Source of the DNA: Victivallales bacterium
GTDB taxonomy: Bacteria > Verrucomicrobiota > Lentisphaeria > Victivallales > SZUA-371
Assembly (NCBI GenBank): GCA_016936495.1
Contig: JAFGXT010000014.1
Coordinates: forward strand, 27,035 to 91,034
Direction of reading: 5' to 3'
Length of the DNA: 64,000 nt
Shown: positions 1 through 64,000 of the stretch, one piece after another
Layout: each line of letters starts with the position of its first letter
Numbering within the stretch: the stretch's first letter is position 1
Program-made: the position numbers and the translations under genes
Notes under the pieces: generated by a model
What the model was told of the DNA's origin: nothing
Seen by the model: the letters and a program-made list of their open reading frames with translations, nothing else
The model's database searches: none

Positions 1-1139
1 AAATCCATATAAGTACACCCCTTGATTGCGGCGCCGCCGGGAGTACAGTTGTAAATAGTGGTATTGAGTGTGTTTATGCAGTTTTCTATATGTAGCCGCA
101 GGTTGTTGAATTCAGTACTGGTGATGACTTGGCCGCCGTTACTGCCTGTAACGGTAAGTTTATTGTGAATGAATTTTTCCTCACGGTCATAAGCGGAAAT
201 ATGCGCCTCGCCATCCGGTCCCAGGCACAGGTCATTACCGATCAGGCAGATATGCTCAAATCCGGCTCTTTTCGCGAAATCAAGAGCGGTTACCGTTCCG
301 GTTCCGGCAAAGTTCAAGGTGGGAAGTTCCAGTTTCCATTCACGCGCCGCCTGATAAAAAAACGGAGAAGGGCCGCGACCGAAAATTATATTTTCAGCGC
401 AAGCCGCGACTTCCGGCGCGGCGGTGGGAAAGCTTATAAGCAGAGGATTTGCCGTGGAGAACACCCGGCGCCAGGACAAGCCGTGTCCGTCGTTATCAAC
501 AAATACCATGGCGTCGGCATATATACCCTCTCGGAATAATCTTTCAGCGGTCATACCTATGGCGATAAGATATATATTTTTGCGTATATTTTTGATATAT
601 TCAAGCTGATTTTTCAACGACGGTCCAGAGCCGCAAATAACCGCCGTGCCGCTCTGCACCTTGAACTCAGCCCCGTGATTGCGGCTAATGGCAGGCAGAT
701 TCCTGATGGCACAGCGCAAATTGGCAAGACGGCTGATCTTCTCGTGATTAAGTCCGATTACGGTATTCTCTAACAACTCATGGAGTTGCGCCGGAAAATC
801 CGGTTCATTCAGTTCCAACCCCTGAGTACATGATATTTTCAGATCCGAAGCCTTCAGGCAATTCACCGCCAGGACGCATTGTTCCATCGTCTTGCCACCG
901 TATGCTATCGCAATGGTGACGGGTGAGTTTTCCGCCGTCCGGATGAAATCCGCAGCATTGCTGCCTGGATTGGTATAGACGTACAAAAGGGGACTTGATG
1001 CCGGAATTGAAGTTCTTATGCTTTTCAATAAGTTTGCGTCTCCGGCACCAATAAATACATAGATGGTACCACTGAGCGGTTTGGCTTTTTTTAATTCCAG
1101 CAAGGCGTTCAATTGCTGCTTAAACAAGGTGTCCATCAT
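1..1139 (-). CDS. DUF115/Maf-like protein (MptE-like fold); 3' end runs off the window
   Basis: Missing from the ORF track because no stop codon lies inside the window. The reverse strand is open from the ATG (complement of 1137-1139) to position 1. It reads MMDTLFKQQLNALLELKK...AVICGSGPSLKNQLEYIK...ICLIGNDLCLGPDGEAH. GSGPSL and the GND/GxD block are typical of the DUF115/Maf family. The + strand ORFs 129-539 and 424-609 are antisense shadows. Confidence 0.55.
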   Translation of the reverse strand, partial: MMDTLFKQQLNALLELKKAKPLSGTIYVFIGAGDANLLKSIRTSIPASSPLLYVYTNPGSNAADFIRTAENSPVTIAIAYGGKTMEQCVLAVNCLKASDLKISCTQGLELNEPDFPAQLHELLENTVIGLNHEKISRLANLRCAIRNLPAISRNHGAEFKVQSGTAVICGSGPSLKNQLEYIKNIRKNIYLIAIGMTAERLFREGIYADAMVFVDNDGHGLSWRRVFSTANPLLISFPTAAPEVAACAENIIFGRGPSPFFYQAAREWKLELPTLNFAGTGTVTALDFAKRAGFEHICLIGNDLCLGPDGEAHISAYDREEKFIHNKLTVTGSNGGQVITSTEFNNLRLHIENCINTLNTTIYNCTPGGAAIKGCTYMD

Positions 1140-1245
1140 GATATTCAATCCCGAATTAAGGCACTTTCTTTTATACTTATAGCCCGCATGAACCAGTATG
1201 CAAACAATAATATAATTTTCTGATTTGAATTTTTACAAAAAGCGC

Positions 1246-1273
1246 TTGCATTGGACGGCGTTTGCGTTATATT
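1246..1273 (+). promoter_or_regulatory. Candidate sigma70-type promoter of the riboflavin operon
   Basis: TTGCAT (1246-1251), 16-nt spacer, TATATT (1268-1273), about 40 nt upstream of the riboswitch aptamer. Sequence match only. Confidence 0.3.
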
Positions 1274-1314
1274 TAACGCAAACAGTGTTGATTGGCAAAG
1301 TTTTTTATTTACAA

Positions 1315-1445
1315 GTCATTCTTCGGGGCAAGGTGAAATTCCTTACCGGCGGTAAAAGTCCGCGAGTCTGCGGCAGCGTCTCTGCTGCGGATCGATATGG
1401 TGAAACTCCATGACCGACAGTAAAGTCTGGATGAGAGAAGAAGCA
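1315..1445 (+). promoter_or_regulatory. FMN riboswitch (RFN element) aptamer
   Basis: Contains the conserved RFN blocks cttcggggcaaggtgaaattccttaccggcggt, agtccgcgag, and ggtgaaactccatgaccgacagtaaagtctggatgagagaagaag. P1 is formed by tcttc and gaaga. It sits directly upstream of ribBA. Confidence 0.9.
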
Positions 1446-1469
1446 CAGATATTGTGTTCATATTTTATC

Positions 1470-1506
1470 GCCCCGGATATTTATTTATATTTATCCGGGG
1501 CTTTTT
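1470..1506 (+). terminator. Intrinsic terminator (expression platform of the FMN riboswitch)
   Basis: gccccggata (1470-1479) pairs with tatccggggc (1492-1501) and is followed by ttttt. The 5' arm gccccg can alternatively pair with cggggc inside the aptamer P1 region (about 1324-1329), which is a plausible anti-terminator. Confidence 0.8.
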
Positions 1507-1616
1507 CTTTATGACGGCACGGAGAAACTTTAAGTTTCTTTGAAGACCTCTCTCTGGTACGCTCCGGATAATGCGGCAACAAGCAGCATAATCTTTATTT
1601 TAAGGAGTTGTATAAA

Positions 1617-2813
1617 ATGGCAGTTAAATTTGATAAGGTGCAGGATGTGGTCTGCGCACTTAAACGTGGCGAAATGGTGATTATCACCGATGATGAATCT
1701 CGTGAAAACGAAGGAGATCTCGTTTGCGCCGCCTCCAAAATCACCGCCGCCCACATTAACTTTATGGTAACTCATGCCCGTGGACTTGTCTGCGTACCAC
1801 TGGCTCCGGAGATAGCCGACCGGGTCGGATTGATCAATCAGGCAACGGACAAAGACCCCTTCAAAACAGCGTTCACTCAGAGCGTGGATGTGATCGAAGG
1901 TACCACTACCGGGATATCCGCCGCAGACCGGGCGAAAACCGTTGCGGCACTCATCGACCCCTTGTCCGGTAAAGATGATTTCGCCATGCCCGGACACATG
2001 TTCCCGCTTATCGCCAAACCGGGCGGCGTCATGCAACGCGCCGGACATACCGAAGCCGCGGTGGATCTGGCACGCATGGCGGGTTTCGCTCCGGCAGGAG
2101 TGATTTGCGAGATAATGAACGAAGACGGCACTATGGCACGTCTGCCTCAACTGGACGAATTCCGTCGCAAGCATAATTTAAAATGGTGCTCAGTCGCGGC
2201 TCTCATAGCGTTTCGCCGCCAGAATGAACGATTGATAAAACGTGGAGCTCGCGCAAAACTGCCTACAGATGTGGGCATGTTTGACGTCATTGCCTATAAT
2301 TCCGTTCTTGACGGGCATGACCATGTGGCGCTTATTCATGGCGACGTCAAGGGCAAGGAAGGCGTACTTGTCCGTGTCCACAGCGAATGCCTTACCGGTG
2401 ATGTATTTCATTCCGCCCGCTGCGACTGCGGCGCTCAACTGCACCGGGCTATGGAAATGATTGTGCAAGCCGGCGCGGGCATTATTGTCTATATGCGTCA
2501 GGAAGGTCGCGGCATCGGACTGGCGAACAAGATTCACGCCTACAAGCTTCAGGATGAAGGACGCGATACGGTCGAGGCAAATGTTGAGCTCGGGTTCGCT
2601 CCCGACCTGCGGGAATACGGCGTAGGCGCGCAGATCATCGAAGACCAAGGCGTTAAGAGCATCAAACTGATGACCAACAACCCCTGCAAGATCGTTGGCA
2701 TAGAAGGCTATGGCTTCAAGATAAACGGCAGAGTTCCGGTCATAATCGACCAGCATGAACACAACAGCTTTTATCTGAATACCAAAAAAGAAAAAATGGG
2801 ACATCTTATATAA
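1617..2813 (+). CDS. ribBA: Bifunctional 3,4-dihydroxy-2-butanone-4-phosphate synthase / GTP cyclohydrolase II
   Basis: DHBP synthase motif VIITDDESRENEGDLVCAA and GTP cyclohydrolase II motif RVHSECLTGDVFHSARCDCGAQL. The ATG at 1617 lies 9 nt after AAGGAG (1602-1607). The track ORF begins at an upstream TTG (1608). Confidence 0.95.
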   Translation: MAVKFDKVQDVVCALKRGEMVIITDDESRENEGDLVCAASKITAAHINFMVTHARGLVCVPLAPEIADRVGLINQATDKDPFKTAFTQSVDVIEGTTTGISAADRAKTVAALIDPLSGKDDFAMPGHMFPLIAKPGGVMQRAGHTEAAVDLARMAGFAPAGVICEIMNEDGTMARLPQLDEFRRKHNLKWCSVAALIAFRRQNERLIKRGARAKLPTDVGMFDVIAYNSVLDGHDHVALIHGDVKGKEGVLVRVHSECLTGDVFHSARCDCGAQLHRAMEMIVQAGAGIIVYMRQEGRGIGLANKIHAYKLQDEGRDTVEANVELGFAPDLREYGVGAQIIEDQGVKSIKLMTNNPCKIVGIEGYGFKINGRVPVIIDQHEHNSFYLNTKKEKMGHLI

Positions 2814-2879
2814 TTGCAAATATGCGTACAGGTGGTAAATTTACCTGATACATAATAACATATCAATGTAGGTGGAAAT

Positions 2880-3368
2880 ATGATAAAAAGAGAAGTCAAA
2901 AACGTATATGAGGGTACTCTTGAGGCAAAAGGCATGCGTTTCGGCATTGTCTGCGCAAGATTCAACGAGTTTTTTGTAAGTAAGCTTCTGGATGGCGCGA
3001 TCGACGTGGTCGTTCGCCATGGCGGGAAATCTGAAAGCATTGATGTGGCGTGGGTTCCAGGTTCATATGAACTGCCCTTCGTCGCAAAAAAAATGGCGTT
3101 GAGCGGTGGCTATGACGCAGTCATGGCATTGGGCGTAGTCATCCAGGGCGGCACTCCGCACGCGGGACTGATCAACAACGAGGTCGCTAAATGCCTGGCT
3201 CAGATTGGCATGGATACCGGTGTTCCGGTTACATACGGCATGATCACCGCCAATAACATCGAACAGGCAATCGAACGCAGCGGCACCAAAGCCGGCAATA
3301 AAGGTGCCGACGCGGCGCTGGCGGCCATAGAAATGGCAAGCCTCAACCGGATGCTTCCGGCTAAATAG
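2880..3368 (+). CDS. ribH: 6,7-dimethyl-8-ribityllumazine synthase
   Basis: 162 aa. [15 protein letters not shown] and WVPGSYELP motifs typical of lumazine synthase. Located in the rib operon. Confidence 0.95.
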
Positions 3369-3385
3369 GAGTTCACGCAGTACCC

Positions 3386-3877
3386 ATGTCAAAAAACAGT
3401 GATATAAGCAATCAGGTACATTTTAAGCGCTTGGGCAGGGAGCTGGCGATGCAGTTCCTGTTTCAGGTCGACCTGAATATAGAAATTGAAGAAGAGATGA
3501 TCGAGGCATTCTGGGAGCAGGCGGAGGAATCGGGCAAATTTCCGCATAATCGTGTTTTCAGAAAAGGTCGTGAGTACGCCGAAACGCTTATCCACGGCAT
3601 AGTCGAACATCGTAAAACCATAGACGATATGATTCTGAGCAAGTCTGAAAAATGGGACTTGCGGCGCATGGCGGTGGTTGACCGCAACATTATGCGCGTG
3701 GCAGTATATGAGATGCTGTTTGTAGCGGATGTCCCTCCAGTGGTCAGTATTAACGAAGCGGTGGGCATATCCCGGCTTTACAGCTCGGATCAATCCGGAC
3801 CTTTTATAAATGGCTTGCTCAATGCCGTCAAAGATGGATTGGATCGTCCTGCCCGGGAGGCGGTTGATAAGTTATGA
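3386..3877 (+). CDS. nusB: Transcription antitermination factor NusB
   Basis: 163 aa. RELAMQFLFQ, DRNIMRVAVYEML and INEAV blocks typical of NusB. The ribH-nusB adjacency is classical. Confidence 0.9.
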   Translation: MSKNSDISNQVHFKRLGRELAMQFLFQVDLNIEIEEEMIEAFWEQAEESGKFPHNRVFRKGREYAETLIHGIVEHRKTIDDMILSKSEKWDLRRMAVVDRNIMRVAVYEMLFVADVPPVVSINEAVGISRLYSSDQSGPFINGLLNAVKDGLDRPAREAVDKL

Positions 3878-4824
3878 AGTCCATTTTTTCCGTATTTAAA
3901 CGCGGACTGCAAAAGTCCAAAACGGCGGTGTCGCGTACTATAGCTTCGGCATTCAGCGATGTGAAATCCTGGAATGAAGAAACATACGAAGATCTTGAGG
4001 CATCTCTTATAAGTTCCGATTTCGGCGTCAGGGCAAGTGTGAGTATAGTCAAATCCATCCGCGAGCGTTACGAGCTCGGGAACATACATACGTCTGCTGA
4101 CATCAGCGACATTGCCTGCGAGGACGTCGCGACGATTCTAAAAAAGAATCATCGGTGTATTAATTTCGCCACTTCCGGACCTACCATTATTCTGGTGGTG
4201 GGCGTCAATGGCAGCGGCAAGACCACGTCTATCGGCAAGCTCACACATTTATGGAAAAACGCGGGCAAAAAAGTTATGCTTGCTGCTTGCGACACTTTTC
4301 GCGCGGCGGCGGTAGAGCAACTGAAGCTGTGGGGAGCGCGTACCGGAGTTACGGTAGTTTCGGCATTCAAAGGTGCGGATCCCTCGGCGGTGGCTTTTGA
4401 CGCGGTCAGCTCGGCAATATCAAAAAATGTGGATGTACTCATTGTTGATACCGCGGGTAGACAGCATACTCACAAGGGACTTATGGAGGAACTGTCCAAA
4501 ATGCGGCGTACGATAGATAAAGTATGCCCCGGTGCTCCCCATGAAGTATGGCTTACCGTGGATTCAAGCTTGGGTTCCAACGCGGTCAATCAGGCGCGGG
4601 AGTTCACCAAAGTAGCCGGAGTAAGCGGACTTATCCTTACCAAGCTCGACGGCACGGGAAAGGGCGGTATGGCGGTGGCTATTCAAGAAGAGTTTGATCT
4701 GCCGGTATTTTTTGTGGGGCTGGGCGAACAACCTGATGACCTTCAGCCTTTCGACCCTGATTTCTATGCTAAAGCTTTGTTCGGTAAGGACAGTGAAGTT
4801 GCCGAAGAGGATGTTCAGGATTAA
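3874..4824 (+). CDS. ftsY: Signal recognition particle receptor FtsY
   Basis: SRP GTPase motifs GVNGSGKTTS, DTAGR and LILTKLDGTGKGG (FtsY-type). The start overlaps the nusB stop in ATGA (3874-3877). Confidence 0.9.
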   Translation: MKSIFSVFKRGLQKSKTAVSRTIASAFSDVKSWNEETYEDLEASLISSDFGVRASVSIVKSIRERYELGNIHTSADISDIACEDVATILKKNHRCINFATSGPTIILVVGVNGSGKTTSIGKLTHLWKNAGKKVMLAACDTFRAAAVEQLKLWGARTGVTVVSAFKGADPSAVAFDAVSSAISKNVDVLIVDTAGRQHTHKGLMEELSKMRRTIDKVCPGAPHEVWLTVDSSLGSNAVNQAREFTKVAGVSGLILTKLDGTGKGGMAVAIQEEFDLPVFFVGLGEQPDDLQPFDPDFYAKALFGKDSEVAEEDVQD

Positions 4825-4831
4825 GTAAAAT

Positions 4832-5851
4832 ATGCTCTCCGATAAAGAATATATGCTTGAGGCGCTAAGCCTGGCCGAACGTGCCTGGGGAAGAACAAGC
4901 CCCAACCCTATGGTTGGCGCACTGATCGTTAAAAACGGCGAAGTCATTGGCAGGGGGTGGCACCGCAAAGCCGGAACCGCCCATGCAGAAGTCAACGCTA
5001 TTGCCGACTGCCGTGAAAACCCGACCGGAGGGACTATTTACGTAACCCTTGAGCCTTGCTCTACTTACGGTCGTACGCCTCCATGCACTCAGGCTATCAT
5101 CAACGCCGGACTTGCAAAAGTCGTTATCGGCAGCCTTGACCCCAACCCGGCTCATGCGGGCAGAGCGGTAAAGATTCTTGAGGACGCCGGAATCGAAGTG
5201 ACTCACGGAATCCAGGAAACACGTTGCAAGCACCTTAATGAAGCATTTTTCAAATGGATAACGACTGGTAAGCCTTTTGTGCTGTTAAAAATGGCAATGA
5301 CGCTGGATGGACGTATCGCGACGGCATCGGGCGATTCCCGCTGGGTTACCGGCGAACCGGCACGAGAGCGTGTTCAACATCTGCGCCAGTGGGCGGACGC
5401 GGTTATGGTCGGCGGCGACACAGTCAGAAAAGACACACCATCACTTAATGTACGAAATACGCCGGATTGGGAAATCCAGCCGCGCCGCATCGTAGTATCC
5501 CGCAAGCTTGACGCAAATGCCGCCGCGAAACTCATGGCTCCAGGCGTAAAGCCGGAAGTCATTGCACCATCAAGCCCGATGCAATGGCAGGATGAACTTG
5601 CGCGCCTGGGAAGCGAAAGTGTGAATGCCATACTGGTTGAAGGCGGCGGTGAGCTTGCCGGAAATATGCTTCAGGCGGGAGTTATCGACAAGGTTGAATT
5701 TCATATCGCGCCTAAAATAATTTGTGGTCGCGGCAGCCGTCCGGTAATCGGCGGCGAAAACCCACTGCTAATGGCTGAAGCCCTTGAATTGCGTGATACA
5801 GAAATGAACCGCATTGGCAACGATTTCATCATCAGCGGATATATTTCTTGA
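4832..5851 (+). CDS. ribD: Bifunctional diaminohydroxyphosphoribosylaminopyrimidine deaminase / 5-amino-6-(5-phosphoribosylamino)uracil reductase
   Basis: Deaminase zinc motifs HAEVNAI and LEPCSTYGRTPPC, followed by a reductase domain (KMAMTLDGRIA, ILVEGGG). Confidence 0.95.
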   Translation: MLSDKEYMLEALSLAERAWGRTSPNPMVGALIVKNGEVIGRGWHRKAGTAHAEVNAIADCRENPTGGTIYVTLEPCSTYGRTPPCTQAIINAGLAKVVIGSLDPNPAHAGRAVKILEDAGIEVTHGIQETRCKHLNEAFFKWITTGKPFVLLKMAMTLDGRIATASGDSRWVTGEPARERVQHLRQWADAVMVGGDTVRKDTPSLNVRNTPDWEIQPRRIVVSRKLDANAAAKLMAPGVKPEVIAPSSPMQWQDELARLGSESVNAILVEGGGELAGNMLQAGVIDKVEFHIAPKIICGRGSRPVIGGENPLLMAEALELRDTEMNRIGNDFIISGYIS

Positions 5852-5860
5852 ACGCAATCG

Positions 5861-7414
5861 TCATTTGCCGTCTTTTTTCCTTTTCGGGTAGGGGGCGCCG
5901 TAAATCTTGTCGACGTCAATTTCCGGATAGAGCTTTTTAAAGCAATCCGGGCATACACCATGACTGAATTCAGCATCGGTATGTTCGCGGAAGTAGGTTT
6001 CAACTTCCTCCCAGTAACCATCATCATTGCGAATCTTTTTACAGCTTGAACATATTGGGAGCAATCCTTTGATGGTCTTTATCTCCTCAAGGGATTTTCT
6101 CAATTGTTCATTACGCTGTTCCAACAGACGGTTAAGCGCCATAAGTTCATCATTCATCACACCTACCAGATGATCCATCACCTGAAGATAGCGGTGTTCC
6201 GGGGCAATGTTGAGCCCATCGTTTATGGCGGTAACATCATCGGTTCCAATTTCCTCAGGTGTTTCAGATTTAAGTAATATTTCAAAACGGTGAGCGATGG
6301 GGACATCATATTCTTTCATCCCAACAAGCGTCTGAGTGTAATTGATATACTCGTTCTTTTGTCCGGAATACAAAAATTCACCATATGAGAAAAATCCTGC
6401 GGTCGGCACTCCATTGTAAAACATCTCCACTTCTTCTTCCACTATCCGTGGCAGGCTCCATTTACGGCAACCGCACGAATACATGAATATGCCATCAGCG
6501 GGAATGAGTTTCCATCTAGGAATAATTTTTCTGCGGTTGCTCAACATGATTTCAGCGCCGCCGTAACTAAAGCGCACCGATTCTCCCTGCTCCAAAGGCG
6601 CGGTCAAAACAATTGAACCATCGCTGTTTACTTCTGTTATTCCCCGGGCTATGCGAATCTGGCTGCGCGACGCATAGAGCGGAAAGTTCATTCCTCCCGC
6701 AACATTATCGGGAAAAAGCGTGCCGAAATATTTTTTAATCAGCTCCGCGGCGGGGAAGTAATCAAGAGTTTCCAGAGTATTGCCATTGCATCCGGTAACT
6801 TTGAATTTCTTTCCAATAGGGCGCCACCCCAGATTGAAAGTGGTGGTAAGCTTCAAATTTTGGCTATATAATCCGGCACCGACTATACCGTGTTCAATAA
6901 TTCGTTCTCCATCAAACACATAACTTTGCATGAACATGCCGTTGTCGCCTCCGGCACCGCCGATTATCGGGGTATAAGGGGTAACAGAGTTAAAACCTTC
7001 TATATAAGGCCAGCCGGAAACCGCTTTATTTTCATGACATCCAGATGAAAAACATACCGCAGCTACGGTGTCAGGAGCTTTAAGGTTTAGCGCGAGCATC
7101 GCCCCGGCTTTAAACGAGTCTGGATTGTCGGAAATGCAGGTTCTGATGGATGTATGCTCAAAAACCGCTACTGAAATCAAAGTCGAATGCTCAAACGTCT
7201 TATTGTCAAGAATTTCTCCAGTAGTCGTACAGCCGATGATTTTAGCATCCGGCAACAATTCTTTACAGGCAGTTTGAAGTGCCACAATATGAGCTTCAGA
7301 CACAATCCCGGAAAATATCTGAATCAGAATATCAGAGGCACTTTCCGTATTGATTTGTTTTACAAAAGCTTTTAGCCCGTCATTATGCTGAAACAGATGC
7401 GTATAATGTCTCAT
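5861..7414 (-). CDS. FIST-domain sensor protein with coiled coil and C-terminal Cys-rich CKKIR tail
   Basis: FIST_N-like block ILIQIFSG...AKIIGCTTTGEI and FIST_C-like block IIGGAGGDNGMF...GIVGAGL. These are followed by a coiled coil (LNRLLEQRNEQLRKSLEEIK) and then LPICSSCKKIRNDDGYWEEVETYFREHTDAEFSHGVCPDCFKKLYPE. AGGAGA lies 10 nt upstream of the ATG. Confidence 0.75.
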   Translation of the reverse strand: MRHYTHLFQHNDGLKAFVKQINTESASDILIQIFSGIVSEAHIVALQTACKELLPDAKIIGCTTTGEILDNKTFEHSTLISVAVFEHTSIRTCISDNPDSFKAGAMLALNLKAPDTVAAVCFSSGCHENKAVSGWPYIEGFNSVTPYTPIIGGAGGDNGMFMQSYVFDGERIIEHGIVGAGLYSQNLKLTTTFNLGWRPIGKKFKVTGCNGNTLETLDYFPAAELIKKYFGTLFPDNVAGGMNFPLYASRSQIRIARGITEVNSDGSIVLTAPLEQGESVRFSYGGAEIMLSNRRKIIPRWKLIPADGIFMYSCGCRKWSLPRIVEEEVEMFYNGVPTAGFFSYGEFLYSGQKNEYINYTQTLVGMKEYDVPIAHRFEILLKSETPEEIGTDDVTAINDGLNIAPEHRYLQVMDHLVGVMNDELMALNRLLEQRNEQLRKSLEEIKTIKGLLPICSSCKKIRNDDGYWEEVETYFREHTDAEFSHGVCPDCFKKLYPEIDVDKIYGAPYPKRKKDGK

Positions 7415-7499
7415 TATTCATAGTTCTCCTGCGATAATTATGATGGGTCAAGCGCATTAAGTCAAGCATTATAGTATTTTTTTATAAAAAATCACCCTC

Positions 7500-7654
7500 A
7501 AAAAGATCGGGTTAGACCTTCCATGAACCCGTCAGCACGCCTTCGGTAATATGAAAATCGCTGGAGCCGTTGTCGATGAAGCTTTCGAAAAGTATATTTA
7601 ATTCCAATTTACAAATTTCCTTATTGAAATTGAAGGTCTGCCCCCGATCTTTTT
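7500..7654. repeat. 155-bp element bounded by 21/22-nt imperfect inverted repeats (MITE-like or structured RNA)
   Basis: aaaaagatcgggttagacctt (7500-7520) versus aaggtctgcccccgatcttttt (7633-7654). The arms are complementary except for the central tt/ggc. Located in the divergent region between the FIST gene and glyQS. Confidence 0.4.
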
Positions 7655-7809
7655 TTATCCTTTTGGGTATTTTGTAGACTGGAGATTTGAAATTTCCAGT
7701 ATTGCGTCAATATTAATACCTTACAACTTTTGATGAATGCATAATTAACATAAGTAATTGAGGCGTGAACCGGAATTTTTTCCAATTGACGCCGGATAAA
7801 GGAAAACCT

Positions 7810-9135
7810 ATGAGTGAAAAAAATCTTGAATTGATGGATAAGATAGTATCTCTCTGCAAACGAAGAGGTTTTATCTTCCAGAGCTCCGAAATATATGGCG
7901 GTATCAATGGCTTCTGGGATTACGGTCCCTATGGCGTGCAGATGAAAAAAGCCATCGAAAAATTGTGGTGGAACTATATGGTCGAAAGCCGTACCAATGT
8001 TGAGGGACTTGACTCAACCATTATCTGCCATCCGAAAGTCTGGAAAGCTTCAGGTCATCTTGATCAGTTTGGCGATTTGATGTGCGATTGTCGCGGGTGC
8101 AAGGCTCGGCATCGCGTCGATCAGATGGAAGACCCGTCGGTATGCCCGAACTGCGGTTCAAAAGACTTGACCGAGCCGCGTGAGTTCAATCTGATGATGA
8201 AGACTTTTGTCGGTCCGGTATTTGACGAAGATCATACCGCTTATTTGCGCGCTGAGACCTGCCAGCCGATATTTGTGGATTTCAATCTTGTCCGCGTAGC
8301 CACCCGCCAGAAACTGCCGTTTGGTATCGCCCAGATCGGTAAAGCATTCCGTAACGAGATAAATCCGCGTAATTTCACGTTCCGTTCGCGTGAGTTCACG
8401 CAAATGGAAATGGAATTTTTCTGTACCGACGAAGACGCGATGCAGTGGTATGAATACTGGCGCGATCAGCGTTTGAAGTTCTACGAAATGCTGGGCTTCA
8501 GCAATGATGTCATCCGTACTTATGATCATGAGAAACTCGCGCATTACGCCAAGGCGGCGATGGATATTGAGTTCAAATTCCCCTTCGGCTGGGGAGAACT
8601 TGAGGGCATTCATCATCGCGGCACCTGGGATATGTCTCAGCATCAGGAGTTTTCCGGCGAAGATATGCATTATGTGGATCATGATAACAAACGTAAAGTC
8701 CTGCCTGTGGTGATTGAAACCTCAGTGGGAGCGGATCGTTCCATGCTCGCACTGCTATGCAATGCCTATGACGAAGATACCGCCGAGACCAAAAAAGAAG
8801 GTCAGGAAGAGGATGTACGTATTGTTATGCGTCTGCCGGCTATCATCGCTCCGGTACAGGCGGCAATTCTGCCACTGTCCAAAAAACTTAATGAAAACGC
8901 TGAAAAGCTTTTTGGTGATATGGCGCGATATTTCCGTTGCGAATATGATGTTACCGGAAGTATCGGCAAGCGTTATCGTCGTCAAGACGAAATAGGTACA
9001 CCTTTCTGCGTTACTTTTGACTTTGAATCGCTTGAAGACAATTGTGTAACCGTGCGTGAGCGTGATTCAATGTCGCAGGAACGTGTGGGCATTGATCAGT
9101 TGAGAATGTATTTGGACAAGAAAATTAACGGTTGA
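7810..9135 (+). CDS. glyQS: Glycine--tRNA ligase (alpha2 type)
   Basis: MDKIVSLCKRRGFIFQSSEIYGGINGFWDYGPYGV is the hallmark GlyQS N-terminus. Class II core motifs and the Cys4 insertion CDCRGC...CPNCG are present. ATG 7810 is preferred over the upstream GVG-type start 7765 used in the track. Confidence 0.95.
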   Translation: MSEKNLELMDKIVSLCKRRGFIFQSSEIYGGINGFWDYGPYGVQMKKAIEKLWWNYMVESRTNVEGLDSTIICHPKVWKASGHLDQFGDLMCDCRGCKARHRVDQMEDPSVCPNCGSKDLTEPREFNLMMKTFVGPVFDEDHTAYLRAETCQPIFVDFNLVRVATRQKLPFGIAQIGKAFRNEINPRNFTFRSREFTQMEMEFFCTDEDAMQWYEYWRDQRLKFYEMLGFSNDVIRTYDHEKLAHYAKAAMDIEFKFPFGWGELEGIHHRGTWDMSQHQEFSGEDMHYVDHDNKRKVLPVVIETSVGADRSMLALLCNAYDEDTAETKKEGQEEDVRIVMRLPAIIAPVQAAILPLSKKLNENAEKLFGDMARYFRCEYDVTGSIGKRYRRQDEIGTPFCVTFDFESLEDNCVTVRERDSMSQERVGIDQLRMYLDKKING

Positions 9136-9149
9136 TTTTCTGATCACGG

Positions 9150-9179
9150 GGAGCGGTGTTGATATAAGCACGCCGCTCC
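9150..9179 (+). terminator. Weak hairpin downstream of glyQS
   Basis: ggagcgg (9150-9156) pairs with ccgctcc (9173-9179). The following tract ttcaactt is only weakly T-rich. Confidence 0.3.
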
Positions 9180-9375
9180 TTCAACTTGTCTGTCGTATTG
9201 CTTTTATATATGTAATACGCTCAATTTTATGATATATACTCTTTTTTTCTTGACTGGGGTTTTAAACATGCTATATTTATAACCCATTATTGAGAGGATA
9301 AATGCTTTTTGACCGTTGCCGTCGGGGTTTTTAAATGTTGCGGTAAAGTGTCTTTAATTGAAGGTGTAAAATATT

Positions 9376-9948
9376 TTGAAGTCGATGATAATAAAAGAAT
9401 TTTTTCGAAATCCGCGTTCTACAGGCGCCGTGATGCCAAGTTCCGGTAAACTCGCAAAGGTTATTACATCAGAAATAGGTTTAAAATCGGCTCGGCGTGT
9501 TATTGAGCTGGGACCGGGCACGGGAGCTATAACCAGACACATTCTTGAGGGCATGGAGCCTGGCACAGAATTTTTTGCGGTTGAACTGAATGAAAAAATG
9601 TATGAGACTTTCAAACATAAATTTCCTGGAGTCAAGATCATAAATGAAAACGCCGCTTCGTTGCGCAGCATAATTGTGCGTGAGGGGATGCAGGACGTTG
9701 ATTTAATTATTTCCGGTCTGCCCTGGGCGTCTTTCGGCGCACCGCTTCAGCGTCGTTTGCTGCTGGAGATCACCGGCAGTCTGGCTCCGCGCGGTATTTT
9801 CACTACTTTTGCTTACGTACAGGGTCTGGCGTTGCCATCGGCAAGGGCTTTCAAGCGTCGTCTGGACAAACGTTTCGCGACTGTTCAGCGAACTCCTATC
9901 ATATGGAACAATATTCCTCCGGCGGTGGTATACCGTTGCAGAAAATAG
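9376..9948 (+). CDS. Class I SAM-dependent methyltransferase (phospholipid N-methyltransferase-like, COG3963-like)
   Basis: SAM motif I VIELGPGTGAITRHIL and N-terminal NPRSTGAVMPSS block. The track start is TTG 9376; ATG 9385 is an alternative. Confidence 0.7.
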   Translation: MKSMIIKEFFRNPRSTGAVMPSSGKLAKVITSEIGLKSARRVIELGPGTGAITRHILEGMEPGTEFFAVELNEKMYETFKHKFPGVKIINENAASLRSIIVREGMQDVDLIISGLPWASFGAPLQRRLLLEITGSLAPRGIFTTFAYVQGLALPSARAFKRRLDKRFATVQRTPIIWNNIPPAVVYRCRK

Positions 9949-10048
9949 CGTGCCGGCAGTTCAGGCACGCATCCTCATATTCCCTTTAAAAACGCTGGAC
10001 TTGTCAAGTCTGGCGGCAACTGTTGCTGATAAAAAATCAAAGCCCCTA

Positions 10049-10077
10049 TTGACATAATGCTGTCGAAATCATAGAGT
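10049..10077 (+). promoter_or_regulatory. Candidate sigma70-type promoter
   Basis: TTGACA (10049-10054), 17-nt spacer, TAGAGT (10072-10077), about 90 nt upstream of the metallophosphoesterase gene. Confidence 0.35.
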
Positions 10078-10163
10078 ATGCTTAGGACAAGAGTTATTTT
10101 ACGGTAATTCCTGTAGAAGACCTGGCCGTGAGATGATTTTTTGTATCTTCTTCGGGGAGGAGG

Positions 10164-10964
10164 ATGACGAAAAATTTTTTAGGAGTATTGTGCCGCATTA
10201 TGCGTTTGGGAATTATAAGTGATGTTCACAGCAATTATGAAGCTTTGCAGGCTACTTACCGGGAGTTATGCAGACGCGGTTGTGAAAAAATAATATGTCT
10301 CGGCGACGTCGTCGGATATGGTCCATCCCCTAATGAATGCATTGACTTCTTTGTGGAAAAGAACATTGAATCTATCAAAGGCAATCACGATTATTATGTG
10401 AATTGTGTAGAGAAAAGTGTTGAAGAGCTGGGGGTTACACCCAATGCATTCCGTTCGGTGGAATGGACGCGCGAAGCACTTGCGCCTTCACACAAGGAAT
10501 GGCTGGATAATCTGCCGTTTACGCTTACCCGTTGGGATATGATGTTCATCCATGCCGCGGTTGATACTGCTGAAGGAGAGTATTGGCCTTATATTTTTGA
10601 TATACATTCTGCCATGTTTCATTTTTATTTTCAGACCACAATGCTGGCATTTTTCGGACACGTCCATGTGCCATTGATGTTTTCCTGTCAGAAAGAAAAT
10701 AATTGTCCGCGCCCCGCTATTCGCATTGAAAAACTCAAAGAGCATTGTTTTGCGGAGGAGACAGAGCGGAAGTTTCTGATAAATCCCGGTTCTGTAGGAC
10801 AGCCTCGCAATCGCGACAATCGTAGCAGTTCATTGGTCTTAGACCTTGAAACCTGTACGCTCGAAGCGATTTATGTTCAATATGACTTTCAGCTTACCTG
10901 TCGGAAGATATTGAAATCAGACTTGCCTGAAGAGCTGGCGTTACGGCTTATCTCCGGAACCTGA
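10164..10964 (+). CDS. Metallophosphoesterase family protein
   Basis: Calcineurin-like phosphoesterase motifs GIISDVHSN, LGDVVGYGP and GNHD. An alternative start at ATG 10200 (MRLGIISD) is possible. Confidence 0.75.
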   Translation: MTKNFLGVLCRIMRLGIISDVHSNYEALQATYRELCRRGCEKIICLGDVVGYGPSPNECIDFFVEKNIESIKGNHDYYVNCVEKSVEELGVTPNAFRSVEWTREALAPSHKEWLDNLPFTLTRWDMMFIHAAVDTAEGEYWPYIFDIHSAMFHFYFQTTMLAFFGHVHVPLMFSCQKENNCPRPAIRIEKLKEHCFAEETERKFLINPGSVGQPRNRDNRSSSLVLDLETCTLEAIYVQYDFQLTCRKILKSDLPEELALRLISGT

Positions 10965-10966
10965 AT

Positions 10967-11425
10967 TTATTCATCTATCTTTTTCAGCTTATGACATAGC
11001 ATTGTACTGCAATCGACGATCAAGCGTATTTCATCTTCGGTACAATTTTTCAAGACAGTAGCGATTTTATTCCGGAAACGTGCGTCAATTTTCTTCATAT
11101 GATCACGTATTTCCGGTTTCAGGCTGACCAATACCTCGCGGCGGTTTTCTGCGTTTCTTATGCGTTCGACAATGCCAAGGCGGTAGAGTTTGTCCACCGC
11201 CGCCGACGCCGCCGAGCTGGAAAGTCCGGTATGCCGCATAATAGTTTGAAGAGAACACGGTCCGAAACGTTCTATTGTCGCCAGATAATTAATTTGCCGG
11301 GGAGCCAGACGGGCGATTATGTCATCCTGCTGGTTTTCCTCCCAGTATTCGCCAATACTGTCCCGCCTGATGAAGCCCAGCAGATGATGTACTTCAAAAA
11401 AATCATCAAATTTATTCATAGTCAT
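10967..11425 (-). CDS. MarR family transcriptional regulator
   Basis: 152 aa with a winged-HTH block LATIERFGPCSLQTIMRHTGLSSSAASAAVDKLYRLGIVER. Its start codon abuts the stop of the upstream MATE gene (shared position 11425). Confidence 0.85.
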   Translation of the reverse strand: MTMNKFDDFFEVHHLLGFIRRDSIGEYWEENQQDDIIARLAPRQINYLATIERFGPCSLQTIMRHTGLSSSAASAAVDKLYRLGIVERIRNAENRREVLVSLKPEIRDHMKKIDARFRNKIATVLKNCTEDEIRLIVDCSTMLCHKLKKIDE

Positions 11426-12846
11426 TATCCCATGTCCCCCATGCTTTCCGGTAGCGGTAATACTTCCAGAGGGCTTTGAGTTTTCTTATCTCCGCCACCG
11501 TGGAGCAATTTCAGCGTCATTCCGCGTACCAGCCACAGCCCTGCGGCGCCCGATAACAAATCCGCCGCCAGTCGTGCGACAAATAATCCATATAGCGAAT
11601 CCAGCCATAACGCCATCAATGATAATGGAATCAATAAGCCTATCAGCCTCAACGCATTAAGCCATGCGGTGGCGACAGGTCTATTGCAACCGGTATAGAC
11701 AAAGCCGCAATAGCGATGTATTTCCATCATGCCGAAACCAAACGGAATAATCCGCAAATACACCGTCATCAATCTTATCACCTCCGCGTCGTCGGAAAAC
11801 ACAGCGGCCAGCCACGGAGCACTAATAAAGTATACGCCCGCCATTAATAATTCAAATATCCCCGCGAAACGCATGGCGAAGCGTCTGCATTGATTGATGC
11901 GTTCATAATGTTTTGCGCCATAATTCTGAGCAATCATCGGCATTAGTGACATCCCCAAAGACATCGGCACCACAAACGCCACCATTTCCAATCTGCCCGC
12001 CGCCGCGCATGCAGCCACCGCCGCGACGCCGAACTCCGCGATGATCCGGGTCATAATCATATTTCCCGCCGGCATCATCAGCATAGCAATGATCGAGGGT
12101 ACCGCCATGCGGATAATTACCCGCCAGGAAATTCTCAGCAATCTCCACTGTAATACTTTAAAGGTAAGCAACCCATAGCGGAATTTAAGGATCATCAACA
12201 ATGTTATCCCGGTAATCATCTGAGTCATAACCGTGGCGAGCGCCGCCCCCTTTATCCCCATCGCCGGAACCGGCCCCAGTCCGAAAATAAATATTGGATC
12301 AAGCACGACATTCAGCAACATTCCGGCGACCATCATGCCACTGGCGCTTCTTGATGCTCCGGAAGCTATCAAAAAGTCATTGCAAGTCATCGGAAATGCC
12401 GCCGTAATACAGCCCAGGAACCATATCTGCATGTAACCCGATGCCATAGATAACACCTCCGGCTCCCTGCCAGCACCGAATTGACGCAACATCCAGTCAA
12501 GACTTAAAAGTCCGGTTACGCATATTACGACACTGCATAGCGCAATCAATAACAGACCTGAACTTGCCATTTTTGCAGCTTTTGAATGCTTACTGCCGCC
12601 CAGGGCGTGAGCCAACGGCGTCGCCGCCCCGACCGCCATACCCCGGAATATACATCCGGCGAGCATGACCAGCGGGAAAGTAAATCCCATAGCCGCCAGT
12701 GGATTAGTTCCTAATTTAGATACAAAATAAGTGTCGGCTATGTTGTAGCCGGAGAGTGCCAGTGTTGCCGGAATCATTGACAGCGCGGTTTTTATCATGG
12801 TTCCGCCGATGGAACCGCGGGTATATTTAGCGTGCTTACTACTCAT
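11425..12846 (-). CDS. MATE family efflux transporter
   Basis: 473 aa with about 12 predicted TM helices. The N-terminal GGTMIKTALSMIPATLALSGYNIADTYFVSKLG pattern is typical of MATE/NorM-like pumps. Confidence 0.9.
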   Translation of the reverse strand: MSSKHAKYTRGSIGGTMIKTALSMIPATLALSGYNIADTYFVSKLGTNPLAAMGFTFPLVMLAGCIFRGMAVGAATPLAHALGGSKHSKAAKMASSGLLLIALCSVVICVTGLLSLDWMLRQFGAGREPEVLSMASGYMQIWFLGCITAAFPMTCNDFLIASGASRSASGMMVAGMLLNVVLDPIFIFGLGPVPAMGIKGAALATVMTQMITGITLLMILKFRYGLLTFKVLQWRLLRISWRVIIRMAVPSIIAMLMMPAGNMIMTRIIAEFGVAAVAACAAAGRLEMVAFVVPMSLGMSLMPMIAQNYGAKHYERINQCRRFAMRFAGIFELLMAGVYFISAPWLAAVFSDDAEVIRLMTVYLRIIPFGFGMMEIHRYCGFVYTGCNRPVATAWLNALRLIGLLIPLSLMALWLDSLYGLFVARLAADLLSGAAGLWLVRGMTLKLLHGGGDKKTQSPLEVLPLPESMGDMG

Positions 12847-12875
12847 AATCCATACTTGTTTTACTGTTTATTACT

Positions 12876-12912
12876 ATATTCCCAAAATGGGAATATCCTG
12901 AAATAGGAATAT
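12876..12912. promoter_or_regulatory. Candidate MarR operator (palindrome plus a third half-site) over the MATE-MarR promoter
   Basis: atattccca-aaa-tgggaatat is a perfect 9-bp inverted repeat (12876-12896). A further ggaatat lies at 12906-12912. On the minus strand it overlaps a candidate promoter: TTGTAA (complement of 12930-12935), 16 nt, TATATT (complement of 12908-12913). It lies 30-65 nt upstream of the MATE start. Confidence 0.45.
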
Positions 12913-13023
12913 ATAGCATGTATGGATTTTTACAATAAGGAATAGATGATAAAAGCGGAAAATATCGGGGTCAAACCTACACATTATTACATTTTGGCTT
13001 TTGAATGAGCTGGAAGTGGCAAT

Positions 13024-13051
13024 CTACAAGACACACAAAATGACACAAAAA
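13024..13051 (-). repeat. TG/CA-rich intergenic element, copy A
   Basis: The + strand reads ctacaagacacacaaaatgacacaaaaa, with 26 of 30 positions identical to copy D. On the minus (gene-sense) strand it is T/G-rich and follows the hairpin at 13062-13088. Confidence 0.6.
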
Positions 13052-13061
13052 TAAAATCGGT

Positions 13062-13088
13062 GCGGGTCTGTTGCAACACAGAACCCGC
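13062..13088 (-). terminator. Hairpin downstream of the beta-helix operon
   Basis: gcgggtctg and cagaacccgc form a stem with one bulge. On the minus strand it is followed by accgattttattttt. Confidence 0.4.
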
Positions 13089-13175
13089 GAGGCTTTTTGG
13101 AAAAAAATTCGGCATTCTCGAAAGTCGCTTTTAAAAGCGCTTTCAGATTATTATCGCCGAAAACTTTGGTCTCAT

Positions 13176-14633
13176 TCATTTACAGTGGTTGAGGTTCACA
13201 CCGTTTACGGTGGTAACAGCGTTGCGATATCGGCGATATTGAGTCCAGACCGATTCCGGTAGCGTTGCCCCTTGACCATCGACTGATACCGGGATTCCGG
13301 TGGCATGGTCTAGCGGCAATTTCGGTATAAAGCGGCTGTTTAAGTCTCCGTTGCTGTCCGATTGATAACGGGAGAAGTCGGACATCCGGTAGTTCTGACC
13401 GTTAAAGATTATCGCTGGCGCGTTAAAATAGCAATTGTTTTTCAGGATAGTCCGGTCAGAAGTTATTGCAAATACATAATCTTTAAAGTTACCGAGTAGC
13501 GAATTTGTGATTTCCAAAATTCCAGAGGAGTTTTTAGCGAGCGCAGTGAAAAAGCGGCCACCAACGACCGTGCAACGATTCAAGGTAAGCTTGCCGTTGC
13601 GGACAAATGCCACCGACTGCTTGTCATCGCCGACTTTTACCACCGAATTATTCAAGGTCAAGTTGGCTGAACCATGAGCCCAGAGTTGTTCAGCGGGAAC
13701 GTTATCGATAACCAGACAGTCATATAGCGTTGAGCTGGCTTCCGCCGCAGAGAACGCTCCGGCTTCAAACACATTCTCCATCAGAACGCAACGCTTGTAG
13801 ATTACTTGCGACTTGTGTATATTGGCAAATCCGGCACTGCCACAGCGGAGCGCCAGACAATCCTCATAAGTGGCACTGCTCACTCCGTGGCAGGAAAAGC
13901 CCTGACCACAATTGTCTATTGCCACACAGTTGCGATAAACGGTGTTACGGGCAAAGTTAGCGGTATCAAATCCGTCATTCCACGAATGTATCACCGTGAA
14001 ATTTTCAATCCTGGTATGGTCTTTGTGGGTATAAAAGCCGGAATTGGCGGGAAGTTGAATGGTCAATTCGGTTAATGTCTTCCCTTCCGGCAATCTGAAG
14101 TAGACACATTTTTCGGCGCGGCTCCACCAAAAGCTGCCGGGATTCGTTTCCATTTCCTGACGACTCAATGCATTGCGGGCATTTTCTCCGTTGACGAACC
14201 AGATTTTCAGTTTGGGATTCCAGTAGTCCTGGGTTTTGAAATTGCGGTATAGGTTGCTCATCGGCCAGAACGGGAGTTGATAAATCCCTTCGGAAACCTT
14301 AGTCCACTTTTCCACCGGAATTACCGCCAACCCCGATATTGTCGCACCATTGCCATTGATAACCAGCGGTTTATCCGCAGTGCCTCCGACTCCGACGGCA
14401 TACTCCTTGCCCACTGGACCATAGTAGGGACGGGTGTAGGGATTTCCTGGATTAGCAATAACTTCAAGCCGGTCGGACATTCCTAATGCTTTAATGCCCT
14501 TATCCAGTGAGGCAAAGGGTTTTTGAGCTGTTCCGGGATTGCTGTTGGAGCCCTTTAGGTTATCAACGTAAAAAGTATTTGCATTGACCGCGACGGCGGT
14601 TCCGATCAGTAATAGAGATAAAAGATTTTTCAT
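13176..14633 (-). CDS. Secreted right-handed parallel beta-helix repeat protein (DUF1565-like N-terminus; polysaccharide lyase/hydrolase fold)
   Basis: Signal peptide MKNLLSLLLIGTAVAVNA. FYVDNLKGSNSNPGTAQKPFASLDKGI matches the DUF1565-type start of beta-helix proteins. Repetitive N/C/G-rich coils follow. The start overlaps the upstream stop (ATGA, 14630-14633). Confidence 0.7.
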   Translation of the reverse strand: MKNLLSLLLIGTAVAVNANTFYVDNLKGSNSNPGTAQKPFASLDKGIKALGMSDRLEVIANPGNPYTRPYYGPVGKEYAVGVGGTADKPLVINGNGATISGLAVIPVEKWTKVSEGIYQLPFWPMSNLYRNFKTQDYWNPKLKIWFVNGENARNALSRQEMETNPGSFWWSRAEKCVYFRLPEGKTLTELTIQLPANSGFYTHKDHTRIENFTVIHSWNDGFDTANFARNTVYRNCVAIDNCGQGFSCHGVSSATYEDCLALRCGSAGFANIHKSQVIYKRCVLMENVFEAGAFSAAEASSTLYDCLVIDNVPAEQLWAHGSANLTLNNSVVKVGDDKQSVAFVRNGKLTLNRCTVVGGRFFTALAKNSSGILEITNSLLGNFKDYVFAITSDRTILKNNCYFNAPAIIFNGQNYRMSDFSRYQSDSNGDLNSRFIPKLPLDHATGIPVSVDGQGATLPESVWTQYRRYRNAVTTVNGVNLNHCK

Positions 14634-16399
14634 TTATCCATTTCCATATTGTTGTTTTCAATGGTAACATTCTTCGAGCCCGGCGTCGTTATCGCAGCAG
14701 TCGGAACCGCCACCGGATGCGGTCGCCCAAAGGTATTTCCGGAGATAAGGATATTTTCCCCGTTAGTGACGTTGATGATACGCCCGTGAACCCCGTAGCC
14801 GCTATTTTCCGGTGATGGAATCCCGTAATTGTTGAAGATGTTGTTACGGATAACCAGATTGCGAATAATTTTTCCTGATACGGCTTGCGGACGATGATCG
14901 GCACCAAACGCCTCAACTTGAATATTGGTCAACCCGATGTCGTCAAAGCGGTTGTTCTGGATAGTTATGTCAGAGAGGTCGCCAGACTCCAGCCAGAATA
15001 TTTCAGGTCCGAGCAAAATTGCTGGTCCGCGCAAATTCCGGAATCGGCAATTTTCTATGATTGCCGGTGCGCGCAACAGGATGCCCCGGGCTCGATGGTC
15101 GGCAAATTCGCAGTTTACAATTCGGCTTCCAGCTCCGGCAATGGAAAGATTCAGTGCGAGCGCCGGGAGATTTTTACGGTCGAACTCCTTTCCGGTAATT
15201 TCAAGCGTACGCGGTATTTCCGGCAATGTATCTTCTGCGGTAACCTCCCAGACACGCTTGCCTTTCCGGTCAATCCTGCGTAGCGCAGCAACGGAGACGG
15301 AGGTGTATTCTTTTAAATCGCGCCCATCATAAATCGTCAATTTATCTCCTTTCTCATAAGGTAGATTGCTGTCAATTACCATTACTTTTCCGTTGACTGA
15401 ATAGACCGGAGCGGCCATTGTGGAGATATTGATTCCGTCGTCACACATGTTGCGAAAAATGCAGTCGATGATTTGTGGCCCGCGTCGGTTATTTTTCACA
15501 TGAACGCCATCAGCGGCGGTTGAGAGCAGACGACCTTTTTCAGGAACCACCCGGCAAGCAATGAATTTCATTCCGCTACAATTAGTGGCGGAAAATGCGG
15601 CGGACGGACCATTATTGATGGTAACATTCTCAATTGTGCAATCGTTGGAGAACTCATTGTTGAACGCGGTTGAGTTGTTAAACCGGTAAAAGATAACCGC
15701 CGACAGTCCAGGCGTAACTATGGCACCGAACGGCCATTCCGTGATGATTCGATATTGTCCGTCTGGCAATTGTTCCATTGATTTGACTCTGTTTCTGGGG
15801 ATCTTATGTTCGTAAGTGCCATCCGGGCGAAAGAAGATAATATGCAGCGGGCTGAACATCAACGGTTCTTTATCGGCGGAATCCAATTTCAATGTCAGCT
15901 CCGAAGCTCCGGCAGAGCTTACCGTTCCTTGTATTGCCAGCGGCGGGAGATAGCGAATTGTAAAATTACGAAAGGTGCTTTTTCGGCAATGTAACGCCCT
16001 TAGCCCCTTGTGCTGAGGGTTTCCAAACAATAATACAGTATTTACCCCTTCTCCTTCGATAGTTTGTTTTTCAAGCCGTTCGATTACGAGGTTGCCATTA
16101 TTTATTTTTCCGGTTCCGGAAAAGAAATAACTTCCAGCCGGGAGCTTCAATATTGAACCGGGTTCACTGGTTTTCAGCGCGGAAACCGCACGATTAAAGG
16201 CTTTGGTGTCATCGGTCTTACCATCGCCGGTCGCTCCGAAATCACGAACATTGAGTTCTGCGCCCAATGTGGAGGCAGCGAGAAACACTCCGGTCATACT
16301 GATAAACAGTTTGTTGAATTTTAATCTTAGAAAGTTGTTCAAGCCGAAAAAAAGCGACATTTTTTCGAACTTGCTGGTTTGTTGTTTATGTTTTTTCAT
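14630..16399 (-). CDS. Secreted pectate-lyase-superfamily beta-helix protein (Pectate_lyase_3-like N-terminus)
   Basis: LNVRDFGATGDGKTDDTKAFNRAV is the hallmark of Pectate_lyase_3/GH28/GH55-like beta-helix proteins. I prefer the ATG at 16399 (MKKHKQQ...), 12 nt after AAGGAG, over the track start at 16456. Confidence 0.7.
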   Translation of the reverse strand: MKKHKQQTSKFEKMSLFFGLNNFLRLKFNKLFISMTGVFLAASTLGAELNVRDFGATGDGKTDDTKAFNRAVSALKTSEPGSILKLPAGSYFFSGTGKINNGNLVIERLEKQTIEGEGVNTVLLFGNPQHKGLRALHCRKSTFRNFTIRYLPPLAIQGTVSSAGASELTLKLDSADKEPLMFSPLHIIFFRPDGTYEHKIPRNRVKSMEQLPDGQYRIITEWPFGAIVTPGLSAVIFYRFNNSTAFNNEFSNDCTIENVTINNGPSAAFSATNCSGMKFIACRVVPEKGRLLSTAADGVHVKNNRRGPQIIDCIFRNMCDDGINISTMAAPVYSVNGKVMVIDSNLPYEKGDKLTIYDGRDLKEYTSVSVAALRRIDRKGKRVWEVTAEDTLPEIPRTLEITGKEFDRKNLPALALNLSIAGAGSRIVNCEFADHRARGILLRAPAIIENCRFRNLRGPAILLGPEIFWLESGDLSDITIQNNRFDDIGLTNIQVEAFGADHRPQAVSGKIIRNLVIRNNIFNNYGIPSPENSGYGVHGRIINVTNGENILISGNTFGRPHPVAVPTAAITTPGSKNVTIENNNMEMDK

Positions 16400-16483
16400 T
16401 TTATAAGGAATCTCCTTTGAGTAATCACGTAAATGTAAAGATTTTTTTAACAGCATCTAATTTTTTATATTCATTTTTTGATG

Positions 16484-17173
16484 TTAAATCGGATTGACCG
16501 ACTCTTCAAAATCAATACGATAAAGATCAAGAAATTTGCGGCGCGAAACGTGCCCATCAGCCCACAACACATTGAAACCATCGTTATGCCGATTGGTCTG
16601 AACCCTGAAATAACTTCCTCCTCCTTCCTTGCACCATGTTGCTGCTGAAGCATATGGCGTCCAACCAGTGCCGGTCGCGCCGCTGAGCCGGTCGCCCATC
16701 AGGAAAGTTGCGGAACTTTTACGGATACGCGTTGCTTTAGTCTCCGGATAAGCCTGGGTCGAATACTGATCTTTACATGCCATCAGATGCAGACTGCTGG
16801 CATAATCGACATGATCACCGTTATTTTCATTAAGATAACTATTTTGGGTGGAACTGGGACAGTTAAGGATATTATTGGCGCTGGTGGAGAGGAAGATATG
16901 ATTAGGAATCTTATCCCATCCGGCATATTTTGCCAGCGGAGAGTTCCGATGATGCCAGTTGTAGGCATTGTAATAACGCGAAAGCGGCATGTTATCTTGA
17001 TGATCAGTAGAATATTGAATCACGGTCAGACCAATTTGCTTAAGATTGTTGGCACAAGTAATCTGCTTCGCTTTTTCCCGAGCCTGATTCAGCGTCGGAA
17101 GCAACATTCCCGCTAGAATTGCAATAATTGCAATCACAACCAAGAGTTCTATCAGTGTGAAACTCTTTCTCAT
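16484..17173 (-). CDS. Prepilin-type N-terminal domain protein with H-X9-DG motif (pseudopilin-like, DUF1559-type)
   Basis: [27 protein letters not shown]-terminus and C-terminal [12 protein letters not shown] (H-X9-DG). The ATG at 17173 is preceded by GAGGAGAA; the track ORF starts upstream at 17206. Confidence 0.85.
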
Positions 17174-17225
17174 TTTGTTTTCTCCTCTTTCTGATTGATT
17201 TTTCATATATTTATTAATTCATTTT

Positions 17226-18293
17226 TTATTGCGAAATAGTCTCTACCGCTATGGCGGTTGATTCTCTCTCTATGAATTCAGGGTATACAATATGAGTAAG
17301 CCCGTGGAGCTTTTTCTCTTTTAATGCCTGGTCAATGAGGTCAAACGCGCCGTCAGCCATCTTATCAAGAGGTATGACTATAGAGCTCAGCGAGGGTTTG
17401 AACAATGCCGCCGAGATGTTGCCGCCGAATCCCAGCACGCTGAGTTGCTCCGGTACTTTTATATTGAATTCGGACAGAGCGCGCAAAGCTCCCAGAGCAC
17501 TGTAATCACTGGCTACAAACATCGCGGTAAAATCGGCATGGTTGCTTTCCAAATAACGGCTTAACTCGGTAAATGCCTTCATCTGCGAGTTTTCACCGAA
17601 TCTAGTCTTGCAATCTATGACGGTAAGTTCGCCGCCTTCGGCTTTGATTCGGCTGGAATAACCGTCAAAAATCTCATTGCTGGTATAGCTGAATGGTTCA
17701 CTGAGCAGAATAGCCATCTTACGGTGTCCATTTTTTAAAAAATATTCCGCCGCCATAGTTCCGGTAAGGACGTTATGTCCGCCAACGCAGTTAAGTCCGA
17801 GCTGATGCAGTGTTGCACGTATCATAACAATCGGAATTGGCGCGTTTTTCAAAATATTCACCTGAGCCTGAGATAAATCAGAGCGTGAAGGATTTATGAT
17901 GATCGCGTCCGCCTCGCCAAATGGCAGCTGGCTGTAAACGTCTTCTGAATGATGATAGATGATACGGCGATAGTTGTAGTTGCGTTCCTGCGCAATTTTA
18001 TGACATATACGCTCGGTTCTCGATGCTTCGTCAAAATTCCAGTCGTTCATATAATAATACACGGTATACTGTTTTTGTTCGCCGTCTTTACGTACAAATG
18101 TCCCCTTGCCCACCTTGCGGATCAACAGTTTGCGTTCTTCAAGCAGATCCAGCGCCGGGCCTACCGTGAACTGACTTACATTGTATTCCTGCATCAACTG
18201 GCGCACCGATGGAAAGCGTTCCCCGTCTTTCATCTGTCCGATTCTGTCTTTCAACAGTTGAAAAAGTTGCTCTGATTTCGCCAGTTTCAGCAT
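17226..18293 (-). CDS. Transcriptional regulator with GntR-type wHTH fused to a LacI/PBP-type sugar-binding domain
   Basis: N-terminal FPSVRQLMQEYNVSQFTVGPALDLLEERKLLIRKVGKGTFV (GntR wHTH), followed by a periplasmic-binding-protein-like type 1 domain of about 270 aa. Confidence 0.8.
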   Translation of the reverse strand: MLKLAKSEQLFQLLKDRIGQMKDGERFPSVRQLMQEYNVSQFTVGPALDLLEERKLLIRKVGKGTFVRKDGEQKQYTVYYYMNDWNFDEASRTERICHKIAQERNYNYRRIIYHHSEDVYSQLPFGEADAIIINPSRSDLSQAQVNILKNAPIPIVMIRATLHQLGLNCVGGHNVLTGTMAAEYFLKNGHRKMAILLSEPFSYTSNEIFDGYSSRIKAEGGELTVIDCKTRFGENSQMKAFTELSRYLESNHADFTAMFVASDYSALGALRALSEFNIKVPEQLSVLGFGGNISAALFKPSLSSIVIPLDKMADGAFDLIDQALKEKKLHGLTHIVYPEFIERESTAIAVETISQ

Positions 18294-18327
18294 GATGCGT
18301 TCCTGTTTGTTGAATTGTCATTGTTTC

Positions 18328-18349
18328 CAATACACTTAAACAATACACT
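18328..18349 (-). promoter_or_regulatory. Two 9-bp direct repeats (13-bp period) overlapping a candidate -10 of the cassette 1 regulator
   Basis: caatacact at 18328-18336 and at 18341-18349 (minus strand AGTGTATTG twice). Candidate promoter on the minus strand: TTGACT (complement of 18363-18368), 17 nt, TATTGT (complement of 18340-18345). Confidence 0.35.
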
Positions 18350-18433
18350 ATAAAAAATACAAAGTCAAGTGTATGGGTTTAATATTTTTTCTAAAATATC
18401 TAAGGCCTTGTTTACTTGAGTTCGGATGAGAGA

Positions 18434-18454
18434 GTCCACAAAACACAAAAAACA
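18434..18454 (-). repeat. TG/CA-rich intergenic element, copy C (short)
   Basis: The + strand reads gtccacaaaacacaaaaaaca. The first 14 nt are identical to copy D in the same orientation. In gene sense it begins 10 nt after the anSME stop codon. Confidence 0.5.
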
Positions 18455-18464
18455 GATGGTAATG

Positions 18465-19700
18465 TCATCTGGAACCGCAACATTTCTTGTATTTTTTACC
18501 GCTGCCACAGGGGCATGGGTCGTTGCGTCCCGGTTGTTTCAGACTGTGATAAGCTGTTCGTTGACGTTCAGCGACGATTTCCTCCGCCAGACGTTGAAAA
18601 CGTGTCATGGTATGGGTATAGAAAATACGCCAGCCTTCACAAAGAGCACTTAGATCTGATGAATCATTACCTGGACGATTTTTGGAGCAATCTCCTGCGC
18701 AAATGTGAAGGTATTCGCATTGACCGCAACGGGTGTTCCAAGCACGTTTACGTACTCCAAAGTCGTGATAGATGGGAGAGTTGAGCAGTGCCGGGAAATC
18801 GTCGACATGAATATTGCCGAGTTTGAGTTCCGGGCGGACGAAGAAGTCGCAAGGGAAGACGTCGCCGTTGTGTTCCAACACGAAGTACTGCCTGCAATCA
18901 ATACCCGCCTGACAACAGGTGGTGACACGATCTACCAACTTGGCAAGAATCGTATCAAAGAGGCGTACTGAGACCTTGCGGGTGTCCGCCGGATACCATT
19001 CGTCGAATATGGCACAGAGAAATTTCCCCCATTTGACCGGATCGACCGCGTACGGACGCAAGCGTCCTTCGGAATCAAATTCAACGCATTCGATGTATTG
19101 ATGATAATTTATTCCCAAGGATTTAAGATACCGGTAGATTTCAACCGGATGATCCTGATTGGTAGAGGATACCAAGGTAAGGACGTTGAATTCAACATGA
19201 TGTTTTTTGAGTATCTCTATGCCGCGCATCACCTCGGCATGAGTACCGTTTCCATTGATATTCACCCGGTTGACGTCATGCATTTCCGCCGAACCGTCGA
19301 CGCTGACGCCAACAAGAAAGCGGTTGGCTGCCAGAAATTCGCCCCAGGCGTCATCAAGCAGAGTGCCATTGGTCTGGAGCGCATTGGTAACCACTTGACC
19401 GGAAACGGAGTAGCGGCGTTGCAATTCAACGGCGCGGCGGAAAAAATCCAATCCCATAAGAGTAGGTTCTCCGCCCTGCCAGCAAAAGGAAGACGTGGGC
19501 TGACACAATTCCATGAACTTGCGGGTTATGGTCGCCAGCGTATCGTCATTCATCCGCGATACACCGTCGCCGAACATCTTGCATTTGCCTAGATAAAAGC
19601 AATAAGAGCAACGTAAATTGCAGGAACTGGACGCCGGTTTTATCAGCAATGAGAAATTATTTTTTATGGTTTTCTTTGCCTGATGTCTGTTCAACCCCAT
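18465..19700 (-). CDS. Anaerobic sulfatase-maturating enzyme (radical SAM/SPASM) with a C-terminal SEC-C motif
   Basis: Radical SAM cluster CNLRCSYCFY, SPASM-type CGQCEYLHICAGDC, and C-terminal PCPCGSGKKYKKCC. I prefer ATG 19700 (AGGA 8 nt upstream) to the track start 19736. Either start overlaps the TauE stop. Confidence 0.85.
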   Translation of the reverse strand: MGLNRHQAKKTIKNNFSLLIKPASSSCNLRCSYCFYLGKCKMFGDGVSRMNDDTLATITRKFMELCQPTSSFCWQGGEPTLMGLDFFRRAVELQRRYSVSGQVVTNALQTNGTLLDDAWGEFLAANRFLVGVSVDGSAEMHDVNRVNINGNGTHAEVMRGIEILKKHHVEFNVLTLVSSTNQDHPVEIYRYLKSLGINYHQYIECVEFDSEGRLRPYAVDPVKWGKFLCAIFDEWYPADTRKVSVRLFDTILAKLVDRVTTCCQAGIDCRQYFVLEHNGDVFPCDFFVRPELKLGNIHVDDFPALLNSPIYHDFGVRKRAWNTRCGQCEYLHICAGDCSKNRPGNDSSDLSALCEGWRIFYTHTMTRFQRLAEEIVAERQRTAYHSLKQPGRNDPCPCGSGKKYKKCCGSR

Positions 19701-20590
19701 AGCATAATTCCTATTTTGACTATTACCATCACCCATGCGGCTAGAACCACAAAACCAAAGCTCTTCTTAAGCCCTTCTCCTGAAATCTTTCTATGAATAC
19801 GTGCTCCGATTTTTGCTCCGAAAAGCGCACCAAAAAGAAGCGCGCCAGCGAGAATATAGTCGATATTGCCGTTGTACGCATGAAATCCGGAGCTGAACAA
19901 TCCGGCGGAGAAAACCAACATCATGCTGGTCTGTGTGGCGGCTTTGGTTTCCTGTCCGACCAAATAAAACAGTATGGGAATGATGATGACCCCGCCGCCG
20001 ATTCCGAGCATGCCGCTGAAAAATCCGACGATCAATCCAAGCATAATCATGACGGGAATGCTGAAATCGCCTCCATGAATGGTCCTGAATCTGAACAGCG
20101 GCGGAATACGCAAGCGGGATAGCACGGCGGGATGGTCGGTAACATCAACCTGCTTCTTCATTATAAAGCTGTCATATAGCATCCAGGCGGCTATCAGCAG
20201 CAACAGAACGGCAAAGATAATCAACAGGACGATATTGACCGGATCTATCTCGCGTCCGTTAAAATTCCAATCGGCAAGTCCTTTGAGATGTTGTACCTGA
20301 GTGGCTCCAAAATAAGCCCCCAGGGGAATCCCGATGCCGAAAAACATCGCTACTCTAATGCCGAGCAATCGTCGATCGAGATGTTCGTACAAGGCGAATG
20401 CCGACGCTCCGGTAACCTGGCAGGCACTGGTGCCCACTGCCAGATTCATCGGCAGTCCCATGAAGATATTCAGGGCGGGAGTGATGATAAACCCGCCTCC
20501 GGCTCCGAAAAGAGCGGTCAAAATCCCCACGGAAAAACCGATCAGGACGCCGAAACCAATAATGTACCAGTTTAAATCAATGCCAAACAT
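19691..20590 (-). CDS. TauE/SafE family anion (sulfite/sulfate-type) exporter
   Basis: 299 aa with two 4-TM repeats carrying GAGGG / GIGGG motifs typical of DUF81/TauE. Confidence 0.85.
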   Translation of the reverse strand: MFGIDLNWYIIGFGVLIGFSVGILTALFGAGGGFIITPALNIFMGLPMNLAVGTSACQVTGASAFALYEHLDRRLLGIRVAMFFGIGIPLGAYFGATQVQHLKGLADWNFNGREIDPVNIVLLIIFAVLLLLIAAWMLYDSFIMKKQVDVTDHPAVLSRLRIPPLFRFRTIHGGDFSIPVMIMLGLIVGFFSGMLGIGGGVIIIPILFYLVGQETKAATQTSMMLVFSAGLFSSGFHAYNGNIDYILAGALLFGALFGAKIGARIHRKISGEGLKKSFGFVVLAAWVMVIVKIGIMLWG

Positions 20591-20609
20591 AAAAATCCTT
20601 TATTAAAAA

Positions 20610-22088
20610 TTATTTGTCGCAAAATTCTTTGGGATGGCGTTTTTTCAGTTCTTCAATCGCCCAGCTGCGATCAGTTTGCTCAAGACGCTCACAGTATTGA
20701 GACAATTTTCCTCGAGCGTGGAACGGTCCGCCTTCGTGAATGACTTCCCACATCGGGTCATGAAAAAAACCTTGTGGCTGGGTGATCATCATTTCGTCGT
20801 GCCAATTCAAATATTTAGCGGCGGCTTCGCGGCAGATGTCCGGACGCTCTTCCGCCAGATTATGTTGTTCATACGGATCATCCTTAAGATTAAACAACAT
20901 TTCTTTCGGGAAAAGATGATAAAAATCGTGATAGGTACGCATGTAGAGCCAATCCCCCCAGCGCACAGACCGTTGACAACCGTGGCAACATTGCGAGAGA
21001 ATCAGTTCGTCGCGACCGGTATCCGCGCCGGAACGGATTGTGTCAGCATAGCTCCGACCGTCCCACCTCGGAAATGGCTCCTTGCCGAGCATGTCCGCCA
21101 AAGTTGGAATCAGGTCGATATTGTAGTGCAATCCGGTATCCGCATGATTTTCACAGCCGTCCGGCCAGCGGATAATCATCGGAATACGGCAGGTAATATT
21201 ATCGGCGGTGCCATGTTCCGCCCACATGCCCAATTCACCATGATTTTCACCATGGTCGGAACTGACGATAACAATCAGATCATCCATAATGCCTTTAGCA
21301 CGCAACGCGTCAAGGACACGACCAATGTGTTCATCCATGTAACGGATACCACAATCATAACCGTCGATATGTCGTCTGACCGAAGCCATGTCGGTAACTT
21401 TTCCTGGCTGACGCGGGAACTGGGGTTTCTCATTGTCGTTGTACATGTTAATATCGAGGATGCCGTGCGGCCCGACGGTATTTTTCAGTTGATAATTGAT
21501 CACATCTTCAGTGATCCAATCCGGGAGTGGTTCATCCTTAAAAGGGTTGCCAAACTCTTCTGGAGCCCGGTAAGGGGTATGAGGATCCCAATAATTAACA
21601 TGAAGGTACCAGTCATCCTTATCGGCATTGTGTTCAATCCAATCAAGAACAGTGGGAGTAACATCTTCGGCCGATTCCATTCCGCTTTTGCCGGTGTCAT
21701 GGATTTCAGTAAATCCGGCGTAAAAAGAGAATAACGAGTGCCGTTCGCCGAAACCGCCGATAAAAGTGGTATGCAATCCTGCCTCTTTATGAAGGAAAGC
21801 CGGCAATGTTTCAAAACTCAGCCAGCTTTTAAAGCCGCGACCGGAACCTTCCAGCCTGACGTCGGCATTAGTGCCGCCATGATTAATGGCACCGTTGTGA
21901 ATACCAAAACGACCGGTCATCATCGCTGAACGCGAAGGCAGACAGGGGGCGTCGGAAGTGTAATAGTTTTCGCATCTTACGCCTTCAGACGCAATCCAGT
22001 CGATGTTTGGAGACGTGTTCCGATGGTATCCATAACAGCCTAGATGGTCAGGACGCAGAGTGTCCAGATCAAAATACAAAATTCTCAT
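20610..22088 (-). CDS. Cys-type sulfatase, no signal peptide
   Basis: MRILYFDLDTLRPDHLGCYG... with the formylglycine motif CLPSRSAMMTGR. The N-terminus has no hydrophobic leader. Confidence 0.9.
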   Translation of the reverse strand: MRILYFDLDTLRPDHLGCYGYHRNTSPNIDWIASEGVRCENYYTSDAPCLPSRSAMMTGRFGIHNGAINHGGTNADVRLEGSGRGFKSWLSFETLPAFLHKEAGLHTTFIGGFGERHSLFSFYAGFTEIHDTGKSGMESAEDVTPTVLDWIEHNADKDDWYLHVNYWDPHTPYRAPEEFGNPFKDEPLPDWITEDVINYQLKNTVGPHGILDINMYNDNEKPQFPRQPGKVTDMASVRRHIDGYDCGIRYMDEHIGRVLDALRAKGIMDDLIVIVSSDHGENHGELGMWAEHGTADNITCRIPMIIRWPDGCENHADTGLHYNIDLIPTLADMLGKEPFPRWDGRSYADTIRSGADTGRDELILSQCCHGCQRSVRWGDWLYMRTYHDFYHLFPKEMLFNLKDDPYEQHNLAEERPDICREAAAKYLNWHDEMMITQPQGFFHDPMWEVIHEGGPFHARGKLSQYCERLEQTDRSWAIEELKKRHPKEFCDK

Positions 22089-22195
22089 GATAGAACCTCT
22101 CTTTTACAGTGTTAATTTTTATAAAAAGCATCTGGGTATCTTTCTCTGGAACGCTTTTATTTATGCTCCCTTTCATAATGTATGCTTTATGCTTT

Positions 22196-23713
22196 TCAGG
22201 CACACCATACCCGTGGCATCAATACCGGTTCATTGCCCATTTCAGCGTGTATGAATTTAAGCAGGAGGTCTTTTTTCAGGTCTTGATGTTCCTGACTGTT
22301 CCATAAATTGGTCAATTCGCCAGGGTCTTGTTCCAGATCGAACAATTCACCGTATTCCCGGTTGTAATAAACGGTTATCTTGTAGCGTTCATTGATGCAG
22401 GAGCGGATGTTCATCGTGGTCGGCTGATGTCGGTTTTCGACAACAACATGGTTACGGGCAGAATCTGATGTCCCTTGCCAAACTTGTTTCTGACTGACTC
22501 CGGTCATGCAGCGCGGCACCTCCAAATCACAAAAATCAAGGACGGTCGGCGCCAAATCAACCAGCGACTGCATTGCCTGACTTTGCCTGTCTGCCGGAAT
22601 GCGCCCGGGGCTGGATACGACAAACGGAATTTTAAGCATGTCTTCATAGTGAAAAATACATTTGGCGGTCAAACCGTGATGTCCGTGGAAATGACCGTGG
22701 TCAGTTGTGAAAACTACTATTGTGTTATCCGCCAAGCCCAGCTCTTCGAGTTTATCGAGAATTTTTCCGATATACTTATCCATCATACTGACCATGCCGT
22801 AATAAACCGCAATATCTTCAGCCAGTTGTTTTGGGTCATGCAAATGAGAATGCAGTCCATGAATACCATTGCCGTCTGGCTCCTCGTACGCACTGCCATC
22901 AACTTCTTTTTGCCTGGTCATGTTGTAATGCGGGGGCATATTGGAAAAATCTTCGTCAGGGTGCATCTGAGGAACTATGAGTTTGTCAGGGTCGTACATC
23001 GTATCCCAAGGCTCAGGAACTAAATATGACGGATGCGGATCGGGAAAACTCGCCCACAGGAAAAAATGATCACCATTTTCCGCGTATTCCTCCATCATGG
23101 CATTAGTGCGTTCGGCAATCCAGGCGTCATAATGATATTCCTCCGGCAGATTCCATTTGTGTCGCTGGCAATCGGCGGTGCCAGCGGGTTTTGAAAAATA
23201 TCCCTGCCAGTCAAATCCTTTTGCCTCCATCCATAATGCATAGTGTTGACCCACATGGGATTCATCGGTATGATTGCGGCACAATTCGACGTGATCAAAG
23301 CCGTAAAAAGGTCCGGTAAACGTCCTCCAGAAGTTCAAATTCTGTTGTAACGGATTAGACTCAATGGAGCGATACTGCGTATGGTCAAGCAATTGTTGAA
23401 AATGCGCTTTGCCGATTAACGCGCTACGGTAACCGCCCTGATGAAAGAAATCTCCAAGAGTGGGCACGTTTTCCGGCAGTTTAGTTCCCAGGCTGTAAGC
23501 TCCGTGCTGACTGGGATACATCCCGGTTATTATCGATGCGCGAGCCGGAGTACAGGTCGGATTAGAACAATAAGCCCGTGTGAATACGGTTCCCGACTTT
23601 GCCAAGCGATCCAGATTAGGAGTGCGCAGCTCGGAATTTATATAACCCAGTGCGTTAAAATGATGTTGATCGCTGGTAATGAGTAAAATATTCGGTCGCT
23701 TGCTCATGGTCAT
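22196..23713 (-). CDS. Cys-type sulfatase, no signal peptide
   Basis: RPNILLITSDQH and formylglycine motif CTPARASIITGMYP. No leader peptide. Confidence 0.9.
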   Translation of the reverse strand: MTMSKRPNILLITSDQHHFNALGYINSELRTPNLDRLAKSGTVFTRAYCSNPTCTPARASIITGMYPSQHGAYSLGTKLPENVPTLGDFFHQGGYRSALIGKAHFQQLLDHTQYRSIESNPLQQNLNFWRTFTGPFYGFDHVELCRNHTDESHVGQHYALWMEAKGFDWQGYFSKPAGTADCQRHKWNLPEEYHYDAWIAERTNAMMEEYAENGDHFFLWASFPDPHPSYLVPEPWDTMYDPDKLIVPQMHPDEDFSNMPPHYNMTRQKEVDGSAYEEPDGNGIHGLHSHLHDPKQLAEDIAVYYGMVSMMDKYIGKILDKLEELGLADNTIVVFTTDHGHFHGHHGLTAKCIFHYEDMLKIPFVVSSPGRIPADRQSQAMQSLVDLAPTVLDFCDLEVPRCMTGVSQKQVWQGTSDSARNHVVVENRHQPTTMNIRSCINERYKITVYYNREYGELFDLEQDPGELTNLWNSQEHQDLKKDLLLKFIHAEMGNEPVLMPRVWCA

Positions 23714-23725
23714 ATCCTTATTGTT

Positions 23726-25048
23726 TTATCTAGTTCCCGGTCGCATGGTTGCTTTCTGATCCGGGTCTATGCCGTCGCGTGGATTCAATAGCGCGGTCGG
23801 CGGCAAGGGTACATCCGAAGCGGGCAGGAAATCGCCGGTAGCCGTCATGACTTCCGCCAGTCTGGAGCGCATTCCCAACAGAATCTGCTGATAATCCGGA
23901 CTTTGAGCCAAATTATTGCTTTCGTTAGGATCAAAAACCAGATCGTACAGGGCTTCTTCAACTGGAGCCATATTTTTCCAGCCCTTATCCAGCCAGCAGT
24001 CTTTTGACGGACTGGCGTCGCAGTTAGGCAGAACCGGGGCATGACGCGGATCATAGCGACGAATATACTTATAACGCTCTGTACGGAGCCCGCGCATAGG
24101 CTCGTAAGCCGCGTGATAATTGATTTCCAACAGAAGGTCATCCCGGACGCAATCACATTGACCGTTGACCAACGGCAGAAATGATACTCCTTGAAGTCGG
24201 GACGGAGCTTCAATATCTAGATACTCACAGAGGGTCGGGAAAATATCAATCTGACCGACCATTGCGTCAATTACTTTGCCGCCGGAAAATCCGTCTGGAC
24301 CGCGCATAAGCAGCATGACACCGATACCTGAGTCTTGCAGATTGCATTTCATTCGCGGAAAAGCAATGCCATGATCGGTGGTACAGATTACCAAGGTATT
24401 TTCGGCAAGACCGCTGTCTTCAAGCGCTTGAAGGACTATGCCGATTTTTGTGTCTAAAATTTCCGCGCTGCGTTTAAATCTTGCCATGTCCAGACGGGTC
24501 TCCGGGGTGTCCGGCAGTGGCGCGGGCGGCATACAATAACGCGTATCCTGAGCCGGGGTTGCTTCAGGAAACTCACGATGAGTTTCAAATAAGCCGACAC
24601 TGAGAAAAAACGGATCGACAGGTTTACTGCGCAGAAATTCCGCCGCGTTGATTTCCGCTTCGGCGGCTTCGCCGAGATGAACGTCATAACCTATGGTTTT
24701 CCAAGGTGTTTGACCATGGGCTATATGTTGTATGCCACTGAGTAGACTGCGATAACCGTGCGGTCGCAGAATATGCAGCAGATGCTTGGAATAATCGTTC
24801 AACGCAAATCCCCGGTGAGCCAGTCCGAGTATGCCGTTGCTATGCGGATATTCTCCGGTAAGCAAACAGGCGCGGCTGGGTGAACAGGTAGGCGAAGAGG
24901 TGAACGCCTGACGGAACATGACGCCTTCTTCGGCCAATCGTTGAAGGTTGGGCGTCGGTACAGCATGACCATAAGGCTGAATATATCTGCCGGTATCATG
25001 GGAATGAATATAAAGGATATTGGGTCTGGTCATGACTGTGTTCCTCAA
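23726..25048 (-). CDS. Cys-type sulfatase, no signal peptide
   Basis: RPNILYIHSHDTG and formylglycine motif CSPSRACLLTGEYP. No leader peptide. Confidence 0.9.
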   Translation of the reverse strand: MRNTVMTRPNILYIHSHDTGRYIQPYGHAVPTPNLQRLAEEGVMFRQAFTSSPTCSPSRACLLTGEYPHSNGILGLAHRGFALNDYSKHLLHILRPHGYRSLLSGIQHIAHGQTPWKTIGYDVHLGEAAEAEINAAEFLRSKPVDPFFLSVGLFETHREFPEATPAQDTRYCMPPAPLPDTPETRLDMARFKRSAEILDTKIGIVLQALEDSGLAENTLVICTTDHGIAFPRMKCNLQDSGIGVMLLMRGPDGFSGGKVIDAMVGQIDIFPTLCEYLDIEAPSRLQGVSFLPLVNGQCDCVRDDLLLEINYHAAYEPMRGLRTERYKYIRRYDPRHAPVLPNCDASPSKDCWLDKGWKNMAPVEEALYDLVFDPNESNNLAQSPDYQQILLGMRSRLAEVMTATGDFLPASDVPLPPTALLNPRDGIDPDQKATMRPGTR

Positions 25049-25060
25049 GTTAAATTAAAA

Positions 25061-25822
25061 TTATGTATTAATACGTCTGGCTAAAAAATCAGAGAGTTTA
25101 TCCGCATGTTTAGCCAACTCTTTACCTAAAGCTTGAATTTCTTCGGTTCGCAAAGGAGATGGACACGAAGTACCAAGAGCTCCTGTTATTCTGCCCTGGG
25201 CGTCGCGTATCGGTGCCGCAAAACGTAAACGCCCCTTGTAAACTTCCTCATTATCCAAAGCAAATCCATTGGCTATAAGATATTTTTTCCGCTTCGCCGG
25301 ACAGTCTCTGATAAGCTCAGGACATTCCATATATCCATCGAAGCGCTCCCGTTCTTCCGCATCGAGAGAAAGATAGAAAAGCCAGCCCCACGGATACTTG
25401 GATAGATCACGGGTCACACTGCCGACTTCAAGCATGGCAATACCGCCTTCGCGCTGCTCTTTAGCCATCACCTGAAAGCCATTGCCATTCCAGTAAACGC
25501 ATAATACGGTACAACCGGTGGTATCCGTGAATGATCCAAGTATGCGCGGTGCCTCAGAACGCATGACGTCGGCGACAGGCGCATTCATTCCGGCAAAATT
25601 CATACGGCGTCCAGGCAGCCAGCACGAACGAGCTTCGTCTTTTTGAACATAACCGCGTTCCGCCAGAGTTTTAAGTATTCTCAGTACGCTGCTCCTGCTT
25701 ACCGGGAGTTGTCGGCACAATTCATTAAAGCCCGCTTCTTTGTGGCTATACAAATATTCCATTATATCCAGACCGGCATCCAGAGCCGGCGTATAGGATT
25801 TACTTTTCGGCTCGGGTGTCAT
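25061..25822 (-). CDS. IclR family transcriptional regulator
   Basis: N-terminal wHTH LDAGLDIMEYLYSHKEAGFNELCRQLPVSRSSVLRILKTLAERGYV plus an IclR-type effector domain. It heads the sulfatase operon. Confidence 0.85.
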   Translation of the reverse strand: MTPEPKSKSYTPALDAGLDIMEYLYSHKEAGFNELCRQLPVSRSSVLRILKTLAERGYVQKDEARSCWLPGRRMNFAGMNAPVADVMRSEAPRILGSFTDTTGCTVLCVYWNGNGFQVMAKEQREGGIAMLEVGSVTRDLSKYPWGWLFYLSLDAEERERFDGYMECPELIRDCPAKRKKYLIANGFALDNEEVYKGRLRFAAPIRDAQGRITGALGTSCPSPLRTEEIQALGKELAKHADKLSDFLARRINT

Positions 25823-26072
25823 ATATCATACCATAGTTGTTTATATGACACTATATATGTGGGAAAAATAAAAGTCAAGGTGTGATGAGAGAAAGCATGA
25901 ATAAAAATGCGGGTTTGATAATGCGACGAGACTGACAGAAAATATATCTGTCAGTCCCGTCTAATGCCTTACTCTTTGCGGACATCAGAGGATAAATATT
26001 GGTTCGCTGAAAAACTATCTACTTTTTCAATTTACATATCCTGAAATGTGAGAACAAATTTATAAATGGGTA

Positions 26073-26101
26073 TTGACTTGTATAAAATGAGGTGCTATAA
26101 T
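26073..26101 (+). promoter_or_regulatory. Near-consensus sigma70-type promoter of cassette 2
   Basis: TTGACT (26073-26078), 17-nt spacer, TATAAT (26096-26101). It is followed by the imperfect palindrome GGTAATTAGTTACC (26105-26118), about 40 nt upstream of the LacI gene. Confidence 0.5.
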
Positions 26102-26140
26102 TAGGGTAATTAGTTACCTTAATTGTTTTGAGAAGGAATT

Positions 26141-27208
26141 ATGAACAAGAGTAAGGCAGTAAACATTCGGGATATAGCCAATGAGGCAGGCGTGTCAGTC
26201 GCCTCGGTATCCCGTGCGTTACAACCAGTCGCCAGTAAAAAGCTGGCGGAAAAAACGCGTAAGCATATTCTGGAAGTATGCGAGCGTATGAATTATCAGC
26301 CGAATGAATTATTCCGGCGGATGAGGAGGCGGCGCGCAAATACAGTGGCATTCATATTTCCTGCGCAGGATACGTCAGTGCATGGCGGTTATGGACATTA
26401 TATGGACTTTAACATGGCGGCAAGTCTCAGCGGAGCCCAGGAGTTTATGGCGACGCACGAAATAGATATTCTTTTACTGGAAGCGACGCCTGCTTTTATT
26501 GCTTCACGGCGTTATTTGAAGATGATCCGGGGACAGTTGCTTGACGGCGTCATTGTCTGGGGCATAACTTATAATGCGGATTATGTCGCGGAAATACTCG
26601 GGGAAAACATCCCTGTGGTAATGCTTCAGACTGAGGATGAAAAGTATAATTGTTCAAAAGTGGTGTCGGACGAATACAAAGCAATGGGAGAACTGGTGAA
26701 CCGGGTGGTGAAAGCCGGGCACCGTCATATCGCAGTACTTAATTCTCCACAGACGTCTTCCGGTGGAGTTCAACGTACAAATGGCGTCAACGCGGCGTTA
26801 CAAGCATGCAGCATCACTCCCGATTATGCTTCGGACAGAAGCGGATATGATTATCAGTTCGGTTATGAAGAGGCGGAACGGATAATCACTGGCGCTTCGC
26901 ATATCACCTGCATAATATGCCCATGCAACGCCGTGGCGTTTGGATGCGTCGCGGCATTGGAAAAACACGGGAAACGTATTCCCGATGATATATCCGTAGC
27001 CGGAGCGGGTGGCATGAATCTGCCCGGCATTACTTATAAGCTGGACAGTTTTTTATATCCCTCGCGTGAAATAGGCCGCAAAGGAGCGGAAATACTGCTC
27101 AAACATATCAACGGCAATCTCACACCGGAAAAAGTCGTTATCCCCACTATCCCCTTTCCCGGAAAGACCATCAGCAACTTAACCCCGCAATTTAAGGAGA
27201 ATCAATAA
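26141..27208 (+). CDS. LacI family transcriptional regulator
   Basis: [23 protein letters not shown] followed by a PBP-type sugar-binding domain. Confidence 0.9.
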
Positions 27209-27210
27209 TC

Positions 27211-27924
27211 ATGAAAAGGCAAACGTCTCAAGCTGGTTGTAACTTTACGCTAATAGAACTCCTCATTGTAATCGCCATTATAGCAATTTTAGCGGCAATG
27301 CTGCTTCCTGCGCTGGGTCGGGCGCGGCAAATGGCATACCAAGCATCTTGTATCAACAACGAAAAACAAATGGGTTCGGCGTTCGCCCAGTATGCCAATG
27401 ATTTTGACGATTTTATTCCGCGGGTGATCTGGCAGGGGACGGCTGCCTCTAGTGGGATGCGCAACTCTTGGGATTGGGTGTTGCGTCCATATATGGCAAA
27501 CAACGACAAGATATTTCATTGTCCACTGGATGTTTTTGGCAAGCGCAGTTCATTTGCGGCAACTCCGCAGTCATATATTATCAATCACCCGGCGTCTAAT
27601 GCCACCAAGCAGGATGTGTTCAGCTATACGCCTCCCGGCAATAAGATCGGAAAAATTCGCAAGCCCAGTCAGGTTACAATGCTGGTCTGCGGGAATAACT
27701 CCAAATATCTGACCCGCTGGGTCGGTTGTGACAATCCCTTTGCCTGGAGTTATGGCTATCTCCATTATGAACCGTATATAAGTACGAGCCGAGGGCACAA
27801 TAACGGAACTAATTTCCTGATGATTGACGGTTCCGCACAAAATCTACGTTTTGGTGATTATGCGTATATGTCCGGCGGAAACGCCTATGCGATATCAAGA
27901 ACCTTATGGCAAATAAATCAATAA
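27211..27924 (+). CDS. Prepilin-type N-terminal domain protein with H-X9-DG motif (pseudopilin-like)
   Basis: [27 protein letters not shown]-terminus and C-terminal [12 protein letters not shown] (H-X9-DG). Starts 2 nt after the lacI stop with an AAGGAG RBS. Confidence 0.85.
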
Positions 27925-27939
27925 ATCAAGGATTAAATC

Positions 27940-29778
27940 ATGTTTCTTTCCAGTTCATGTAAAACATCTGAATTATGGGCGGTGTTCGGATCGATCAATC
28001 GGTGCGAAAAGGTTGAAATCCCCAAAGAGTATGTAATTCCGGAAACGGTAACCGTTGGAGAGCGCCAAATCCAAGTGCGGAAGCTTATAGCGGTTGAGAA
28101 TAAGGTAGACCTCGCGCCGTTTATCGGCGGTTGCGGAGATGGCAAAGGAGCGCTGGTTCTGATCCCGTTGACGGTGGATGATGATGGGGTGTACTCGGTG
28201 GGGCTGGGCGCGGATTGGTGGTTTGAAGCGTATATTGATGGTAATGCGCTGTTGAGTTCGCCACGAACAGGCAATGAAATCTGGCCGCCGTCAATTTGCG
28301 ACTTCCGTGCTGACCTTGAATTAAAGAAGGGGGAGCATCTTCTGGCAATACGTTTCACCAGCGGTACAGGCGGAGCCACTTTGTGCGTCGCAGTAGGAAC
28401 TGCCGCCGAACTGACGGAATATGTTGCTGAACAGCGGCATATCAAACGTGAAGAAATAAGTTCTACGGTAGATTTTTCAGTCAACATGGGAAAGATCAAC
28501 CCATTGCACGGAGTTAACAACGGCCCGGTTACCTATAACAGTTTGATAGACGTCAGTGACAACTACCGTGAGTTGGGGGTTCCCTGGGTACGCCTTCATG
28601 ATTCCAATTATCCGCATCCGCGCGAGGTGGACATTCCACAGATTTTTCCGAATGAGGACGCCGATCCCACCGACCCATCCAATTATGATTTCCGGCGAAC
28701 CGACACCTATATTAAAAACATTATTGACACCGGGGCGAAGATCGTTTACCGCCTGGGGGTGAGCATTGAGCACGCGGCAATCAAATATTACACCCATCCG
28801 CCAAAGGATTTCAAACGCTGGGCGCAGGTGTGCGTCGGGATTATCAAACATTACAATCATGGCTGGGCCAACGGTTTTCATTATAATATCACCCACTGGG
28901 AAATCTGGAATGAACCGGAAGGTGATTCAATGTGGACAGGGACTCAGGAACAGTATTTCGAGCTTTACCGGGAGGCGTCGCTGGCAATCAAGGAATTCGA
29001 TCCAACAGTAAAGGTGGGCGGGTTCGCGGTTACCACTCCCAAGGTTCCTATGGTCAAGGACTTTCTGGCATACTGCCGCGACAAGAGTCTGCCGCTGGAT
29101 TTCTTTTCCTGGCATTGTTACGGCAAGAACCCGAAAAAAATGGTCGATTGCGCCGGGCTGGTGCAGGAGCTTCTTGCCCAGTATGGTTATTCCGCCGTCG
29201 AAAGTCATATGAATGAGTGGAATCTGTGGCCGGGATGGCATTTCGGCAAAGGACAGGCTGGCTTGCGTAAAGAATGTTTTGAGCGGCTGAAGAACGAGAT
29301 CGGCGCGTCCTTCTGTGTTTCCGTCCTTATCCGTCTTCAGGACAAGGATATTGACGTGGCGAACTATTACGACGGGCAACCGCGTTGCACCAATTTTTGC
29401 GGATTGTTCGATTTTTACGGGGTTCCGCAGAAAACCTACTACGGCTTTCTGGCTTTCAGTCGTCTGACGGCGTATCCCGAACGTGTGGCTGCCATCGGCA
29501 AAGATGGCGTGGATATTCTTGCGGCGATTAACCGGGAAAGGAAACAGGCGGCGGTTTTGCTGTCGAAATTCGGCGGTGAATCCTGGCTGGAACAGCCGGT
29601 GTTCTTCAAGAATCTGCCATCGGAAATCGACAGTTATGAACTGGTGATGGTTGACCGCGACCGCAATCTTGAAACTGTCAGCCGCGGTATGATTGGCAGA
29701 GAACAAGAGGTCGTGATCGCGTTCCGGGAACATTCCGTGGCGTTGCTGCGTCTGTTCAGTTCGGAAAACAACAAATGA
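27940..29778 (+). CDS. Glycoside hydrolase, GH39-like TIM barrel with an N-terminal beta-sandwich; no signal peptide
   Basis: ITHWEIWNEPEGDSMW and YFELYREASLAIKEFDPTVKVGGFA resemble the GH39 acid/base region. The first 150 aa or so look like a beta-sandwich. The family assignment was not checked against a database. Confidence 0.6.
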   Translation: MFLSSSCKTSELWAVFGSINRCEKVEIPKEYVIPETVTVGERQIQVRKLIAVENKVDLAPFIGGCGDGKGALVLIPLTVDDDGVYSVGLGADWWFEAYIDGNALLSSPRTGNEIWPPSICDFRADLELKKGEHLLAIRFTSGTGGATLCVAVGTAAELTEYVAEQRHIKREEISSTVDFSVNMGKINPLHGVNNGPVTYNSLIDVSDNYRELGVPWVRLHDSNYPHPREVDIPQIFPNEDADPTDPSNYDFRRTDTYIKNIIDTGAKIVYRLGVSIEHAAIKYYTHPPKDFKRWAQVCVGIIKHYNHGWANGFHYNITHWEIWNEPEGDSMWTGTQEQYFELYREASLAIKEFDPTVKVGGFAVTTPKVPMVKDFLAYCRDKSLPLDFFSWHCYGKNPKKMVDCAGLVQELLAQYGYSAVESHMNEWNLWPGWHFGKGQAGLRKECFERLKNEIGASFCVSVLIRLQDKDIDVANYYDGQPRCTNFCGLFDFYGVPQKTYYGFLAFSRLTAYPERVAAIGKDGVDILAAINRERKQAAVLLSKFGGESWLEQPVFFKNLPSEIDSYELVMVDRDRNLETVSRGMIGREQEVVIAFREHSVALLRLFSSENNK

Positions 29779-29826
29779 GTTTGTCGCATTTGCTTGTTGT
29801 AAGGTTTTGAATTCAAAATAAAAGGA

Positions 29827-32800
29827 GTGGGTATGTTTTTAAGGTTTGGAAAGAGTTGGGTTCTAATGCTTGTGCTGCTGCTGTGCAGTGCGGCGTTCGC
29901 GAATGAGGTAAAAATTATAACACCGGATATCAAGGGGGCGGGCTTGCCGGCGGAGATTGTTCGTCCTAAACAATGGAAAAACGCGCCGTGGAAAGTCGAT
30001 GACGGGGTTTTGCGTTCACCAGATTACAGCACCAGTGGTATGAGCGGGTTTGAGATCGGCAGCCCGGATTGGAATGACTATGAGGTTGACTTTAAACTTC
30101 GGCGTCTGGGAGCTCACCCGAAAGATCAGCATTGGGGGATTAGCTTGAGGAAAGGGGTAAGCATTTACACCCGTGGTAACAAGTGGATAATCAATATGCC
30201 GGAACGTAAGATTCACATGACATTCGGCAAACCCTTTCCGGCGCTTCAGGTTGGAGCCGATGCTCCGTGGACGGATTTCAATATTTCCGTAAAGGGCAAT
30301 TCTCTGACAGTCAAGGTGAATGGTGAAACCGTGGCGAGCCGCGATGATCTTCCCGAGGGAAGCGGACATTTCTCATTCTACACCTTCAGGAATTATCTTG
30401 AAATGAAGGACATTTCCATCCGGGTTTACAAGAGTGGGAACAATACGGAAAAGGTCAATTCCCCGAATATCGCGCTGAACGCCAGTTTTGAGGAATGTAC
30501 CCTGGGTAAACTTCCCGATTATTGGGGTGTAAGGCATTGGGGTATTGATGACCCGGAAATAATTTTGCATCATGAGGCGTGGCTCAAGACTTTCGGTACG
30601 GACGATACTCAGGCATGGCACGGTAAGCGCAGCATGAGACTTGAAAATACAACCGACGTGCCAGTAAGCGATTCCCGTAGAATGTGGTCATGCAATTTCG
30701 GCACGAAAGTCGGTTCCACTTATACTTTATCGGCATACATGAAAGCGGATCGTCCGGGGGTAAAGGTGGGCTTGTCTGCTTCCCCGTACCCGGAAGGTCG
30801 TAAGTTGGAGAAGATTGTTACGTTGACTCAGGATTGGCAGCGTTATGAGTATACCTATACCCGGACACGTAATTCTCTTTATACGGACATGATGTATTTT
30901 AAACTTCAGAATAAGGGTGCGATATGGGTCGATGCCATCCAGTTGGAACTGGGGGAAAAGGCGACGCCGTTTCAACTTGCCAACGCCGACGCGCGCCTGA
31001 CTGTTCATGAGGGGAATGTGGAAAAGGCTCTTTATGAAGTACCTGTACATCAGCTCCCTTTGCTGAAGGAAGCTCCCCGCATGGATGGCACGCTGAATGA
31101 CCAGTTGTGGTCAAAGGTTCCGGCGCTGGAGCTTAAATCTGTCTACGGTAAAGAGATAAAGGAAAAAGCTACGGCAAAGATTTTCTACACCATTGACTGC
31201 ATTTACGTTGGATTCGACGCGCAGGAAGCTAATTCCGATAAGATAAGCTGTTCCAAACAGAAGCATGATGATTATGTCTGGATTGATCCGTCATTTGAAA
31301 TTTTCATTGACTCAAAACTGACGCGCGGAACTTATCACCATCTAGTGTTCAATGCCGACGGGGTCAAATACGATTCCAATCTCGGCAACTCGGCGTGGAA
31401 TGGCGACTGGCAGGTGAAAACCGCCCGCAAAAAGGACAACTCCGGCTGGACCGCCGAGATGTTTATTCCTTTCAGTGGTATGGGGATTGATTTTAATAAC
31501 GGCGACCGCTGGGGATTTAATATATGCCGCAACAATCCGCGTTCCTCTGAGATTTCAAGCTGGGCTCCCACCTATGGACGCTTTCATGAACCTTTGCGTT
31601 TCGGACAACTGGTCATTGATGAAGCCGTACAAAAGAACTATATAGCGGGAATCCGTAATCTTACGCTGAAATATGCAGGTCGGGATAAGAACGAGTTGTC
31701 GGCGGAAGTATTTAACAACACCGGAAGGGGCATTGAAGCCATACTTGCCTGCCGTATAAGCCCGGTGCAAGGCGGAAGCCCATTGTCTTTTGAAAAGAAA
31801 ATCACGCTTCCTGACCGGAGAACATCAAAGGTGATCCTAGGCATTGTCCCCGGCAAACCTTCGGACAGCTTCACGGCGGCAATGACGCTGAAAGAGAGCT
31901 CCCGCGTGATCGTATCCGCTACAGAGACCGTTTCCGGCGGGAACATCCTGTGTGCGATTCCGCAATTTGATTATTGCACGACGGAAAAGCATATGCCGGT
32001 TCAAGTCCGTACGGAACTTAACCCGGAACAACTCAAAACCCTGACTTTGGAAACCACTGTTTCCAACGGACAAAAAGAAGTTTACCGCAATTCCGCCAGA
32101 CTGACGGACGGAATGCAGGAAAAACAGCTCCCGGTGGGGGAGTGGGCGCTGGGTGACTACAAACTGGTCTGCCGTCTGTTGGATGACTCCGGCGAAATCG
32201 CTAAATCCGAAAGCTCTTTCCAGAAACTCGCGCCTTCATCGCACGAGGTGAAGCTTGACCGTTTCCGCCGGATCACGCTGGTCAACGGCAAGCCTTTTTT
32301 CCCGCTTGGCATTTTCTGGGAAGGACGTACCACTCCCGCCGTAGTTGAGCTTCTGGCGAAAGGCAATGTCAACACGATTCATTTTTATGGAACTCCCACT
32401 GATGAGATATTGGAGACCGGGCGCAAGCACGGCGTGATGTTCCAACTTGATGTCCATGCTCGGAAAGGCAAGGCTCTGGAGACTATCGGCAAATGGAAAC
32501 ATCATCCGGCGATACTTTCATGGTATACTTATGACGAAGCGTTCACCACCGAATGGGGAAGAAAGAATCTGGCGGGAATCCGCAAGACTATCGCAGACGG
32601 GCAGGCGCTTGATCCCTATCGACCCGTGGTGATGCTGGAAAATATCTACGGAATGAATTATCTGATGGACAAGGGAATGGATTTCCCCGGCAAAATACCG
32701 ACACTGGACTACTATGCGTATCCGCCATCGGCGAATGTCCAGTTGTGGGATAATTATTCAAAGGCGATTATGAAATTCGGCAAACAGGATGGACGCCCGG

Positions 32801-33270
32801 CCTGGGCGGTGCCACTTATGTCCGGCTATGCCTTTCACTCCAGCCGGGACATGTCCCCGGCGGAACTTGAATATCAGGTGTATATCTGTGCCATCAACGG
32901 TATTCGCGGGATTCTGTTCTGGGCTGGATATCCGAAAGCGCCGGGAACTTTTGCCAAAATCAGTTCTCTATTCGGGGAAATACAACAGTTGGTCGAGCCG
33001 CTGATTTCTCTGGAACAGACGCCGGAAGTACAATGTAATTCTGCGGATGTCAAATTTACAATTAAAAGGTACAATGGAGCAATGTATCTGATCACCGTCA
33101 ACGAATCAAAAAAAGAGGTTCAAGCCCGCTTTGATCTCTCCGCGCTCGGCAACGTGAAAATGGCTGAAGTGCTATTTGAAAACCGGAATACTCCAGTTAT
33201 TCAGAGTCGCCTGCAAGATAAATACAAAGGGCTTGAGCGACATGTTTATTTATTGAAAAGTAATCAATAA
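29827..33270 (+). CDS. Secreted 1147-aa multidomain carbohydrate-active protein (DUF1080 + CBM4/9-like + CBM9-like + C-terminal TIM-barrel-like domain)
   Basis: Signal peptide ...LLLCSAAFANE. DUF1080-like WKVDDGVLRS...FRNYLEMKDISIR. CBM9/DOMON-like MDGTLNDQLWSKVPAL...YHHLVFNADG...GWTAEMFIPF. The C-terminal block ITLVNGKPFFPLGIFWEG is typical of glycosidase barrels. Confidence 0.65.
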   Translation: MGMFLRFGKSWVLMLVLLLCSAAFANEVKIITPDIKGAGLPAEIVRPKQWKNAPWKVDDGVLRSPDYSTSGMSGFEIGSPDWNDYEVDFKLRRLGAHPKDQHWGISLRKGVSIYTRGNKWIINMPERKIHMTFGKPFPALQVGADAPWTDFNISVKGNSLTVKVNGETVASRDDLPEGSGHFSFYTFRNYLEMKDISIRVYKSGNNTEKVNSPNIALNASFEECTLGKLPDYWGVRHWGIDDPEIILHHEAWLKTFGTDDTQAWHGKRSMRLENTTDVPVSDSRRMWSCNFGTKVGSTYTLSAYMKADRPGVKVGLSASPYPEGRKLEKIVTLTQDWQRYEYTYTRTRNSLYTDMMYFKLQNKGAIWVDAIQLELGEKATPFQLANADARLTVHEGNVEKALYEVPVHQLPLLKEAPRMDGTLNDQLWSKVPALELKSVYGKEIKEKATAKIFYTIDCIYVGFDAQEANSDKISCSKQKHDDYVWIDPSFEIFIDSKLTRGTYHHLVFNADGVKYDSNLGNSAWNGDWQVKTARKKDNSGWTAEMFIPFSGMGIDFNNGDRWGFNICRNNPRSSEISSWAPTYGRFHEPLRFGQLVIDEAVQKNYIAGIRNLTLKYAGRDKNELSAEVFNNTGRGIEAILACRISPVQGGSPLSFEKKITLPDRRTSKVILGIVPGKPSDSFTAAMTLKESSRVIVSATETVSGGNILCAIPQFDYCTTEKHMPVQVRTELNPEQLKTLTLETTVSNGQKEVYRNSARLTDGMQEKQLPVGEWALGDYKLVCRLLDDSGEIAKSESSFQKLAPSSHEVKLDRFRRITLVNGKPFFPLGIFWEGRTTPAVVELLAKGNVNTIHFYGTPTDEILETGRKHGVMFQLDVHARKGKALETIGKWKHHPAILSWYTYDEAFTTEWGRKNLAGIRKTIADGQALDPYRPVVMLENIYGMNYLMDKGMDFPGKIPTLDYYAYPPSANVQLWDNYSKAIMKFGKQDGRPAWAVPLMSGYAFHSSRDMSPAELEYQVYICAINGIRGILFWAGYPKAPGTFAKISSLFGEIQQLVEPLISLEQTPEVQCNSADVKFTIKRYNGAMYLITVNESKKEVQARFDLSALGNVKMAEVLFENRNTPVIQSRLQDKYKGLERHVYLLKSNQ

Positions 33271-33296
33271 TCAGCAATATATTGGGGCTGAAACCG

Positions 33297-33348
33297 ACAG
33301 TGTCTGTATGCATATCAGAAAAAGATAGCATTCAGACACTGTTTTTTT
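33297..33348 (+). terminator. Intrinsic terminator with a long loop after cassette 2
   Basis: acagtgtctg (33297-33306) pairs with cagacactgt (33333-33342) and is followed by a T7 run. Confidence 0.55.
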
Positions 33349-33390
33349 ATAGAAAGATAATAGTATGAGAATGACTGGAATATAGTAAGC

Positions 33391-33422
33391 GTCACATACA
33401 AACACATAAAATGACATAAAAA
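33391..33422 (+). repeat. TG/CA-rich intergenic element, copy B (diverged)
   Basis: gtcacatacaaacacataaaatgacataaaaa aligns with copies A and D, sharing ...acaaa-acaca-aaaatgaca-aaaaa. Confidence 0.45.
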
Positions 33423-33542
33423 TAACTTGCTTCGTTTGTGTTGGAATACTAATGTACCTTATATCAAAAAGTATGATCGTTTAATCAGGAAATGATAAAC
33501 CATGAATGCCGATTACGTCATGATAGTTACAATGTGTTCTGA

Positions 33543-35057
33543 ATGCCGTACCTGGGGATGTCCTCAATGACAGAAGTATCGAATAAAAAAAGATTTTTAG
33601 CGGGATTTGCGATAATCTGGGCATTGCTGATAATTTTTAACATCAGGCAACTGGATAATCCGCCTTACTGGGATGATATTATTGGACTTCACGCTCAGGC
33701 ACTCTGGTATGTCAAGCATGATTTTAATGTTTTGAAGCTATGGGCGTCACCGACGGTCTACTATACATCTAATCTGTATCCGTTGGGGATAATGCCGTTG
33801 TTGTATGGACTTACGTATAAACTTATGCCTCCGATGGCAGTACATGTGTGCGGTCATCTGTTCAATATGGCATGTCTTGCCATGTGTGGTATGTTATGTT
33901 GGAAAATGTTACGCAGACGTTCATGGCTTATCGCCGGCGTTGCTTGTGCTGTCGCTCTGACCCAGCCTGTAATGGCGGGACAGACGGCGGCTCTGGGGCA
34001 GGAATGTCCACTTGCGCTGATATGTATGCTGAGCGTGTATTGTTTTTCACAAAGAAGGTTCACTGCGGCTTACTTGTGGGCAGCGGGAGCTTTTTTTATC
34101 AAGTATACCGGTATTATTTTACTGCTTGCCTTTCCGGCATACTGGTTGCTTATGTTGGTGTTTTCCTATTGCAGCAGAAGCGGCTCCGGTGTTGGTAAAA
34201 TAAAAAGACAGTTGCTGTATTCAGCTTTACTGACAGGAATATTTTGTGTCATAATGATTATGATGCCTCAGGGGATAAGCGCGGCGCCGGGACTGAATAT
34301 CAAAACAGCCTTGTTGCGTGCCTTCGCGTTCACCCGTACATATTACCCTTTGCTGGGTCTTTATGGTGTTGTGGCGATGATTGGAGCATTATGGTTTATT
34401 GTGCGGGTTCGTCCATTCCGGCGCGATATATTCACAGTGATTTTGCTCAGTATTTTCTGCTGCGGATTTTGTGTGGCGTTTTTTTATCACAGTCTACCAT
34501 TGCCGCGATACTTTACGACTATAATCTTCCCGCTTACTGTATTGTTATTTTTAGCTGTTCCCCGCAGGCTGGCATTAATTACAGGTTTATGCTTTATCAT
34601 TCTTCACATCGCCGCCATAGACGGCGCGTTGTTTCCCCGGATGAGAGCGATGCCGCGAAGCGGGGCGTTGCTTGAGCGCAGCCGGGAGTATCTGACTGAC
34701 CTGGAGGCAAACCGTAGACTGTGCAAGTGGGTGGAAACAAATGCTTTTGATCGTCCTGTTCTGGCGAAATGGCCATTTGTTCACATGCTTACCGTTCCGG
34801 AATTTGGTTATGTGTCAAAACCTTTACCGAGAGTGTTAAGTCCGTATCATGTGCATGATTGTTGTACAGGGGTAACCATACTGGAAGCGAACAATTTCCG
34901 GTTGCCGCCGGGGGCGATATTTATATATGCCGACAACGATTTCGAATATATGCACAGTCCTATCCGGTTGGTTCCGCGAGGCAACGTTAAAGTTCTCTAT
35001 AGCGACGAAAGTCTGCCTGGAGACCTGCTCATATACACGCTTCCGCAACGCCCTTGA
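33543..35057 (+). CDS. Polytopic membrane protein, GT-C fold glycosyltransferase-like (ArnT/PMT-like)
   Basis: About 12 TM helices. The first extracytoplasmic loop carries NPPYWDDIIG (an acidic DD motif as in GT-C enzymes), and there is a soluble C-terminal domain. Context: convergent with the GT2/WecD/WecE operon. Fold assignment was not verified. Confidence 0.55.
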   Translation: MPYLGMSSMTEVSNKKRFLAGFAIIWALLIIFNIRQLDNPPYWDDIIGLHAQALWYVKHDFNVLKLWASPTVYYTSNLYPLGIMPLLYGLTYKLMPPMAVHVCGHLFNMACLAMCGMLCWKMLRRRSWLIAGVACAVALTQPVMAGQTAALGQECPLALICMLSVYCFSQRRFTAAYLWAAGAFFIKYTGIILLLAFPAYWLLMLVFSYCSRSGSGVGKIKRQLLYSALLTGIFCVIMIMMPQGISAAPGLNIKTALLRAFAFTRTYYPLLGLYGVVAMIGALWFIVRVRPFRRDIFTVILLSIFCCGFCVAFFYHSLPLPRYFTTIIFPLTVLLFLAVPRRLALITGLCFIILHIAAIDGALFPRMRAMPRSGALLERSREYLTDLEANRRLCKWVETNAFDRPVLAKWPFVHMLTVPEFGYVSKPLPRVLSPYHVHDCCTGVTILEANNFRLPPGAIFIYADNDFEYMHSPIRLVPRGNVKVLYSDESLPGDLLIYTLPQRP

Positions 35058-35070
35058 GGTTAATTGAAAA

Positions 35071-36201
35071 TCATTGTGTGAAGAAGTCTTTCACAATACC
35101 GGTAATGTGTGAGACATCTGCATCGGTCAGTTCATAGTAACATGGCAGTCTGAGTAAACGTTCCGACAGTGCTTCTGTGTATGGAAGATGCCGCTCTTGA
35201 GGATGAAATTTTTTGCCCATTGGCGAGCTGTGTAGCGGTACATAATGAAACACCGCGTAAATATCGTGTCGTTTCAGGTGTTTGATCAGTTGCTCTCTGA
35301 CTTTATTGGAATCCAGCAGTATGTAAAACATATGCGCGTTCTGATTGCATTCGGGAGGAATATGAGGCAGGTGCAAGTATCCGGCTTCCTCCAGATCACG
35401 CAACTCACTATGATAATGGTTCCAGATGTTTATTCTGCTTGAAGATATTTTCTGACTTTCCTCAAGTTGTGCATACAAAAAAGCGGCCGTTAACTCAGAC
35501 GCAAGATAACTTGAGCCTATGTCCACCCAGGTGTATTTATCGCTTTCTCCGCGAAAAAACTGGGCGCGGTTGGTACCTTTATCCCGAAGAATGCAGGCGC
35601 GCTCGCGAAAACGGTCGTCGTTAACTACCAGAGCTCCGCCTTCTCCTGAAATGAAATTTTTAGTCTCATGAAAGCTATAGCAGCCGAGATGTCCTATTGT
35701 CCCGAGAAAACGCTGCTTGTAGGTGGCGCAGACGCCCTGTGCGGCGTCTTCAACTACTATTAAGTCATGTTTTCCTGCAATGTCCATGATAGTATCCATT
35801 TCGCATGCGACTCCGGCGTAATGTACAGGGCATATGACTTTGGTTTTTTCTGATATAAGCGATTCCAGTTGATTTTCGTCCATGTTCATCGTGTCCGGTC
35901 TTATATCGACAAAAACTGGCTTTGCTCCTCTGAGCACAAATGCGTTCGCGGTGGAAACAAAAGTGTATGACGGCAGGATAACTTCGTCGCCCGGTTGAAT
36001 ATCGCACAGAATGGCCGCCATTTCCAAAGCCGCAGTACAGGAATGTACCAGCAGAGTATGTTTTGCATGAAGATTTTGCTCCATCCATTGCGTGCATAAA
36101 TGGGTAAACGGTCCATCCCCGGCCAAATTGCCGTTGGCGACCGCTTGGGAAATATAGGAAAGTTCTTTGCCGACTATATAAGGTCGATTGAAGGGAATCA
36201 T
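35071..36201 (-). CDS. wecE: dTDP-4-amino-4,6-dideoxygalactose transaminase (DegT/WecE family)
   Basis: MIPFNRPYIVGKELSYI..., PSYTFVSTANAFVLRGAKPVFVDIRPDTMN, VHYAGVACEMDTIM, SFHETKN and DKYTWVDIGSSYL track E. coli WecE very closely as I recall it. The ATG at 36201 lies 6 nt after AAGGAG and overlaps the upstream stop (ATGA). Confidence 0.88.
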   Translation of the reverse strand: MIPFNRPYIVGKELSYISQAVANGNLAGDGPFTHLCTQWMEQNLHAKHTLLVHSCTAALEMAAILCDIQPGDEVILPSYTFVSTANAFVLRGAKPVFVDIRPDTMNMDENQLESLISEKTKVICPVHYAGVACEMDTIMDIAGKHDLIVVEDAAQGVCATYKQRFLGTIGHLGCYSFHETKNFISGEGGALVVNDDRFRERACILRDKGTNRAQFFRGESDKYTWVDIGSSYLASELTAAFLYAQLEESQKISSSRINIWNHYHSELRDLEEAGYLHLPHIPPECNQNAHMFYILLDSNKVREQLIKHLKRHDIYAVFHYVPLHSSPMGKKFHPQERHLPYTEALSERLLRLPCYYELTDADVSHITGIVKDFFTQ

Positions 36202-36899
36202 AAGCCGCTCCTTTTCCAATGCCACACGCCTTCGCGGGAAATTATTTCATAACCATTCTTTTCATATAAATGACACGCCTGTTTGTTCCCTTCCTGAGTC
36301 GCCACTGTCCCGGTTTTCACCTGTTTGGAAAAATAAAAGTTATCACATGCATTTAACAGTCTTGTTCCGATTCCTTTGCCGCGTGAATCCTTATTTACGG
36401 CAAGCAACCCGATATTTCCATCGTTTCCGTTGCACTTGATAAGTATCATGCCTGCAGGAGTAGCATTATCCATGCAGGCGAGAACAACGGATTCCGGATC
36501 ACTGATTCCTTTTTCAATCCATGTGCAATAGAGATCGTGAAAAAATGGATGCAAATCTGGATCCATGTTGAAGCGGGAACGCCATCCGGCGGCAATTGAC
36601 AACTCATGCATTCCCGGTATAAGTTTTTCCACCCTCACTATTTCTGCTTGTTCCGATGGCGTAAAGCCGGTTTTACGGTAAATGATCTTCCGGTCATATT
36701 CTACAGCTCCGCCGTCAGTTAGAGCTTTACGTTTAGCTGTGCTCAATTCTGCGGAAGTAAAAATATAACACAAATCGGGAGGAGAATCGTTCAAGCTTGA
36801 GAACAGTTCTGATGGAGTGAATGCGTCATCAACAACGATCTTTTCGACTTTGCGCTGGAAAAAAATGGAGTCCCATTCCAGATATGTTCTACTTATCAT
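36198..36899 (-). CDS. GNAT N-acetyltransferase, WecD-like (dTDP-fucosamine acetyltransferase-like)
   Basis: 233 aa. N-terminal LEWDSIFFQRKV resembles the WecD N-domain. The C-terminal GNAT block is IGLLAVNKDSRGKGIGTRLLNA. Translationally coupled to wecE. Confidence 0.6.
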   Translation of the reverse strand: MISRTYLEWDSIFFQRKVEKIVVDDAFTPSELFSSLNDSPPDLCYIFTSAELSTAKRKALTDGGAVEYDRKIIYRKTGFTPSEQAEIVRVEKLIPGMHELSIAAGWRSRFNMDPDLHPFFHDLYCTWIEKGISDPESVVLACMDNATPAGMILIKCNGNDGNIGLLAVNKDSRGKGIGTRLLNACDNFYFSKQVKTGTVATQEGNKQACHLYEKNGYEIISREGVWHWKRSGL

Positions 36900-37932
36900 C
36901 CAAATTTATCCTGTCTGCAATTATGAAAAGCGGGCGTTGTTTAACCTGATTGAAAATCTTTCCGATGTATATTCCCAACACCCCCTGAATTGAAATAATT
37001 ATTCCACCCAGAAACCATATTGAAAGGATTATGCTCATATACCCCATGACTTTTATGTATCCGGACATATATAGAATATAATACCATAATGCCACAAAAA
37101 ATGCGATCATAGAAATTATCAGCCCCATTCCCGCCGTTAATTTAAGAGGTTTATAAGAAAATGCTATGATGTTGTCCAGCGCCAGATCAATAAGTTTTTT
37201 CAGTGAATAAGATGACTTTCCATGTTCACGGCTCTGGTGCGTAACGGGAATCGCAGTTCTACGAAAACCTGTCCATTGAACCATTGCCGGAAAATATCTG
37301 ACACAATCGTGCATGGATATTATGGCTTTAATGACGCGATGGTTATAAATGCCAAAGTTAGCGATGGATGCGTCCTGATGCGTATCCGTCAGATAACTGA
37401 ATATCATATAAAAGCATTTTGAAGACAGACGCTTAAAAAAACTATCCTGGCGTATAAGGCGTTGAGCCAGAACAATGTCATAGCCATTTTTCGCCTCCTT
37501 GAAAAGTGCAGGAATCTCTTCCGGTCTGTCCTGAAGGTCACAGTCCATTACCACTATCCATTCTCCCGTGGCATATTCCAAGCCTGCGCTGATGGCATAA
37601 TGCTGCCCGAAATTGCGTGAAAAATTAATCCCTGCCACTCTGGAGTCCTTGCCGCACATTTCCGTGATAAGCTGCCAGGAGTTGTCCGGACTTGCATCGT
37701 TGACAAGAATCAGTTCGAAATCCTGAAATGGTTCCGCTGCTATGTCCTTTATCCGTCTGTAAAGCTCCAGCAGAAATAACTCGCCCCTGTACACTGGAAC
37801 AATAACTGAAAGTACATTTTTGCGATAATTATTCATGGACATCCATGTCTTTATTTTCTTGTTAATTGATGCTTGATCAATAAATAATTGAATAACAAGT
37901 TCTCTCTCCACGGCGTGGTTCGAAAGCATCAT
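36889..37932 (-). CDS. GT2 polyprenyl-phosphate glycosyltransferase (ArnC/GtrB/DPM1-like) with two C-terminal TM helices
   Basis: LSVIVPVYRGE, LVNDASPDNS, FSRNFGQHYAISAGL and VVMDCDLQDRPEEIP motifs, plus two C-terminal TM helices. The true start may be the internal MSMNN (about 37842). Confidence 0.85.
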   Translation of the reverse strand: MMLSNHAVERELVIQLFIDQASINKKIKTWMSMNNYRKNVLSVIVPVYRGELFLLELYRRIKDIAAEPFQDFELILVNDASPDNSWQLITEMCGKDSRVAGINFSRNFGQHYAISAGLEYATGEWIVVMDCDLQDRPEEIPALFKEAKNGYDIVLAQRLIRQDSFFKRLSSKCFYMIFSYLTDTHQDASIANFGIYNHRVIKAIISMHDCVRYFPAMVQWTGFRRTAIPVTHQSREHGKSSYSLKKLIDLALDNIIAFSYKPLKLTAGMGLIISMIAFFVALWYYILYMSGYIKVMGYMSIILSIWFLGGIIISIQGVLGIYIGKIFNQVKQRPLFIIADRINLDDK

Positions 37933-38202
37933 CCATTAAAAAGTACAACAAATAGACCGATAAATCAATGTGTACACACATTTATCTGTCAAATTAATCA
38001 TTCCATAGCGCGGCACTAATGGAATTTTTCTGGAATAACCACCGGGTGGGTGGCTGGTGGTATTCTGGTGGGATGAAAATGAAAGCTCAAAAAATAATAT
38101 TTGCTCAAGTTGCGGCATAGATTCGTGTGTGGGTTATTGTATTTTTCCGGGAATGTACTATTGTTAAAGCAGAGTGATTTGTTGTTTTAACGCAAAGGGG
38201 GT

Positions 38203-40650
38203 ATGATGTTTCCGGTTGAAGATCCGATCCTGATTTTTACAATATTGACACTTATAATATTTGCCGCTCCGCTGTTGGCTGAGCGCTGGCATATTCCTGA
38301 TCTGGTGTTGCTCCTTGCTGCCGGTGCGCTTATTGGTCCTAACGGATTGAATATAATGGAGCGCAGTCCGGCTATTATTCTGTTCGGTTCCATAGGCTTG
38401 ATATACATTATGTTCATCGCGGGGCTGGAAATAGATCTGAATCGTTTTATGCGTACCCGTAACCGTAGTGTGGCTTTTGGAGTGTTGACTTTTTCCATAC
38501 CCATGGTGATGGGGACGGCGGCGGGATTGTATCTGCTTGATTTCAGCTGGCCGGTATCTATACTTATGGCGAGTTTGTTCGCCTCTCATACGCTGCTGGC
38601 TTATCCGATTGCCAGTCGTTTTGGTATTTCCCGTACAGAACCAGTGATAATTACCGTCGGCGGTACCATCATCACAGATACTATGGCGTTGCTGGTGCTG
38701 GCGATTATCGTTGATTCAGCCAAAGGCGCTGACATGGGGGTGGGTTTCTGGGTGAGCATGGTGATGGGTATTGCCGGTTTGATGGCTTTGATCACACTGG
38801 GAGTGCCGAGGCTGACTAAGTGGTTTTTTCAGAATGTTACCGAGAGCGGCGGTGCTCAGTTTCTGTTTGTCCTGGGAGTGGTGTGCGGTTGCGCTTATTT
38901 GTCGCATTACGCCAAGATGGAACCGATTATCGGCGCGTTTCTGGTGGGGGCGGTGTTCAATCGACTTATCCCGGAACAGAGCACTTTGATGAATCGTTTG
39001 ATGTTTGTGGGTAATACTTTGTTTATACCGTTCTTCTTGATCTCAGTGGGAATGCTGGTGAACGTTGAGGCGCTGGTGGCTTCTCCCCGGGGGTGGCTCG
39101 TCGCCGGCGTCATGGTCGCCGCGGTGGTGGTCAGTAAATATATCGCCGCATGGGTTACCCGTAAGGTCTTCGGATACGGCGTGGAAGCCGGAAGAGTTAT
39201 TTTTGGTTTGAGTGTGATTCAGGCGGCCGCCACGCTGGCGGCGGTGATAGTAGGGTATGATCTTAAGATATTTGATGAATATGTGCTTAATGGCGCTATT
39301 GTGATGATTCTGGTAACTTGTCCGCTGGGGGCGTGGATGGTTCAACGTTACGGACGTAGTCTTGCCGGAGAAACCGAGCCCCGAGCTGAACGGGTGTCCA
39401 GTGCTCAGCGGATTCTGGTGTCTATCGTCAACCCCGATTTTTCCCTGCGTCTGCTTGATCTGTCTTTTCTTTTGCGTGATACGTCCAAAAATGGCAGTAT
39501 ATATCCGGTTACCATCGCCAGCGATATGGATGATATTGATGATTCCGTGGCGCGCGGCGAAAAACTTCTAACCAATTGTATCGCCGCCGGAGCTTCCGCG
39601 GATATAGAGGTGGTGCCTTCTGTCAGGGTCGATCTCAACCCGTCGGACGGGTTGGTCAGAGCTTCGCAGGAGTTGCGCGCTACTCAGGTGCTTGCCGGAT
39701 GGAGTGACCGACGCGCGCATGTTTTTGGCACGGTATCGACTAATCTGCTGAATTCGTGTCCTGTGAGATTGTTGTTCTGTCATTTAAATCATCCGGTGAA
39801 TCTGACTAAACGTTTGCTGCTGCCTTTTCCTTTATTGTCGGAAAGACGTACGGATCTGCGCGCGTTGTTACAGGACGCAAGACGGCTGACGGCTCAGATC
39901 GGCGCCCATTTGAGGGTGTATATTATCGGCGATGAGAAGCATATTCTCCGAAAGGAAGTCGAAAGTGCGCGTCCGAGCTGCCCGCTTACTATTATCACGG
40001 CTGAGACCTGGACTAAGTTGCAGACGGTTTTCCTTGAGGATATTTCCGAGGATGACATGGTTTTGATGCCTTGCGAGCGGCGCGACGGAATATTGTGGAC
40101 TCCGGTACTGGATAAACTTCAGGAGAAGATCTGCGTCGACTTTCCAGATATAAATCTCTTGTCCGCATATCCGCCGTTCCCGGATCATCAGGAAGATGTG
40201 CGCGAGTTGGAGGCAACCGTTATGGAAGGTCCACGGATATATCCGGCGGATATTCCTGGCGATATGGAATGTGAAGAAGCTTTGAGGTTGATGACTAATG
40301 GCGTTTTTGGTGATAATCCGGCAACGCTTGAAGATGTTAATGTTCTTTTGCTTAAGGCTATGAATTCTTATCCGTTGGAGATGACTTCCAAAATCGTCTT
40401 GCTGCATGCGCATAGCGAGAGAGTATCTGAACCCGTTATCATCATCGGACACGGACAACGACATTGGGAGTTCAGAAATCTTAAAGGCTCTTTCAATATT
40501 CTGCTGGTTCTGGTAAGTCCGAAATCCGCGCCGTCGGAGCAGCACCTTAAGACGCTTGCCGGGCTCGCGCGCCGTTTCCTTGATGCGGAATTGGCGGAAA
40601 AAGTACATCAGGCGGCTTCCGCCGGAGAGATATGCGCTCTGTTAAAGTGA
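38203..40650 (+). CDS. CPA2 cation:proton antiporter fused to a cytoplasmic region ending in a PTS EIIA type-2 (PtsN-like) domain
   Basis: The N-terminal ~390 aa form a Na+/H+ exchanger-type TM domain. The C-terminal KIVLLHAHSE...FNILLVLVSPKSAPSEQHLKTLAGLARRFLD aligns with PtsN GIAIPHGK...LLFALLVPADQTKTHLHTLSLVAKRLAD, including the phosphorylatable His. Confidence 0.85.
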   Translation: MMFPVEDPILIFTILTLIIFAAPLLAERWHIPDLVLLLAAGALIGPNGLNIMERSPAIILFGSIGLIYIMFIAGLEIDLNRFMRTRNRSVAFGVLTFSIPMVMGTAAGLYLLDFSWPVSILMASLFASHTLLAYPIASRFGISRTEPVIITVGGTIITDTMALLVLAIIVDSAKGADMGVGFWVSMVMGIAGLMALITLGVPRLTKWFFQNVTESGGAQFLFVLGVVCGCAYLSHYAKMEPIIGAFLVGAVFNRLIPEQSTLMNRLMFVGNTLFIPFFLISVGMLVNVEALVASPRGWLVAGVMVAAVVVSKYIAAWVTRKVFGYGVEAGRVIFGLSVIQAAATLAAVIVGYDLKIFDEYVLNGAIVMILVTCPLGAWMVQRYGRSLAGETEPRAERVSSAQRILVSIVNPDFSLRLLDLSFLLRDTSKNGSIYPVTIASDMDDIDDSVARGEKLLTNCIAAGASADIEVVPSVRVDLNPSDGLVRASQELRATQVLAGWSDRRAHVFGTVSTNLLNSCPVRLLFCHLNHPVNLTKRLLLPFPLLSERRTDLRALLQDARRLTAQIGAHLRVYIIGDEKHILRKEVESARPSCPLTIITAETWTKLQTVFLEDISEDDMVLMPCERRDGILWTPVLDKLQEKICVDFPDINLLSAYPPFPDHQEDVRELEATVMEGPRIYPADIPGDMECEEALRLMTNGVFGDNPATLEDVNVLLLKAMNSYPLEMTSKIVLLHAHSERVSEPVIIIGHGQRHWEFRNLKGSFNILLVLVSPKSAPSEQHLKTLAGLARRFLDAELAEKVHQAASAGEICALLK

Positions 40651-40712
40651 TACGCAATTGTTATGAGGGAGTTAAAACTTGTTACAAGTTGCGCAAAAAG
40701 TGCAAAGTTCTA

Positions 40713-40741
40713 TTGACACTTTCATTCAGATGTATTATTCT
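40713..40741 (+). promoter_or_regulatory. Candidate promoter of the glycogen operon
   Basis: TTGACA (40713-40718), 17-nt spacer, TATTCT (40736-40741). Confidence 0.35.
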
Positions 40742-40846
40742 TTACTAATATAATATTTTTTTAGCAGAAGTTTAATATGAGACCGGGAAATTCCGTGCGG
40801 ATTGCAGTCTGTCGGCGGATACGGTTTACGGGGGGATACGATTAGT

Positions 40847-43800
40847 ATGAGACAAACTCCATATCCGGGCGAGAGATTGATTTTGTTGCGCGGGGACGTT
40901 TTGACCTTTACGTTGGATTTGCACGAAGTTATAAGTGGACAGGCTTTTCTGCGCACCAATCTGGGGCGAGCCGCAGTCAAACGCAATGAAGTAATAGCGC
41001 ATACCGAAAAAAATAAGACCGTTCTGCATACCGATTGGCATGACCTGCCGATGACCCGGATGTCTCAGACCGAGTTCTCGCTGACTTTGCCCATGCTTGA
41101 GGTTGGAAGTTTTGAGGCTAAAGCCTGGTTTCAACCGGATGACGGCTCCAGAAATATCTGGGTGCGCGGGGAACACAATACCAGAATAAAAGTCGAACCC
41201 GCTGATATGGTCTGCTCCAATACCATTTATACTCTATTCACCCGGCAGTTCGGTCATAATAAAATGCACTCCGAACTCAGCGGCGAATCAAAAGGTGCAG
41301 TAGAACTTCTTGATGAACAGAATTACGCTGTGATCCCCCCTTCGGGTACTTTTAGAAGCGTAATTAAAGAACTTGATTTTATCATCGGTACTTTGCGCAG
41401 CCGGATAATCCAGTTGCTGCCTGTACACCCGACACCTACGGTATACGGCAGGATGGGACGCTATGGCAGTCCGTTTGCGTGTCTGGATTTCTTTTCGGTC
41501 GATCCCGCCTATGCTGAATTTGATACTCATGCTACTCCGCTGGAGCAGTTTCAGGAGTTGGTGGATGAGATTCATGCCCGCGATGCCAAGGTTTTTATCG
41601 ATATTCCGGTAAACCATACCGGCTGGGCTTCGCGTTTGCAGATGGAGCATCCGGAATGGTTCGTCCGTAAGGACAGCGGGGAATTTGTAAGTCCCGGCGC
41701 CTGGGGTACGGTTTGGGAGGATCTGTGCAAACTTGATTATAATAACGGTCAGGTTCACGCCCTCATGGCGGAGGTGTTCTTGTACTGGTGCCACCGGGGT
41801 ATCGACGGTTTTCGTTGTGACGCCGGCTATATGCTTCCCTATGAAGCCTGGCGATATATCACCGCCAGAGTGCGCAATCAGTATCCGGATACGGTATTCC
41901 TGCTGGAAGGATTGGGCGGGTTGGTCGAGGTCTCCGATCAACTGCTGGGCAAAGGCGGGCTTAACTGGGCTTATTCGGAGTTGTTTCAGAACTATGACCG
42001 CGATCAGATCAGCGCTTACCTGCCGCGGTCGATTGATTCCAGTATGAAAAATGGCGTCCATGTGCATTTTGCCGAGACGCATGATAATAATCGACTCGCT
42101 GCCCGTTCTCATAAATATTCAAGAATGAGAACCGCTCTGTGTGCCATGCTTTCACATAATGGCGCCTTCGGGATTACAAATGGCGTGGAATGGTTTGCCG
42201 AAGCCAAAGTTGACGTTCATGGCGCGGAACCACTCAATTGGGGAAATTGCGATAATCAAATAGAACTTATCCGAAGGCTTTATGCCATCATGGAAGTAAA
42301 TCCCGCTTTCTGGGCTGGCGCCGAACTCGAACTTATACAGAATGGCTCCGATAACTCTCTGGCTCTGCTTCGGGCGGTTCCCGATGATGGATTGATTTTG
42401 ATCCTGGCGAATCTGGATGATTCCAGATCCTGCCGCGTACAGTGGCCTCGATGCCGTTTTGAGGTAGACGATAATGACGTTTATGACCTTATTTCGGGCG
42501 AAAAAGTAGAGTTTGACGTTTATGGAGACAATATAAGCTGTGCGCTTAAACCCGCCGCGGTCATGTGCTTGTCCGATGATTTTAATGATCTTAGAGCAGT
42601 GGAGAACGCTTTGCAATCCTGCGGCTTGCCGGAGAGAATCGAAGTTCAGCGCCGCCGCTCGATAATCCTGGATATTATCAATGATTATCAGGGATACGGC
42701 GATGTGAGCGACTGGGATATTGATTCGCTCGCTGAACAGCTGGTCAGAGACCCGCTTGCCGTATGCCGCACAATTTTCCAATGTGATATGCCGCCGGTTG
42801 CCACTTGGCTCGACGGAGTAGACCAGAACCGTATGGTCATGGTGCCTGCCGGAGATTTGCTGCTGCTCCAATCGGAGTTTCCTTTCCATGCCGAGATAAA
42901 GTCGGACGGGATTACCGTTAGAACCGCTAACGGCATGAAAGCGGCGGACGATGGATATTTTGCGCTGGTTCCCGCAGTGCATGGTGCTTCCGAATGCAAG
43001 ATGTTTTTCAGCTCTTACAGTGACGCGGGTATTGTCCGTACTGAAAGTGATATTCTGTTTATGCACAATGATGTGGATGTTTTTAGATTTTCCTTTGATC
43101 AGGACGAAGTGCTGAAGCACGATCATTACGCTTTGTGTACCAATGAGTTGGGCGGAATGAGCCAGGTACGTGCCGCCTGGGGCGAAATACGCAGCAAATA
43201 TGACGCGTTTCTGGCCGGGAACCTCAATGCCGAAGTCCCCGTTGACCGTACGCTTATGTTTACATGCTGCCGCGCCTGGATGGTGTATAAGGATTATTCA
43301 CAGGAAATCAATCTGTCCTGCCTGGAACGCTTTAAGGCGGATGTGGACAATCGTGCCAAATGGCTTTTCTCTATTCCTGTAGGGCAGGGCAAGACGGTGG
43401 CGTTTGCCATCTCTCTGAAAATGTGTGAAGACGCTAATTTTATTTGTTTGAGCTTTGAGCGAAAACCAGCCTCGGCCGGAGATGACACCGTCCTAGAGGA
43501 CGAGCATCAGGTCAGACTGGTGGTCAGACCGGATATTGAAGACCGTTGCAATCACGAAGTGACTAAGGCTTTTCTAGGCGCGGAAGGGCGTTTCAGAGAG
43601 GCGTTGACGCCGGAACGTGACGGATTTATTTTCAGTCCCTCATTCCATCACTCACTGATATTACGTATCGATGAGGGGAAATTCGTGCCTGAACCGGAAT
43701 GGCGCTATATGGTAGAACTCCCGGTCGAAAGCGAACGTGGACTTGAAGCGCATACCGACCTTTTCAGCCCGGGGTATTTTGAATTCATGCTCAAAGGCGG

Positions 43801-45088
43801 CGAGTCAAAATGCCTGTCCGCCGAAATAAATTACGGCGCTCCTCATCAGAAACCTGAACTGCTGTGCGCTGACGTGCGTGAGGATATTCCCGATACTCTC
43901 CCGGCGGGCGAAGCTATGCGCAAAGCCATACGCCGCTTTATTGTGAAGCGCGATGACTCCCACAGTGTCATTGCCGGATACCCCTGGTTTCTTGACTGGG
44001 GACGCGATACCCTTATATGCCTGCGCGGTATGATATCCGCCGGTTATATGGACGAAGCCAGAGACATTATTAATGTCTTCGCCGGTTTCGAACGCTGCGG
44101 TACTCTGCCCAATATGATCCGGGGTAATGATGATTCCAATCGTGACACCAGTGACGCCCCGTTGTGGTTGTTCGTAGCGGTCAGAGACTACATCGCCGCC
44201 TCCGGTAACAATGAAATCATGCATATGGACTGCAAAGGCAGAGAACTTATTGATATTCTCATCTCAATAGCCGAAAATTATATTGCCGGAACCCCCAATG
44301 GTATCAAAATGGATCAGGCAAGCGCCCTGATATTCAGTCCTTCTCATTATACCTGGATGGATACCAATCATCCGGCAGGTACCCCCCGCGAGGGCTACCC
44401 GGTCGAGATTCAGGCACTGTGGTATAGTGCTCTGGAATTGCTGGCGGAACATAATCCTTCCGGCAGGTGGTCGGTGATGGCAGCTAAAGCTTCCGCGTCC
44501 ATACTCCGTTTGTATCGGATGGAAAACGGTTCATTGAGCGATTGCCTCCATGCCGCTCCTGGAATGCCTGCCGCGAGTGCTGCCGCTGACGACGCCTGCC
44601 GCTGCAACCAGTTGTTCGCGGTTACGCTCGGCGCGGTCAGAGATATGAAAACCGTGGTTGCGATTATCAATGCCTGTGAACAGTTGCTCGTGCCCGGCGG
44701 TATACGCAGTCTTGCCGACCGTCCGGTGAAATATCCTCTGCCGGTGTACCGTAATGAAGTGCTGCTCAATGATCCCGTTCGCCCTTTCTGGGGTCATTAT
44801 CAGGGCGATGAAGATACCAGAAGAAAACCCGCTTACCATAACGGTACCGCATGGTCGTGGCCTTTCCCGTCGTTCTGTGAAGCACTGGCTCTTACTGATG
44901 GTAACGAGGTCAGGGAGCGGGCTTTGGCTCTGCTGATGTCTGCTAAAAAGGTCATTGAAACCGGATGCCCCGGTCATACCCCGGAAATATTCGACGGCGC
45001 CACCCCTCATCTGTGGCGCGGATGCGGCGCGCAGGCGTGGGGAATAACCGAGTTGTACAGAGTATACAAGGTCCTTGGCGGTAAATAA
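40847..45088 (+). CDS. Large bifunctional-type glycogen debranching enzyme: GH13 alpha-amylase-family domain + amylo-alpha-1,6-glucosidase (GDE_C) domain
   Basis: GH13 regions VFIDIPVNHTG, GFRCDAGYM, FLLEGLGG and HFAETHDN. The C-terminal (alpha/alpha)6-type GDE_C blocks are IAGYPWFLDWGRDTLICLRGM and YHNGTAWSWP. ATG 40847 is preferred over TTG 40802. Confidence 0.8.
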   Translation: MRQTPYPGERLILLRGDVLTFTLDLHEVISGQAFLRTNLGRAAVKRNEVIAHTEKNKTVLHTDWHDLPMTRMSQTEFSLTLPMLEVGSFEAKAWFQPDDGSRNIWVRGEHNTRIKVEPADMVCSNTIYTLFTRQFGHNKMHSELSGESKGAVELLDEQNYAVIPPSGTFRSVIKELDFIIGTLRSRIIQLLPVHPTPTVYGRMGRYGSPFACLDFFSVDPAYAEFDTHATPLEQFQELVDEIHARDAKVFIDIPVNHTGWASRLQMEHPEWFVRKDSGEFVSPGAWGTVWEDLCKLDYNNGQVHALMAEVFLYWCHRGIDGFRCDAGYMLPYEAWRYITARVRNQYPDTVFLLEGLGGLVEVSDQLLGKGGLNWAYSELFQNYDRDQISAYLPRSIDSSMKNGVHVHFAETHDNNRLAARSHKYSRMRTALCAMLSHNGAFGITNGVEWFAEAKVDVHGAEPLNWGNCDNQIELIRRLYAIMEVNPAFWAGAELELIQNGSDNSLALLRAVPDDGLILILANLDDSRSCRVQWPRCRFEVDDNDVYDLISGEKVEFDVYGDNISCALKPAAVMCLSDDFNDLRAVENALQSCGLPERIEVQRRRSIILDIINDYQGYGDVSDWDIDSLAEQLVRDPLAVCRTIFQCDMPPVATWLDGVDQNRMVMVPAGDLLLLQSEFPFHAEIKSDGITVRTANGMKAADDGYFALVPAVHGASECKMFFSSYSDAGIVRTESDILFMHNDVDVFRFSFDQDEVLKHDHYALCTNELGGMSQVRAAWGEIRSKYDAFLAGNLNAEVPVDRTLMFTCCRAWMVYKDYSQEINLSCLERFKADVDNRAKWLFSIPVGQGKTVAFAISLKMCEDANFICLSFERKPASAGDDTVLEDEHQVRLVVRPDIEDRCNHEVTKAFLGAEGRFREALTPERDGFIFSPSFHHSLILRIDEGKFVPEPEWRYMVELPVESERGLEAHTDLFSPGYFEFMLKGGESKCLSAEINYGAPHQKPELLCADVREDIPDTLPAGEAMRKAIRRFIVKRDDSHSVIAGYPWFLDWGRDTLICLRGMISAGYMDEARDIINVFAGFERCGTLPNMIRGNDDSNRDTSDAPLWLFVAVRDYIAASGNNEIMHMDCKGRELIDILISIAENYIAGTPNGIKMDQASALIFSPSHYTWMDTNHPAGTPREGYPVEIQALWYSALELLAEHNPSGRWSVMAAKASASILRLYRMENGSLSDCLHAAPGMPAASAAADDACRCNQLFAVTLGAVRDMKTVVAIINACEQLLVPGGIRSLADRPVKYPLPVYRNEVLLNDPVRPFWGHYQGDEDTRRKPAYHNGTAWSWPFPSFCEALALTDGNEVRERALALLMSAKKVIETGCPGHTPEIFDGATPHLWRGCGAQAWGITELYRVYKVLGGK

Positions 45089-45261
45089 TAATATTTTAGT
45101 GAAAAATTAGTACAAATATAATATTTAAAGGTGGTTTTATTCACTTTTGAATCTATATTACACTGATATGGACTTATTTGGCTGTTTTTGCCCGAAAGTC
45201 CGGGGGTGTAAAAGTTTAAGGGGAGTGCTCTCCCGTAAAATAGTAAAAAAGGGGAAAAATT

Positions 45262-45582
45262 ATGACAAAAAAAACCGCAAGCAAAACAAGTGTATCTTCC
45301 GCTAAGGCAAGCACCGCCAGCAAAAAACGTGTTACTTTTGAGCTGAATGCAGAGCCCGGTATCAATGTCGCCATCGCCGGTTCTTTCAATGACTGGAAAT
45401 GCGATAAAAAGACACTTGTCGACAAGAACTCAGACGGCACCTACCGTTGTACTGTGATGCTGTCCCCTGGAACTTATGAATATAAGTTTTATATCAACGA
45501 CACCTGGTGCGTAGATCCCGCCAATCCGAATTTCACTCAGAATGAACTCGGAACTCTTAACAGTGTGATCGTTGTAGACTGA
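45262..45582 (+). CDS. Stand-alone CBM48 (AMPK-beta-like glycogen-binding) domain protein
   Basis: 106 aa. A Lys/Ser-rich tail is followed by VTFELNAEPGINVAIAGSFNDWKCD...DGTYRCTVMLSPGTYEYKFYINDTWCVDPANP, the classic CBM48/E-set pattern. Confidence 0.75.
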   Translation: MTKKTASKTSVSSAKASTASKKRVTFELNAEPGINVAIAGSFNDWKCDKKTLVDKNSDGTYRCTVMLSPGTYEYKFYINDTWCVDPANPNFTQNELGTLNSVIVVD

Positions 45583-45828
45583 GCTTCTTTAACTCATCTC
45601 CTGTCTGCCGGTCGATTAGTGCCGCTGACAGGATGAGTTGTGTGGGTGTACTGCCGCTGTAGTATTGGCGTCGCGGTCTGCGAGATTTGCATCCTGAATA
45701 CAGTGGTGTGGCAAAGTATGGTTTTTCCCGGGGGGAGATTAGAAGATTTTATTTCCGGAACGCCGGAAAAAGGCTCATATAATAAATTTTCACATGTAAA
45801 ATAAAACCATTCAGGTTTAGGGAAGTCT

Positions 45829-48393
45829 ATGAATAATATCCAACTTTTCAACATCGCTCCGAATATTCCGGAGGAATTGCGCTTTCTCGAAACGCTGTCA
45901 TTCAATATGTGGTGGTGCTGGCACTTTGACGCTATTGACCTGTTTCGGCGTATCAACCCAACGCTGTGGAAAAAAGTAAACGGCAACACCAGAGCTTTCA
46001 TCAGCATGATTCCGCAGGCGGAACTGGAAAGTCTCGCCAATAACAGCGGCTTTATCAGGCATTTGAAACGCGTACAGTATTCCTTCGAACGCGACGTTAC
46101 CAAACTTAATGAAAGAAGCGAAGCTCATAAACTTGAGAATCGCAATATAGTATATTTCTCTCTTGAATACGGTATTCATGAAAGCGTACGTCTCTTTTCC
46201 GGCGGTCTCGGAGTGCTCTCCGGAGATCATTTGAAAGCCGCTTCAGACTTGAGAGTACCTATAGTTGCTGTCGGTCTCCTGTATCGTCAGGGCTATTTCA
46301 GGCAGTTTCTGGATCATAGCGGCTGGCAGAATGAGCGCTATCCCGAAAATGAATTGCACCTTATGCCCGTGAAAAGGGTTTTGGATAAGAATAAAAATCC
46401 TCTGATGGTCTCCCTTAAACTTTTGGATAAAACTCTGTACGCGGCGGTATGGAAGCTGGAAGTAGGCAATGTGCCGCTGATTCTGCTGGATACCGAGATA
46501 CCCGAAAATCCGCCGGAATTTCAGGAAATAACCTGGCGGCTTTATGGCGGCGACAAGCGTATGCGCCTGCATCAGGAGCTGCTGCTGGGGATAGGCGGTT
46601 ATAACGCGCTTATTCAGATGGGTATAGAACCTGCCGTATGTCATATGAATGAGGGACATGCCGCCTTCATGAATGTCGCAAGACTTGCGCACCTGGTCAA
46701 TGGCATGGGACTGGAGCCGGATGTGGCGGTGGAAATAGTGTGGCGTTCAAATATCTTTACGACTCATACCCCGGTACCCGCAGGTAACGAGGTCTTTGAT
46801 GTTGCTCTGGTCAGACCTTATCTGGAAGCGCTCAAGGATGATCTCTGCGTCAGTGTCGAACGCTTTATCAACTGGGGTGTGCCGATCAATATGCGTAATA
46901 AATCCAGTGAACTGTGCATGACCATACTGGGACTGAGGATGTCCAATTACAGCAATGGCGTCAGTAAACTGCATGGCAAAGTCGCACGGGAGATGTGGCA
47001 GCATCTGTGGCCCACCCGCCCGCTTGACGAGATTCCAATAGAACATATCACCAATGGTGTGCATCTGGCGTCATGGATTGCCGAACGTAATAAGATCATC
47101 ATGGATCATTACCTTAATCCCGACTGGCTGGAAAGTCCGGTGGATGAAGCGACGGTCAATTCCATTGATAATATTCCGGATGAAGAACTGTGGTACTCTC
47201 ATGAAATGTGCCGCCAGGGACTTATACGTTATGCCCGCCAGTGCTATAAAAAGCATCTCCGGTTCAGAAAGAACTCTATCCAAAGCTCTTTCAAAACTAA
47301 AAATATTCTTACTGAAGATATTCTTACCGTCGGATTTGCCCGTCGGTTCGCCACCTATAAGCGCGCTACCTTACTGTTGCGCGATCGCGATCGGCTTAAG
47401 GCTCTTCTGACTGATCCCAGCCGTCCGGTGCAGATTATCTTTGCCGGCAAGGCGCATCCCGCCGATGACGCGGGCAAAAGCTTTATCCAGCAGATAGTTC
47501 AGTTCGCGGAAAGCGAAGATCTTTCACATCGCCTGGTGTTTCTCGAAGATTATGACATCGGACTCGCCAGATCCATGGTTCAGGGCGTTGACGTATGGCT
47601 GAATACTCCGGAACGCCCGCAGGAGGCAAGCGGTACTTCAGGTATGAAAGCCGCCATCAATGGTGTGCTTAATTGCAGTATCCTTGACGGCTGGTGGGAT
47701 GAAGCTTATGCCGACTTCAAGAATGTCGGCTGGGAAATCGCCAGCGGCGAATCTTTTGACAATGCAGAAGATCGTGATAACGTTGAAGCTCAGGTGCTTT
47801 TCAATCTGATCGAAAATGAGATCATTCCCTGCTTCTATGACCGCAGTGAGAATGATATTCCTTACCGCTGGGTAAGGATGATGAAAGAATCCATAAAAAT
47901 GGGTATAAGTGCCTTCTCCAGCCGTAGAATGGTGGAGGAATACAATCGGAAATTCTATGTGCCAGCATTGAAATACCACGATGAGCTTATTGCTGATAAC
48001 GCGGCTTTGGCAAGACAGGTGGTCAAAGAGAAAAATCGTTACATCGAGCATCTTGATTCGGTTAAAATCAAACAGCCGGTGGTTGACAATGAGATGGTTA
48101 ACGTTCATGTCGGCGATGTATTCAAGGTTTCCACCGAGGTGTTCCTGGGCGAACTCAAGCCGGAAGAGGTTGATGTTGAAGTCTACTATGGCCCGGTTGA
48201 TGTTCAGAACAATATCATGTCCAGTAATGTCAAAGTCATGAAGAAACTTGAGGATCTCGGCAAGGGATTTTACCGTTACGGCTATGACATCACTTGTGTT
48301 GACCCCGGCAGATTCGGGCTTACCGCGCGGGTTACGCCGAAGGGGCATAGCTGGGATAACAGTGTGCCCGGATTTATGCGCTGGGCGGAATAA
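45829..48393 (+). CDS. glgP: Alpha-glucan (glycogen) phosphorylase, GT35
   Basis: 854 aa. GGLGVLSGDHLKAASDL, the EASGTSGMKAAINGV pyridoxal-phosphate Lys region, and a DUF3417-type N-terminus. Confidence 0.9.
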   Translation: MNNIQLFNIAPNIPEELRFLETLSFNMWWCWHFDAIDLFRRINPTLWKKVNGNTRAFISMIPQAELESLANNSGFIRHLKRVQYSFERDVTKLNERSEAHKLENRNIVYFSLEYGIHESVRLFSGGLGVLSGDHLKAASDLRVPIVAVGLLYRQGYFRQFLDHSGWQNERYPENELHLMPVKRVLDKNKNPLMVSLKLLDKTLYAAVWKLEVGNVPLILLDTEIPENPPEFQEITWRLYGGDKRMRLHQELLLGIGGYNALIQMGIEPAVCHMNEGHAAFMNVARLAHLVNGMGLEPDVAVEIVWRSNIFTTHTPVPAGNEVFDVALVRPYLEALKDDLCVSVERFINWGVPINMRNKSSELCMTILGLRMSNYSNGVSKLHGKVAREMWQHLWPTRPLDEIPIEHITNGVHLASWIAERNKIIMDHYLNPDWLESPVDEATVNSIDNIPDEELWYSHEMCRQGLIRYARQCYKKHLRFRKNSIQSSFKTKNILTEDILTVGFARRFATYKRATLLLRDRDRLKALLTDPSRPVQIIFAGKAHPADDAGKSFIQQIVQFAESEDLSHRLVFLEDYDIGLARSMVQGVDVWLNTPERPQEASGTSGMKAAINGVLNCSILDGWWDEAYADFKNVGWEIASGESFDNAEDRDNVEAQVLFNLIENEIIPCFYDRSENDIPYRWVRMMKESIKMGISAFSSRRMVEEYNRKFYVPALKYHDELIADNAALARQVVKEKNRYIEHLDSVKIKQPVVDNEMVNVHVGDVFKVSTEVFLGELKPEEVDVEVYYGPVDVQNNIMSSNVKVMKKLEDLGKGFYRYGYDITCVDPGRFGLTARVTPKGHSWDNSVPGFMRWAE

Positions 48394-48399
48394 ATTATG

Positions 48400-48437
48400 A
48401 TGCCCGGAGCTTCCAGCTCCGGGCATTTTGAATTTTT
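48400..48437 (+). terminator. Intrinsic terminator after glgP
   Basis: Perfect 12-bp stem atgcccggagct/agctccgggcat with a 3-nt loop (48400-48426), followed by tttgaattttt. Confidence 0.75.
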
Positions 48438-48529
48438 CCGTCCCTAAGAAGTTGTGCTTGTTAATCTTTGCGGGTGTTGACCCGTTGTTCGCGAGAAGTA
48501 TGAATTGCTCAGGAAATTAAAGGGAAAAA

Positions 48530-50050
48530 ATGATTAGTCACAGAAAAGGAAAGAAGAATCCTAAAGTTCTCATTGTTACTCCGGAAATTACATACTTGCC
48601 TGATGGCATGGGGAATATGTCCAACCGCTTGAAAGCCAAAGCTGGGGGGCTTGCGGATGTATCCGCGTCGTTGGTGTCGGCTCTTTACCGCCTCGGAGCG
48701 GACGTGCATGTGGCGTTGCCGCATTACCGCAGGATGTTCAATATCGATGTCGGCAGGCTTATCAACAGCGAACTTAGAGTGTATCTTAGCAATCTTTCCA
48801 ATAAACGCGTACATTTGGCGGAAGATCGTGCCTTTTACTATCGCGATACCGTTTACAGTAATTATTCCGAAGACAGTTTTAAGTTTGCTCTGGCTTTCCA
48901 GCGTGAAGTGATAAACAACATCATACCCTCGGTGAACCCCGATCTTATCCATTGTAATGACTGGATGACCGGGTTGATTCCGGCGCATGCCAGACGTTTG
49001 GGAATACCGTGTTTGTTCACTTTGCATAATATTCATACTCAGAAGCTTTCACTGGAATATATCGAAGACCGTGGTATTGACGGCGCAGAATTTTGGGAAT
49101 ATCTTTACTTTGAGCGTCCGCCGGCGAATTATGAGGAGAGCCGCTCGCATAATGCGGTGGATCTGCTTACCAGCGGGATTTTTGCGTCGCACTTTATCAA
49201 TACGGTCAGCCCGACTTTCCTGAAAGAAATATGTGATGGAATGCATGATTTCATCCCCGCGCATATTAGAAACGAGATCATCGCCAAGAATGTTTCCGGT
49301 TGTGCCTGCGGGATACTTAACGCCCCTGATGATTCCATGGATCCGGCGATCGACCGTAAAATATTCTGCAATTATAATTATGAAAAGCCTTTGCTCGCTA
49401 AGCGCAAGAACAAGGAAGAATTTCAGCGCCGTACCGGTCTGCGTGTAGACCCCAAGGCGCCAATCCTGTTCTGGCCTTCAAGACTTGATCCCGTACAAAA
49501 GGGTTGCCAGTTGCTGGCGGAAGTAATGTATCATGTGGTGAGCAAATATTGGAAGGAAGGCTTGCAGATCGCCATTGTCGCCAACGGTTCGGCTCAGAAT
49601 TGGTTTCATGATATTGCGCGTTTTCATGACATGTATGACCGGGTGGCGGTATGCGATTTTGATGAAAAGCTCTCGCATCTCGGCTATGCCGCTTGCGATT
49701 TTATGCTTATGCCGTCGCTGTTTGAACCCTGCGGTCTGCCGCAGATGGTCAGTCCCATATATGGAACTCTGCCAATAGTTACCGATACCGGCGGACTTCA
49801 TGACACCGTGCGGCATCTGGATGTTGAAAACAATACCGGCAACGGCTTTGTCTTCAAAACCTATGATTCCGGCGGTCTGAGCTGGGCGATCGATCAGGCG
49901 ATGCGTTTTTACAAGCTGCCTCAAAATCGTAAAGAGGCACAGATAAGCCGCATAATGCAGGAATCCAAAGCCGAGTTCACGCATGAGAACACCGCACATA
50001 AATATATCGATATTTATGAGAATATGCTGTGCCGTCCGCTCGTTCGCTGA
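48530..50050 (+). CDS. glgA: Glycogen synthase (GT5)
   Basis: KVLIVTPEITYL...KAGGLADVSASL N-terminal motif and PSLFEPCGLPQM C-terminal motif. Confidence 0.9.
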   Translation: MISHRKGKKNPKVLIVTPEITYLPDGMGNMSNRLKAKAGGLADVSASLVSALYRLGADVHVALPHYRRMFNIDVGRLINSELRVYLSNLSNKRVHLAEDRAFYYRDTVYSNYSEDSFKFALAFQREVINNIIPSVNPDLIHCNDWMTGLIPAHARRLGIPCLFTLHNIHTQKLSLEYIEDRGIDGAEFWEYLYFERPPANYEESRSHNAVDLLTSGIFASHFINTVSPTFLKEICDGMHDFIPAHIRNEIIAKNVSGCACGILNAPDDSMDPAIDRKIFCNYNYEKPLLAKRKNKEEFQRRTGLRVDPKAPILFWPSRLDPVQKGCQLLAEVMYHVVSKYWKEGLQIAIVANGSAQNWFHDIARFHDMYDRVAVCDFDEKLSHLGYAACDFMLMPSLFEPCGLPQMVSPIYGTLPIVTDTGGLHDTVRHLDVENNTGNGFVFKTYDSGGLSWAIDQAMRFYKLPQNRKEAQISRIMQESKAEFTHENTAHKYIDIYENMLCRPLVR

Positions 50051-50092
50051 GTTTGTATTCCATTCCGATAACCCAACGGAGAAAAGTGCATC

Positions 50093-52135
50093 GTGAAAGC
50101 ACATAAAGCTAATGTTACCAAACCTTTGGACGCGGATGCGTATCTGCGTCCGTTTATGGATAAGATCGCGGCGCGACAGGCTCGTGCCGAAGAGACCGAA
50201 AAAAGACTTACCGGAGGAAATGTCAGTTTAGAAGATTTTGCTTCCGGTCATGAATACTTTGGCTTGCATTTTTCCGGCAGTTACTGGATATTCCGGGAAT
50301 GGGCTCCGAATGCCAGCGCGATGTTTCTGGTCGGGGATTTCTCCGGTTGGAAAGAGTTGCCGCAATTTTGTGTCGAGCGCCTTGAGGACAAGAACGGCGT
50401 GTGGGAATTACGTATCCAGCGCGACATCCTGAAACATGGAATGCATTATAAACTCAAAGTGTATTGGGATGGCGGTTCCGGGTATCGAATACCATCGTAT
50501 GCGCGACGGGTGGTGCAGGATGACGCCAGCAAGATATTTTCCGCACAGGTTTGGAAACCGCGAAAAAACTATGTCTGGAAAAATAATTCTCCAAAGGGTA
50601 AGTCTGAATCAATTTTTATCTACGAATCTCATGTGGGCATGGGGCAGGAAGACGCCCGGGTCGGAACTTATAGCGAGTTTAAGGACAAGGTTTTACCGCG
50701 TGTCAAGGCAGGTGGTTATGATACTGTTCAGATAATGGCGACCATGGAGCATCCGTATTACGGTTCTTTCGGCTATCATGTGTCGAGCTTTTTCGCGGCG
50801 TCATCGCGTTTCGGTACGCCGGAGGAGCTTAAGGAACTGGTGGATACAGCTCATGGTATGGGCTTGAGAGTGATTATCGATCTGGTTCATTCTCACGCGG
50901 TCAAAAATGAAGTCGAAGGGCTGGGACGCTTTGACGGTACGGTGTATCAATATTTTCATGAAGGTGGCAGGGGAGTGCACTCGGCATGGGATTCATATTG
51001 CTTTAACTATTCCAAGCCGGAGGTATTGCATTTTCTGCTGTCCAACTGCCGTTTCTGGCTGGATGAATATCATGTTGACGGTTTCCGTTTCGACGGTGTT
51101 ACAAGTATGCTTTATCTGCATCATGGTCTGGGCGGTTCGTTCGGTTCGTATCATGATTATTTTACCGATATGGTCGATGAGGACGCTGTAACTTATCTTA
51201 CTCTGGCAAACAAGCTTATCCATAGTGTCCGCAAGGACGCCGTAACGGTGGCGGAAGACGTCAGCGGTATGCCCGGACTGGGAGCTCCGGTGGAGCAGGG
51301 CGGTTGCGGTTTTGATTACCGTCTGGCTATGGGGGTTACTGATTACTGGTTCAAGCTTTTTGATCAGAAAGATGAGGACTGGAGTATGTCTGGACTGTGG
51401 CATGAGCTCACCAACCGCAGGCAGGATGAAAAAACCATAAGTTATGTTGAATGCCATGATCAGTCCATTGTCGGCGGCAAGACTATGGCGTTCACTCTGA
51501 TGGACGCGGATATGTATTATTGCATGCATAAAGATTCTCAGAATATGACTATAGACCGGGGAATGGCACTGCATAAGATGGCGCGGCTGATAACTGCCGC
51601 CACCGGTTCCAACGGGTATCTCAATTTCATGGGTAACGAGTTCGGGCATCCGGAATGGGTGGACTTCCCGCGTGAAGGCAACGGCTGGTCATATCATTAT
51701 GCCCGCAGGCAGTGGAGTCTGGCGACGCATCCGGATCTGCGCTATCAGTACCTTGACCGTTTCGACAGGGATATGATGGCGCTTATCGGTGGACACGATA
51801 TTGTGAATAAAGCATGTGTTCAGAAATTATACGTGCATGATGAACAGAAAGTTATAGCCTTTGAACGCGGTGGATTATTTTTCTTCTTTAACTTTAATCC
51901 TTTCACGTCCTTCACCGATTTCCCGGTGGAGACGTTGCCCGGAGAATATCGTCTGGTGCTGGATACCGATGGCGCCGCTTACGGTGGACATCAGCGCATC
52001 CAGCCGGAACAGACCTTTTTTACGATTCCGCGCGGGGATCAACGGCATTTGCATCATTATTTGCATTTGTATCTGCCCGCGAGAAGCGCCATGGTGCTGG
52101 AACGCGTATCAAAGAAATTCAGTGAAACAAAGTAA
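50093..52135 (+). CDS. glgB: 1,4-alpha-glucan branching enzyme (about 680 aa, short GH13_8-like type)
   Basis: GH13 regions VIIDLVHSHA, GFRFDGVTSM, AEDVSG and CHDQS. The GTG start at 50093 lies 10 nt after GGAGA. Confidence 0.9.
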   Translation: MKAHKANVTKPLDADAYLRPFMDKIAARQARAEETEKRLTGGNVSLEDFASGHEYFGLHFSGSYWIFREWAPNASAMFLVGDFSGWKELPQFCVERLEDKNGVWELRIQRDILKHGMHYKLKVYWDGGSGYRIPSYARRVVQDDASKIFSAQVWKPRKNYVWKNNSPKGKSESIFIYESHVGMGQEDARVGTYSEFKDKVLPRVKAGGYDTVQIMATMEHPYYGSFGYHVSSFFAASSRFGTPEELKELVDTAHGMGLRVIIDLVHSHAVKNEVEGLGRFDGTVYQYFHEGGRGVHSAWDSYCFNYSKPEVLHFLLSNCRFWLDEYHVDGFRFDGVTSMLYLHHGLGGSFGSYHDYFTDMVDEDAVTYLTLANKLIHSVRKDAVTVAEDVSGMPGLGAPVEQGGCGFDYRLAMGVTDYWFKLFDQKDEDWSMSGLWHELTNRRQDEKTISYVECHDQSIVGGKTMAFTLMDADMYYCMHKDSQNMTIDRGMALHKMARLITAATGSNGYLNFMGNEFGHPEWVDFPREGNGWSYHYARRQWSLATHPDLRYQYLDRFDRDMMALIGGHDIVNKACVQKLYVHDEQKVIAFERGGLFFFFNFNPFTSFTDFPVETLPGEYRLVLDTDGAAYGGHQRIQPEQTFFTIPRGDQRHLHHYLHLYLPARSAMVLERVSKKFSETK

Positions 52136-52233
52136 TACGGATTTGATTTTTCCGCTTATAAAGTTACTCTATAGTGAACAGGAAATATCGCGCGGGCGAT
52201 TATAATATTTATAGAAATCAGGAGTAACTTGTT

Positions 52234-53463
52234 ATGGCTGAAGTTTTAGCGTTTCACGGTCTGTTGCCTGTCCCCGAAGTGGTGGAAAAGGTTGCGGCGG
52301 TACCTTATGATGTGGTCGATTCTGAAGAAGCCGCTGTTTTGGCGGAAGGCAATCCTCTGAGCTTCCTGCGCGTCTCGCGTCCGGAAATCGAGCTTGAGCC
52401 GGGCGTTGACCTTTACAGTGATCCGGTCTACGCGAAAGCGGCTGCCAATTTCAAACGTTTGTGCGAACAGGCTCCGCTGAAGCTTGACGCGGGCAGGCAT
52501 CTTTATGTGTATTCGCTTAAGATGGGCGATCATACTCAGGTGGGCGTCATCGGTGCGGCTTCCGCCGCGGATTATGATAAGGATATTATCAAAAAACACG
52601 AGAAGACACGTCAGGATAAAGAGGATGACCGTACCCGCCACGTGGTGACTTTGCGTTCTCATACCGGTCCGGTCTTCCTTACTTATAAAGACGATGCGAA
52701 GATTGATGGCATTGTCAATTCCGTGATGGCGGCTGACGCTCTGTTTGATTTCACCGCTCCCGATGGCATTGTCCATAAACTGTGGCGGGTGGATGAAGCT
52801 CTCAGCGCGGAACTTTCCGCATTGTTTGCCGATGTCCCGTATCTTTATGTTGCCGACGGGCATCACCGTGCTAAAGCCGCCTCCAGAACCGCCGAATATA
52901 TGCGCGAACATAATCCGGCGCATACCGGTAAAGAGGAATATAATTATTTTCTGTCTGTGATTTTTCCCGGTTCCCAGCTCAAAATATTGCCCTATAACCG
53001 GGTGGTTCAGGATTTGAACGGCTGCGACGCCGCATGCTTTATGAAAGAGCTAGAAGCAAAGTTCGAGATCAGCGCCGATGGAGAAAAGATTCCCGCGGAA
53101 TACGGCAGCATATGTATGTATATCGACGGTCAGTGGTATACGCTGAAACCCCGGTTTGACATTGCTTCTCTCGGCGTTATCGAAAAGCTTGACGTGAGCA
53201 TCCTTCAGGATAATGTCCTGGCTCCGATGTTGGGCATTGACGATCCGCGCACCAGCAAACGTATACATTTTGTCGGCGGTATCCGTGGAACCGGCGAACT
53301 GGAGAAACTGGTCGATTCCGGTAAATACGCGGTCGCGTTTTCAATGTATCCTACCACCGTGGAGCAGATGATGGATATTGCCGACGCGGGTGCTATCATG
53401 CCGCCGAAATCCACTTGGTTCGAGCCTAAGCTTCGCGACGGTCTGGTCAGTCATAACTTTTGA
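52234..53463 (+). CDS. DUF1015 family protein
   Basis: 409 aa. HEKTRQDKEDDRTRH and YVADGHHRAKA blocks are characteristic of DUF1015. Last gene of the glycogen cluster. Confidence 0.85.
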   Translation: MAEVLAFHGLLPVPEVVEKVAAVPYDVVDSEEAAVLAEGNPLSFLRVSRPEIELEPGVDLYSDPVYAKAAANFKRLCEQAPLKLDAGRHLYVYSLKMGDHTQVGVIGAASAADYDKDIIKKHEKTRQDKEDDRTRHVVTLRSHTGPVFLTYKDDAKIDGIVNSVMAADALFDFTAPDGIVHKLWRVDEALSAELSALFADVPYLYVADGHHRAKAASRTAEYMREHNPAHTGKEEYNYFLSVIFPGSQLKILPYNRVVQDLNGCDAACFMKELEAKFEISADGEKIPAEYGSICMYIDGQWYTLKPRFDIASLGVIEKLDVSILQDNVLAPMLGIDDPRTSKRIHFVGGIRGTGELEKLVDSGKYAVAFSMYPTTVEQMMDIADAGAIMPPKSTWFEPKLRDGLVSHNF

Positions 53464-53726
53464 AGAATATAATGATAAGAGAGCTGCCTTCCACTCATAT
53501 AAAATTGCTGAGCATCTTGTGGATGCTCGGTCCTCAGCGCATCAGTAATTTGCGTACTATGCTTTCGCGCATAGTCTCTGAATTATTGCCGGAACCGTGG
53601 AGGAAAGAGTTATTGAACTCCATGCCCGCAAACGGGAAATGGCCGAAGAAATACTCGAAGGCGCGGAAAAAACCAGATTGTCAAAAGACGAACTAATGCA
53701 GCTTTTCCAGTAGATACTCCCCCCGG

Positions 53727-53756
53727 TTTTTGTGTCCTTTTGTGTGTTTTGTGGAC
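53727..53756 (+). repeat. TG/CA-rich intergenic element, copy D (best copy)
   Basis: tttttgtgtccttttgtgtgttttgtggac. Its reverse complement gtccacaaaacacacaaaaggacacaaaaa matches copies A, B and C. Confidence 0.6.
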
Positions 53757-53997
53757 TTTCTGAATTGCGCGGGATAGAAAGTACGGTATATTATTTGTAT
53801 ATTCAACTTATAAAGGGGTCAAACTAGAATAAATAAAAAGATAAATTTCTAAAATCATATAAAAGTCATTGATAGTGGCTTTCAGCAAACGTTTCTGTAT
53901 GGAAAATCACCAATTTTTACCGGAGAAACGATGTTGAGAGTGGCTCTCGCATTATATAAACTCGGGGGAGAGTTGTATTTTCCCGATTATATATTTT

Positions 53998-54074
53998 GCG
54001 GGAGTTCTTTCTGCATTCTTCCGTGGGCATGGTGAAGCCTCTGTTGTGTGTGGAAAGGCTCCCGCTCTTTTTTT
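53998..54074 (+). terminator. Terminator-like long hairpin with a T-run in the leader of the 54141 gene
   Basis: gcgggag-ttctttc (53998-54011) pairs with ggaaagg-ctcccgc (54052-54065) and is followed by tcttttttt. It lies 66 nt upstream of the next start codon. Confidence 0.35.
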
Positions 54075-54140
54075 ATGCGGATACTTTTCGCTTGACGTTT
54101 GTTTTAACAAATACAACAAACAAAAACGGAGGAAAGTATC

Positions 54141-54554
54141 ATGCACAAGAGCACTCATTCATTTATCATGCATTATCTTATGGAGTTCTCCCACATCGAG
54201 ATCGACCACTTTGAAAAAGCATCGGACGACCATCAATTCAAGTGCCACCTGAACATCGGCGAAGGACAAAACCGCGTCAGAATCATCCTGCAATATCTGG
54301 GTTTCGGCGAAGACGATTCGTGGATAGCGTCCAGCGGCGTAATCGGCTTATTCAATACTCATTCCGACCTGATACACAAACTTGATTATCTGCATTCCAA
54401 CACCGTGCCATCCTACGCTCTGACCTTGGACAAACACAGCCGCGTCATAAGCCTGACCCGCTCCATGCGCATGAAAAACCTTGATTTAAAAGCCATGCAC
54501 GAGCTCACCTCCGGTCTGGCGGAAATGATATTAGACCTGAAATCGTCATCGTGA
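54141..54554 (+). CDS. Hypothetical 137-aa acidic protein (faint resemblance to the CesT/YbjN-type chaperone fold)
   Basis: Good RBS (GGAGGAAAG 5 nt upstream) and coding-like composition. I recognise no family motif. Size and the alternating hydrophobic pattern are the only basis for the fold comment. Confidence 0.5.
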   Translation: MHKSTHSFIMHYLMEFSHIEIDHFEKASDDHQFKCHLNIGEGQNRVRIILQYLGFGEDDSWIASSGVIGLFNTHSDLIHKLDYLHSNTVPSYALTLDKHSRVISLTRSMRMKNLDLKAMHELTSGLAEMILDLKSSS

Positions 54555-55028
54555 ATTGGACAATTAGAGAACTGGGCTTTCGGTAAAGGTTTCGTTGCAG
54601 AGTCGGTGGCAGTGCTCTTTGAACTCGTAGCGAGCGGGTCATGAGGGAAAGATCGTTCCGGTATAAATTACTTATTGTTTTCCGTTAAACGAAAAAACAA
54701 ACTTCAGGCTTAACTCAATTTGGATGTTCGACGCCAAAGTCCATGACCTGACATTTTCTCCTCTAATATGAGGTTGACGATCTTTTGAACAAATCCGATG
54801 GGTCTGACAATTCCGACAGAATGCTCCGGCAAACACTGCTGGTCTCATCCAAAAGAGCAAGCATCACTCTTTATTGTTTATATTTATATTTCGTCAATTG
54901 AAAAAATTAATCGTTTTTCTTGGGGGTGATGATTGAAGAGGGGTATTTTTTTTTCAATTATCTGCTATAATAATGTTTGGCAGTGCCTTTTATTACCTGA
55001 AAACAATTTAAAACAAAGGGAAACGGGA

Positions 55029-55463
55029 ATGAAGAAAGCAATGGCGTTGTTACTGGTGTGTGGAATGGGGTTAGCAGTGTTTGCGGAAAATGACAATGCG
55101 AAACAGAAGCAGGAATGGAAAAAGAAAGGTGAGGAGTTCCAAAAAAACAAAGCTGAAGCCTTGAAGAAACATGCAGAAAAGATGATGCAGAAAATTAAAG
55201 AAATTGATCCTGCGAAATACGAAGAGTTGTCAAAAATTAAAGACCCTAAAGAGCAACTTAAGGCTGGTTTTGCTTGTCTTGAAAACATGAAACTGGAAAA
55301 GATAAAAAGCATCGACGCCAATAAATACAATGAATTGCAGAAATTGAAGGCTTCTGATCCGAAAGCTTATGCTAAAGCTGTAAATCAAGAGTTTAGGAAG
55401 ATAAAGCAGAGCGCAGCCAAAGCAAGAAAAGAAAAAGCTCAGGAAAAGAAAGCCAAAAAATAA
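55029..55463 (+). CDS. Secreted Lys-rich repeat protein
   Basis: Signal peptide MKKAMALLLVCGMGLAVFA. Internal repeat KIKEIDPAKYEELSKIK / KIKSIDANKYNELQKLK, with a highly K/E-rich sequence. ATG 55029 is preferred to the track start TTG 54933. Confidence 0.55.
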   Translation: MKKAMALLLVCGMGLAVFAENDNAKQKQEWKKKGEEFQKNKAEALKKHAEKMMQKIKEIDPAKYEELSKIKDPKEQLKAGFACLENMKLEKIKSIDANKYNELQKLKASDPKAYAKAVNQEFRKIKQSAAKARKEKAQEKKAKK

Positions 55464-55488
55464 TTTCTGAAAGAGCTTGATTTTATAT

Positions 55489-55528
55489 TGCGCCGCCAGG
55501 ATTATGTCATCCGCGGCGCATTTTTTTT
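55489..55528 (+). terminator. Intrinsic terminator
   Basis: tgcgccgc (55489-55496) pairs with gcggcgca (55513-55520) and is followed by a T8 run. Confidence 0.75.
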
Positions 55529-55701
55529 AACTCAAGACAGATGTTAATCCGCACGAGGTAACTGGCAGTGCGCTTGATTTGTGACACACTATCTAGTTTC
55601 TCTAATATGCTTTTGCTAAAAAGCATCCTTTTTGCCGGATTTGCCAGCATTGTTAAAGGAAAATCAGCGAAGAGTATAACCCTCCCGCCCACATGCAAAG
55701 C

Positions 55702-55718
55702 AAGCTAAAATTTAGCTT
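55702..55718. promoter_or_regulatory. Perfect 17-bp palindrome upstream of the cassette 3 promoter
   Basis: AAGCTAAAATTTAGCTT, about 70 nt upstream of the -35 box. Confidence 0.3.
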
Positions 55719-55786
55719 CGTACTGAAAATTCACCTGGCAATACCTGGACAGTCTGAAAATATTCACGATTTATTTCTGTACTCTC

Positions 55787-55815
55787 TTGACATATGCCGG
55801 ATAGTCAGGTACAAT
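55787..55815 (+). promoter_or_regulatory. Near-consensus sigma70-type promoter of cassette 3
   Basis: TTGACA (55787-55792), 17-nt spacer, TACAAT (55810-55815). Confidence 0.5.
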
Positions 55816-55821
55816 ATTACT

Positions 55822-55843
55822 AAACAAGTTACAGAAACAAGTT
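55822..55843 (+). promoter_or_regulatory. Two 9-bp direct repeats (13-bp period) just downstream of the -10
   Basis: AAACAAGTT at 55822-55830 and at 55835-55843, between the promoter and the LacI start codon. Confidence 0.35.
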
Positions 55844-55858
55844 TACAAGGGTTTTGAC

Positions 55859-56845
55859 ATGGTATCAATGGATGATGTTGCAGCAAGAGCGAAAGTCTCA
55901 AAAGCGACGGTATCGCGAGTGCTTAACGGTAGGACTGGAGTATCCGACACGGTGTGTAAGCGGGTATTGGAAATCTGTCGCGAACTCAATTATACGATTA
56001 ATCATAATATTCAGGATCTGGTACTCAAGGGGCGCAACGGAACCACGCGCAATATCGCCATGGTACTGGTGGGGCGTGATTTTTCCGATCCGGCCTATGC
56101 CGCGCTGATGGATGGAGTAGCAGAGGGAATTCAACGTTTCAACTATAATCTGACGCTGGTAAAGCTTGATGGCGGCGAGCGTGATGTTTATGATTTGCCT
56201 CCAATGTTACGGGATGGGCGTGCCGATGGGATGCTGGTTTCCGGGGAGCTCAAGCCTGAACATTTGGAATTGTTCCGACAGATGGCAATGGAGACGATAG
56301 TGATTGGCAGTTATACTCCAGCATTGCTCAAGGGCTTAGGTTGTGTAGAGATTAATTTTCAAAAACGCGCCTTTGAAATTGTGGAAGCGGCACTCAAACA
56401 TGGCTGCCGCAGATTAGCGTTGTTTGAAGAAAATCCCGGCAATTATTCCGCCGAACTTTTCCTGCGCTTTATTGCTCAGGCCGCCGCGGAGTACGAGTTG
56501 GATTTTAACGAGCAGAATTATTACACCGGTACCGGAGCGTATAGTGGTGCCCGTGAATCGTTATTACCGGTGTTTCGCCAGGAACAATTGCCATTCGACT
56601 GTATGATATGCACGGATTATCGTACCGCGACAGAGATTTCTGCTATACTTTCCGCTCGATACGGTTTTGATGCGAAGCCGGATATGCTTATCATAACCAC
56701 TTCACCATATAGGCATTTCAGTTTATCCACTCCTGCCGTTTATCTTGATTGCGGCAGTCATGAACTGGCATTGACCAGCGTAACTCAGTTGGTCGGACGT
56801 TTACAGAGTAAGGATCGGCATCCTCAGGTTCTGATTCAGGTTTAA
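55859..56845 (+). CDS. LacI family transcriptional regulator
   Basis: SMDDVAARAKVSKATVSRVLNG HTH plus a PBP-type effector domain. Confidence 0.9.
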   Translation: MVSMDDVAARAKVSKATVSRVLNGRTGVSDTVCKRVLEICRELNYTINHNIQDLVLKGRNGTTRNIAMVLVGRDFSDPAYAALMDGVAEGIQRFNYNLTLVKLDGGERDVYDLPPMLRDGRADGMLVSGELKPEHLELFRQMAMETIVIGSYTPALLKGLGCVEINFQKRAFEIVEAALKHGCRRLALFEENPGNYSAELFLRFIAQAAAEYELDFNEQNYYTGTGAYSGARESLLPVFRQEQLPFDCMICTDYRTATEISAILSARYGFDAKPDMLIITTSPYRHFSLSTPAVYLDCGSHELALTSVTQLVGRLQSKDRHPQVLIQV

Positions 56846-56872
56846 AACATAAAACAACAGGAGACAACAATT

Positions 56873-57367
56873 ATGTACAAGACAATCCTCAGCTTATTGA
56901 CGCTCATCGCGATCATCACCGGCTTACAGGCGGGTAAAAAACAATTTATCCATTTTAACGCCAGTCAGATACAACGCCAGGCAAACAGTAAATATTGCGT
57001 TGTCGACAGTGTGAACAATACCATCACCATCTCCGGTGGCGCTCCCGAGGCGCAAGCCTCATGGCAGCACCTTGTCCTACCGTTTCCGTTCAAACCCGCA
57101 GCGGGCAAGATTTTCATCATCAGCGGGGGAATGCGTGCTTTCGATATGAGTGGCGCATTCAGAGTCGCTGCCAGACTGATTGACGCTTCCGGCAAATCCA
57201 TCTCATACGAAGGTGTTGTTATAAATAAAAATCAGGATTGGACGCCTTTTTCGAAGGAATTCACCGTTTCGGACAAAGTCGCCAAACTGGAACTGTATCT
57301 GATCGGTGTCAAACTCGGTTCAAGCAGCAAAGTTGAACTCAGAAAATTTGCGGTAGAAGAAAAATAA
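56873..57367 (+). CDS. Small secreted or anchored beta-sandwich (CBM-like) protein
   Basis: N-terminal hydrophobic leader [20 protein letters not shown]. The remaining ~140 aa have a beta-strand-rich pattern ending in [24 protein letters not shown], as in CBM4/22-like modules. No family was verified. Confidence 0.5.
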
Positions 57368-57381
57368 CCAGGAGAGGAACA

Positions 57382-58092
57382 ATGCATTATAAGAAAACAG
57401 CATATTTTACGCTTATAGAGCTCTTAGTTGTGATTGCTATTATTGCAATTCTGGCTGGCATACTGCTCCCGGCGTTGAATATAGCAAGACTCAAGGCCAA
57501 AAGTATAAATTGCACCAATAATCTCAAACAGCTTGGTGTATCTTGGAACATGTATATAAATGATTATCAGAGATATCTTCCACAGCATGTAGCGACAAAC
57601 CCGTCAACCCTGTCATGGGGGTACATATTTTTCAATCAGGACTATATTTCGCTAAAATCCATGTATTGCGATCAGACGGAGATTTGTGCCAACAACGGCG
57701 GCTGGTACAAAAAATTTCTTGGATCATCCCGGAATGATGCCTCGAACGCATTCCATTTTCAATATGTAAGCTACGGCTACAATACTATTGGCATAGGCGA
57801 TGACTGGTATGGGAACGGCGGCAACAGAAATGATCCGCCAAAACCTGCCATTCCCGGCAAGATCATGATGCCGTCGTCAAAGATTTTATTGACGGAAACT
57901 ATTATGAGTGGAGCTGCCAGACCATATCATATCATAGATCAGGGAAATGCCTTGCTGGATCTTCGTCATCAATCTACCGCCAATTATTTGTGGGTTGATG
58001 GAAGGGTTAGTGCTGAACGCTTTACCTATTTAGAGCTACAAATGAATACAGACAATCGCAAGCGATATTTTCACCCATATTCTACATATTAA
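57382..58092 (+). CDS. Prepilin-type N-terminal domain protein with H-X9-DG motif (pseudopilin-like)
   Basis: [27 protein letters not shown]-terminus and C-terminal [12 protein letters not shown] (H-X9-DG). RBS AGGAGAGG. Confidence 0.85.
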
Positions 58093-58108
58093 CAATATAG
58101 GAAATATA

Positions 58109-61100
58109 ATGAAATCACAAAAATTAATGGTATTTGCATGCCTTTTTATGTTTATGGGCATGAAGCAGGTTTATGGAGAGAATTTACTTTCTGACCCCTC
58201 AATTCGTTGGGGAAATCGGGTGCGCAACGGAGCGGATGCCACAGTTGGAGCTGTTATTAACGGAACGATTGAAAGCGAAAGACGCAACCGTAGCGGCGAA
58301 GTAATGATCCTCAATGAAAATTATCTCTCTCTGACACCGGGAAAATATTATCAAGTGGAAGTGGAAGCAGCCGCTGCCACTCAAAAACAGAGTGTGGCTT
58401 TGATGTTGCAAATGCCAGGTAGTAAGCGTCGTCCTTTTCCAATTACAAACATTACATTGGCGGCTGGGGAGAAAACCCGCATAACAATGAATTTCCACGC
58501 GAATGAAGATGAAAAATCTCTGCGTATACATATTATTCATCTGGATCCGGGCAAATTGCTTATCAGTCAGATACAATGCGGGGAAATCTCTGAAGCAACA
58601 TATATGGAACGGAGAAAAGGAACAACGCTTACCAGCTGGAAATGCTCAGGAGATTCTTTAGGAAAAATTTTCAAAGCGTTCAACGCGCTTGATTCCGGAA
58701 TCAAAGAAGGAATTCTGGAAGCAAAGGTATTGCCCTATGGCAATGGATTCATCGCCAACAACGTAGCGTGGGCGGCTTCGAAAATAGAGACGGTGGAAGT
58801 AACTTTCCGTGCTTTCGATGAAGGAGGACACTTGTATTTCAACTTTAAATGTGTTGATGACGGCAAAGAGTTAAGCTCCTTCATGACTGCCGCCATGCCT
58901 GCGGACGGCAAATTTCATACTATAAGATTTAATGTGGCACAAGACAAAGCCTGGCGCGGACAAGTAAAAGAACTTAAACTCTCATGGCATAATCTCTACA
59001 ATCCGTGTCGCATATCTTTGGCTTCAATCGAAGCGAAAAGCTTTGACAATCTGATTGTTAACGCAGATCGGCTCAAACCTGGGACCTCAAACTTTGTCGA
59101 TCTCATAAAGCCCAGAGGCAACTATTTACTGGAATGGAAAGGTCAAAGTAATCCCGGCATTCGTCTGGAACTGCTTGATCGCAGGCATGATGTCATTGAA
59201 ACTATAGAGTTGCCAAAGAATGAAATGCAGCGCAAATTTTCTGCGCCGGAGCTGACCGTCAATGCCAGACTTTCCATTGGCATCGATGGCAGCGGCATTC
59301 CAGTTCTGAAACTCCTTGAGCTTCCTCCCGTCAACCGCAATGACTCCTCATGGAAAGCTAAATGGATATGGAGCAGAAATGGTTCTGGACCAAATAATAC
59401 CACCGTCTGGTTCCGTCGCGAGTTCAAACTGGCCGATACTCCGGTCAACGCATCTTTGTTGGCTACCGGCGACGACAGTATGGAGGCCATTATCAATGGC
59501 AAGTACATTAACGTCTCCTCCGCTTGGGATATTCCGGGACTTATTGATATTAGCAAACTGCTCAAGACCGGCAACAATGAAGTAATTCTGAAAGTCCACA
59601 ACCATCAGGCATGGGGCGGAGCGATCGCAGAACTATATATTAATTCAAAGAATGACAAAGACATCTGGATATTGACCGATGAATCATGGAAATGCGCGGA
59701 AGGCAGCAAGCAGCCCGCGCTTATCGACAAAGACGTGCATGTAATCGGATCGGTTCCGGCCATGCCCTGGGGTAATCGACTTGGATACCAGTATATCGGC
59801 CCTAAAGTGCAGGTGTCTATGCTTGAATCCAGCCACCAGAACTTTACGCTTGATGTTATACAAGTTCCCGTCGGACTGTTCTCGGATAAACTTGGAATGC
59901 GGCTTGTCATGCCGGATGGTTCCTCACGGCAGACGCAAGCCATAATCCGTCCCCCCCTAAGTGAATGGAAGCCGGGCAGAATTACCGTTGCCTACACGCT
60001 CCCTCCTCAAAGCGCCAAGCACAGCGGGGAAGCCATGATGTATATAGAATCCCCTATGGTGAAAGTTGTCAATCAGCTTCCGGCAGGGAAAATAAGCATT
60101 GGGAAAAGCGGACGTAAAGAACTCGCTTACGCCGCCATGACCGGCGCTGGATCGCGTCCCTGGTTTGTCATCAACGGAGAGAAAATCCCGCCGATTTACT
60201 ATGATCTTCCCGGCAATTTCATCACCGGTCCGGAACAACGTGATTTTCTGGTGCGCAACGCCGTCTCGGGCGGACATCGCGTAATCAGGATGGCTCATAA
60301 CGTTTATGATATCTGGAAAGCTCCGGGACGCTATGATTTCAGTTCAATCGACAAGGCAATGGAAACTATTGTTCTAAATGCTCCAGACGCTTATGTCCTG
60401 ATGGTTTCAGCCACATATATGCCGCGCTGGTGGCTGGAGAAAAATCCCGATGAAGCCGTAAAATTTCATGGAGGAGAAGCGCTGAGCCGGGGAGATGACT
60501 TTCAGACTATATCATCCAGAAAATGGCTTGATGAATTACGAGTATTCTATTCTAAACTGTTCGAACATATAAGAAAGTCCTCCTATGCGGGAAAAATAAT
60601 CGGTCTAGCGCCGACCGATGGCAGTACCTGGGAGTGGATGTGGAGTCATGGACGCGGGCATAGTAAACGCGTATACAGCGGCTGGGCGCCTGCGGACATC
60701 AACGCCTATCGCGCTTTTCTCCGCAAGAAGTACAAAACCGATGAGCAACTGGCAAGAGCCTGGAATCGTCCGGATCTGCGCTTCGAAAAGGTACTGCCCC
60801 CGACTCCAGAGCGTATCGATCAGGCATCGGTCGTTGACATGCTTGATCCATCAAAAGATATGGACATAATTGATTACTCCATTGCACGCAATGAAATACT
60901 TTCCGACTCCTTCATCGCGATATGCAAAATGATTAAGGACAATTCAAACAATCAATGGCTTGCCGGATCATATTACGGCTATATGGTAATGTTCAGTTTT
61001 ATGTCTTTCTATCTTCAGGACGGCGGTCATATGCGCATCAGTAAAATAGCCCGCTCGCCATATGTGGATTTTGTCTATGGCCCGACAGTATATCATTGGC

Positions 61101-62227
61101 GTAAACTTGGTGTCGCAGATGGACCGATGCAACCAGCGGAAGCCTTTTCCTCTCATGGTAAAACGGTTATCTGTGAACTTGACGTCCGCACATTCACCGA
61201 AAAGACGGAGTACGAAGCACGCAACGGTAGAGTTAATACCGTCGACCAGTCTGTCAGTATGATGAACCGCGCCTTCGGAATGATGCTGACCCGCGGTATG
61301 GGCGGACATTGGATGGAGATGTATGAACGCTGGTTTTGCGAACCGGTATTGCTGGAACTGATGAAATATCAATTGGATTTATATCGCGATCTGCCTGAAA
61401 AACCGGCAGGAACCACTCCGCGTGAAGTATGTGTGGTATCTGACGAAGATAGTACCTTCCATGTAAAAACCAATATGGGTAACGGCATTCATGTTTCATT
61501 GATCGCGGAATTGATGCGCCGTCTGCCGGAAACCGGGGTTTCTTTTGGACATGTACTTAAAGACGACCTACTGGAACCCGGAAAAATTCCGCCTCATAAG
61601 ATGTATATCATCACTAATTTGTTCCTGCTTGATGAAAAAGAACGCTCTGCGCTTATCAAACGTTTTGAAGAAGAAAAAGCCACCGTCTTATGGCTGTATG
61701 CTCCCGGTGCCATCATGCCCGGACAGAAACCTGACGCCATCAATGTTTCAAAATTGCTGGGACCGGGATTCACCATGCTTAAATCTCGCCAGAACATGCA
61801 ATTGAAATGTCCCGGAGCCGACGATATTATATGCCGTTCCATAACCGGTCCGTGGTTTCTTCCCGTTGACGGCTTTGATCAAATAATAGCCACCACGCAG
61901 GACAATTCTCCGGCGATAGTGAAATGGCGGCGCAATAATACCGTCAACTATTTTTCTCCCGTTCCCAACCTTTCCCCAAAATTGCTCCGCGATATCGCCG
62001 CTGAAGCCGGAGTACACATTTATTCAGATAGCGGAGATCCGGTCAGCGTCGGCAATGATTTTATTTTTCTCCATGCAAAAACCGGAGGAGAAAAATCGTT
62101 CAGACTACGGGAAGGACAACATGCACGAGCTATCGCCGGCCCGCTGAAAGGCAACTTGATTTCCGGTCAGAAATGGCAGGCATTGCCTGGTCAAACCTAT
62201 GGCTTCATGATTGAAACGCACAGATAA
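58109..62227 (+). CDS. Secreted 1372-aa multidomain putative glycoside hydrolase (CBM-like + galactose-binding-like + GH42-like barrel)
   Basis: Signal peptide ...FMFMGMKQVYGE. WKAKWIWS...TVWFRREFKL...NNEVILKVHNHQAWGG is a galactose-binding-domain-like pattern. The C-terminal half has YMPRWWLEKNPDE and LARAWNRPDLRFEKVLPPTPER, reminiscent of GH42-type enzymes. Family not verified. Confidence 0.55.
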   Translation: MKSQKLMVFACLFMFMGMKQVYGENLLSDPSIRWGNRVRNGADATVGAVINGTIESERRNRSGEVMILNENYLSLTPGKYYQVEVEAAAATQKQSVALMLQMPGSKRRPFPITNITLAAGEKTRITMNFHANEDEKSLRIHIIHLDPGKLLISQIQCGEISEATYMERRKGTTLTSWKCSGDSLGKIFKAFNALDSGIKEGILEAKVLPYGNGFIANNVAWAASKIETVEVTFRAFDEGGHLYFNFKCVDDGKELSSFMTAAMPADGKFHTIRFNVAQDKAWRGQVKELKLSWHNLYNPCRISLASIEAKSFDNLIVNADRLKPGTSNFVDLIKPRGNYLLEWKGQSNPGIRLELLDRRHDVIETIELPKNEMQRKFSAPELTVNARLSIGIDGSGIPVLKLLELPPVNRNDSSWKAKWIWSRNGSGPNNTTVWFRREFKLADTPVNASLLATGDDSMEAIINGKYINVSSAWDIPGLIDISKLLKTGNNEVILKVHNHQAWGGAIAELYINSKNDKDIWILTDESWKCAEGSKQPALIDKDVHVIGSVPAMPWGNRLGYQYIGPKVQVSMLESSHQNFTLDVIQVPVGLFSDKLGMRLVMPDGSSRQTQAIIRPPLSEWKPGRITVAYTLPPQSAKHSGEAMMYIESPMVKVVNQLPAGKISIGKSGRKELAYAAMTGAGSRPWFVINGEKIPPIYYDLPGNFITGPEQRDFLVRNAVSGGHRVIRMAHNVYDIWKAPGRYDFSSIDKAMETIVLNAPDAYVLMVSATYMPRWWLEKNPDEAVKFHGGEALSRGDDFQTISSRKWLDELRVFYSKLFEHIRKSSYAGKIIGLAPTDGSTWEWMWSHGRGHSKRVYSGWAPADINAYRAFLRKKYKTDEQLARAWNRPDLRFEKVLPPTPERIDQASVVDMLDPSKDMDIIDYSIARNEILSDSFIAICKMIKDNSNNQWLAGSYYGYMVMFSFMSFYLQDGGHMRISKIARSPYVDFVYGPTVYHWRKLGVADGPMQPAEAFSSHGKTVICELDVRTFTEKTEYEARNGRVNTVDQSVSMMNRAFGMMLTRGMGGHWMEMYERWFCEPVLLELMKYQLDLYRDLPEKPAGTTPREVCVVSDEDSTFHVKTNMGNGIHVSLIAELMRRLPETGVSFGHVLKDDLLEPGKIPPHKMYIITNLFLLDEKERSALIKRFEEEKATVLWLYAPGAIMPGQKPDAINVSKLLGPGFTMLKSRQNMQLKCPGADDIICRSITGPWFLPVDGFDQIIATTQDNSPAIVKWRRNNTVNYFSPVPNLSPKLLRDIAAEAGVHIYSDSGDPVSVGNDFIFLHAKTGGEKSFRLREGQHARAIAGPLKGNLISGQKWQALPGQTYGFMIETHR

Positions 62228-62240
62228 TACAGGATTGATC

Positions 62241-64000
62241 ATGACTGAATTAGATTATCGCCCCACACCGTTCTGGTTCTGGAATCACCGGCTGGAAAAA
62301 GAGGAAATAGAACTTCAGGTCAAACTTATGGCCGACGCCGGATGTGGAGGATTCTTTATCCACCCCAGAGCCGGGCTGAAAACGCCATATCTGTCTGAAG
62401 CCTGTTTCGAGGCGGTCGGCTGGGCGGGATACGCGGCAGAGAAATACGGCGTCAAGGCATGGCTTTATGATGAAGACCCTTTCCCTTCAGGCGCGGCTGG
62501 CGGGAGTATATTTTTCGAACATCCGGAATTCGCGGCACGCTCCATTCGTTTCTATGAACTGGAGCCGGACACAAGTGGACTTGTGGAAGGTGATGTGGGC
62601 AAAGGTATTATCCTTGAAGCCTGGGGAATTCGCTGCGATGATGATGGAAAACAGCTTGAACAGTGTGATCTATCCACTTACGTGGGCGTAGTCAGGCCGG
62701 ATTTCTTCATGACGGCATGGGATAATTCCTATTATGCGCAGATATCCGGCAAAGAACGTTTTCCGCATTACCGGGGAGAATGCTTTTATCCCCGCAACCG
62801 CTTTAGTTGTCAATTGCAAGGTAAAGGCTGGAAAGTCTATGTAGTAACCGCCGAAATTATGGCGGGAACAGAGAAATATGGCGCGATGCCGGACAACCTC
62901 AACCATGAATGCGTGAGTTTTTTTATTAATAAAACCCACGAAGAATACCGCAAACGCTTCGGGGATAAGTTTGGAACCGTTATTCCCGGAATATTTACCG
63001 ATGAACCAGCAATGGGTGGTTCACCCCCGTGGACCGGGGAATTGGAGTCGTGTTTTCTTGCCGAACATGGCTACAGCTTGCGAGGTAATTACGCTTATCT
63101 GTTCACGGACGGGGATAATGAAATGACTGCCAAAGTAAGGCTGGACTACTGGAATACCGTCGATGCGTTGTTTGCCCGTAATTATTTCGGACAAATAAGC
63201 TCATGGTGCCACAAGAATAATCTGCTGCTGGTCGGACATTGTATCGGCGAGGAAAGTCCAACGTCCAGTGGTGGCGGCACTTCTCTTGCAGATATGCAGA
63301 AATATTTCGACATCCCTGGTTTTGATCACATCACCAATAATATTCCTAACGGTGATTTTCAGTCCCTCAATTTTGGCGGCAAGCTAATCGCTTCTGCTGC
63401 CGCCCGTGCGGGAATCCCTCGGATCATGAGTGAATGTTTCGCGTGCAATCCCTTTAATTTCGGCATGGATGGTATGAAAAAAATTGCCAGTTGGCTGTTT
63501 TCCTTAGGTATAAACTATCTCGTGCCACACGGATTCTTTTATTCGTATGACGGGTTTCGCAAATATGAAGCGGGTAAATCATTTTTCTTTCAAGACCCTG
63601 AATTCGCGCGTTTTAAAGATTTTTCCACGTGGGCTGCCGGTATAGGAGAGCTTTTAGGACAATCTTCGCTCCTGGCGCATCTTTGCCTGATTGTACCGAT
63701 GGAGCAGATTCGTTCTTTGCTTCCAGCTCACCCTGAACAAGCCCGAATATTAGAGGAAAAGGTGTTTGCTACGGTAAAACAATTAATGGAGCATCAGATA
63801 CAATTTGATCTTATCGACGAGCGTACACTGCAACAAGGGCGCGTCAGCTCCGGACATATATATTGCGGTAAACAAACTTACAGCGAAGTGCTTATGGCAG
63901 TAGATGACTCTCAATTATCAGCGTGGTGCGGCGATTACAGCATACGCCATCATATGCTGCCACGTGATCTGGAACACATCGCCGCACTCTGCGGTTTGGC
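62241..64000 (+). CDS. Putative cytoplasmic glycoside hydrolase (PFWFWN-type N-terminus); 3' end runs off the window
   Basis: Missing from the ORF track because no stop lies in the window. The frame is open from ATG 62241 to 64000. It reads MTELDYRPTPFWFWNHRLEKEE...GGFFIHPRAGL...AWLYDEDPFPSGAAGG...GIFTDEPA, a pattern I associate with uncharacterised GH (GH106/GH2-like) annotations. No signal peptide. Confidence 0.55.
   Translation, partial: MTELDYRPTPFWFWNHRLEKEEIELQVKLMADAGCGGFFIHPRAGLKTPYLSEACFEAVGWAGYAAEKYGVKAWLYDEDPFPSGAAGGSIFFEHPEFAARSIRFYELEPDTSGLVEGDVGKGIILEAWGIRCDDDGKQLEQCDLSTYVGVVRPDFFMTAWDNSYYAQISGKERFPHYRGECFYPRNRFSCQLQGKGWKVYVVTAEIMAGTEKYGAMPDNLNHECVSFFINKTHEEYRKRFGDKFGTVIPGIFTDEPAMGGSPPWTGELESCFLAEHGYSLRGNYAYLFTDGDNEMTAKVRLDYWNTVDALFARNYFGQISSWCHKNNLLLVGHCIGEESPTSSGGGTSLADMQKYFDIPGFDHITNNIPNGDFQSLNFGGKLIASAAARAGIPRIMSECFACNPFNFGMDGMKKIASWLFSLGINYLVPHGFFYSYDGFRKYEAGKSFFFQDPEFARFKDFSTWAAGIGELLGQSSLLAHLCLIVPMEQIRSLLPAHPEQARILEEKVFATVKQLMEHQIQFDLIDERTLQQGRVSSGHIYCGKQTYSEVLMAVDDSQLSAWCGDYSIRHHMLPRDLEHIAALCGL

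Follow-up and report, generated by a model that had tools for sequence, protein, structure and literature searches.

Prepilin-type proteins of the TIGR04294/PF07596 family (DUF1559, 'SBP_bac_10'), which occur in Planctomycetota, Verrucomicrobiota and Lentisphaerota, combine an N-terminal FTLIELL... helix with a conserved cysteine pair and a C-terminal H-X9-DG motif. The family comprises 54,025 clusters at 50% identity (E <= 1e-10) and, as a previous sequence-only reading of the DNA described here had supposed, no established function was found for it in the literature searched, including PMC10632474, PMC8567305 and PMC2754498. Membrane fractions contain its planctomycete members, whose genes have signal-peptide genes as flanking neighbours (PMC8567305). 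The pseudopilins of type II secretion systems (T2SS; GspG-K) and type IV pilins (T4P) share with the proteins of this study F1, E5 and P22, an N-terminal helix of about 50 residues and a small beta-sheet head. Type IV pilins of polysaccharide adhesion, with genes tied to polysaccharide degradation or regulated together with it, are known from Ruminococcus albus (CbpC/GP25), from Caldicellulosiruptor, where a T4P locus lies beside a glucan-degradation locus, and from Vibrio with its chitin-regulated pilus, each of them one canonical pilus system that brings its own machinery. In Akkermansiaceae, which belong to the same superphylum, glycan use requires a pilin-like protein encoded in the mucin utilization locus MUL2 (PMC13174399, PMC12418764), and in Bacteroidota the SusC/SusD-type polysaccharide utilisation loci co-localise a regulator, a binding or accessory protein and CAZymes for each substrate, with many loci per genome.

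The three pilin-like genes investigated here, located in a 64-kb stretch of Victivallales DNA (the window), share the architecture of the TIGR04294/PF07596 family and score near or above its curated cutoffs. They differ from the family at large in that the Lentisphaerota genes sit in regulator-plus-CAZyme operons and have lost the glycine at position -1, neither of which was found for this family in the literature searched. T2SS pseudopilins and type IV pilins are set apart by this glycine, by heads of solved structure, none of which is matched by the modelled head domain, and by genes that lie beside those of the machinery instead of in catabolic operons. Whereas MUL2 is one conserved locus that pairs an archaeal-type pilin-like protein with a PilM-like partner, the window carries one pilin-like gene per operon, of a type that is repeated beside many different CAZymes under sugar-type regulators, and in contrast to the pili of R. 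albus, Caldicellulosiruptor and Vibrio there are hundreds of operon-embedded paralogues. Unlike the Bacteroidota loci, the cassettes contain neither a TonB-dependent transporter nor a SusD-like gene in domain scans, and a role of the pilin-like protein in binding or import is hypothetical.

Three cassettes in the Victivallales window

The window contains three tight cassettes, each confined to one strand, in which an own promoter-like site precedes a LacI/GntR-type regulator, an H-X9-DG/DUF1559 pilin-like gene and large carbohydrate-active enzymes, with gaps of 2-27 nt. The pilin-like gene is in each case part of an apparently co-transcribed unit. The region around the cassettes abounds in CAZymes and sulfatases. 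Cassette 2 is composed of the following features:

26073..26101, +: promoter-like site, TTGACT-17-TATAAT with an upstream TG (11/12 matches, best in the region; 40 nt 5' of the regulator start)
26105..26118, no strand: weak candidate operator just 3' of the -10 hexamer, imperfect palindrome GGTAA-TTAG-TTACC with 5-bp arms (read from the sequence; low confidence)
26141..27208, +: LacI-family regulator, 355 aa (LacI HTH 4.9e-12; Peripla_BP_1, Peripla_BP_3, Peripla_BP_4)
27211..27924, +: H-X9-DG/DUF1559 pilin-like protein, 237 aa, MBN2640181.1 (domains, conservation, models)
27940..29778, +: GH39-like glycoside hydrolase, 612 aa (PF01229 3.6e-20; N-terminus not signal-peptide-like)
29827..33270, +: secreted multidomain enzyme, 1147 aa (DUF1080-like, CBM4_9, CBM9; C-terminal domain uncharacterised)
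33296..33350, +: intrinsic terminator, a long hairpin (33296-33343) followed by U7 (folding)

The order of the four genes, the exact positions given for them, the near-consensus promoter and the leaderless nature of the GH39-like enzyme all agree with the sequence-only reading. The pilin-like gene follows the regulator after 2 nt and has an AAGGAG ribosome-binding site. For the GH39-like protein, the best solved relative is PDB 5z3k (2e-42), with GH39 beta-xylosidases near 1e-17. The 1147-aa enzyme, whose signal peptide ends at ...AFA/NE, had been described as a DUF1080, CBM and barrel protein, of which the first two parts stand (3keto-disac_hyd/DUF1080 2e-6; CBM9 7.5e-12; CBM_4_9 4e-4, below its cutoff), while the barrel is not established, the sole match of the C-terminal third being a weak one to a beta-glucuronidase (0.0018). 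The terminator, likewise proposed before, was missed by a simple scan because its loop is long, but it is evident from the fold of the stretch 33271-33360 (-30 kcal/mol; z = -5.4; 0/200 shuffles as stable).

The other two cassettes are arranged as follows:

18368-18340, -: cassette 1 promoter-like site (promoter scan)
17226..18293, -: cassette 1 regulator, GntR HTH and Peripla_BP_3 (domain scan)
16484..17206, -: cassette 1 H-X9-DG pilin-like protein, 240 aa (PF07596 35.4 bits, N_methyl 33.2, TIGR04294 23.2)
13176..16456, -: cassette 1 enzymes, one beta-helix/rhamnogalacturonase-like (608 aa) and one a secreted beta-helix protein (485 aa), overlapping by 4 nt
55787..55815, +: cassette 3 promoter-like site, TTGACA-17-TACAAT (11/12 matches)
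55859..56845, +: cassette 3 LacI-HTH regulator, 328 aa (LacI HTH 1.6e-15), grouped with other regulators by Jackhmmer
56873..57367, +: cassette 3 extra 164-aa ORF (signal-peptide-like N-terminus; no family match)
57382..58092, +: cassette 3 H-X9-DG pilin-like protein, 236 aa (domain scan)
58109..62227, +: cassette 3 secreted GH42-like enzyme, 1372 aa (Glyco_hydro_42 6e-6; named beta-galactosidase by NCBI)

The claim that the same gene order occurs three times thus holds for the existence of three cassettes. In the third, the 164-aa secreted ORF, which is also kept in a relative locus of 78% identity (L093), intervenes between regulator and pilin-like gene, and the proposed distance of 2-50 nt between the two therefore applies to cassettes 1 and 2 only. 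Similarly, the regulators are of the sugar-type LacI class in cassettes 2 and 3, but in cassette 1 a GntR-type HTH is combined with the Peripla_BP domain. In line with the earlier assertion that machinery genes are missing, domain scans of 28 window ORFs detected no ATPase, platform, secretin or peptidase of T2SS or T4P; for about 15 ORFs of the riboflavin/ftsY, glycogen and 35-38 kb clusters, the judgement is based on their N-terminal sequence alone. The three cassettes also contain no transporter.

Recurrence of the design in Lentisphaerota

The generality of this arrangement is reflected in the neighbourhoods of 80 public loci, where non-adjacent genes of the same loci served as controls. 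A PBP-type regulator is located immediately upstream of the pilin-like gene in 10/47 cases compared to 2/120 control genes (Fisher p = 6e-5), and all nine assignable cases belong to Lentisphaerota, the tenth residing in an unclassified MAG. Within this phylum the regulator is found directly upstream in 9/32 and in the same gene run in 13/32 cases, compared to 0/40 for pilin-like genes of other phyla, and the regulator-pilin-CAZyme design is absent from the Verrucomicrobiota and Planctomycetota loci sampled. The gene directly downstream encodes a signal-peptide-like protein in 16/27 cases (24/172 in controls, p = 1e-6), and 9 of 10 downstream proteins tested contain carbohydrate-active domains. 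The product of the next gene 3' of the pilin-like one shows no obvious sign of secretion in cassettes 1 and 2. Three homologues chosen blind to context all carried a regulator, a pilin-like gene and enzymes, with recognisable CAZyme domains in two. The association of the pilin-like genes with glycans is no stronger than that with large signal-peptide proteins, and in other phyla the partners of family members are small lipoproteins and further exported proteins instead of CAZymes (survey; PMC8567305).

The design can also be followed from the side of the enzymes. In four other genomes, a pilin-like gene immediately precedes the gene for a relative of the 1147-aa enzyme (37-70% identity), at loci that differ in their regulators and accessory enzymes. 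The 1372-aa enzyme follows this pattern in L093 and, probably, on the P0289 contig. This arrangement is seen in most genomes but not in all, and an adjoining pilin-like gene is absent at the distant enzyme homologues L091 (35%) and L092 (45%). With three pilin-like genes in 64 kb and a region of the described composition, it could be argued that H-X9-DG genes, regulators and CAZymes are so frequent that they become adjacent by chance. This is contradicted by both neighbourhood statistics, by the fixed spacing and orientation and by a synteny held at 37-78% enzyme identity, which together make coincidence highly improbable. The design is recurrent, non-random and lineage-specific, and it very probably constitutes a real, conserved functional unit.

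The pilin-like proteins and their possible role

In cassette 2, the pilin-like protein exceeds the cutoffs of PF07596 (28.6 bits; 23.3), TIGR02532 (21.3; 16.3) and TIGR04294 (19.2; 19), whereas N_methyl (PF07963) is just missed (20.5; 21.2). Position +1 corresponds to F12, followed by E16 and P33, the conserved cysteine pair C47/C104 and the motif H196...D206-G207. A predicted model contains a 51-residue N-terminal helix and a small four-stranded domain (pLDDT 88 for the latter), for which no matching pilin, pseudopilin or other solved fold was found. This combination of long helix and small sheet is no periplasmic-binding-protein fold, and the name 'solute-binding protein' is thus not supported by the model. 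The helix, with its invariant F1, E5 and P22, is maintained by purifying selection and not by gene conversion, with synonymous sites diverged, whereas the globular domain has highly variable loops around a conserved core.

We tentatively propose, with a probability of roughly 0.4, that the protein is a pseudopilin specific to its operon, through which a shared secretion or pilus machine would come to export or display the enzyme of that operon. To leave a diderm cell, large folded enzymes would require a route across the outer membrane, and none appears to be encoded in the cassettes. As a specialised (pseudo)pilin-type subunit, the protein would insert into the inner membrane by its invariant helix and engage a T2SS- or T4P-like machine encoded elsewhere, which it would link to the large exported enzyme because it is made only together with that enzyme, either by priming or extending a pseudopilus that pushes the folded protein across the outer membrane or by holding it on a short surface fibre. 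The 1147-aa multi-CBM enzyme would be exported by Sec, and the leaderless enzyme would finish imported fragments in the cytoplasm. Against this view stand the genes next to the pilin-like gene in cassettes 1 and 2, whose products are not evidently secreted, the head model without a solved counterpart, and the distant enzyme homologues L091 and L092.

The assignment as pseudopilin is supported by the invariant F1, E5 and P22 but made uncertain by position -1, where known prepilin peptidases require a glycine. The three window proteins carry N, S or Y here, and the position varies across Lentisphaerota, where glycine is found in 3/39 members, compared to glycine or alanine in 45/48 members from other phyla. 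Canonical processing, a precondition for assembly, is consequently doubtful, and the proteins of this phylum might instead form no fibre but remain unprocessed bitopic inner-membrane proteins, whose periplasmic domain would serve the exported enzyme or its products as an operon-specific escort, tether or sensor. The specificity of the glycine loss for Lentisphaerota would agree with such a role, as would the membrane fractionation of planctomycete relatives (PMC8567305) and the tight, in places translational, coupling to the regulator (the 2-nt gap in cassette 2; a 4-nt overlap in L086), which suggests a regulator-like, modest expression. We consider it unlikely, since the conservation of the helix despite diverged synonymous sites goes far beyond the needs of a plain membrane anchor, and one family member from Omnitrophota is located directly 3' of T2SSE/T2SSF genes in a machinery operon.

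A different proposal is the capture or import of glycans, as suggested by the sequence-only reading. Here the protein would serve a retractile pilus or pseudopilus as its glycan-binding subunit and, in a SusD-like role, bind the operon's target polysaccharide at the surface and pull it to or through the outer membrane. The variable loops around a conserved core and the co-regulation of each pilin-like gene with enzymes for one kind of glycan are compatible with this function, for which the type IV-like pilus of MUL2, with its proposed attachment to fucose-rich glycans, offers a precedent (PMC13174399). Yet the structure prediction proposed by the sequence-only reading revealed no recognisable carbohydrate-binding fold, the cassettes lack transporter and secretin, the partners in other phyla are not CAZymes (PMC8567305), and the missing glycine would equally affect fibre assembly, which leaves glycan capture somewhat improbable.

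The degree of specificity is addressed by the comparison of pilin and enzyme. Between the window and L089, the enzyme is 70% and the pilin globular domain 30% identical, whereas the values for L082 are 40% and 50%. This discordance argues against a specific lock-and-key pairing and, together with the two distant enzyme homologues without adjoining pilin-like gene, weakens the notion of a substrate-specific module, although it would be easier to tolerate if the ligand were a glycan and not the enzyme. It would also suit a generic supply, where each operon carries its own copy of a major-pseudopilin-like protein so that secretion capacity rises with cargo, without specificity and with the diversity of the globular domain as drift. 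The dispensability of the gene in some homologous loci and the freedom of the loops to vary fit this view, which is nevertheless quite improbable in light of the size and diversity of the family, where dosage alone does not easily account for the cost of carrying hundreds of copies per genome, and of a GspG score of 26.3 far under the cutoff of 88.85.

Collectively, the layout of cassette 2 is shown to be one instance of a Lentisphaerota-wide design. In the Victivallales bacterium, the cassette is a self-contained, probably substrate-inducible operon, and a very large uncharacterised protein family thereby gains a testable role.

Organisation of cassette 2 and its surroundings

The organisation of cassette 2 fits a LacI-regulated catabolic operon, in which a regulator combining an HTH with Peripla_BP domains is preceded by a promoter-like site and followed by co-directional genes at short gaps and a terminator. 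The gene coordinates proposed in a sequence-only reading were reproduced by ORF calling, and its assignment of a near-consensus promoter and a terminator was equally borne out. The window originates from a Victivallales (Lentisphaerota) MAG, in which a 94-kb contig carries the gene for the cassette 2 pilin-like protein.

Features of cassette 2 (window coordinates, strand, feature and basis of assignment)
26073-26101, +, promoter-like site; match to 11 of 12 consensus positions, with TG upstream
26141-27208, +, LacI-family regulator; ORF calling, with LacI HTH and Peripla_BP_1/3/4 by profile search
27211-27924, +, 237-aa pilin-like gene (protein MBN2640181.1); ORF calling, with PF07596, TIGR02532 and TIGR04294 matches
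27940-29778, +, 612-aa GH39-like gene; PF01229 at 3.6e-20 and PDB 5z3k at 2e-42
29827-33270, +, 1147-aa gene; signal peptide, DUF1080-like domain, weak CBM4_9 match and CBM9
33296-33343 (hairpin), +, terminator consisting of a long hairpin followed by U7; folding

The four genes are separated by gaps of 2, 15 and 48 nt and each is preceded by a plausible ribosome-binding site. The terminator, which resides in a stretch (33271-33360) with a folding energy of -30 kcal/mol (z = -5.4), was overlooked by a simple scan because its loop is long. The previous description of the 1147-aa protein as a combination of DUF1080, CBM and barrel is reflected in its N-terminal signal peptide and in the first two of these elements, whereas its C-terminal third shows only a weak match to a GH2 beta-glucuronidase, which makes the barrel plausible and no more. 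A candidate LacI operator was recognised by eye as a weak 5+5 palindrome, and the repeat finder detected no repeat at the cassette 2 promoter. An inverted repeat at 25925-25961, with 15-nt arms of 93% complementarity, a 7-nt loop and no T-run, is located in the divergent IclR/LacI intergenic region and may serve as binding site for a regulator.

Cassettes 1 and 3 are also present in the window, each with its own promoter-like site, and the initial observation is confirmed. Two points deviate from the earlier description: the regulator of cassette 1 contains a GntR-type HTH joined to a Peripla_BP domain, and in cassette 3 an additional secreted ORF of 164 aa separates the regulator from the pilin-like gene. 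This ORF (56873-57367), whose N-terminus resembles a signal peptide and for which no family was matched, has a counterpart of equal length and position in the locus of a 78% relative (L093:3760-4254). In line with the earlier reading, domains of secretin, ATPase, platform and prepilin-peptidase components were found in none of the 28 window ORFs scanned with profiles, with about 15 ORFs of the window (in the riboflavin/ftsY, glycogen and 35-38 kb clusters) judged from their N-terminal sequence only. Neither a SusC-like TonB-dependent transporter nor a SusD-like domain is found in any of the three cassettes.

Several other regions of the window show features of their own. Between cassettes 1 and 2, a sulfatase operon on the minus strand (18465-25822) encodes an IclR regulator, a TauE/SafE exporter, three sulfatases with apparently leaderless N-termini and a radical SAM/SPASM protein resembling anaerobic sulfatase maturases that carries a C-terminal SEC-C motif. 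An 815-aa protein (38203-40650) fuses the membrane domain of a Na+/H+ exchanger to a C-terminal PTS EIIA-2 domain, and the glycogen-metabolism cluster at 40802-53463 contains a 1428-aa protein in which the catalytic domain of an alpha-amylase is joined to the debranching domains GDE_N and GDE_C, besides a DUF1015 protein.

Family, predicted structure and cleavage site of the pilin-like proteins

The pilin-like genes of the cassettes are members of the TIGR04294/PF07596 family, for which a search found 54,025 clusters at 50% identity (E <= 1e-10). PF07596 (DUF1559) is matched with 28.6 bits in cassette 2 and 35.4 in cassette 1, with the cassette 3 protein at 21.0 falling slightly below the cutoff of 23.3, and the H-X9-DG model TIGR04294 with 19.2 and 23.2 bits in cassettes 2 and 1 (cutoff 19). 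The prepilin-type N-terminus TIGR02532 is recognised in the same two proteins (21.3 and 21.9 bits, cutoff 16.3), in a match that starts at the phenylalanine and thus leaves the cleavage-site Gly outside. For the cassette 2 protein, the score for the N_methyl motif PF07963 remains slightly short (20.5 compared to a cutoff of 21.2), and that for the major pseudopilin GspG (TIGR01710) reaches 26.3 bits compared to a cutoff of 88.85, with the match covering the N-terminal helix alone. The window proteins resemble pseudopilins in the residues F1, E5 and P22 and in a hydrophobic helix of about 50 residues but they lack a Gly at position -1 and fall short of the GspG model.

Across 81 sequences, F12, E16 and P33, corresponding to F1, E5 and P22 in mature-pilin numbering, are invariant together with C47 and C104, and Y122, N125, H196, D206 and G207 show a conservation of 90% or more, with the intervening loops varying in length and sequence. 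AlphaFold predicts with confidence a 51-residue N-terminal helix (residues 14-64) that is followed by a pair of short helices and a sheet of four strands, with the H-X9-DG motif spanning the last beta-hairpin (pLDDT 81 and pTM 0.81 at full length, 88 and 0.87 for the head only). Foldseek searches against the PDB yielded nothing at E < 0.4 for the full model, where the best hit relates the N-terminal helix to the pilin 1ay2 (E = 0.41), and nothing at E < 4 for the head, and pilin matches in a sequence search of the PDB are restricted to the region of the N-terminal helix, the longest extending to residue 86. The Pfam name 'solute-binding protein' finds no counterpart in the predicted models, which show no periplasmic-binding-protein fold.

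The residue preceding F1 takes the identities N, S or Y among the window paralogues (27211-27246; 17162-17206 on the minus strand; 57382-57408), so that none of them contains the Gly, or rarely Ala, at -1 before F or M at +1 that defines a class III signal peptide. In the window and the loci L002-L090, Gly occupies this position in only 3 of 39 Lentisphaerota members, the remainder having residues such as S, N, K, R, T, I, Y, D or V, whereas 45 of the 48 members that belong to other phyla have G or A. Substrates of PilD and PulO require a Gly at -1, with Ala being partly tolerated, and its scarcity in Lentisphaerota thus implies either a relaxed specificity of the peptidase in this phylum or that no processing takes place. 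In either case, the sequences point to a prepilin processing that would be altered or absent. If it were absent, the pilin-like protein might act as an unprocessed periplasmic escort or sensor, a role that we regard as distinctly unlikely and that has to be weighed against the strong constraints on the N-terminus. In this segment, the three window paralogues match in 24-28 of 32 amino acids, with third-codon positions being identical in only 13-19 of 32, which points to purifying selection and not to recent gene conversion as origin of the similarity. This degree of conservation exceeds the needs of a plain membrane anchor.

Conservation of the operon design and pairing with secreted enzymes

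The relationship of the pilin-like genes to their neighbours was analysed in 80 loci with relatives (one genome per species; 29 from Lentisphaerota, 46 from other phyla, mainly Verrucomicrobiota and Planctomycetota, and 5 unclassified), with ORFs called in all of them. Peripla_BP_3 was identified by Pfam in 10 of 47 upstream neighbours on the same strand, 9 of which also contain a GntR HTH, compared to 2 of 120 control genes located at least three genes away in the same loci (Fisher p = 6e-5). The ten regulator-positive neighbours originate from Lentisphaerota in nine cases and from an unclassified MAG in one. Within Lentisphaerota, such a regulator is located directly upstream of 9 of 32 pilin-like genes and in the same gene run in 13 of 32; in other phyla, none was found (0/40). 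Downstream, the product of the adjacent gene has a length of 500 aa or more in 20 of the 27 Lentisphaerota cases and, according to a simple heuristic, a signal-peptide-like N-terminus in 16 of 27 compared to 24 of 172 controls (p = 1e-6). Carbohydrate-active domains were detected in nine out of ten downstream proteins tested, among them a rhamnogalacturonase-like beta-helix, CBM4_9, CBM9, GH123_N, DUF4838, GH67_N, heparinase II/III and F5/8-type C.

Three homologues chosen by similarity alone all reside in gene runs with a regulator and further genes. The first run consists of a LacI regulator, a pilin-like gene that overlaps the regulator gene by 4 nt and a 626-aa protein without Pfam match; the second of an IclR regulator, the pilin-like gene, a GH5 and a 609-aa protein; and the third of the pilin-like gene, a 624-aa protein, a GH28, an ADP-ribosyl-GH and a LacI regulator. 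No homology was found between the recurrent downstream proteins of about 610-630 aa. A chance adjacency of regulator, pilin-like and CAZyme genes is ruled out by the upstream and downstream enrichments, which makes coincidence a hardly credible explanation. The operon design, which unites a sugar-type regulator with a pilin-like gene of the H-X9-DG family and with CAZymes including a large Sec-dependent enzyme, is conserved across the lineage, and it is this part of the sequence-only interpretation that withstood the neighbour tests. In Planctomycetota and Verrucomicrobiota, a lipobox-like protein of 130-200 aa often follows the pilin-like gene (L053, L071, L034, L061 and L016, with L053/L071 and L034/L061 forming homologous pairs) and the two genes may constitute a separate module of these phyla.

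Outside its own lineage, the cassette 2 pilin-like protein is most similar to P0004 (50% identity) and P0008 (41%), and in both cases the next gene encodes a protein related to the 1147-aa enzyme (phmmer 1e-245 for the former and 1e-233 for the latter), in loci with AraC or GntR regulators and without a GH39 gene in between. Conversely, a search starting from the enzyme revealed an H-X9-DG gene directly upstream of two relatives with 70% and 53% identity. The whole layout of cassette 3, including the 164-aa ORF, is retained around a 78% relative of its enzyme, and a 49% relative is preceded by a LacI regulator and a 231-aa candidate pilin-like gene. What these loci share is thus a core formed by the pilin-like gene and a large secreted enzyme. 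Their pairing is frequent and not obligatory, as illustrated by a 35% homologue of the 1147-aa enzyme (L091) and a 45% relative of the cassette 3 enzyme (L092), neither of which is accompanied by a pilin-like gene.

There is no support for a co-evolution of both partners, whose identities do not correlate over five pairs (Pearson r = -0.17) and are clearly discordant in a comparison of the loci L082, L085, L089 and L090 with the window (27211-33270). In L089, the enzyme shares 70% identity with its window counterpart and the pilin head 30%, which is at the level of paralogues, and in L082 the values are 40% and 50%. This discordance implies that partners were reshuffled between genomes, which argues against a strict one-to-one recognition. 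A supply of pseudopilin without specificity is a further reading, which we find very unlikely.

Possible role in export and its implications

The pilin-like protein would be a (pseudo)pilin-type subunit using a T2SS or T4P-like machine encoded elsewhere. We favour, with a probability of about 0.4, a role in which it couples such a machine to the export or surface display of the enzyme of its operon. This preference is based on the exported nature of its most consistent partner across phyla, a protein and not a glycan, as found in the signal-peptide genes downstream in Lentisphaerota, in the small lipoprotein-like neighbours in other phyla and in published support for exported partners of family members (PMC8567305), on the lack of any other outer-membrane route encoded in the cassettes, and on the location of a relative in a machinery operon. 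In the latter, found in Candidatus Omnitrophota (L035:217-6787, JAMWCZ010000009.1), an H-X9-DG/DUF1559 gene (5436-6089) immediately succeeds a set of three T2SSE genes and one T2SSF gene and precedes a T2SSG-like gene (6077-6787), which ties the family to such a machine. The cassettes also resemble the SusC/D polysaccharide utilisation loci of Bacteroidota in their PUL-like logic but they lack SusC/D genes, and the capture or import of glycans by the pilin-like protein, as initially proposed, would be a possible if unlikely alternative. The nearest functional precedent within the superphylum is the MUL2 type IV-like pilus of Akkermansiaceae, which is a single locus and not a gene that recurs in each operon (PMC13174399).

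Of the protein families to which no function is assigned, H-X9-DG/DUF1559 is one of the largest. Planctopirus limnophila has 68 paralogues, including two that are essential (PMC10632474), Rhodopirellula baltica has 74 (PMC2754498) and Tuwongella immobilis has 91, of which 25 were detected in membrane fractions (PMC8567305). In the literature searched, which covered few subscription-journal papers, we found neither a published function for TIGR04294/PF07596 nor a description of the regulator/pilin-like/CAZyme design or of the loss of Gly at -1. As a tentative and somewhat unlikely generalisation, the members of the family would be exchangeable, operon-encoded adaptors of one shared T2SS/T4P-like nanomachine of the PVC group, each connecting it to one exported enzyme or polymer, and Lentisphaerota would in addition have placed every adaptor under a sugar-sensing repressor of its own and adopted a cleavage-site rule that accepts any residue at -1. 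If true, this would account for the growth of the family to hundreds of copies per genome.

The absence of Gly at -1 hints at an unrecognised variant of prepilin processing, and a rule accepting any residue would imply a prepilin peptidase with new specificity or a new mode of assembly. In Lentisphaerota, the genes reside in small, inducible-looking operons beside identifiable enzymes, which renders the function of the family testable by genetics, and the cultivable relative Victivallis vadensis makes a diffuse question concrete. Bacteria of the PVC group play a major part in breaking down sulfated and complex glycans, both in guts and in oceans, and, if it proves true, the adaptor idea would explain how they organise the degradation of polymers without SusC/D or type IX secretion.

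Follow-up and report, generated by a model that had tools for sequence, protein, structure and literature searches.

A candidate Gtr/Arn-type lipid-carrier glycosylation module for an N-acetylated 4-amino-6-deoxy sugar in a Victivallales bacterium

Can the four adjacent genes at positions 33,543 to 37,932 of a 64,000-nucleotide stretch of Victivallales bacterium DNA (contig JAFGXT010000014.1; the whole stretch is hereafter the window) be read as one pathway, and if so, which sugar would it deliver and to what acceptor? A sequence-only reading had proposed the periplasmic decoration of an envelope glycan, lipid or protein with Fuc4NAc or an isomer via a polyprenyl-monophosphate intermediate. 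This proposal is now supported by the protein families, the predicted GT-C fold of the membrane protein, the co-conservation of the genes and the presence of rmlA and rmlB. We consider it fairly probable that the four genes constitute a Gtr/Arn-type lipid-carrier glycosylation module for an N-acetyl 4-amino-6-deoxy sugar, which would be transferred outside the cytoplasm.

Organization of the four-gene locus

The four genes are as follows (positions in the window).

X, 33543..35057, forward strand: 504-residue polytopic glycosyltransferase with a predicted GT-C fold, of an uncatalogued family
wecE-like, 35071..36201, reverse strand: WecE-class PLP-dependent dTDP-4-keto-6-deoxy-D-glucose 4-aminotransferase
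GNAT, 36198..36899, reverse strand: two-domain N-acetyltransferase, a distant relative of WecD
GT2, 36889..37932, reverse strand: polyprenyl-phosphate glycosyltransferase of the GtrB/ArnC type, combining a GT-A domain with juxtamembrane helices and a pair of TM helices at the C-terminus

Reading the DNA confirmed the coordinates, the three-gene operon converging on X and both gene overlaps described earlier. The stop codon TAG of GT2 (36891-36889) falls 11 nt within the GNAT gene, whose ATG lies at 36899, and the GNAT/wecE junction (...GGC TTA TGA / ATG ATT...) is an ATGA overlap at 36201-36198, preceded by AAGGAG; GT2, GNAT and wecE are translationally coupled through these overlaps. X and wecE are convergent, with 13 nt between their stop codons. 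The wecE reading frame is open from a GTG at 36225, but in alignments with the WecE models their residue 1 coincides with the ATG at 36201. The true start could alternatively be M9 (33567) for X and M31 (37842) for GT2. Promoter and terminator scans gave counts at chance level. The GC3 values of all four genes (0.43-0.49) are lower than the window mean (0.506 +/- 0.043), which we rejected as an island signal because other genes are equally low and the signal is too weak.

Enzymes for a dTDP-linked amino sugar and for its lipid carrier

The transaminase, previously described as very WecE-like, deserves that description: it scored 614.9 bits against the WecE model NF008687 (cut-off 375) and shares 59.5% identity with E. 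coli WecE (4PIW) across 373 columns, with the SFHETKN lysine motif kept. Its product is most likely dTDP-Fuc4N. Since TIGR02379, which is named for the gluco product, was also passed (600.6 bits, cut-off 435), the models alone do not settle the stereochemistry, and we infer the galacto configuration of the sugar.

GNAT carries PF00583, and WecD is its top match both in NCBIfam and in the PDB (2FS5, E 1.5e-7), with an alignment spanning both domains. The scores against the WecD models NF008212 (67.6 bits over positions 9-225 of 232, cut-off 219) and TIGR02382 (43.6 bits, cut-off 195) make the suggested WecD-like acetyltransferase a distant relative. The enzyme is presumed to convert dTDP-Fuc4N into dTDP-Fuc4NAc; at scores so far below the cut-offs, neither its acyl donor nor its substrate is certain. 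The search of the genome for rmlA and rmlB that the sequence-only reading had suggested found both genes (493.8 and 503.4 bits, respectively), adjacent to each other on another contig (C174).

GT2 contains PF00535 (107.7 bits) and could be aligned end to end with GtrB (5EKP; residues 40-343 to GtrB 27-331, 194 bits) and ArnC (9HWJ; residues 40-343 to ArnC 10-313, 173 bits), including the C-terminal TM region, as expected for the proposed ArnC/GtrB-type enzyme with two C-terminal TM helices. Its DCDLQD sequence corresponds to DADLQD of GtrB and DADLQN of ArnC (bioRxiv 10.1101/2025.01.29.634835). GT2 scored below the cut-offs of the ArnC equivalog NF007986 (194.7 bits vs 529) and of its top NCBIfam match, PgfS NF047588 (232.7 bits vs 500). 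ArnC takes only the N-formylated donor (bioRxiv 10.1101/2025.01.29.634835), which matches the need for an N-acyl step ahead of lipid loading. By its association with the sugar enzymes, GT2 would use a dTDP-sugar; our literature search found no paper on Und-P-Fuc4NAc or on a dTDP-fed Pren-P GT2. To our knowledge, no characterised enzyme of the GtrB/ArnC/DPMS family uses a dTDP-sugar, the known Pren-P GT2s using UDP- or GDP-sugars.

The predicted pathway would begin with RmlA and RmlB, which would supply dTDP-4-keto-6-deoxy-D-glucose. The WecE-class transaminase would convert it into dTDP-4-amino-4,6-dideoxy-D-galactose (the gluco isomer being possible), which the WecD-like GNAT would N-acetylate, and GT2 would move the N-acetyl sugar onto undecaprenyl phosphate at the cytoplasmic face. 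The resulting Und-P-sugar would presumably be flipped across the membrane without any GtrA or SMR family member that we could find, and X would pass the sugar to an envelope acceptor by way of its periplasmic NPPYWDD loop. The genome, which is 88.8% complete, gave no match to the GtrA flippase family (PF04138) or the SMR family (PF00893), so that the search for a GtrA/ArnEF-like flippase suggested earlier came back empty. The cluster likewise has no match to either family, and the gene tables of four related cassettes (L003, L006, L007 and L008) list no such flippase.

The membrane protein X and its predicted GT-C fold

X matched no Pfam or NCBIfam model, with no Pfam match even at E = 10, and thus fell outside the ArnT/PMT families PF02366 and PF13231 by Pfam profiles. 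The AF2 model of X (pLDDT 88, pTM 0.90) was compared with the PDB by Foldseek, where the best 27 matches were all GT-C enzymes, including ALG12, ALG9, ArnT (5F15, TM 0.51), STT3, DPY19, PMT, PimE and PglB; the best of them had a probability of 1.00 and TM-scores of 0.45-0.51. In addition, a profile of the X family matches PIG-M by sequence (E 7e-4). The predicted structure thereby places X in the GT-C glycosyltransferase superfamily, as the sequence-only reading had surmised.

X is predicted to have about 11 TM helices, with the N-terminus inside, and to end in a domain of about 145 aa on the periplasmic side. The previously noticed DD motif in the first external loop is real and conserved: NPPYWDD (residues 38-45) lies directly past TM1 in the first periplasmic loop, and across 14 homologues D44 never varies while D45 is conserved in at least 90%. 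E154, K187, R322 and ERSR 378-381 are the other invariant residues, and the positive-inside pattern puts all conserved charged residues, the NPPYWDD loop included, on the periplasmic side. The family comprises 1,537 representative clusters at E <= 0.001 without a Pfam or NCBIfam model.

We found no significant relationship by hhalign between X and the other GT-C-like proteins of the same genome (P0021, P0022 and PMT_2), and tblastn gave no match to X on phages or plasmids. A match on contig C275 was rejected as a second functional copy; it is a decayed N-terminal remnant. From the recurrent adjacency of the X family to Pren-P GT2 genes, we infer a polyprenyl-phosphate-linked sugar as the donor of X. 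The genome also has another uncatalogued GT-C protein, to which a second GT2 paralogue is translationally coupled; this supports a pairing of one GT2 with one GT-C.

Conservation and mobility of the cassette

Members of the X family recur beside cassettes of GT2, a WecE-class transaminase and GNAT or WbqC in five independent loci, so that the genes proved to be co-conserved in relatives. One locus (L027) has the same convergent layout with X and a trio 58/37/72% identical (GT2/GNAT/WecE). The others include co-directional operons: GT2-GNAT-WecE-X with the trio directly upstream of X (L003), GT2-WecE-WbqC-MT-X (L008) and X-WbqC-GT2-WecE (L006), the transaminases of these three scoring 545-614 bits as WecE-class enzymes. 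A cassette gene lies within 2.5 kb in 13 of the 23 X-family members of the Lentisphaerota clade. The trio is also an operon in one genome where it is unlinked to X (G013; 60/32/64% identity) and at two loci of other genomes of the phylum (L059 and L061). In the Victivallaceae, one site, flanked by a DEAD helicase and a resident X paralogue, has received either GT2-GNAT-WecE-X or GT2-WecE-WbqC-MT-X, and L019 has this site empty. Two different cassettes at one site, together with its empty form, indicate that GT2, the sugar enzymes and X move as one unit.

The association could nevertheless be one of adjacency and not of pathway. The transaminase and GNAT would then feed a cytoplasmic glycosyltransferase of an ordinary O-antigen or ECA-like polymer; a common UDP-hexose would be the substrate of GT2, and X would draw on this sugar or on some other donor. 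Such an arrangement would suit the UDP- or GDP-sugars that characterised Pren-P GT2s are known to us to use. WecE-class genes are also common without X (46 of 301 genomes sampled from the phylum, vs 16 with X); only 6 of the 16 X-positive genomes have both, and many X homologues are solitary, indicating that the X family is not restricted to this sugar. However, the three overlapping frames GT2/GNAT/WecE are found together again in other genomes and families, and the trio travels with X as an insertion cassette. Moreover, a search for a WecF-type Fuc4NAc transferase (PF07429), which found the protein in E. coli as a control, gave no match in the 88.8% complete genome. We therefore regard mere adjacency as quite improbable.

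The acceptor and the fate of the N-acetyl group

The Arn pathway suggests one possible acceptor for the candidate module. Und-P-Fuc4NAc would be de-N-acetylated to Und-P-Fuc4N, and X would transfer this cationic sugar to a phosphate of lipid A or of the core, lowering the surface charge. By standard stereochemistry, L-Ara4N and D-Fuc4N are homomorphs that differ by the 6-methyl group of the latter; ArnT ranks with the closest structural matches of X, and the genome contains lpxC. The closest relative, Lentisphaerae SZUA-371 (L010/L017), has X in translational coupling with a CE4 deacetylase that lacks a leader, an arrangement reminiscent of arnD-arnT, and contig C71 of the source genome carries a 56% identical orthologue of this deacetylase. 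Elsewhere (L030), X-DegT is followed by an MsbA-like ABC exporter. However, the deacetylase on C71 is unlinked and PgaB-like, not ArnD-like, and the deacetylase family, found in 11 of the 301 sampled genomes, including all five of one family (f6), none of which has X, co-occurs with X in no genome of the sample except the source genome. A deacylase is absent from all the X-linked cassettes, and X is structurally no closer to ArnT than to ALG12 or ALG9. The deacetylase was accordingly demoted from an ArnD-like partner to a weak lead, and we find a true Arn analogue unlikely.

Alternatively, X might be a PMT/TfpW-like O-glycosyltransferase adding the amino sugar to secreted or pilin-like proteins, of which this genome has an abundance. 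PgfS, the sub-threshold top NCBIfam match of GT2, is the Pren-P glycosyltransferase of a streptococcal protein-glycosylation system, and the structures matched by X include PMT, DPY19 and STT3/PglB. In contrast, X lacks protein-binding domains of the TPR or MIR type, none of the loci examined has a conserved target gene beside X, and one X homologue lies among the GT2, GT4 and Acyl_transf_3 genes of a polysaccharide cluster (L037), a context that favours glycans. A protein acceptor thus appears distinctly unlikely.

A surface glycan (LPS core, O-chain or another polysaccharide) is the most likely acceptor of the proposed module, given this polysaccharide context, the presence of lpxC and three Wzy_C-family genes in the genome and the lack of a deacylase co-occurring with X, and the sugar probably remains N-acetylated. 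As to the literature, we found nothing useful on WbqC or on Lentisphaerae LPS, and an Akkermansia LOS paper makes no mention of 4-amino-4,6-dideoxy sugars.

Comparison with known glycosylation systems

The sequence-only reading had likened the locus to Arn (PmrHFIJKLM: ArnB, ArnA, ArnC, ArnD, ArnE/F and ArnT), which makes L-Ara4N on lipid A. The scheme does match, in that a DegT-family 4-aminotransferase would be followed by N-acylation, loading onto the lipid by an ArnC-like GT2 and periplasmic transfer by a GT-C protein, but no Arn-specific component is present. The module would use dTDP instead of UDP and an acetyl group from GNAT instead of a formyl group from ArnA; it lacks the ArnA decarboxylase, a linked ArnD and ArnE/F, GT2 reaches only 195 bits where the ArnC model requires 529, and X lies outside the PMT/ArnT Pfam families.

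Gtr-type three-component systems, such as GtrA/GtrB/Gtr(type) of Shigella and Salmonella, GacI/GacL and CsbB/YfhO, are therefore the better comparison; Und-P-pentofuranose systems are further examples (PMC11127046). The module resembles them in pairing a GtrB-like Pren-P GT2 with a polytopic GT-C protein whose first external loop bears an acidic motif, and in being an accessory module of patchy distribution with variants at one locus. It differs in its predicted donor, which would come from the dTDP-4-amino-4,6-dideoxyhexose pathway and not be UDP-Glc or UDP-GlcNAc, in having no GtrA-family flippase and in a GT-C protein whose family has no Pfam or NCBIfam model.

The dTDP-Fuc4NAc branch of ECA synthesis (RmlA/RmlB, WecE, WecD and WecF) shares the WecE-class transaminase and a GNAT nearest to WecD. 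However, the module has no WecF, WzyE or WzxE context, and the absence of WecF, a deacylase and a flippase from the cluster was correctly noted before. Its sugar is predicted to go to Und-P via GT2, whereas WecF adds that of ECA to Und-PP-linked lipid II.

The closest published precedent is wxc region 3 (wxcK, wxcL, wxcM, wxcN and wxcO) of Xanthomonas campestris and X. hortorum, which likewise combines a dTDP-amino-6-deoxyhexose aminotransferase, an acetyltransferase, a glycosyltransferase and a large integral membrane protein for a single N-acetyl-amino-deoxy side-branch sugar. WxcL was reportedly GtrB-like in the account of Vorholter et al. in 2001. The region differs in the 3-amino isomer (FdtB-type WxcK and bifunctional WxcM), in the small membrane protein WxcN and in WxcO, which has about 750 aa vs 504 aa for X. 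It makes Fuc3NAc side branches on a rhamnan O-antigen, and wxcK and wxcN mutants lose FucNAc (PMC4878081, PMC12573098, PMC2238763). The earlier remark that this combination was not known as a described pathway should accordingly be toned down, given this published near-precedent with the 3-amino isomer (PMC4878081, PMC12573098).

The overall scheme is most likely the familiar three-component one, with the novelty in the uncatalogued GT-C family and not in the mechanism, so that the gain is in annotation and enzymology and not in a new principle. It would go much further to propose that GT2 is the first Pren-P glycosyltransferase acting on a dTDP-sugar and that the module puts Fuc4N(Ac) on the lipid A/LPS core of PVC-group bacteria and Desulfobacterota through an unrecognised GT-C family, as an Arn-equivalent but independent charge or antigen system without a dedicated small flippase; we judge this combination improbable. 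The favoured reading nevertheless gives an unannotated family of membrane proteins, with 1,537 representative clusters, a function that can be tested, and predicts dTDP-derived N-acyl-4-amino-4,6-dideoxyhexoses as a new donor class for GtrB/ArnC-type enzymes. Several GT2 and GT-C pairs occur in Lentisphaerota, where sugar cassettes are exchanged at a fixed site, as surface-antigen diversification would predict, and such swapping bears on phage and host recognition among the PVC bacteria of gut and sediment.

A GT-C enzyme of an uncatalogued family

The sequence-only reading had placed four ORFs at this locus, and all four positions were borne out.

33543-35057, plus strand: X, the 504-aa polytopic protein (ORF)
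36889-37932, minus strand: GT2 (ORF; stop codon TAG at 36891-36889)
ATG at 36899, minus strand: GNAT, 233 aa (ORF)
ATG at 36201, minus strand: WecE-like transaminase (ORF, open from GTG at 36225)

Both described gene overlaps are real: the GT2 stop codon falls 11 nt within the GNAT gene, and the GNAT gene ends and the transaminase gene begins within one ATGA at 36201-36198, seven bases 3' of an AAGGAG. ATG 36201 matches position 1 of the WecE models despite the open GTG upstream. X and the transaminase gene are convergent, with stop codons 13 nt apart, and a scan for sigma-70 promoters and terminators gave no signal exceeding chance. The GC3 of all four genes (33543-37932) is 0.43-0.49, against a window mean of 0.506 ± 0.043 and 0.54-0.58 in the flanking genes, but some other genes of the window are equally low; this is a weak hint of co-acquisition.

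X matched no Pfam or NCBIfam model, not even at E = 10, and none of the 14 relatives retrieved by a word-indexed search carries a Pfam domain. When 1.84 billion representatives were searched in full with an HMM, 1,537 matched at E ≤ 0.001, 505 of them at E ≤ 1e-30, so the family is genuine, of moderate size and uncatalogued. Complete or almost complete conservation is seen at NPPYWDD (38-45), E154, K187, R322-Y323 and ERSREY (378-383), and in the block WPF..MLT.PE.GYV (410-424). In a Foldseek comparison with the PDB, the first 27 places for the AlphaFold2 model of X, built with the family alignment (pLDDT 88, pTM 0.90), were taken exclusively by GT-C enzymes; the matches were ALG12, ALG9, ArnT (5F15, TM 0.51), STT3, DPY19, PimE, PglB, PMT, Emb/Aft, ALG3 and ALG6. 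The family profile also matches PIG-M by sequence (E 7e-4). Derived from the model helices and the positive-inside rule, the topology would comprise about 11 TM helices with a cytoplasmic N terminus, placing all K/R-rich loops in the cytoplasm and all invariant charged residues, together with a 145-aa C-terminal domain, on the periplasmic side. This predicted topology is coherent and, with the model and the fold matches, bears out the assignment of X as a GT-C protein with a DD motif in its first external loop.

X-related loci in named genomes fall into four groups: Lentisphaerota (Victivallaceae, Victivallales, Lentisphaeria), Thermodesulfobacteriota (Desulfosudis, Desulfobacterales, an Olavius symbiont), Planctomycetota (Pirellulales) and Auribacterota. 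The nearest relative, at 52% identity, is from Lentisphaerae bacterium SZUA-371, and 16 of 301 genomes sampled evenly from the phylum carry X, nearly all in the window's order. In a maximum-likelihood tree, the Planctomycetota form a clade apart from the one containing the window's X; their paralogues are long (600-980 aa) and often stand in tandem arrays of three or four. In five Pirellulales loci (L041, L042, L046, L047, L048), the tandem paralogues have extra C-terminal regions, and no GT2 or DegT gene is adjacent. A second X-family gene survives in the window's genome as a decayed N-terminal fragment (G000:C275:4637-4771, minus strand; L002 1495-1629), with about 45 matching residues and the motif changed to NPPYCDD before a stop, downstream of which no similarity to X was found.

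Sugar enzymes and the GT2

The description of the transaminase as very WecE-like holds. It scores 614.9 bits against NF008687 (dTDP-4-amino-4,6-dideoxygalactose transaminase), well past the NCBIfam equivalog cut-off of 375, and 600.6 bits against TIGR02379 (cut-off 435). An alignment of 373 columns with E. coli WecE (PDB 4PIW) gives 59.5% identity and takes in the SFHETKN lysine motif, whereas ArnB-type models score the protein at just ~225 bits. For the GNAT, WecD (dTDP-fucosamine acetyltransferase) is the top match in both NCBIfam and the PDB (2FS5, E 1.5e-7), with both domains aligned, although the scores lie well under curated cut-offs (67.6 versus 219). Judged from these alignments, the protein appears WecD-like, as first proposed, rather than WecD.

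The GT2 aligns end to end with GtrB (5EKP, 194 bits, residues 40-343) and ArnC (9HWJ, 173 bits). The aligned part takes in the juxtamembrane region and the C-terminal TM pair, which agrees with the original classification of the GT2 as an ArnC/GtrB-type enzyme with two C-terminal TM helices. Its DCDLQD motif stands in the place of DADLQD in GtrB and DADLQN in ArnC (bioRxiv 10.1101/2025.01.29.634835). The full alignment, together with scores under both the ArnC and PgfS equivalog cut-offs, places the GT2 in the polyprenyl-phosphate glycosyltransferase class but not among the orthologues of characterised members.

Conservation as a cassette

The co-conservation expected of a functional module was observed. 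A locus from an uncultured Lentisphaeria (L027) has a layout identical to the window, X followed by converging WecE, GNAT and GT2 genes (72%, 37% and 58% identical, respectively). Elsewhere the genes are rearranged: GT2-GNAT-WecE-X in one operon followed by Y, a resident X paralogue (L003), GT2-WecE-WbqC-methyltransferase-X-Y (L008), X-WbqC-GT2-WecE (L006, genome G094) and GT2-X (L007), and the transaminases of L003, L006 and L008 exceed the WecE cut-off at 545-614 bits. Of the 23 tree members in the Lentisphaerota clade, 13, drawn from several subclades, lie no more than 2.5 kb from a cassette gene.

Variable locus in Victivallaceae
L003 5211-11175
L008 4490-11114
L019 5793-10051

At this site, two differing cassettes lie between the same DEAD helicase and Y, the acyl function being provided either by a GNAT or by WbqC with a methyltransferase. 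Because L019 has the flanks of L003 and L008 (TMP-TENI, DEAD helicase ... QueH, Aminotran_5) with only Y inside, the GT2, the sugar enzymes and X behave as an insertable cassette, and the site resembles a variable locus of the serotype kind.

X is not always accompanied by these genes. A WecE-class gene occurs in just 6 of the 16 X-positive genomes of the phylum sample, and one subclade (L025, L029, L030) has a different DegT beside X. In genome G013, the GT2-GNAT-WecE trio is still an operon (60/32/64% identity) and X lies elsewhere in the genome. Where X is missing from the genome, the trio adjoins other unannotated proteins of 580-850 aa.

WecE-class and GT2 (with or without GNAT) operons in genomes without X
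L057 7829-13066: neighbour without Pfam match, 609 aa
L059 7999-14492: neighbours without Pfam match, 587/581 aa
L061 3339-8757: neighbour without Pfam match, 846 aa

These results suggest that the GT2 acts on the sugar made by the transaminase and the acyltransferase, and that terminal transfer of such lipid-linked sugars can be carried out by several interchangeable enzymes, X among them. At the L057 locus there is also a 147-aa EamA-like membrane protein, which could be an ArnE/F-type flippase.

The pathway and known systems

The rmlA (493.8 bits) and rmlB (503.4 bits) genes sought in the genome were found adjacent on contig C174, both over their cut-offs, so that the genome can supply dTDP-4-keto-6-deoxyglucose. 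A search of this 88.8% complete genome for the WecF family gave no hit, and an ECA-type consumer of dTDP-Fuc4NAc is thus not evident. The proposed check for a GtrA/ArnEF-like flippase returned neither GtrA (PF04138) nor SMR (PF00893), which at this completeness means not found rather than absent; the gene tables of the related cassettes L003, L006, L007 and L008 list none either. The pathway's largest gap lies at flipping.

The sequence-only interpretation, an Arn-like lipid-carrier module with dTDP-Fuc4NAc enzymes, is supported wherever it could be computed; from these results we infer the donor nucleotide, the sugar stereochemistry, flipping and the acceptor. Functionally, the module is a three-component (Gtr/Arn-type) extracytoplasmic glycosylation system, a type that has been reviewed and extended (PMC11127046). 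Unlike Gtr/Arn-type systems, it has a predicted dTDP-derived 4-acetamido-4,6-dideoxyhexose donor, no recognisable small flippase and a terminal GT-C whose family has no Pfam or NCBIfam model. The nearest published case found, Xanthomonas wxc region 3, follows the same idea but with the 3-amino isomer. Its WxcL was reportedly described as GtrB-like by Vorholter et al. in 2001. The region, comprising wxcK (aminotransferase), wxcL (glycosyltransferase), wxcM (acetyltransferase/isomerase), wxcN (small membrane protein) and wxcO (~750-aa integral membrane protein), is required for the Fuc3NAc side branches of the rhamnan O-antigen (PMC4878081, PMC12573098, PMC2238763). We found no published Und-P-Fuc4NAc or dTDP-using Pren-P GT2 in the literature. 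The scheme is a known one, and X brings its own transferase family to the theme of GT2, amino sugar and GT-C.

The acceptor

The acceptor and the final form of the sugar are the least certain part of this reading. The genome carries lpxC and three Wzy_C-family genes, so lipid A and O-antigen-type glycans would both be available. A surface glycan decorated with a neutral sugar of the Fuc4NAc type is the reading we favour: a Desulfobacterales X homologue sits within a GT2/GT4/Acyl_transf_3 polysaccharide cluster, cassette variation at a single locus is typical of surface-antigen diversification, and no deacylase accompanies X, which would leave the sugar neutral. Alternatively, X could act on lipid A in an Arn-like manner, as suggested by ArnT among its top fold matches, by an MsbA-like exporter after X-DegT in L030 and by the SZUA-371 X gene, which overlaps a leaderless CE4 deacetylase with a 56% identical orthologue in the window's genome. 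However, this deacetylase is PgaB-like, and in the phylum sample the window's genome is the only one with both X and a member of the deacetylase family.

Deacetylase synteny
G000:C71:19941-24206 (L050 4941-9207)
L010 2260-8057

The conserved order is RlmN, a PMT_2-type GT-C (557 aa), MgtE and the leaderless PgaB-like CE4 deacetylase, followed in SZUA-371 (L010) by the overlapping X homologue and on C71 of the window's genome by purB. D-Fuc4N is the 6-methyl homomorph of L-Ara4N by carbohydrate stereochemistry, which keeps the lipid A idea worth testing beside the favoured glycan decoration. A protein acceptor is a further alternative.

Other GT2 and GT-C pairs

The genome has two further GtrB/ArnC-like GT2 paralogues.

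G000:C194:10725-13086 (L052 1504-3868): GT2, 35% identical to that of the window, and a 468-aa polytopic protein
G000:C325:3825-6248 (L053): third Pren-P GT2, 28% identical, and a polytopic protein

The C194 GT2 overlaps the gene of the 468-aa protein, which has no Pfam match and belongs to a family of 17 members from Lentisphaerae with a conserved NDxDNTW motif after TM1. Its family model (pLDDT 90.4) matches exclusively GT-C enzymes (ALG12 TM 0.60, ArnT 0.57), predicting another uncatalogued GT-C family. The genome thus has at least two, and probably three, GT2 and GT-C pairs, which supports the view that X is partnered by the GT2 encoded next to it. The protein beside the C325 GT2 is polytopic, unannotated and at least 485 aa long, and a reverse-transcriptase (RVT_1) gene is found on the opposite side.

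Follow-up and report, generated by a model that had tools for sequence, protein, structure and literature searches.

What does a small, apparently secreted protein of carbohydrate-binding type do when its gene lies directly next to that of a pseudopilin, in an operon that otherwise encodes a regulator and glycan-degrading enzymes? This question is raised by a locus at the end of a 64-kb stretch of DNA from a Victivallales bacterium (64,000 nucleotides, hereafter called the window), in which a 164-aa protein could serve either the pilin or the secreted enzyme. The region is a tightly packed, presumably LacI-controlled five-gene operon for sugar-polymer degradation, and the 164-aa protein looks more like an enzyme helper than a dedicated pilin partner. 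The argument refers to the following features, given in window positions.

55489-55528, + strand: intrinsic terminator of the upstream 176-aa gene, a hairpin followed by U8; 5' boundary of the cassette
55787-55815, + strand: sigma-70-type promoter, TTGACA-17-TACAAT, 11/12 consensus positions matched
55822-55843, + strand: putative LacI operator, two direct copies of AAACAAGTT, core AAC-AA-GTT
55859-56845, + strand: LacI-family transcriptional repressor, 328 aa (PF00356)
56873-57367, + strand: predicted secreted stand-alone beta-jelly-roll, 164 aa, CBM4/9/16/22 (CBM_4_9) superfamily (fold search, PF02018 of relatives)
57382-58092, + strand: H-X9-DG / DUF1559-type pseudopilin, 236 aa (TIGR02532)
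57406-57468, + strand: class III signal-like N-terminus of the pseudopilin, FTLIELL with Glu+5
57967-58002, + strand: H196-x9-D206-G207 motif of the pseudopilin, invariant in relatives
58109-62227, + strand: predicted secreted multidomain glycoside-hydrolase-like enzyme, 1372 aa (PF02449 and profile matches)
59360-59785, + strand: CBM67-like lectin module of this enzyme, aa 418-559 (profile match to 3w5m)
60323-60961, + strand: GH42-like TIM barrel of this enzyme, aa 739-951 (PF02449)
62241-64000, + strand: GH106-like (alpha-L-rhamnosidase family) enzyme without signal peptide (PF17132), cut by the window end

All five open reading frames were found where the preliminary description had placed them, on one strand in the order LacI, 164-aa protein, pseudopilin, 1372-aa enzyme and GH106-like enzyme, with intergenic gaps of 27, 14, 16 and 13 nt. 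This tight spacing together with AGGAG-like ribosome-binding sites ahead of the 164-aa and pilin genes, the upstream terminator (hairpin of -19.4 kcal/mol, z-score -4.5 relative to 200 shuffles) and the presence of only one strong promoter argues for an operon. The complete gene order is kept in the related loci L003-L008, in which the CBM-like protein is 65% identical, and again in L025, in which it is 33% identical. The GH106-like frame, previously described as a leaderless glycoside hydrolase leaving the window, indeed opens with ATG 62241 and stays free of stops as far as the window end (586 codons). The end of the operon could be located in related contigs, where the GH106-like orthologues comprise 847-863 aa and a convergent gene comes next, hence this gene is the last one of the operon. 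Apparently, an operon type combining a regulator, its own pseudopilin and CAZymes has no description in the literature searched.

The near-consensus promoter with direct repeats, which had been noticed before, is well supported. The promoter is the best of the 9.2 kb scanned, and the two copies of AAACAAGTT (55822-55830 and 55835-55843) form a putative operator that overlaps the expected transcription start. Four other loci (L003/L004, L009, L025 and L026), whose LacI proteins are 48-80% identical to the window LacI, have retained the first repeat along with both the -35 and the -10 box, a conservation well beyond chance. Just 3' of the -10 box, the five loci have the element (T/C/A)AACAAGTTAC(A/G) in common, and the L003 version is a 14-bp near-palindrome, TGTAACAAGTTACA. 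We infer that LacI binds this AACAAGTTAC element as its putative operator. The regulator itself scores 57 bits against PF00356 (cut-off 27) over residues 3-47, the N-terminal helix-turn-helix, and its residues 1-324 align full-length to CcpA, RbsR and PurR-type models, with scores far below the equivalog cut-offs. No Peripla_BP Pfam match was obtained for the window LacI at E <= 0.01; the L003 orthologue has a weak PF00532 match. The LacI start codon is conserved among the orthologues.

On balance, we consider it probable that the region represents a LacI-autoregulated polysaccharide-utilisation operon, in which the 164-aa protein serves in trans as a facultative CBM. Without inducer, LacI would occupy the AACAAGTTAC operator over the transcription start, and a sugar product of the pathway would release it, permitting transcription of all five genes from one promoter. 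The two products with Sec signals, the 164-aa module and the 1372-aa GH42-like enzyme, would act on the glycan outside the cytoplasm, while the GH106-like enzyme without signal would finish imported oligosaccharides in the cytoplasm. The pseudopilin, with its invariant assembly helix and divergent head, would be the standard operon-specific part of the CAZyme operons of this lineage. Most likely, it would link what the operon secretes to a common type II secretion or type IV pilus-like machine, a coupling that would serve export or surface retention. The 164-aa protein would fulfil the same role as the domain fused C-terminally to related secreted enzymes.

In the 1372-aa protein, which had been described as a multi-CBM enzyme, a GH42-like barrel and a CBM67-like module were recognised, together with a CBM_4_9-like N-terminal domain that stays sub-threshold. 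The C-terminal region of approximately 400 aa is conserved without a family match. The enzyme passes PF02449, the model for GH42 beta-galactosidases (26.2-29.8 bits, cut-off 21), but the match is confined to profile positions 41-234 of 376, about half of the barrel model, PDB matches to GH42 are marginal (E 0.003-0.1), and characterised GH42 enzymes are far smaller. The lectin module resembles the CBM67 of the GH78 rhamnosidase SaRha78A from Streptomyces avermitilis; the enzyme-family profile matches residues 138-261 of 3w5m (E 2.6e-10) as well as CBM67-like fungal lectins (E 1e-19). Full-length orthologues of 40-78% identity occur in Lentisphaerota MAGs and in one Spirochaetes MAG, and the large GH42-like/CBM67-like enzyme family defined in this way is open to biochemical characterisation. 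Regarding the last gene, the cut-off of PF17132, the model of the GH106 alpha-L-rhamnosidases, is passed with 41 bits (cut-off 29) by a partial match of the truncated gene (profile positions 261-484 of 743). The NCBIfam equivalog score is far below its cut-off, and PDB 6q2f is matched with E 5e-6. CBM67 binds L-rhamnose (PMC4690510). The CBM67-like module and the GH106-like genes, together with the GH78 rhamnosidase encoded in the orthologous locus L027, make rhamnose a lead for the substrate, and the glycan probably carries rhamnose and/or galactose. The operon contains no transporter gene to join the secreted and the cytoplasmic steps.

Regarding the 164-aa protein, the earlier proposal of a leader-bearing, CBM-type beta-sandwich is corroborated by a signal-like helix, by Foldseek matches to CBMs and by the overlapping PF02018 matches of relatives. 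The predicted signal peptide comprises about residues 1-20 (helix at model residues 2-15) and ends with GLQA, followed by GKK. The mature protein has a pI of 9.6 and contains no lipobox Cys, its sole Cys being C42 inside strand 2. The best Foldseek matches of the AF2 model (pLDDT 78) are CBM16, CBM22, CBM4 and CBM70 (E about 1e-6 to 1e-7); among them, the PDB entries 3oeb and 2zew (CBM16), 4xuo (CBM22) and 1gu3 (CBM4) gave E 6e-7 to 5e-6 and target-normalised TM-scores of about 0.57-0.63. The mature protein misses the PF02018 cut-off (14.9 vs 25.9 bits, E 0.035) and is sub-threshold for every curated family searched. Its L026 orthologue reaches 22.5 bits, the more distant stand-alone relative P0022 has a precomputed PF02018 match, and relatives match this CBM_4_9 model across the same region. 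Given the fold search and these transitive Pfam matches, the protein belongs, by its predicted structure, to the CBM4/9/16/22 jelly-roll superfamily, as a divergent member without annotation. It shares the predicted jelly-roll with CBM_4_9 modules (CBM4, CBM9, CBM16, CBM22; PF02018), and among its relatives the domain is likewise appended to secreted glycan-active enzymes; however, CBM_4_9 modules sit within enzymes, whereas the 164-aa protein is a separate, presumably secreted polypeptide in pseudopilin operons. The family has 55 representatives, and about 20 stand-alone relatives exist. An unannotated stand-alone CBM-like family is thereby defined, which is also open to biochemical characterisation.

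The preliminary description had suggested that this protein could be a dedicated glycan-binding partner beside the pilin. In an extended version, it would be docked on the pilin head, and the pilus-like fibre would act as a Sus-like glycan capture device. Indeed, an H-X9-DG pilin occurs in the same directon as the 164-aa relative in all ten informative contexts, and in 7/10 it is the immediate neighbour (window, L003, L025, L026, L009, L010 and L013). This adjacency is above the ~12% expected from the pilin density in the window and keeps a specific connection to the pilin conceivable. A partnership would also agree with the LacI-CBM-pilin module being kept at the start of DUF4838 cassettes, i.e. 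while the downstream enzyme switches from GH42-like to DUF4838, and with the protein lacking a membrane anchor, which would make its retention at the cell surface dependent on a partner. Nevertheless, the position of the gene is variable, either 5' of the pilin gene, 3' of it, or 1-3 genes away after the enzymes as in L015, L017 and L019, and the five cases upstream of the pilin have orthologous LacI genes, hence they are not independent. Moreover, orthologous pilin-enzyme-GH106 cassettes without the 164-aa gene exist in other Lentisphaeria, and pilin orthologues of 42-64% identity occur in cassettes lacking it. The domain is commonly fused to enzymes and other proteins (DUF4838, DUF6259, metallophosphoesterase and CBM_4_9-repeat proteins), whereas fusion to a pilin was found in none of the 55 representatives. 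In P0013, for example, the domain is fused at residues 796-899; the DUF4838 enzyme of L019 aligns to residues 7-753 of P0013, and a stand-alone CBM gene comes next in L019. Conservation with pilin genes thus holds as a recurring gene order but not as a fixed neighbourhood, and we regard a dedicated partnership as unlikely. Variable position, cassettes without the gene, and fusions to enzymes but not to pilins favour the facultative CBM. Within the window, only the third cassette has the small extra protein. A disulfide link between the 164-aa protein and the pilin was also considered, and a conserved-cysteine test gave no support for it.

The pilin of this cassette passes TIGR02532 (22.6 vs 16.3 bits), scores exactly at the PF07963 cut-off, and is sub-threshold for TIGR04294 (13 vs 19 bits) and likewise for PF07596; the other two pilins of the window pass TIGR04294 with 23.2 and 19.2 bits. 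Its relatives, at least 7899 clusters, are named H-X9-DG (JGI), DUF1559 or T2SS protein in Victivallales. With the H-X9-DG / DUF1559 family of Lentisphaerota and Planctomycetota, it has the FTLIELL helix, Glu+5 and the H-x9-DG motif in common, but differs by its scores below the family models and by the missing Gly(-1). F9, T10, L11, I12 and E13 are invariant among 31 relatives. In the model (pLDDT 87.5), a long helix at the N-terminus leads into a beta-sheet head. This architecture and the first ~60 residues, which match GspG, PilA and ComGC models, are shared with GspG/PulG and type IV pilins, but the equivalog scores are far below cut-off, and those pilins are encoded in gsp/pil clusters whereas the window pilin belongs to a catabolic operon. 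Foldseek gave no PDB match for the head; solved pilins match at the N-terminal helix only. No published function of the H-X9-DG / DUF1559 family was found in the literature searched. At position -1, the pilin has Tyr and the other two of the window S and N, and Gly(-1) occurs in only 10/120 close relatives. Canonical prepilin peptidases need Gly(-1), which makes processing and assembly uncertain.

The rarity of Gly(-1) could indicate that the pseudopilin is no fibre subunit but stays uncleaved in the inner membrane, anchored by its N-terminus, with a head in the periplasm that binds or senses a solute or an oligosaccharide; the 164-aa protein would then assist it in uptake as a periplasmic binding module. 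Such a role would fit the head without counterpart among solved pilins, the pairing of secreted and cytoplasmic enzymes in an operon that yet encodes no transporter, and the solute-binding Pfam label of DUF1559, SBP_bac_10 (PMC2754498). We consider it improbable, since Glu+5 and the entire hydrophobic helix are invariant, a hallmark of proteins that build type IV filaments. In addition, models of GspG, PilA and ComGC match the first 60 residues, and the predicted topology, in which an antiparallel sheet comes after a long helix, is pilin-like.

For the facultative CBM, actual glycan binding is not assured, because the protein misses the PF02018 cut-off and aromatic residues are sparse (2 Trp, 3 Tyr). 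Compared with L025, the 164-aa protein is only 33% identical, versus 48-52% for LacI, pilin and enzyme; however, ligand-specific CBMs typically evolve fast as well. That it is a non-binding beta-sandwich, e.g. a secretion chaperone, spacer or inhibitor with a merely ancestral CBM-like fold, would agree with this divergence, the few aromatics and the sub-threshold family scores, but appears very improbable in view of the family-wide conserved G55, R101, Y112, D122 and W123, the consistent CAZyme-operon setting and the fusions to CAZyme-like enzymes at CBM-typical positions.

Finally, the operon invites comparison with the Sus-like PULs of Bacteroidota, which likewise combine under common regulation a regulator, non-catalytic proteins of glycan-binding type, and secreted endo-type and intracellular exo-type enzymes. 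Sus-like PULs additionally have a SusC/SusD pair, a TonB-dependent transporter and lipoprotein anchoring, which the window operon does not, and their regulators are hybrid two-component systems or SusR instead of a LacI type; the accessory slot is taken here by the pseudopilin. A gene for a SusC-type TonB-dependent transporter was found neither in the operon nor in its orthologous loci. Therefore, the suggested analogy of the 164-aa protein to SusD/SusE is only loose, as lipobox Cys, SusC-like transporter and SusD fold are all missing. To our knowledge, PVC bacteria have no SusC/D systems. It is conceivable, albeit rather unlikely, that Lentisphaerota and perhaps other PVC bacteria use a pilus-based Sus equivalent, in which each glycan operon would bring its own H-X9-DG pseudopilin, with a variable head recruiting the secreted enzymes and free CBM-type proteins of that operon, such as the 164-aa protein, and a shared type II/type IV machine would assemble a substrate-specific fibre for capture, secretion or retention. 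If so, the missing Gly(-1) would indicate a lineage-specific processing system. The H-X9-DG/DUF1559 pilins are among the largest paralogous families of Lentisphaerota and Planctomycetota, and in the window and its relatives one pilin is found per operon, beside a sugar-responsive regulator, secreted CAZymes and sometimes a free CBM-type protein. This embedding of one pilin per CAZyme operon provides a testable hypothesis for how PVC bacteria organise extracellular glycan degradation. The window itself has exactly three pilin genes, each of them beside a regulator and CAZyme-like genes, in agreement with the earlier view of this locus as the third of three cassettes.

Cassette 3 is best read as an inducible glycan-degradation operon. 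The genes of the preliminary description were recovered at exactly the same positions in the ORF list, and the near-consensus promoter and direct repeats noticed there were found as well.

55489-55528: intrinsic terminator of the upstream gene (54933-55463), -19.4 kcal/mol, z = -4.5, then U8
55787-55815: promoter TTGACA-17-TACAAT, 11/12 consensus positions, best site in the region
55822 and 55835: two copies of AAACAAGTT directly after the promoter
55859-56845, + strand: LacI
56873-57367, + strand: 164-aa ORF
57382-58092, + strand: pilin, 236 aa
58109-62227, + strand: 1372-aa ORF
From ATG 62241, + strand: last gene, 586 codons without stop, open frame running off the window end

Since the upstream gene ends in a strong terminator, cassette 3 begins anew at its own promoter. 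The intergenic gaps are 27, 14, 16 and 13 nt, and AGGAG-type ribosome-binding sites are located ahead of the 164-aa and pilin genes. The end of the operon can be seen in the related ENA contigs L003-L008, where the GH106-like gene (847-855 aa) is followed by a convergent SET-domain gene. An Rfam scan of 53-64 kb returned no known RNA element or riboswitch. The ORF just upstream of the cassette (54933-55463) encodes 176 aa, is lysine-rich and of low complexity, matches no family, and has an internal signal-peptide-like start MKKAMALLLVCGMGLAVFA besides its own strong terminator.

The regulator is recognized by PF00356 (57 bits) and can be aligned from end to end with CcpA, RbsR and PurR-type models. 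Five loci (the window, L003/L004, L009, L025 and L026) share the -35 and -10 boxes ahead of their orthologous LacI genes, together with an element (T/C/A)AACAAGTTAC(A/G) just 3' of the -10 box. In L003, this element is a 14-bp near-palindrome, TGTAACAAGTTACA, which resembles LacI-family operators in general. The direct repeat of the window consists of the conserved element and another copy of it that is less well kept, and we infer, as the natural reading, that LacI represses the whole operon including itself. In public annotations, the orthologous LacI is called at 351-378 aa (L003 8914-9969; L004 5911-7047). Judging by the conserved ATG and the aligned promoters, the correct start gives approximately 328 aa, so that these calls overrun promoter and operator.

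The 164-aa protein matched no curated family model, and a word-based homology search found only three other clusters (65-80% identity), one of them a hypothetical protein in a Victivallales MAG. When the four-sequence profile was used for an exhaustive HMM search, 55 representatives emerged. Approximately 20 of these stand alone, measure 160-175 aa and all have a signal peptide; in the others, which are larger and secreted, the domain forms one of several modules, with fusion partners including DUF4838, DUF6259, metallophosphoesterase and CBM_4_9 repeats. In several multi-module relatives the matched region coincides with PF02018 (CBM_4_9), which also scores on the stand-alone relatives P0019 and P0022 and on the L026 orthologue, and reaches E 0.035 on the window protein. 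The AF2 model is an all-beta sandwich (pLDDT 78; residues 70-164 above 85), and its best PDB matches are CBM16, CBM22, CBM4, the hyaluronan-binding CBM70 and a porphyran-binding CBM (E 4e-7 to 5e-6); at the sequence level, the family profile found no significant match in the PDB. Taken together, the structural matches and the PF02018 scores on relatives bear out the preliminary description of a CBM-like beta-sandwich. Hence, the protein belongs to the CBM4/9/16/22 superfamily as a divergent, free-standing member, for which we infer glycan binding. It is basic (pI 9.6), has no lipobox and contains only two Trp. A comparison with the CBM-like domain at the N-terminus of the enzyme, from which it might have been copied and detached, reached only 33% probability in hhalign. 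A homologue with 80% identity, P0003 (EukProt TRINITY_DN13155), comes from a eukaryote transcriptome assembly and is extended at its C-terminus by a read-through of 33 aa; a bacterial contaminant or associate is its probable source, and its occurrence there points to transcription of the gene family.

The 1372-aa protein had been described as a secreted multi-CBM enzyme. By eye, it has a signal peptide; its N-terminal CBM_4_9-like domain is sub-threshold. A lectin module occupies residues 418-559. With an eight-orthologue profile, this module matches the CBM67-like fungal lectins 6t0q and 6kbj at E ~1e-19, and the GH78 rhamnosidase 3w5m of Streptomyces at E 2.6e-10, there over residues 138-261, which we take to be its CBM67 domain. 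The CBM67 of SaRha78A is a Ca-dependent L-rhamnose-binding module (PMC4690510), and the Pleurotus lectin has been classed as CBM67-like (PMC11186620). Residues 739-951 form a GH42-like TIM barrel, above the Pfam cut-off but with only half of the model covered. The last gene, noted before as a leaderless GH, indeed encodes a GH106-like enzyme without signal peptide (PF17132, 41 vs 29 bits; 6q2f, E 5e-6). Outside the PVC group, the 1372-aa enzyme has a full-length orthologue (45% identity) in L022 (9971-14113), a MAG labelled Spirochaetes (JAFLEE010000001.1), which on the opposite strand (6354-8687) encodes a 778-aa protein with a weak match to the CBM-like domain.

Pilin genes accompany the CBM-like gene and its stand-alone relatives in a variety of gene orders.

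Gene orders around the CBM-like gene in comparison loci
L003-L008: identical five-gene order LacI-CBM-pilin-enzyme-GH106; 65% (164 aa), 80% (236 aa) and 78% (1372 aa) identical to the window
L025 (Victivallales MAG): same five-gene order; CBM-like protein 33% identical, LacI, pilin and enzyme 48-52%
L026 (5.7-Mb Victivallales contig): LacI, CBM, pilinA, DUF4838, DUF4838, pilinB, enzyme, GH106-like
L009: LacI, CBM (30%), pilin, DUF4838
L010: pilin, then CBM
L013: pilin, CBM, beta-helix enzyme
L015: pilin, beta-helix enzyme, pectate-lyase-like, 345-aa gene, CBM at operon end
L017: DUF4838, pilin, GH2, CBM at operon end
L019: LacI, pilin, DUF4838, CBM at operon end

Cassette 3 looks like the L026-type locus minus the pilinA-DUF4838 block, which suggests that pilin-enzyme units are modularly shuffled behind one LacI-CBM head. 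This composite L026 locus spans 1776-16718 of MAG CAXXKX010000003.1 and has an enzyme of 1302 aa. The contexts of L002, L012 and L016 were too short and were left out of the 10 informative ones; in L002, a DUF4838-like enzyme is followed by the CBM gene, as in L019. A genome-contig scan with the close alignment and two metagenome-contig scans produced no further contexts. In L021 (pilin 64% identical), the upstream position is taken instead by a gene for a GH-like protein of 633 aa, which at its N-terminus shows a weak resemblance to the CBM-like domain, and no GH106-like gene is visible on the contig.

The pilin scores above the cut-off of TIGR02532 and at that of PF07963, and over its first ~60 residues it matches models of GspG, PilA and ComGC as well as pilins of solved structure. 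The motif H196-x9-D206-G207 is present, and these residues as well as C44 and C96 are invariant in 31 relatives; TIGR04294 is sub-threshold here (13 vs 19 bits), while the other two window pilins pass. The family comprises at least 7899 clusters at 90% identity, mostly from Victivallales, and its members are named in the sources "prepilin-type processing-associated H-X9-DG protein", "DUF1559 domain-containing protein" or "type II secretion system protein". The AF2 model is confident (pLDDT 87.5, pTM 0.83) and combines an N-terminal helix of 50 residues with a helical alpha-beta loop and an antiparallel sheet. Since Foldseek of this model (m421083927c4b) against the PDB gave no match past the N-terminal helix, the predicted head domain appears structurally uncharacterised. 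All three cassettes of the window include a pilin (16484-17206, - strand; 27211-27924, + strand; 57382-58092, + strand), the other two together with a GntR-PBP regulator and two beta-helix enzymes, or with LacI, a GH39-like protein and a CBM9/CBM_4_9 protein. The pilin is a standard operon component of the lineage. The near-identical helices and the heads with 28-32% identity suggest a shared assembly machine with operon-specific pilin heads. Canonical prepilin peptidases require Gly at position -1. The residue preceding FTLIELL is Tyr in the cassette 3 pilin (nt 57403-57405) and Ser and Asn in the other two, and Gly(-1) occurs in only 10 of the 120 closest relatives, although Glu+5 is invariant. 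The missing Gly could mean a peptidase of relaxed specificity; alternatively, in a rival reading, the pilins could be uncleaved, membrane-anchored proteins.

Conservation of the 164-aa ORF next to pilin genes holds in part. An H-X9-DG-type pilin lies in the directon of the CBM gene in all 10 informative contexts and directly adjoins it in 7 of them; at the pilin density of the window (3 in 64 kb), approximately 12% of genes flank a pilin, hence the adjacency is enriched. The five "upstream" cases are not independent events because the orthologous LacI is common to all of them. Several loci speak against obligate pairing: in L024 and L027 (Lentisphaeria; pilin 42-43% identical), the orthologous pilin-enzyme-GH106 cassettes lack a stand-alone CBM, in L021 the 633-aa GH-like gene stands in its place, and near the L022 enzyme no pilin gene was found. 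Among the 55 representatives there is no fusion of the domain to a pilin in the sense of a Rosetta stone. The 797-aa DUF4838 enzyme of L019 aligns to residues 7-753 of the relative P0013, which bears the CBM-like domain at 796-899, so that the gene pair of DUF4838 and stand-alone CBM is the split form of a fused protein. The fusion evidence points to enzymes as partners. A specific contact of the CBM-like protein with the pilin, as proposed initially, is unlikely, and the protein most probably serves as a module in trans for enzymes and substrate. A disulfide between its conserved single Cys42 and an odd cysteine of the pilin was rejected, the cysteine parity of the partner pilins being inconsistent.

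In L024 (9917-14500) and L027 (4899-9443), the enzyme is ~140-155 aa longer, with its own N-terminal CBM_4_9-like domain duplicated; the surplus roughly equals the length of the 164-aa protein in its mature form. The duplication may compensate for the missing stand-alone gene or be a coincidence. The L027 cassette is headed (164-3970) by a divergent AraC-type regulator and a clear GH78 alpha-L-rhamnosidase, which replace LacI and the CBM-like gene.

In such a glycan-degradation operon, the secreted GH42-like/CBM67-like enzyme and the free CBM-type protein would work outside the cytoplasm and the GH106-like exo-enzyme inside; the pilin may serve secretion, retention at the surface, or capture. 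The glycan attacked likely carries rhamnose and/or galactose; clues are the CBM67-like module, the presence of one or two GH106-like genes in each locus, and the bona fide GH78 rhamnosidase of L027. All parts belong to known superfamilies (LacI, type IV pilin-like/H-X9-DG, CBM_4_9, GH42-like, CBM67-like, GH106-like), and cassette 3 can be classed as a PUL-like operon that has a pseudopilin as its accessory and includes a stand-alone CBM subfamily lacking annotation. In the open-access literature searched on DUF1559, H-X9-DG or pseudopilin with CAZyme or PVC, no such cassettes are described, and the only functional remark found on DUF1559 concerns Rhodopirellula, with a "solute-binding" label and stress-responsive expression (PMC2754498). 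Within this literature, the operon grammar of a regulator with its own pseudopilin, CAZymes and an optional free CBM is apparently new, and this general pattern is of interest beyond cassette 3 alone.

Between cassettes 1 and 2 (18465-25822, - strand), the window furthermore encodes, judged by eye from the N-terminal sequences only, three sulfatase-like paralogues, a radical-SAM maturase-like gene and an IclR-like regulator; the paralogy is backed by BLASTP.
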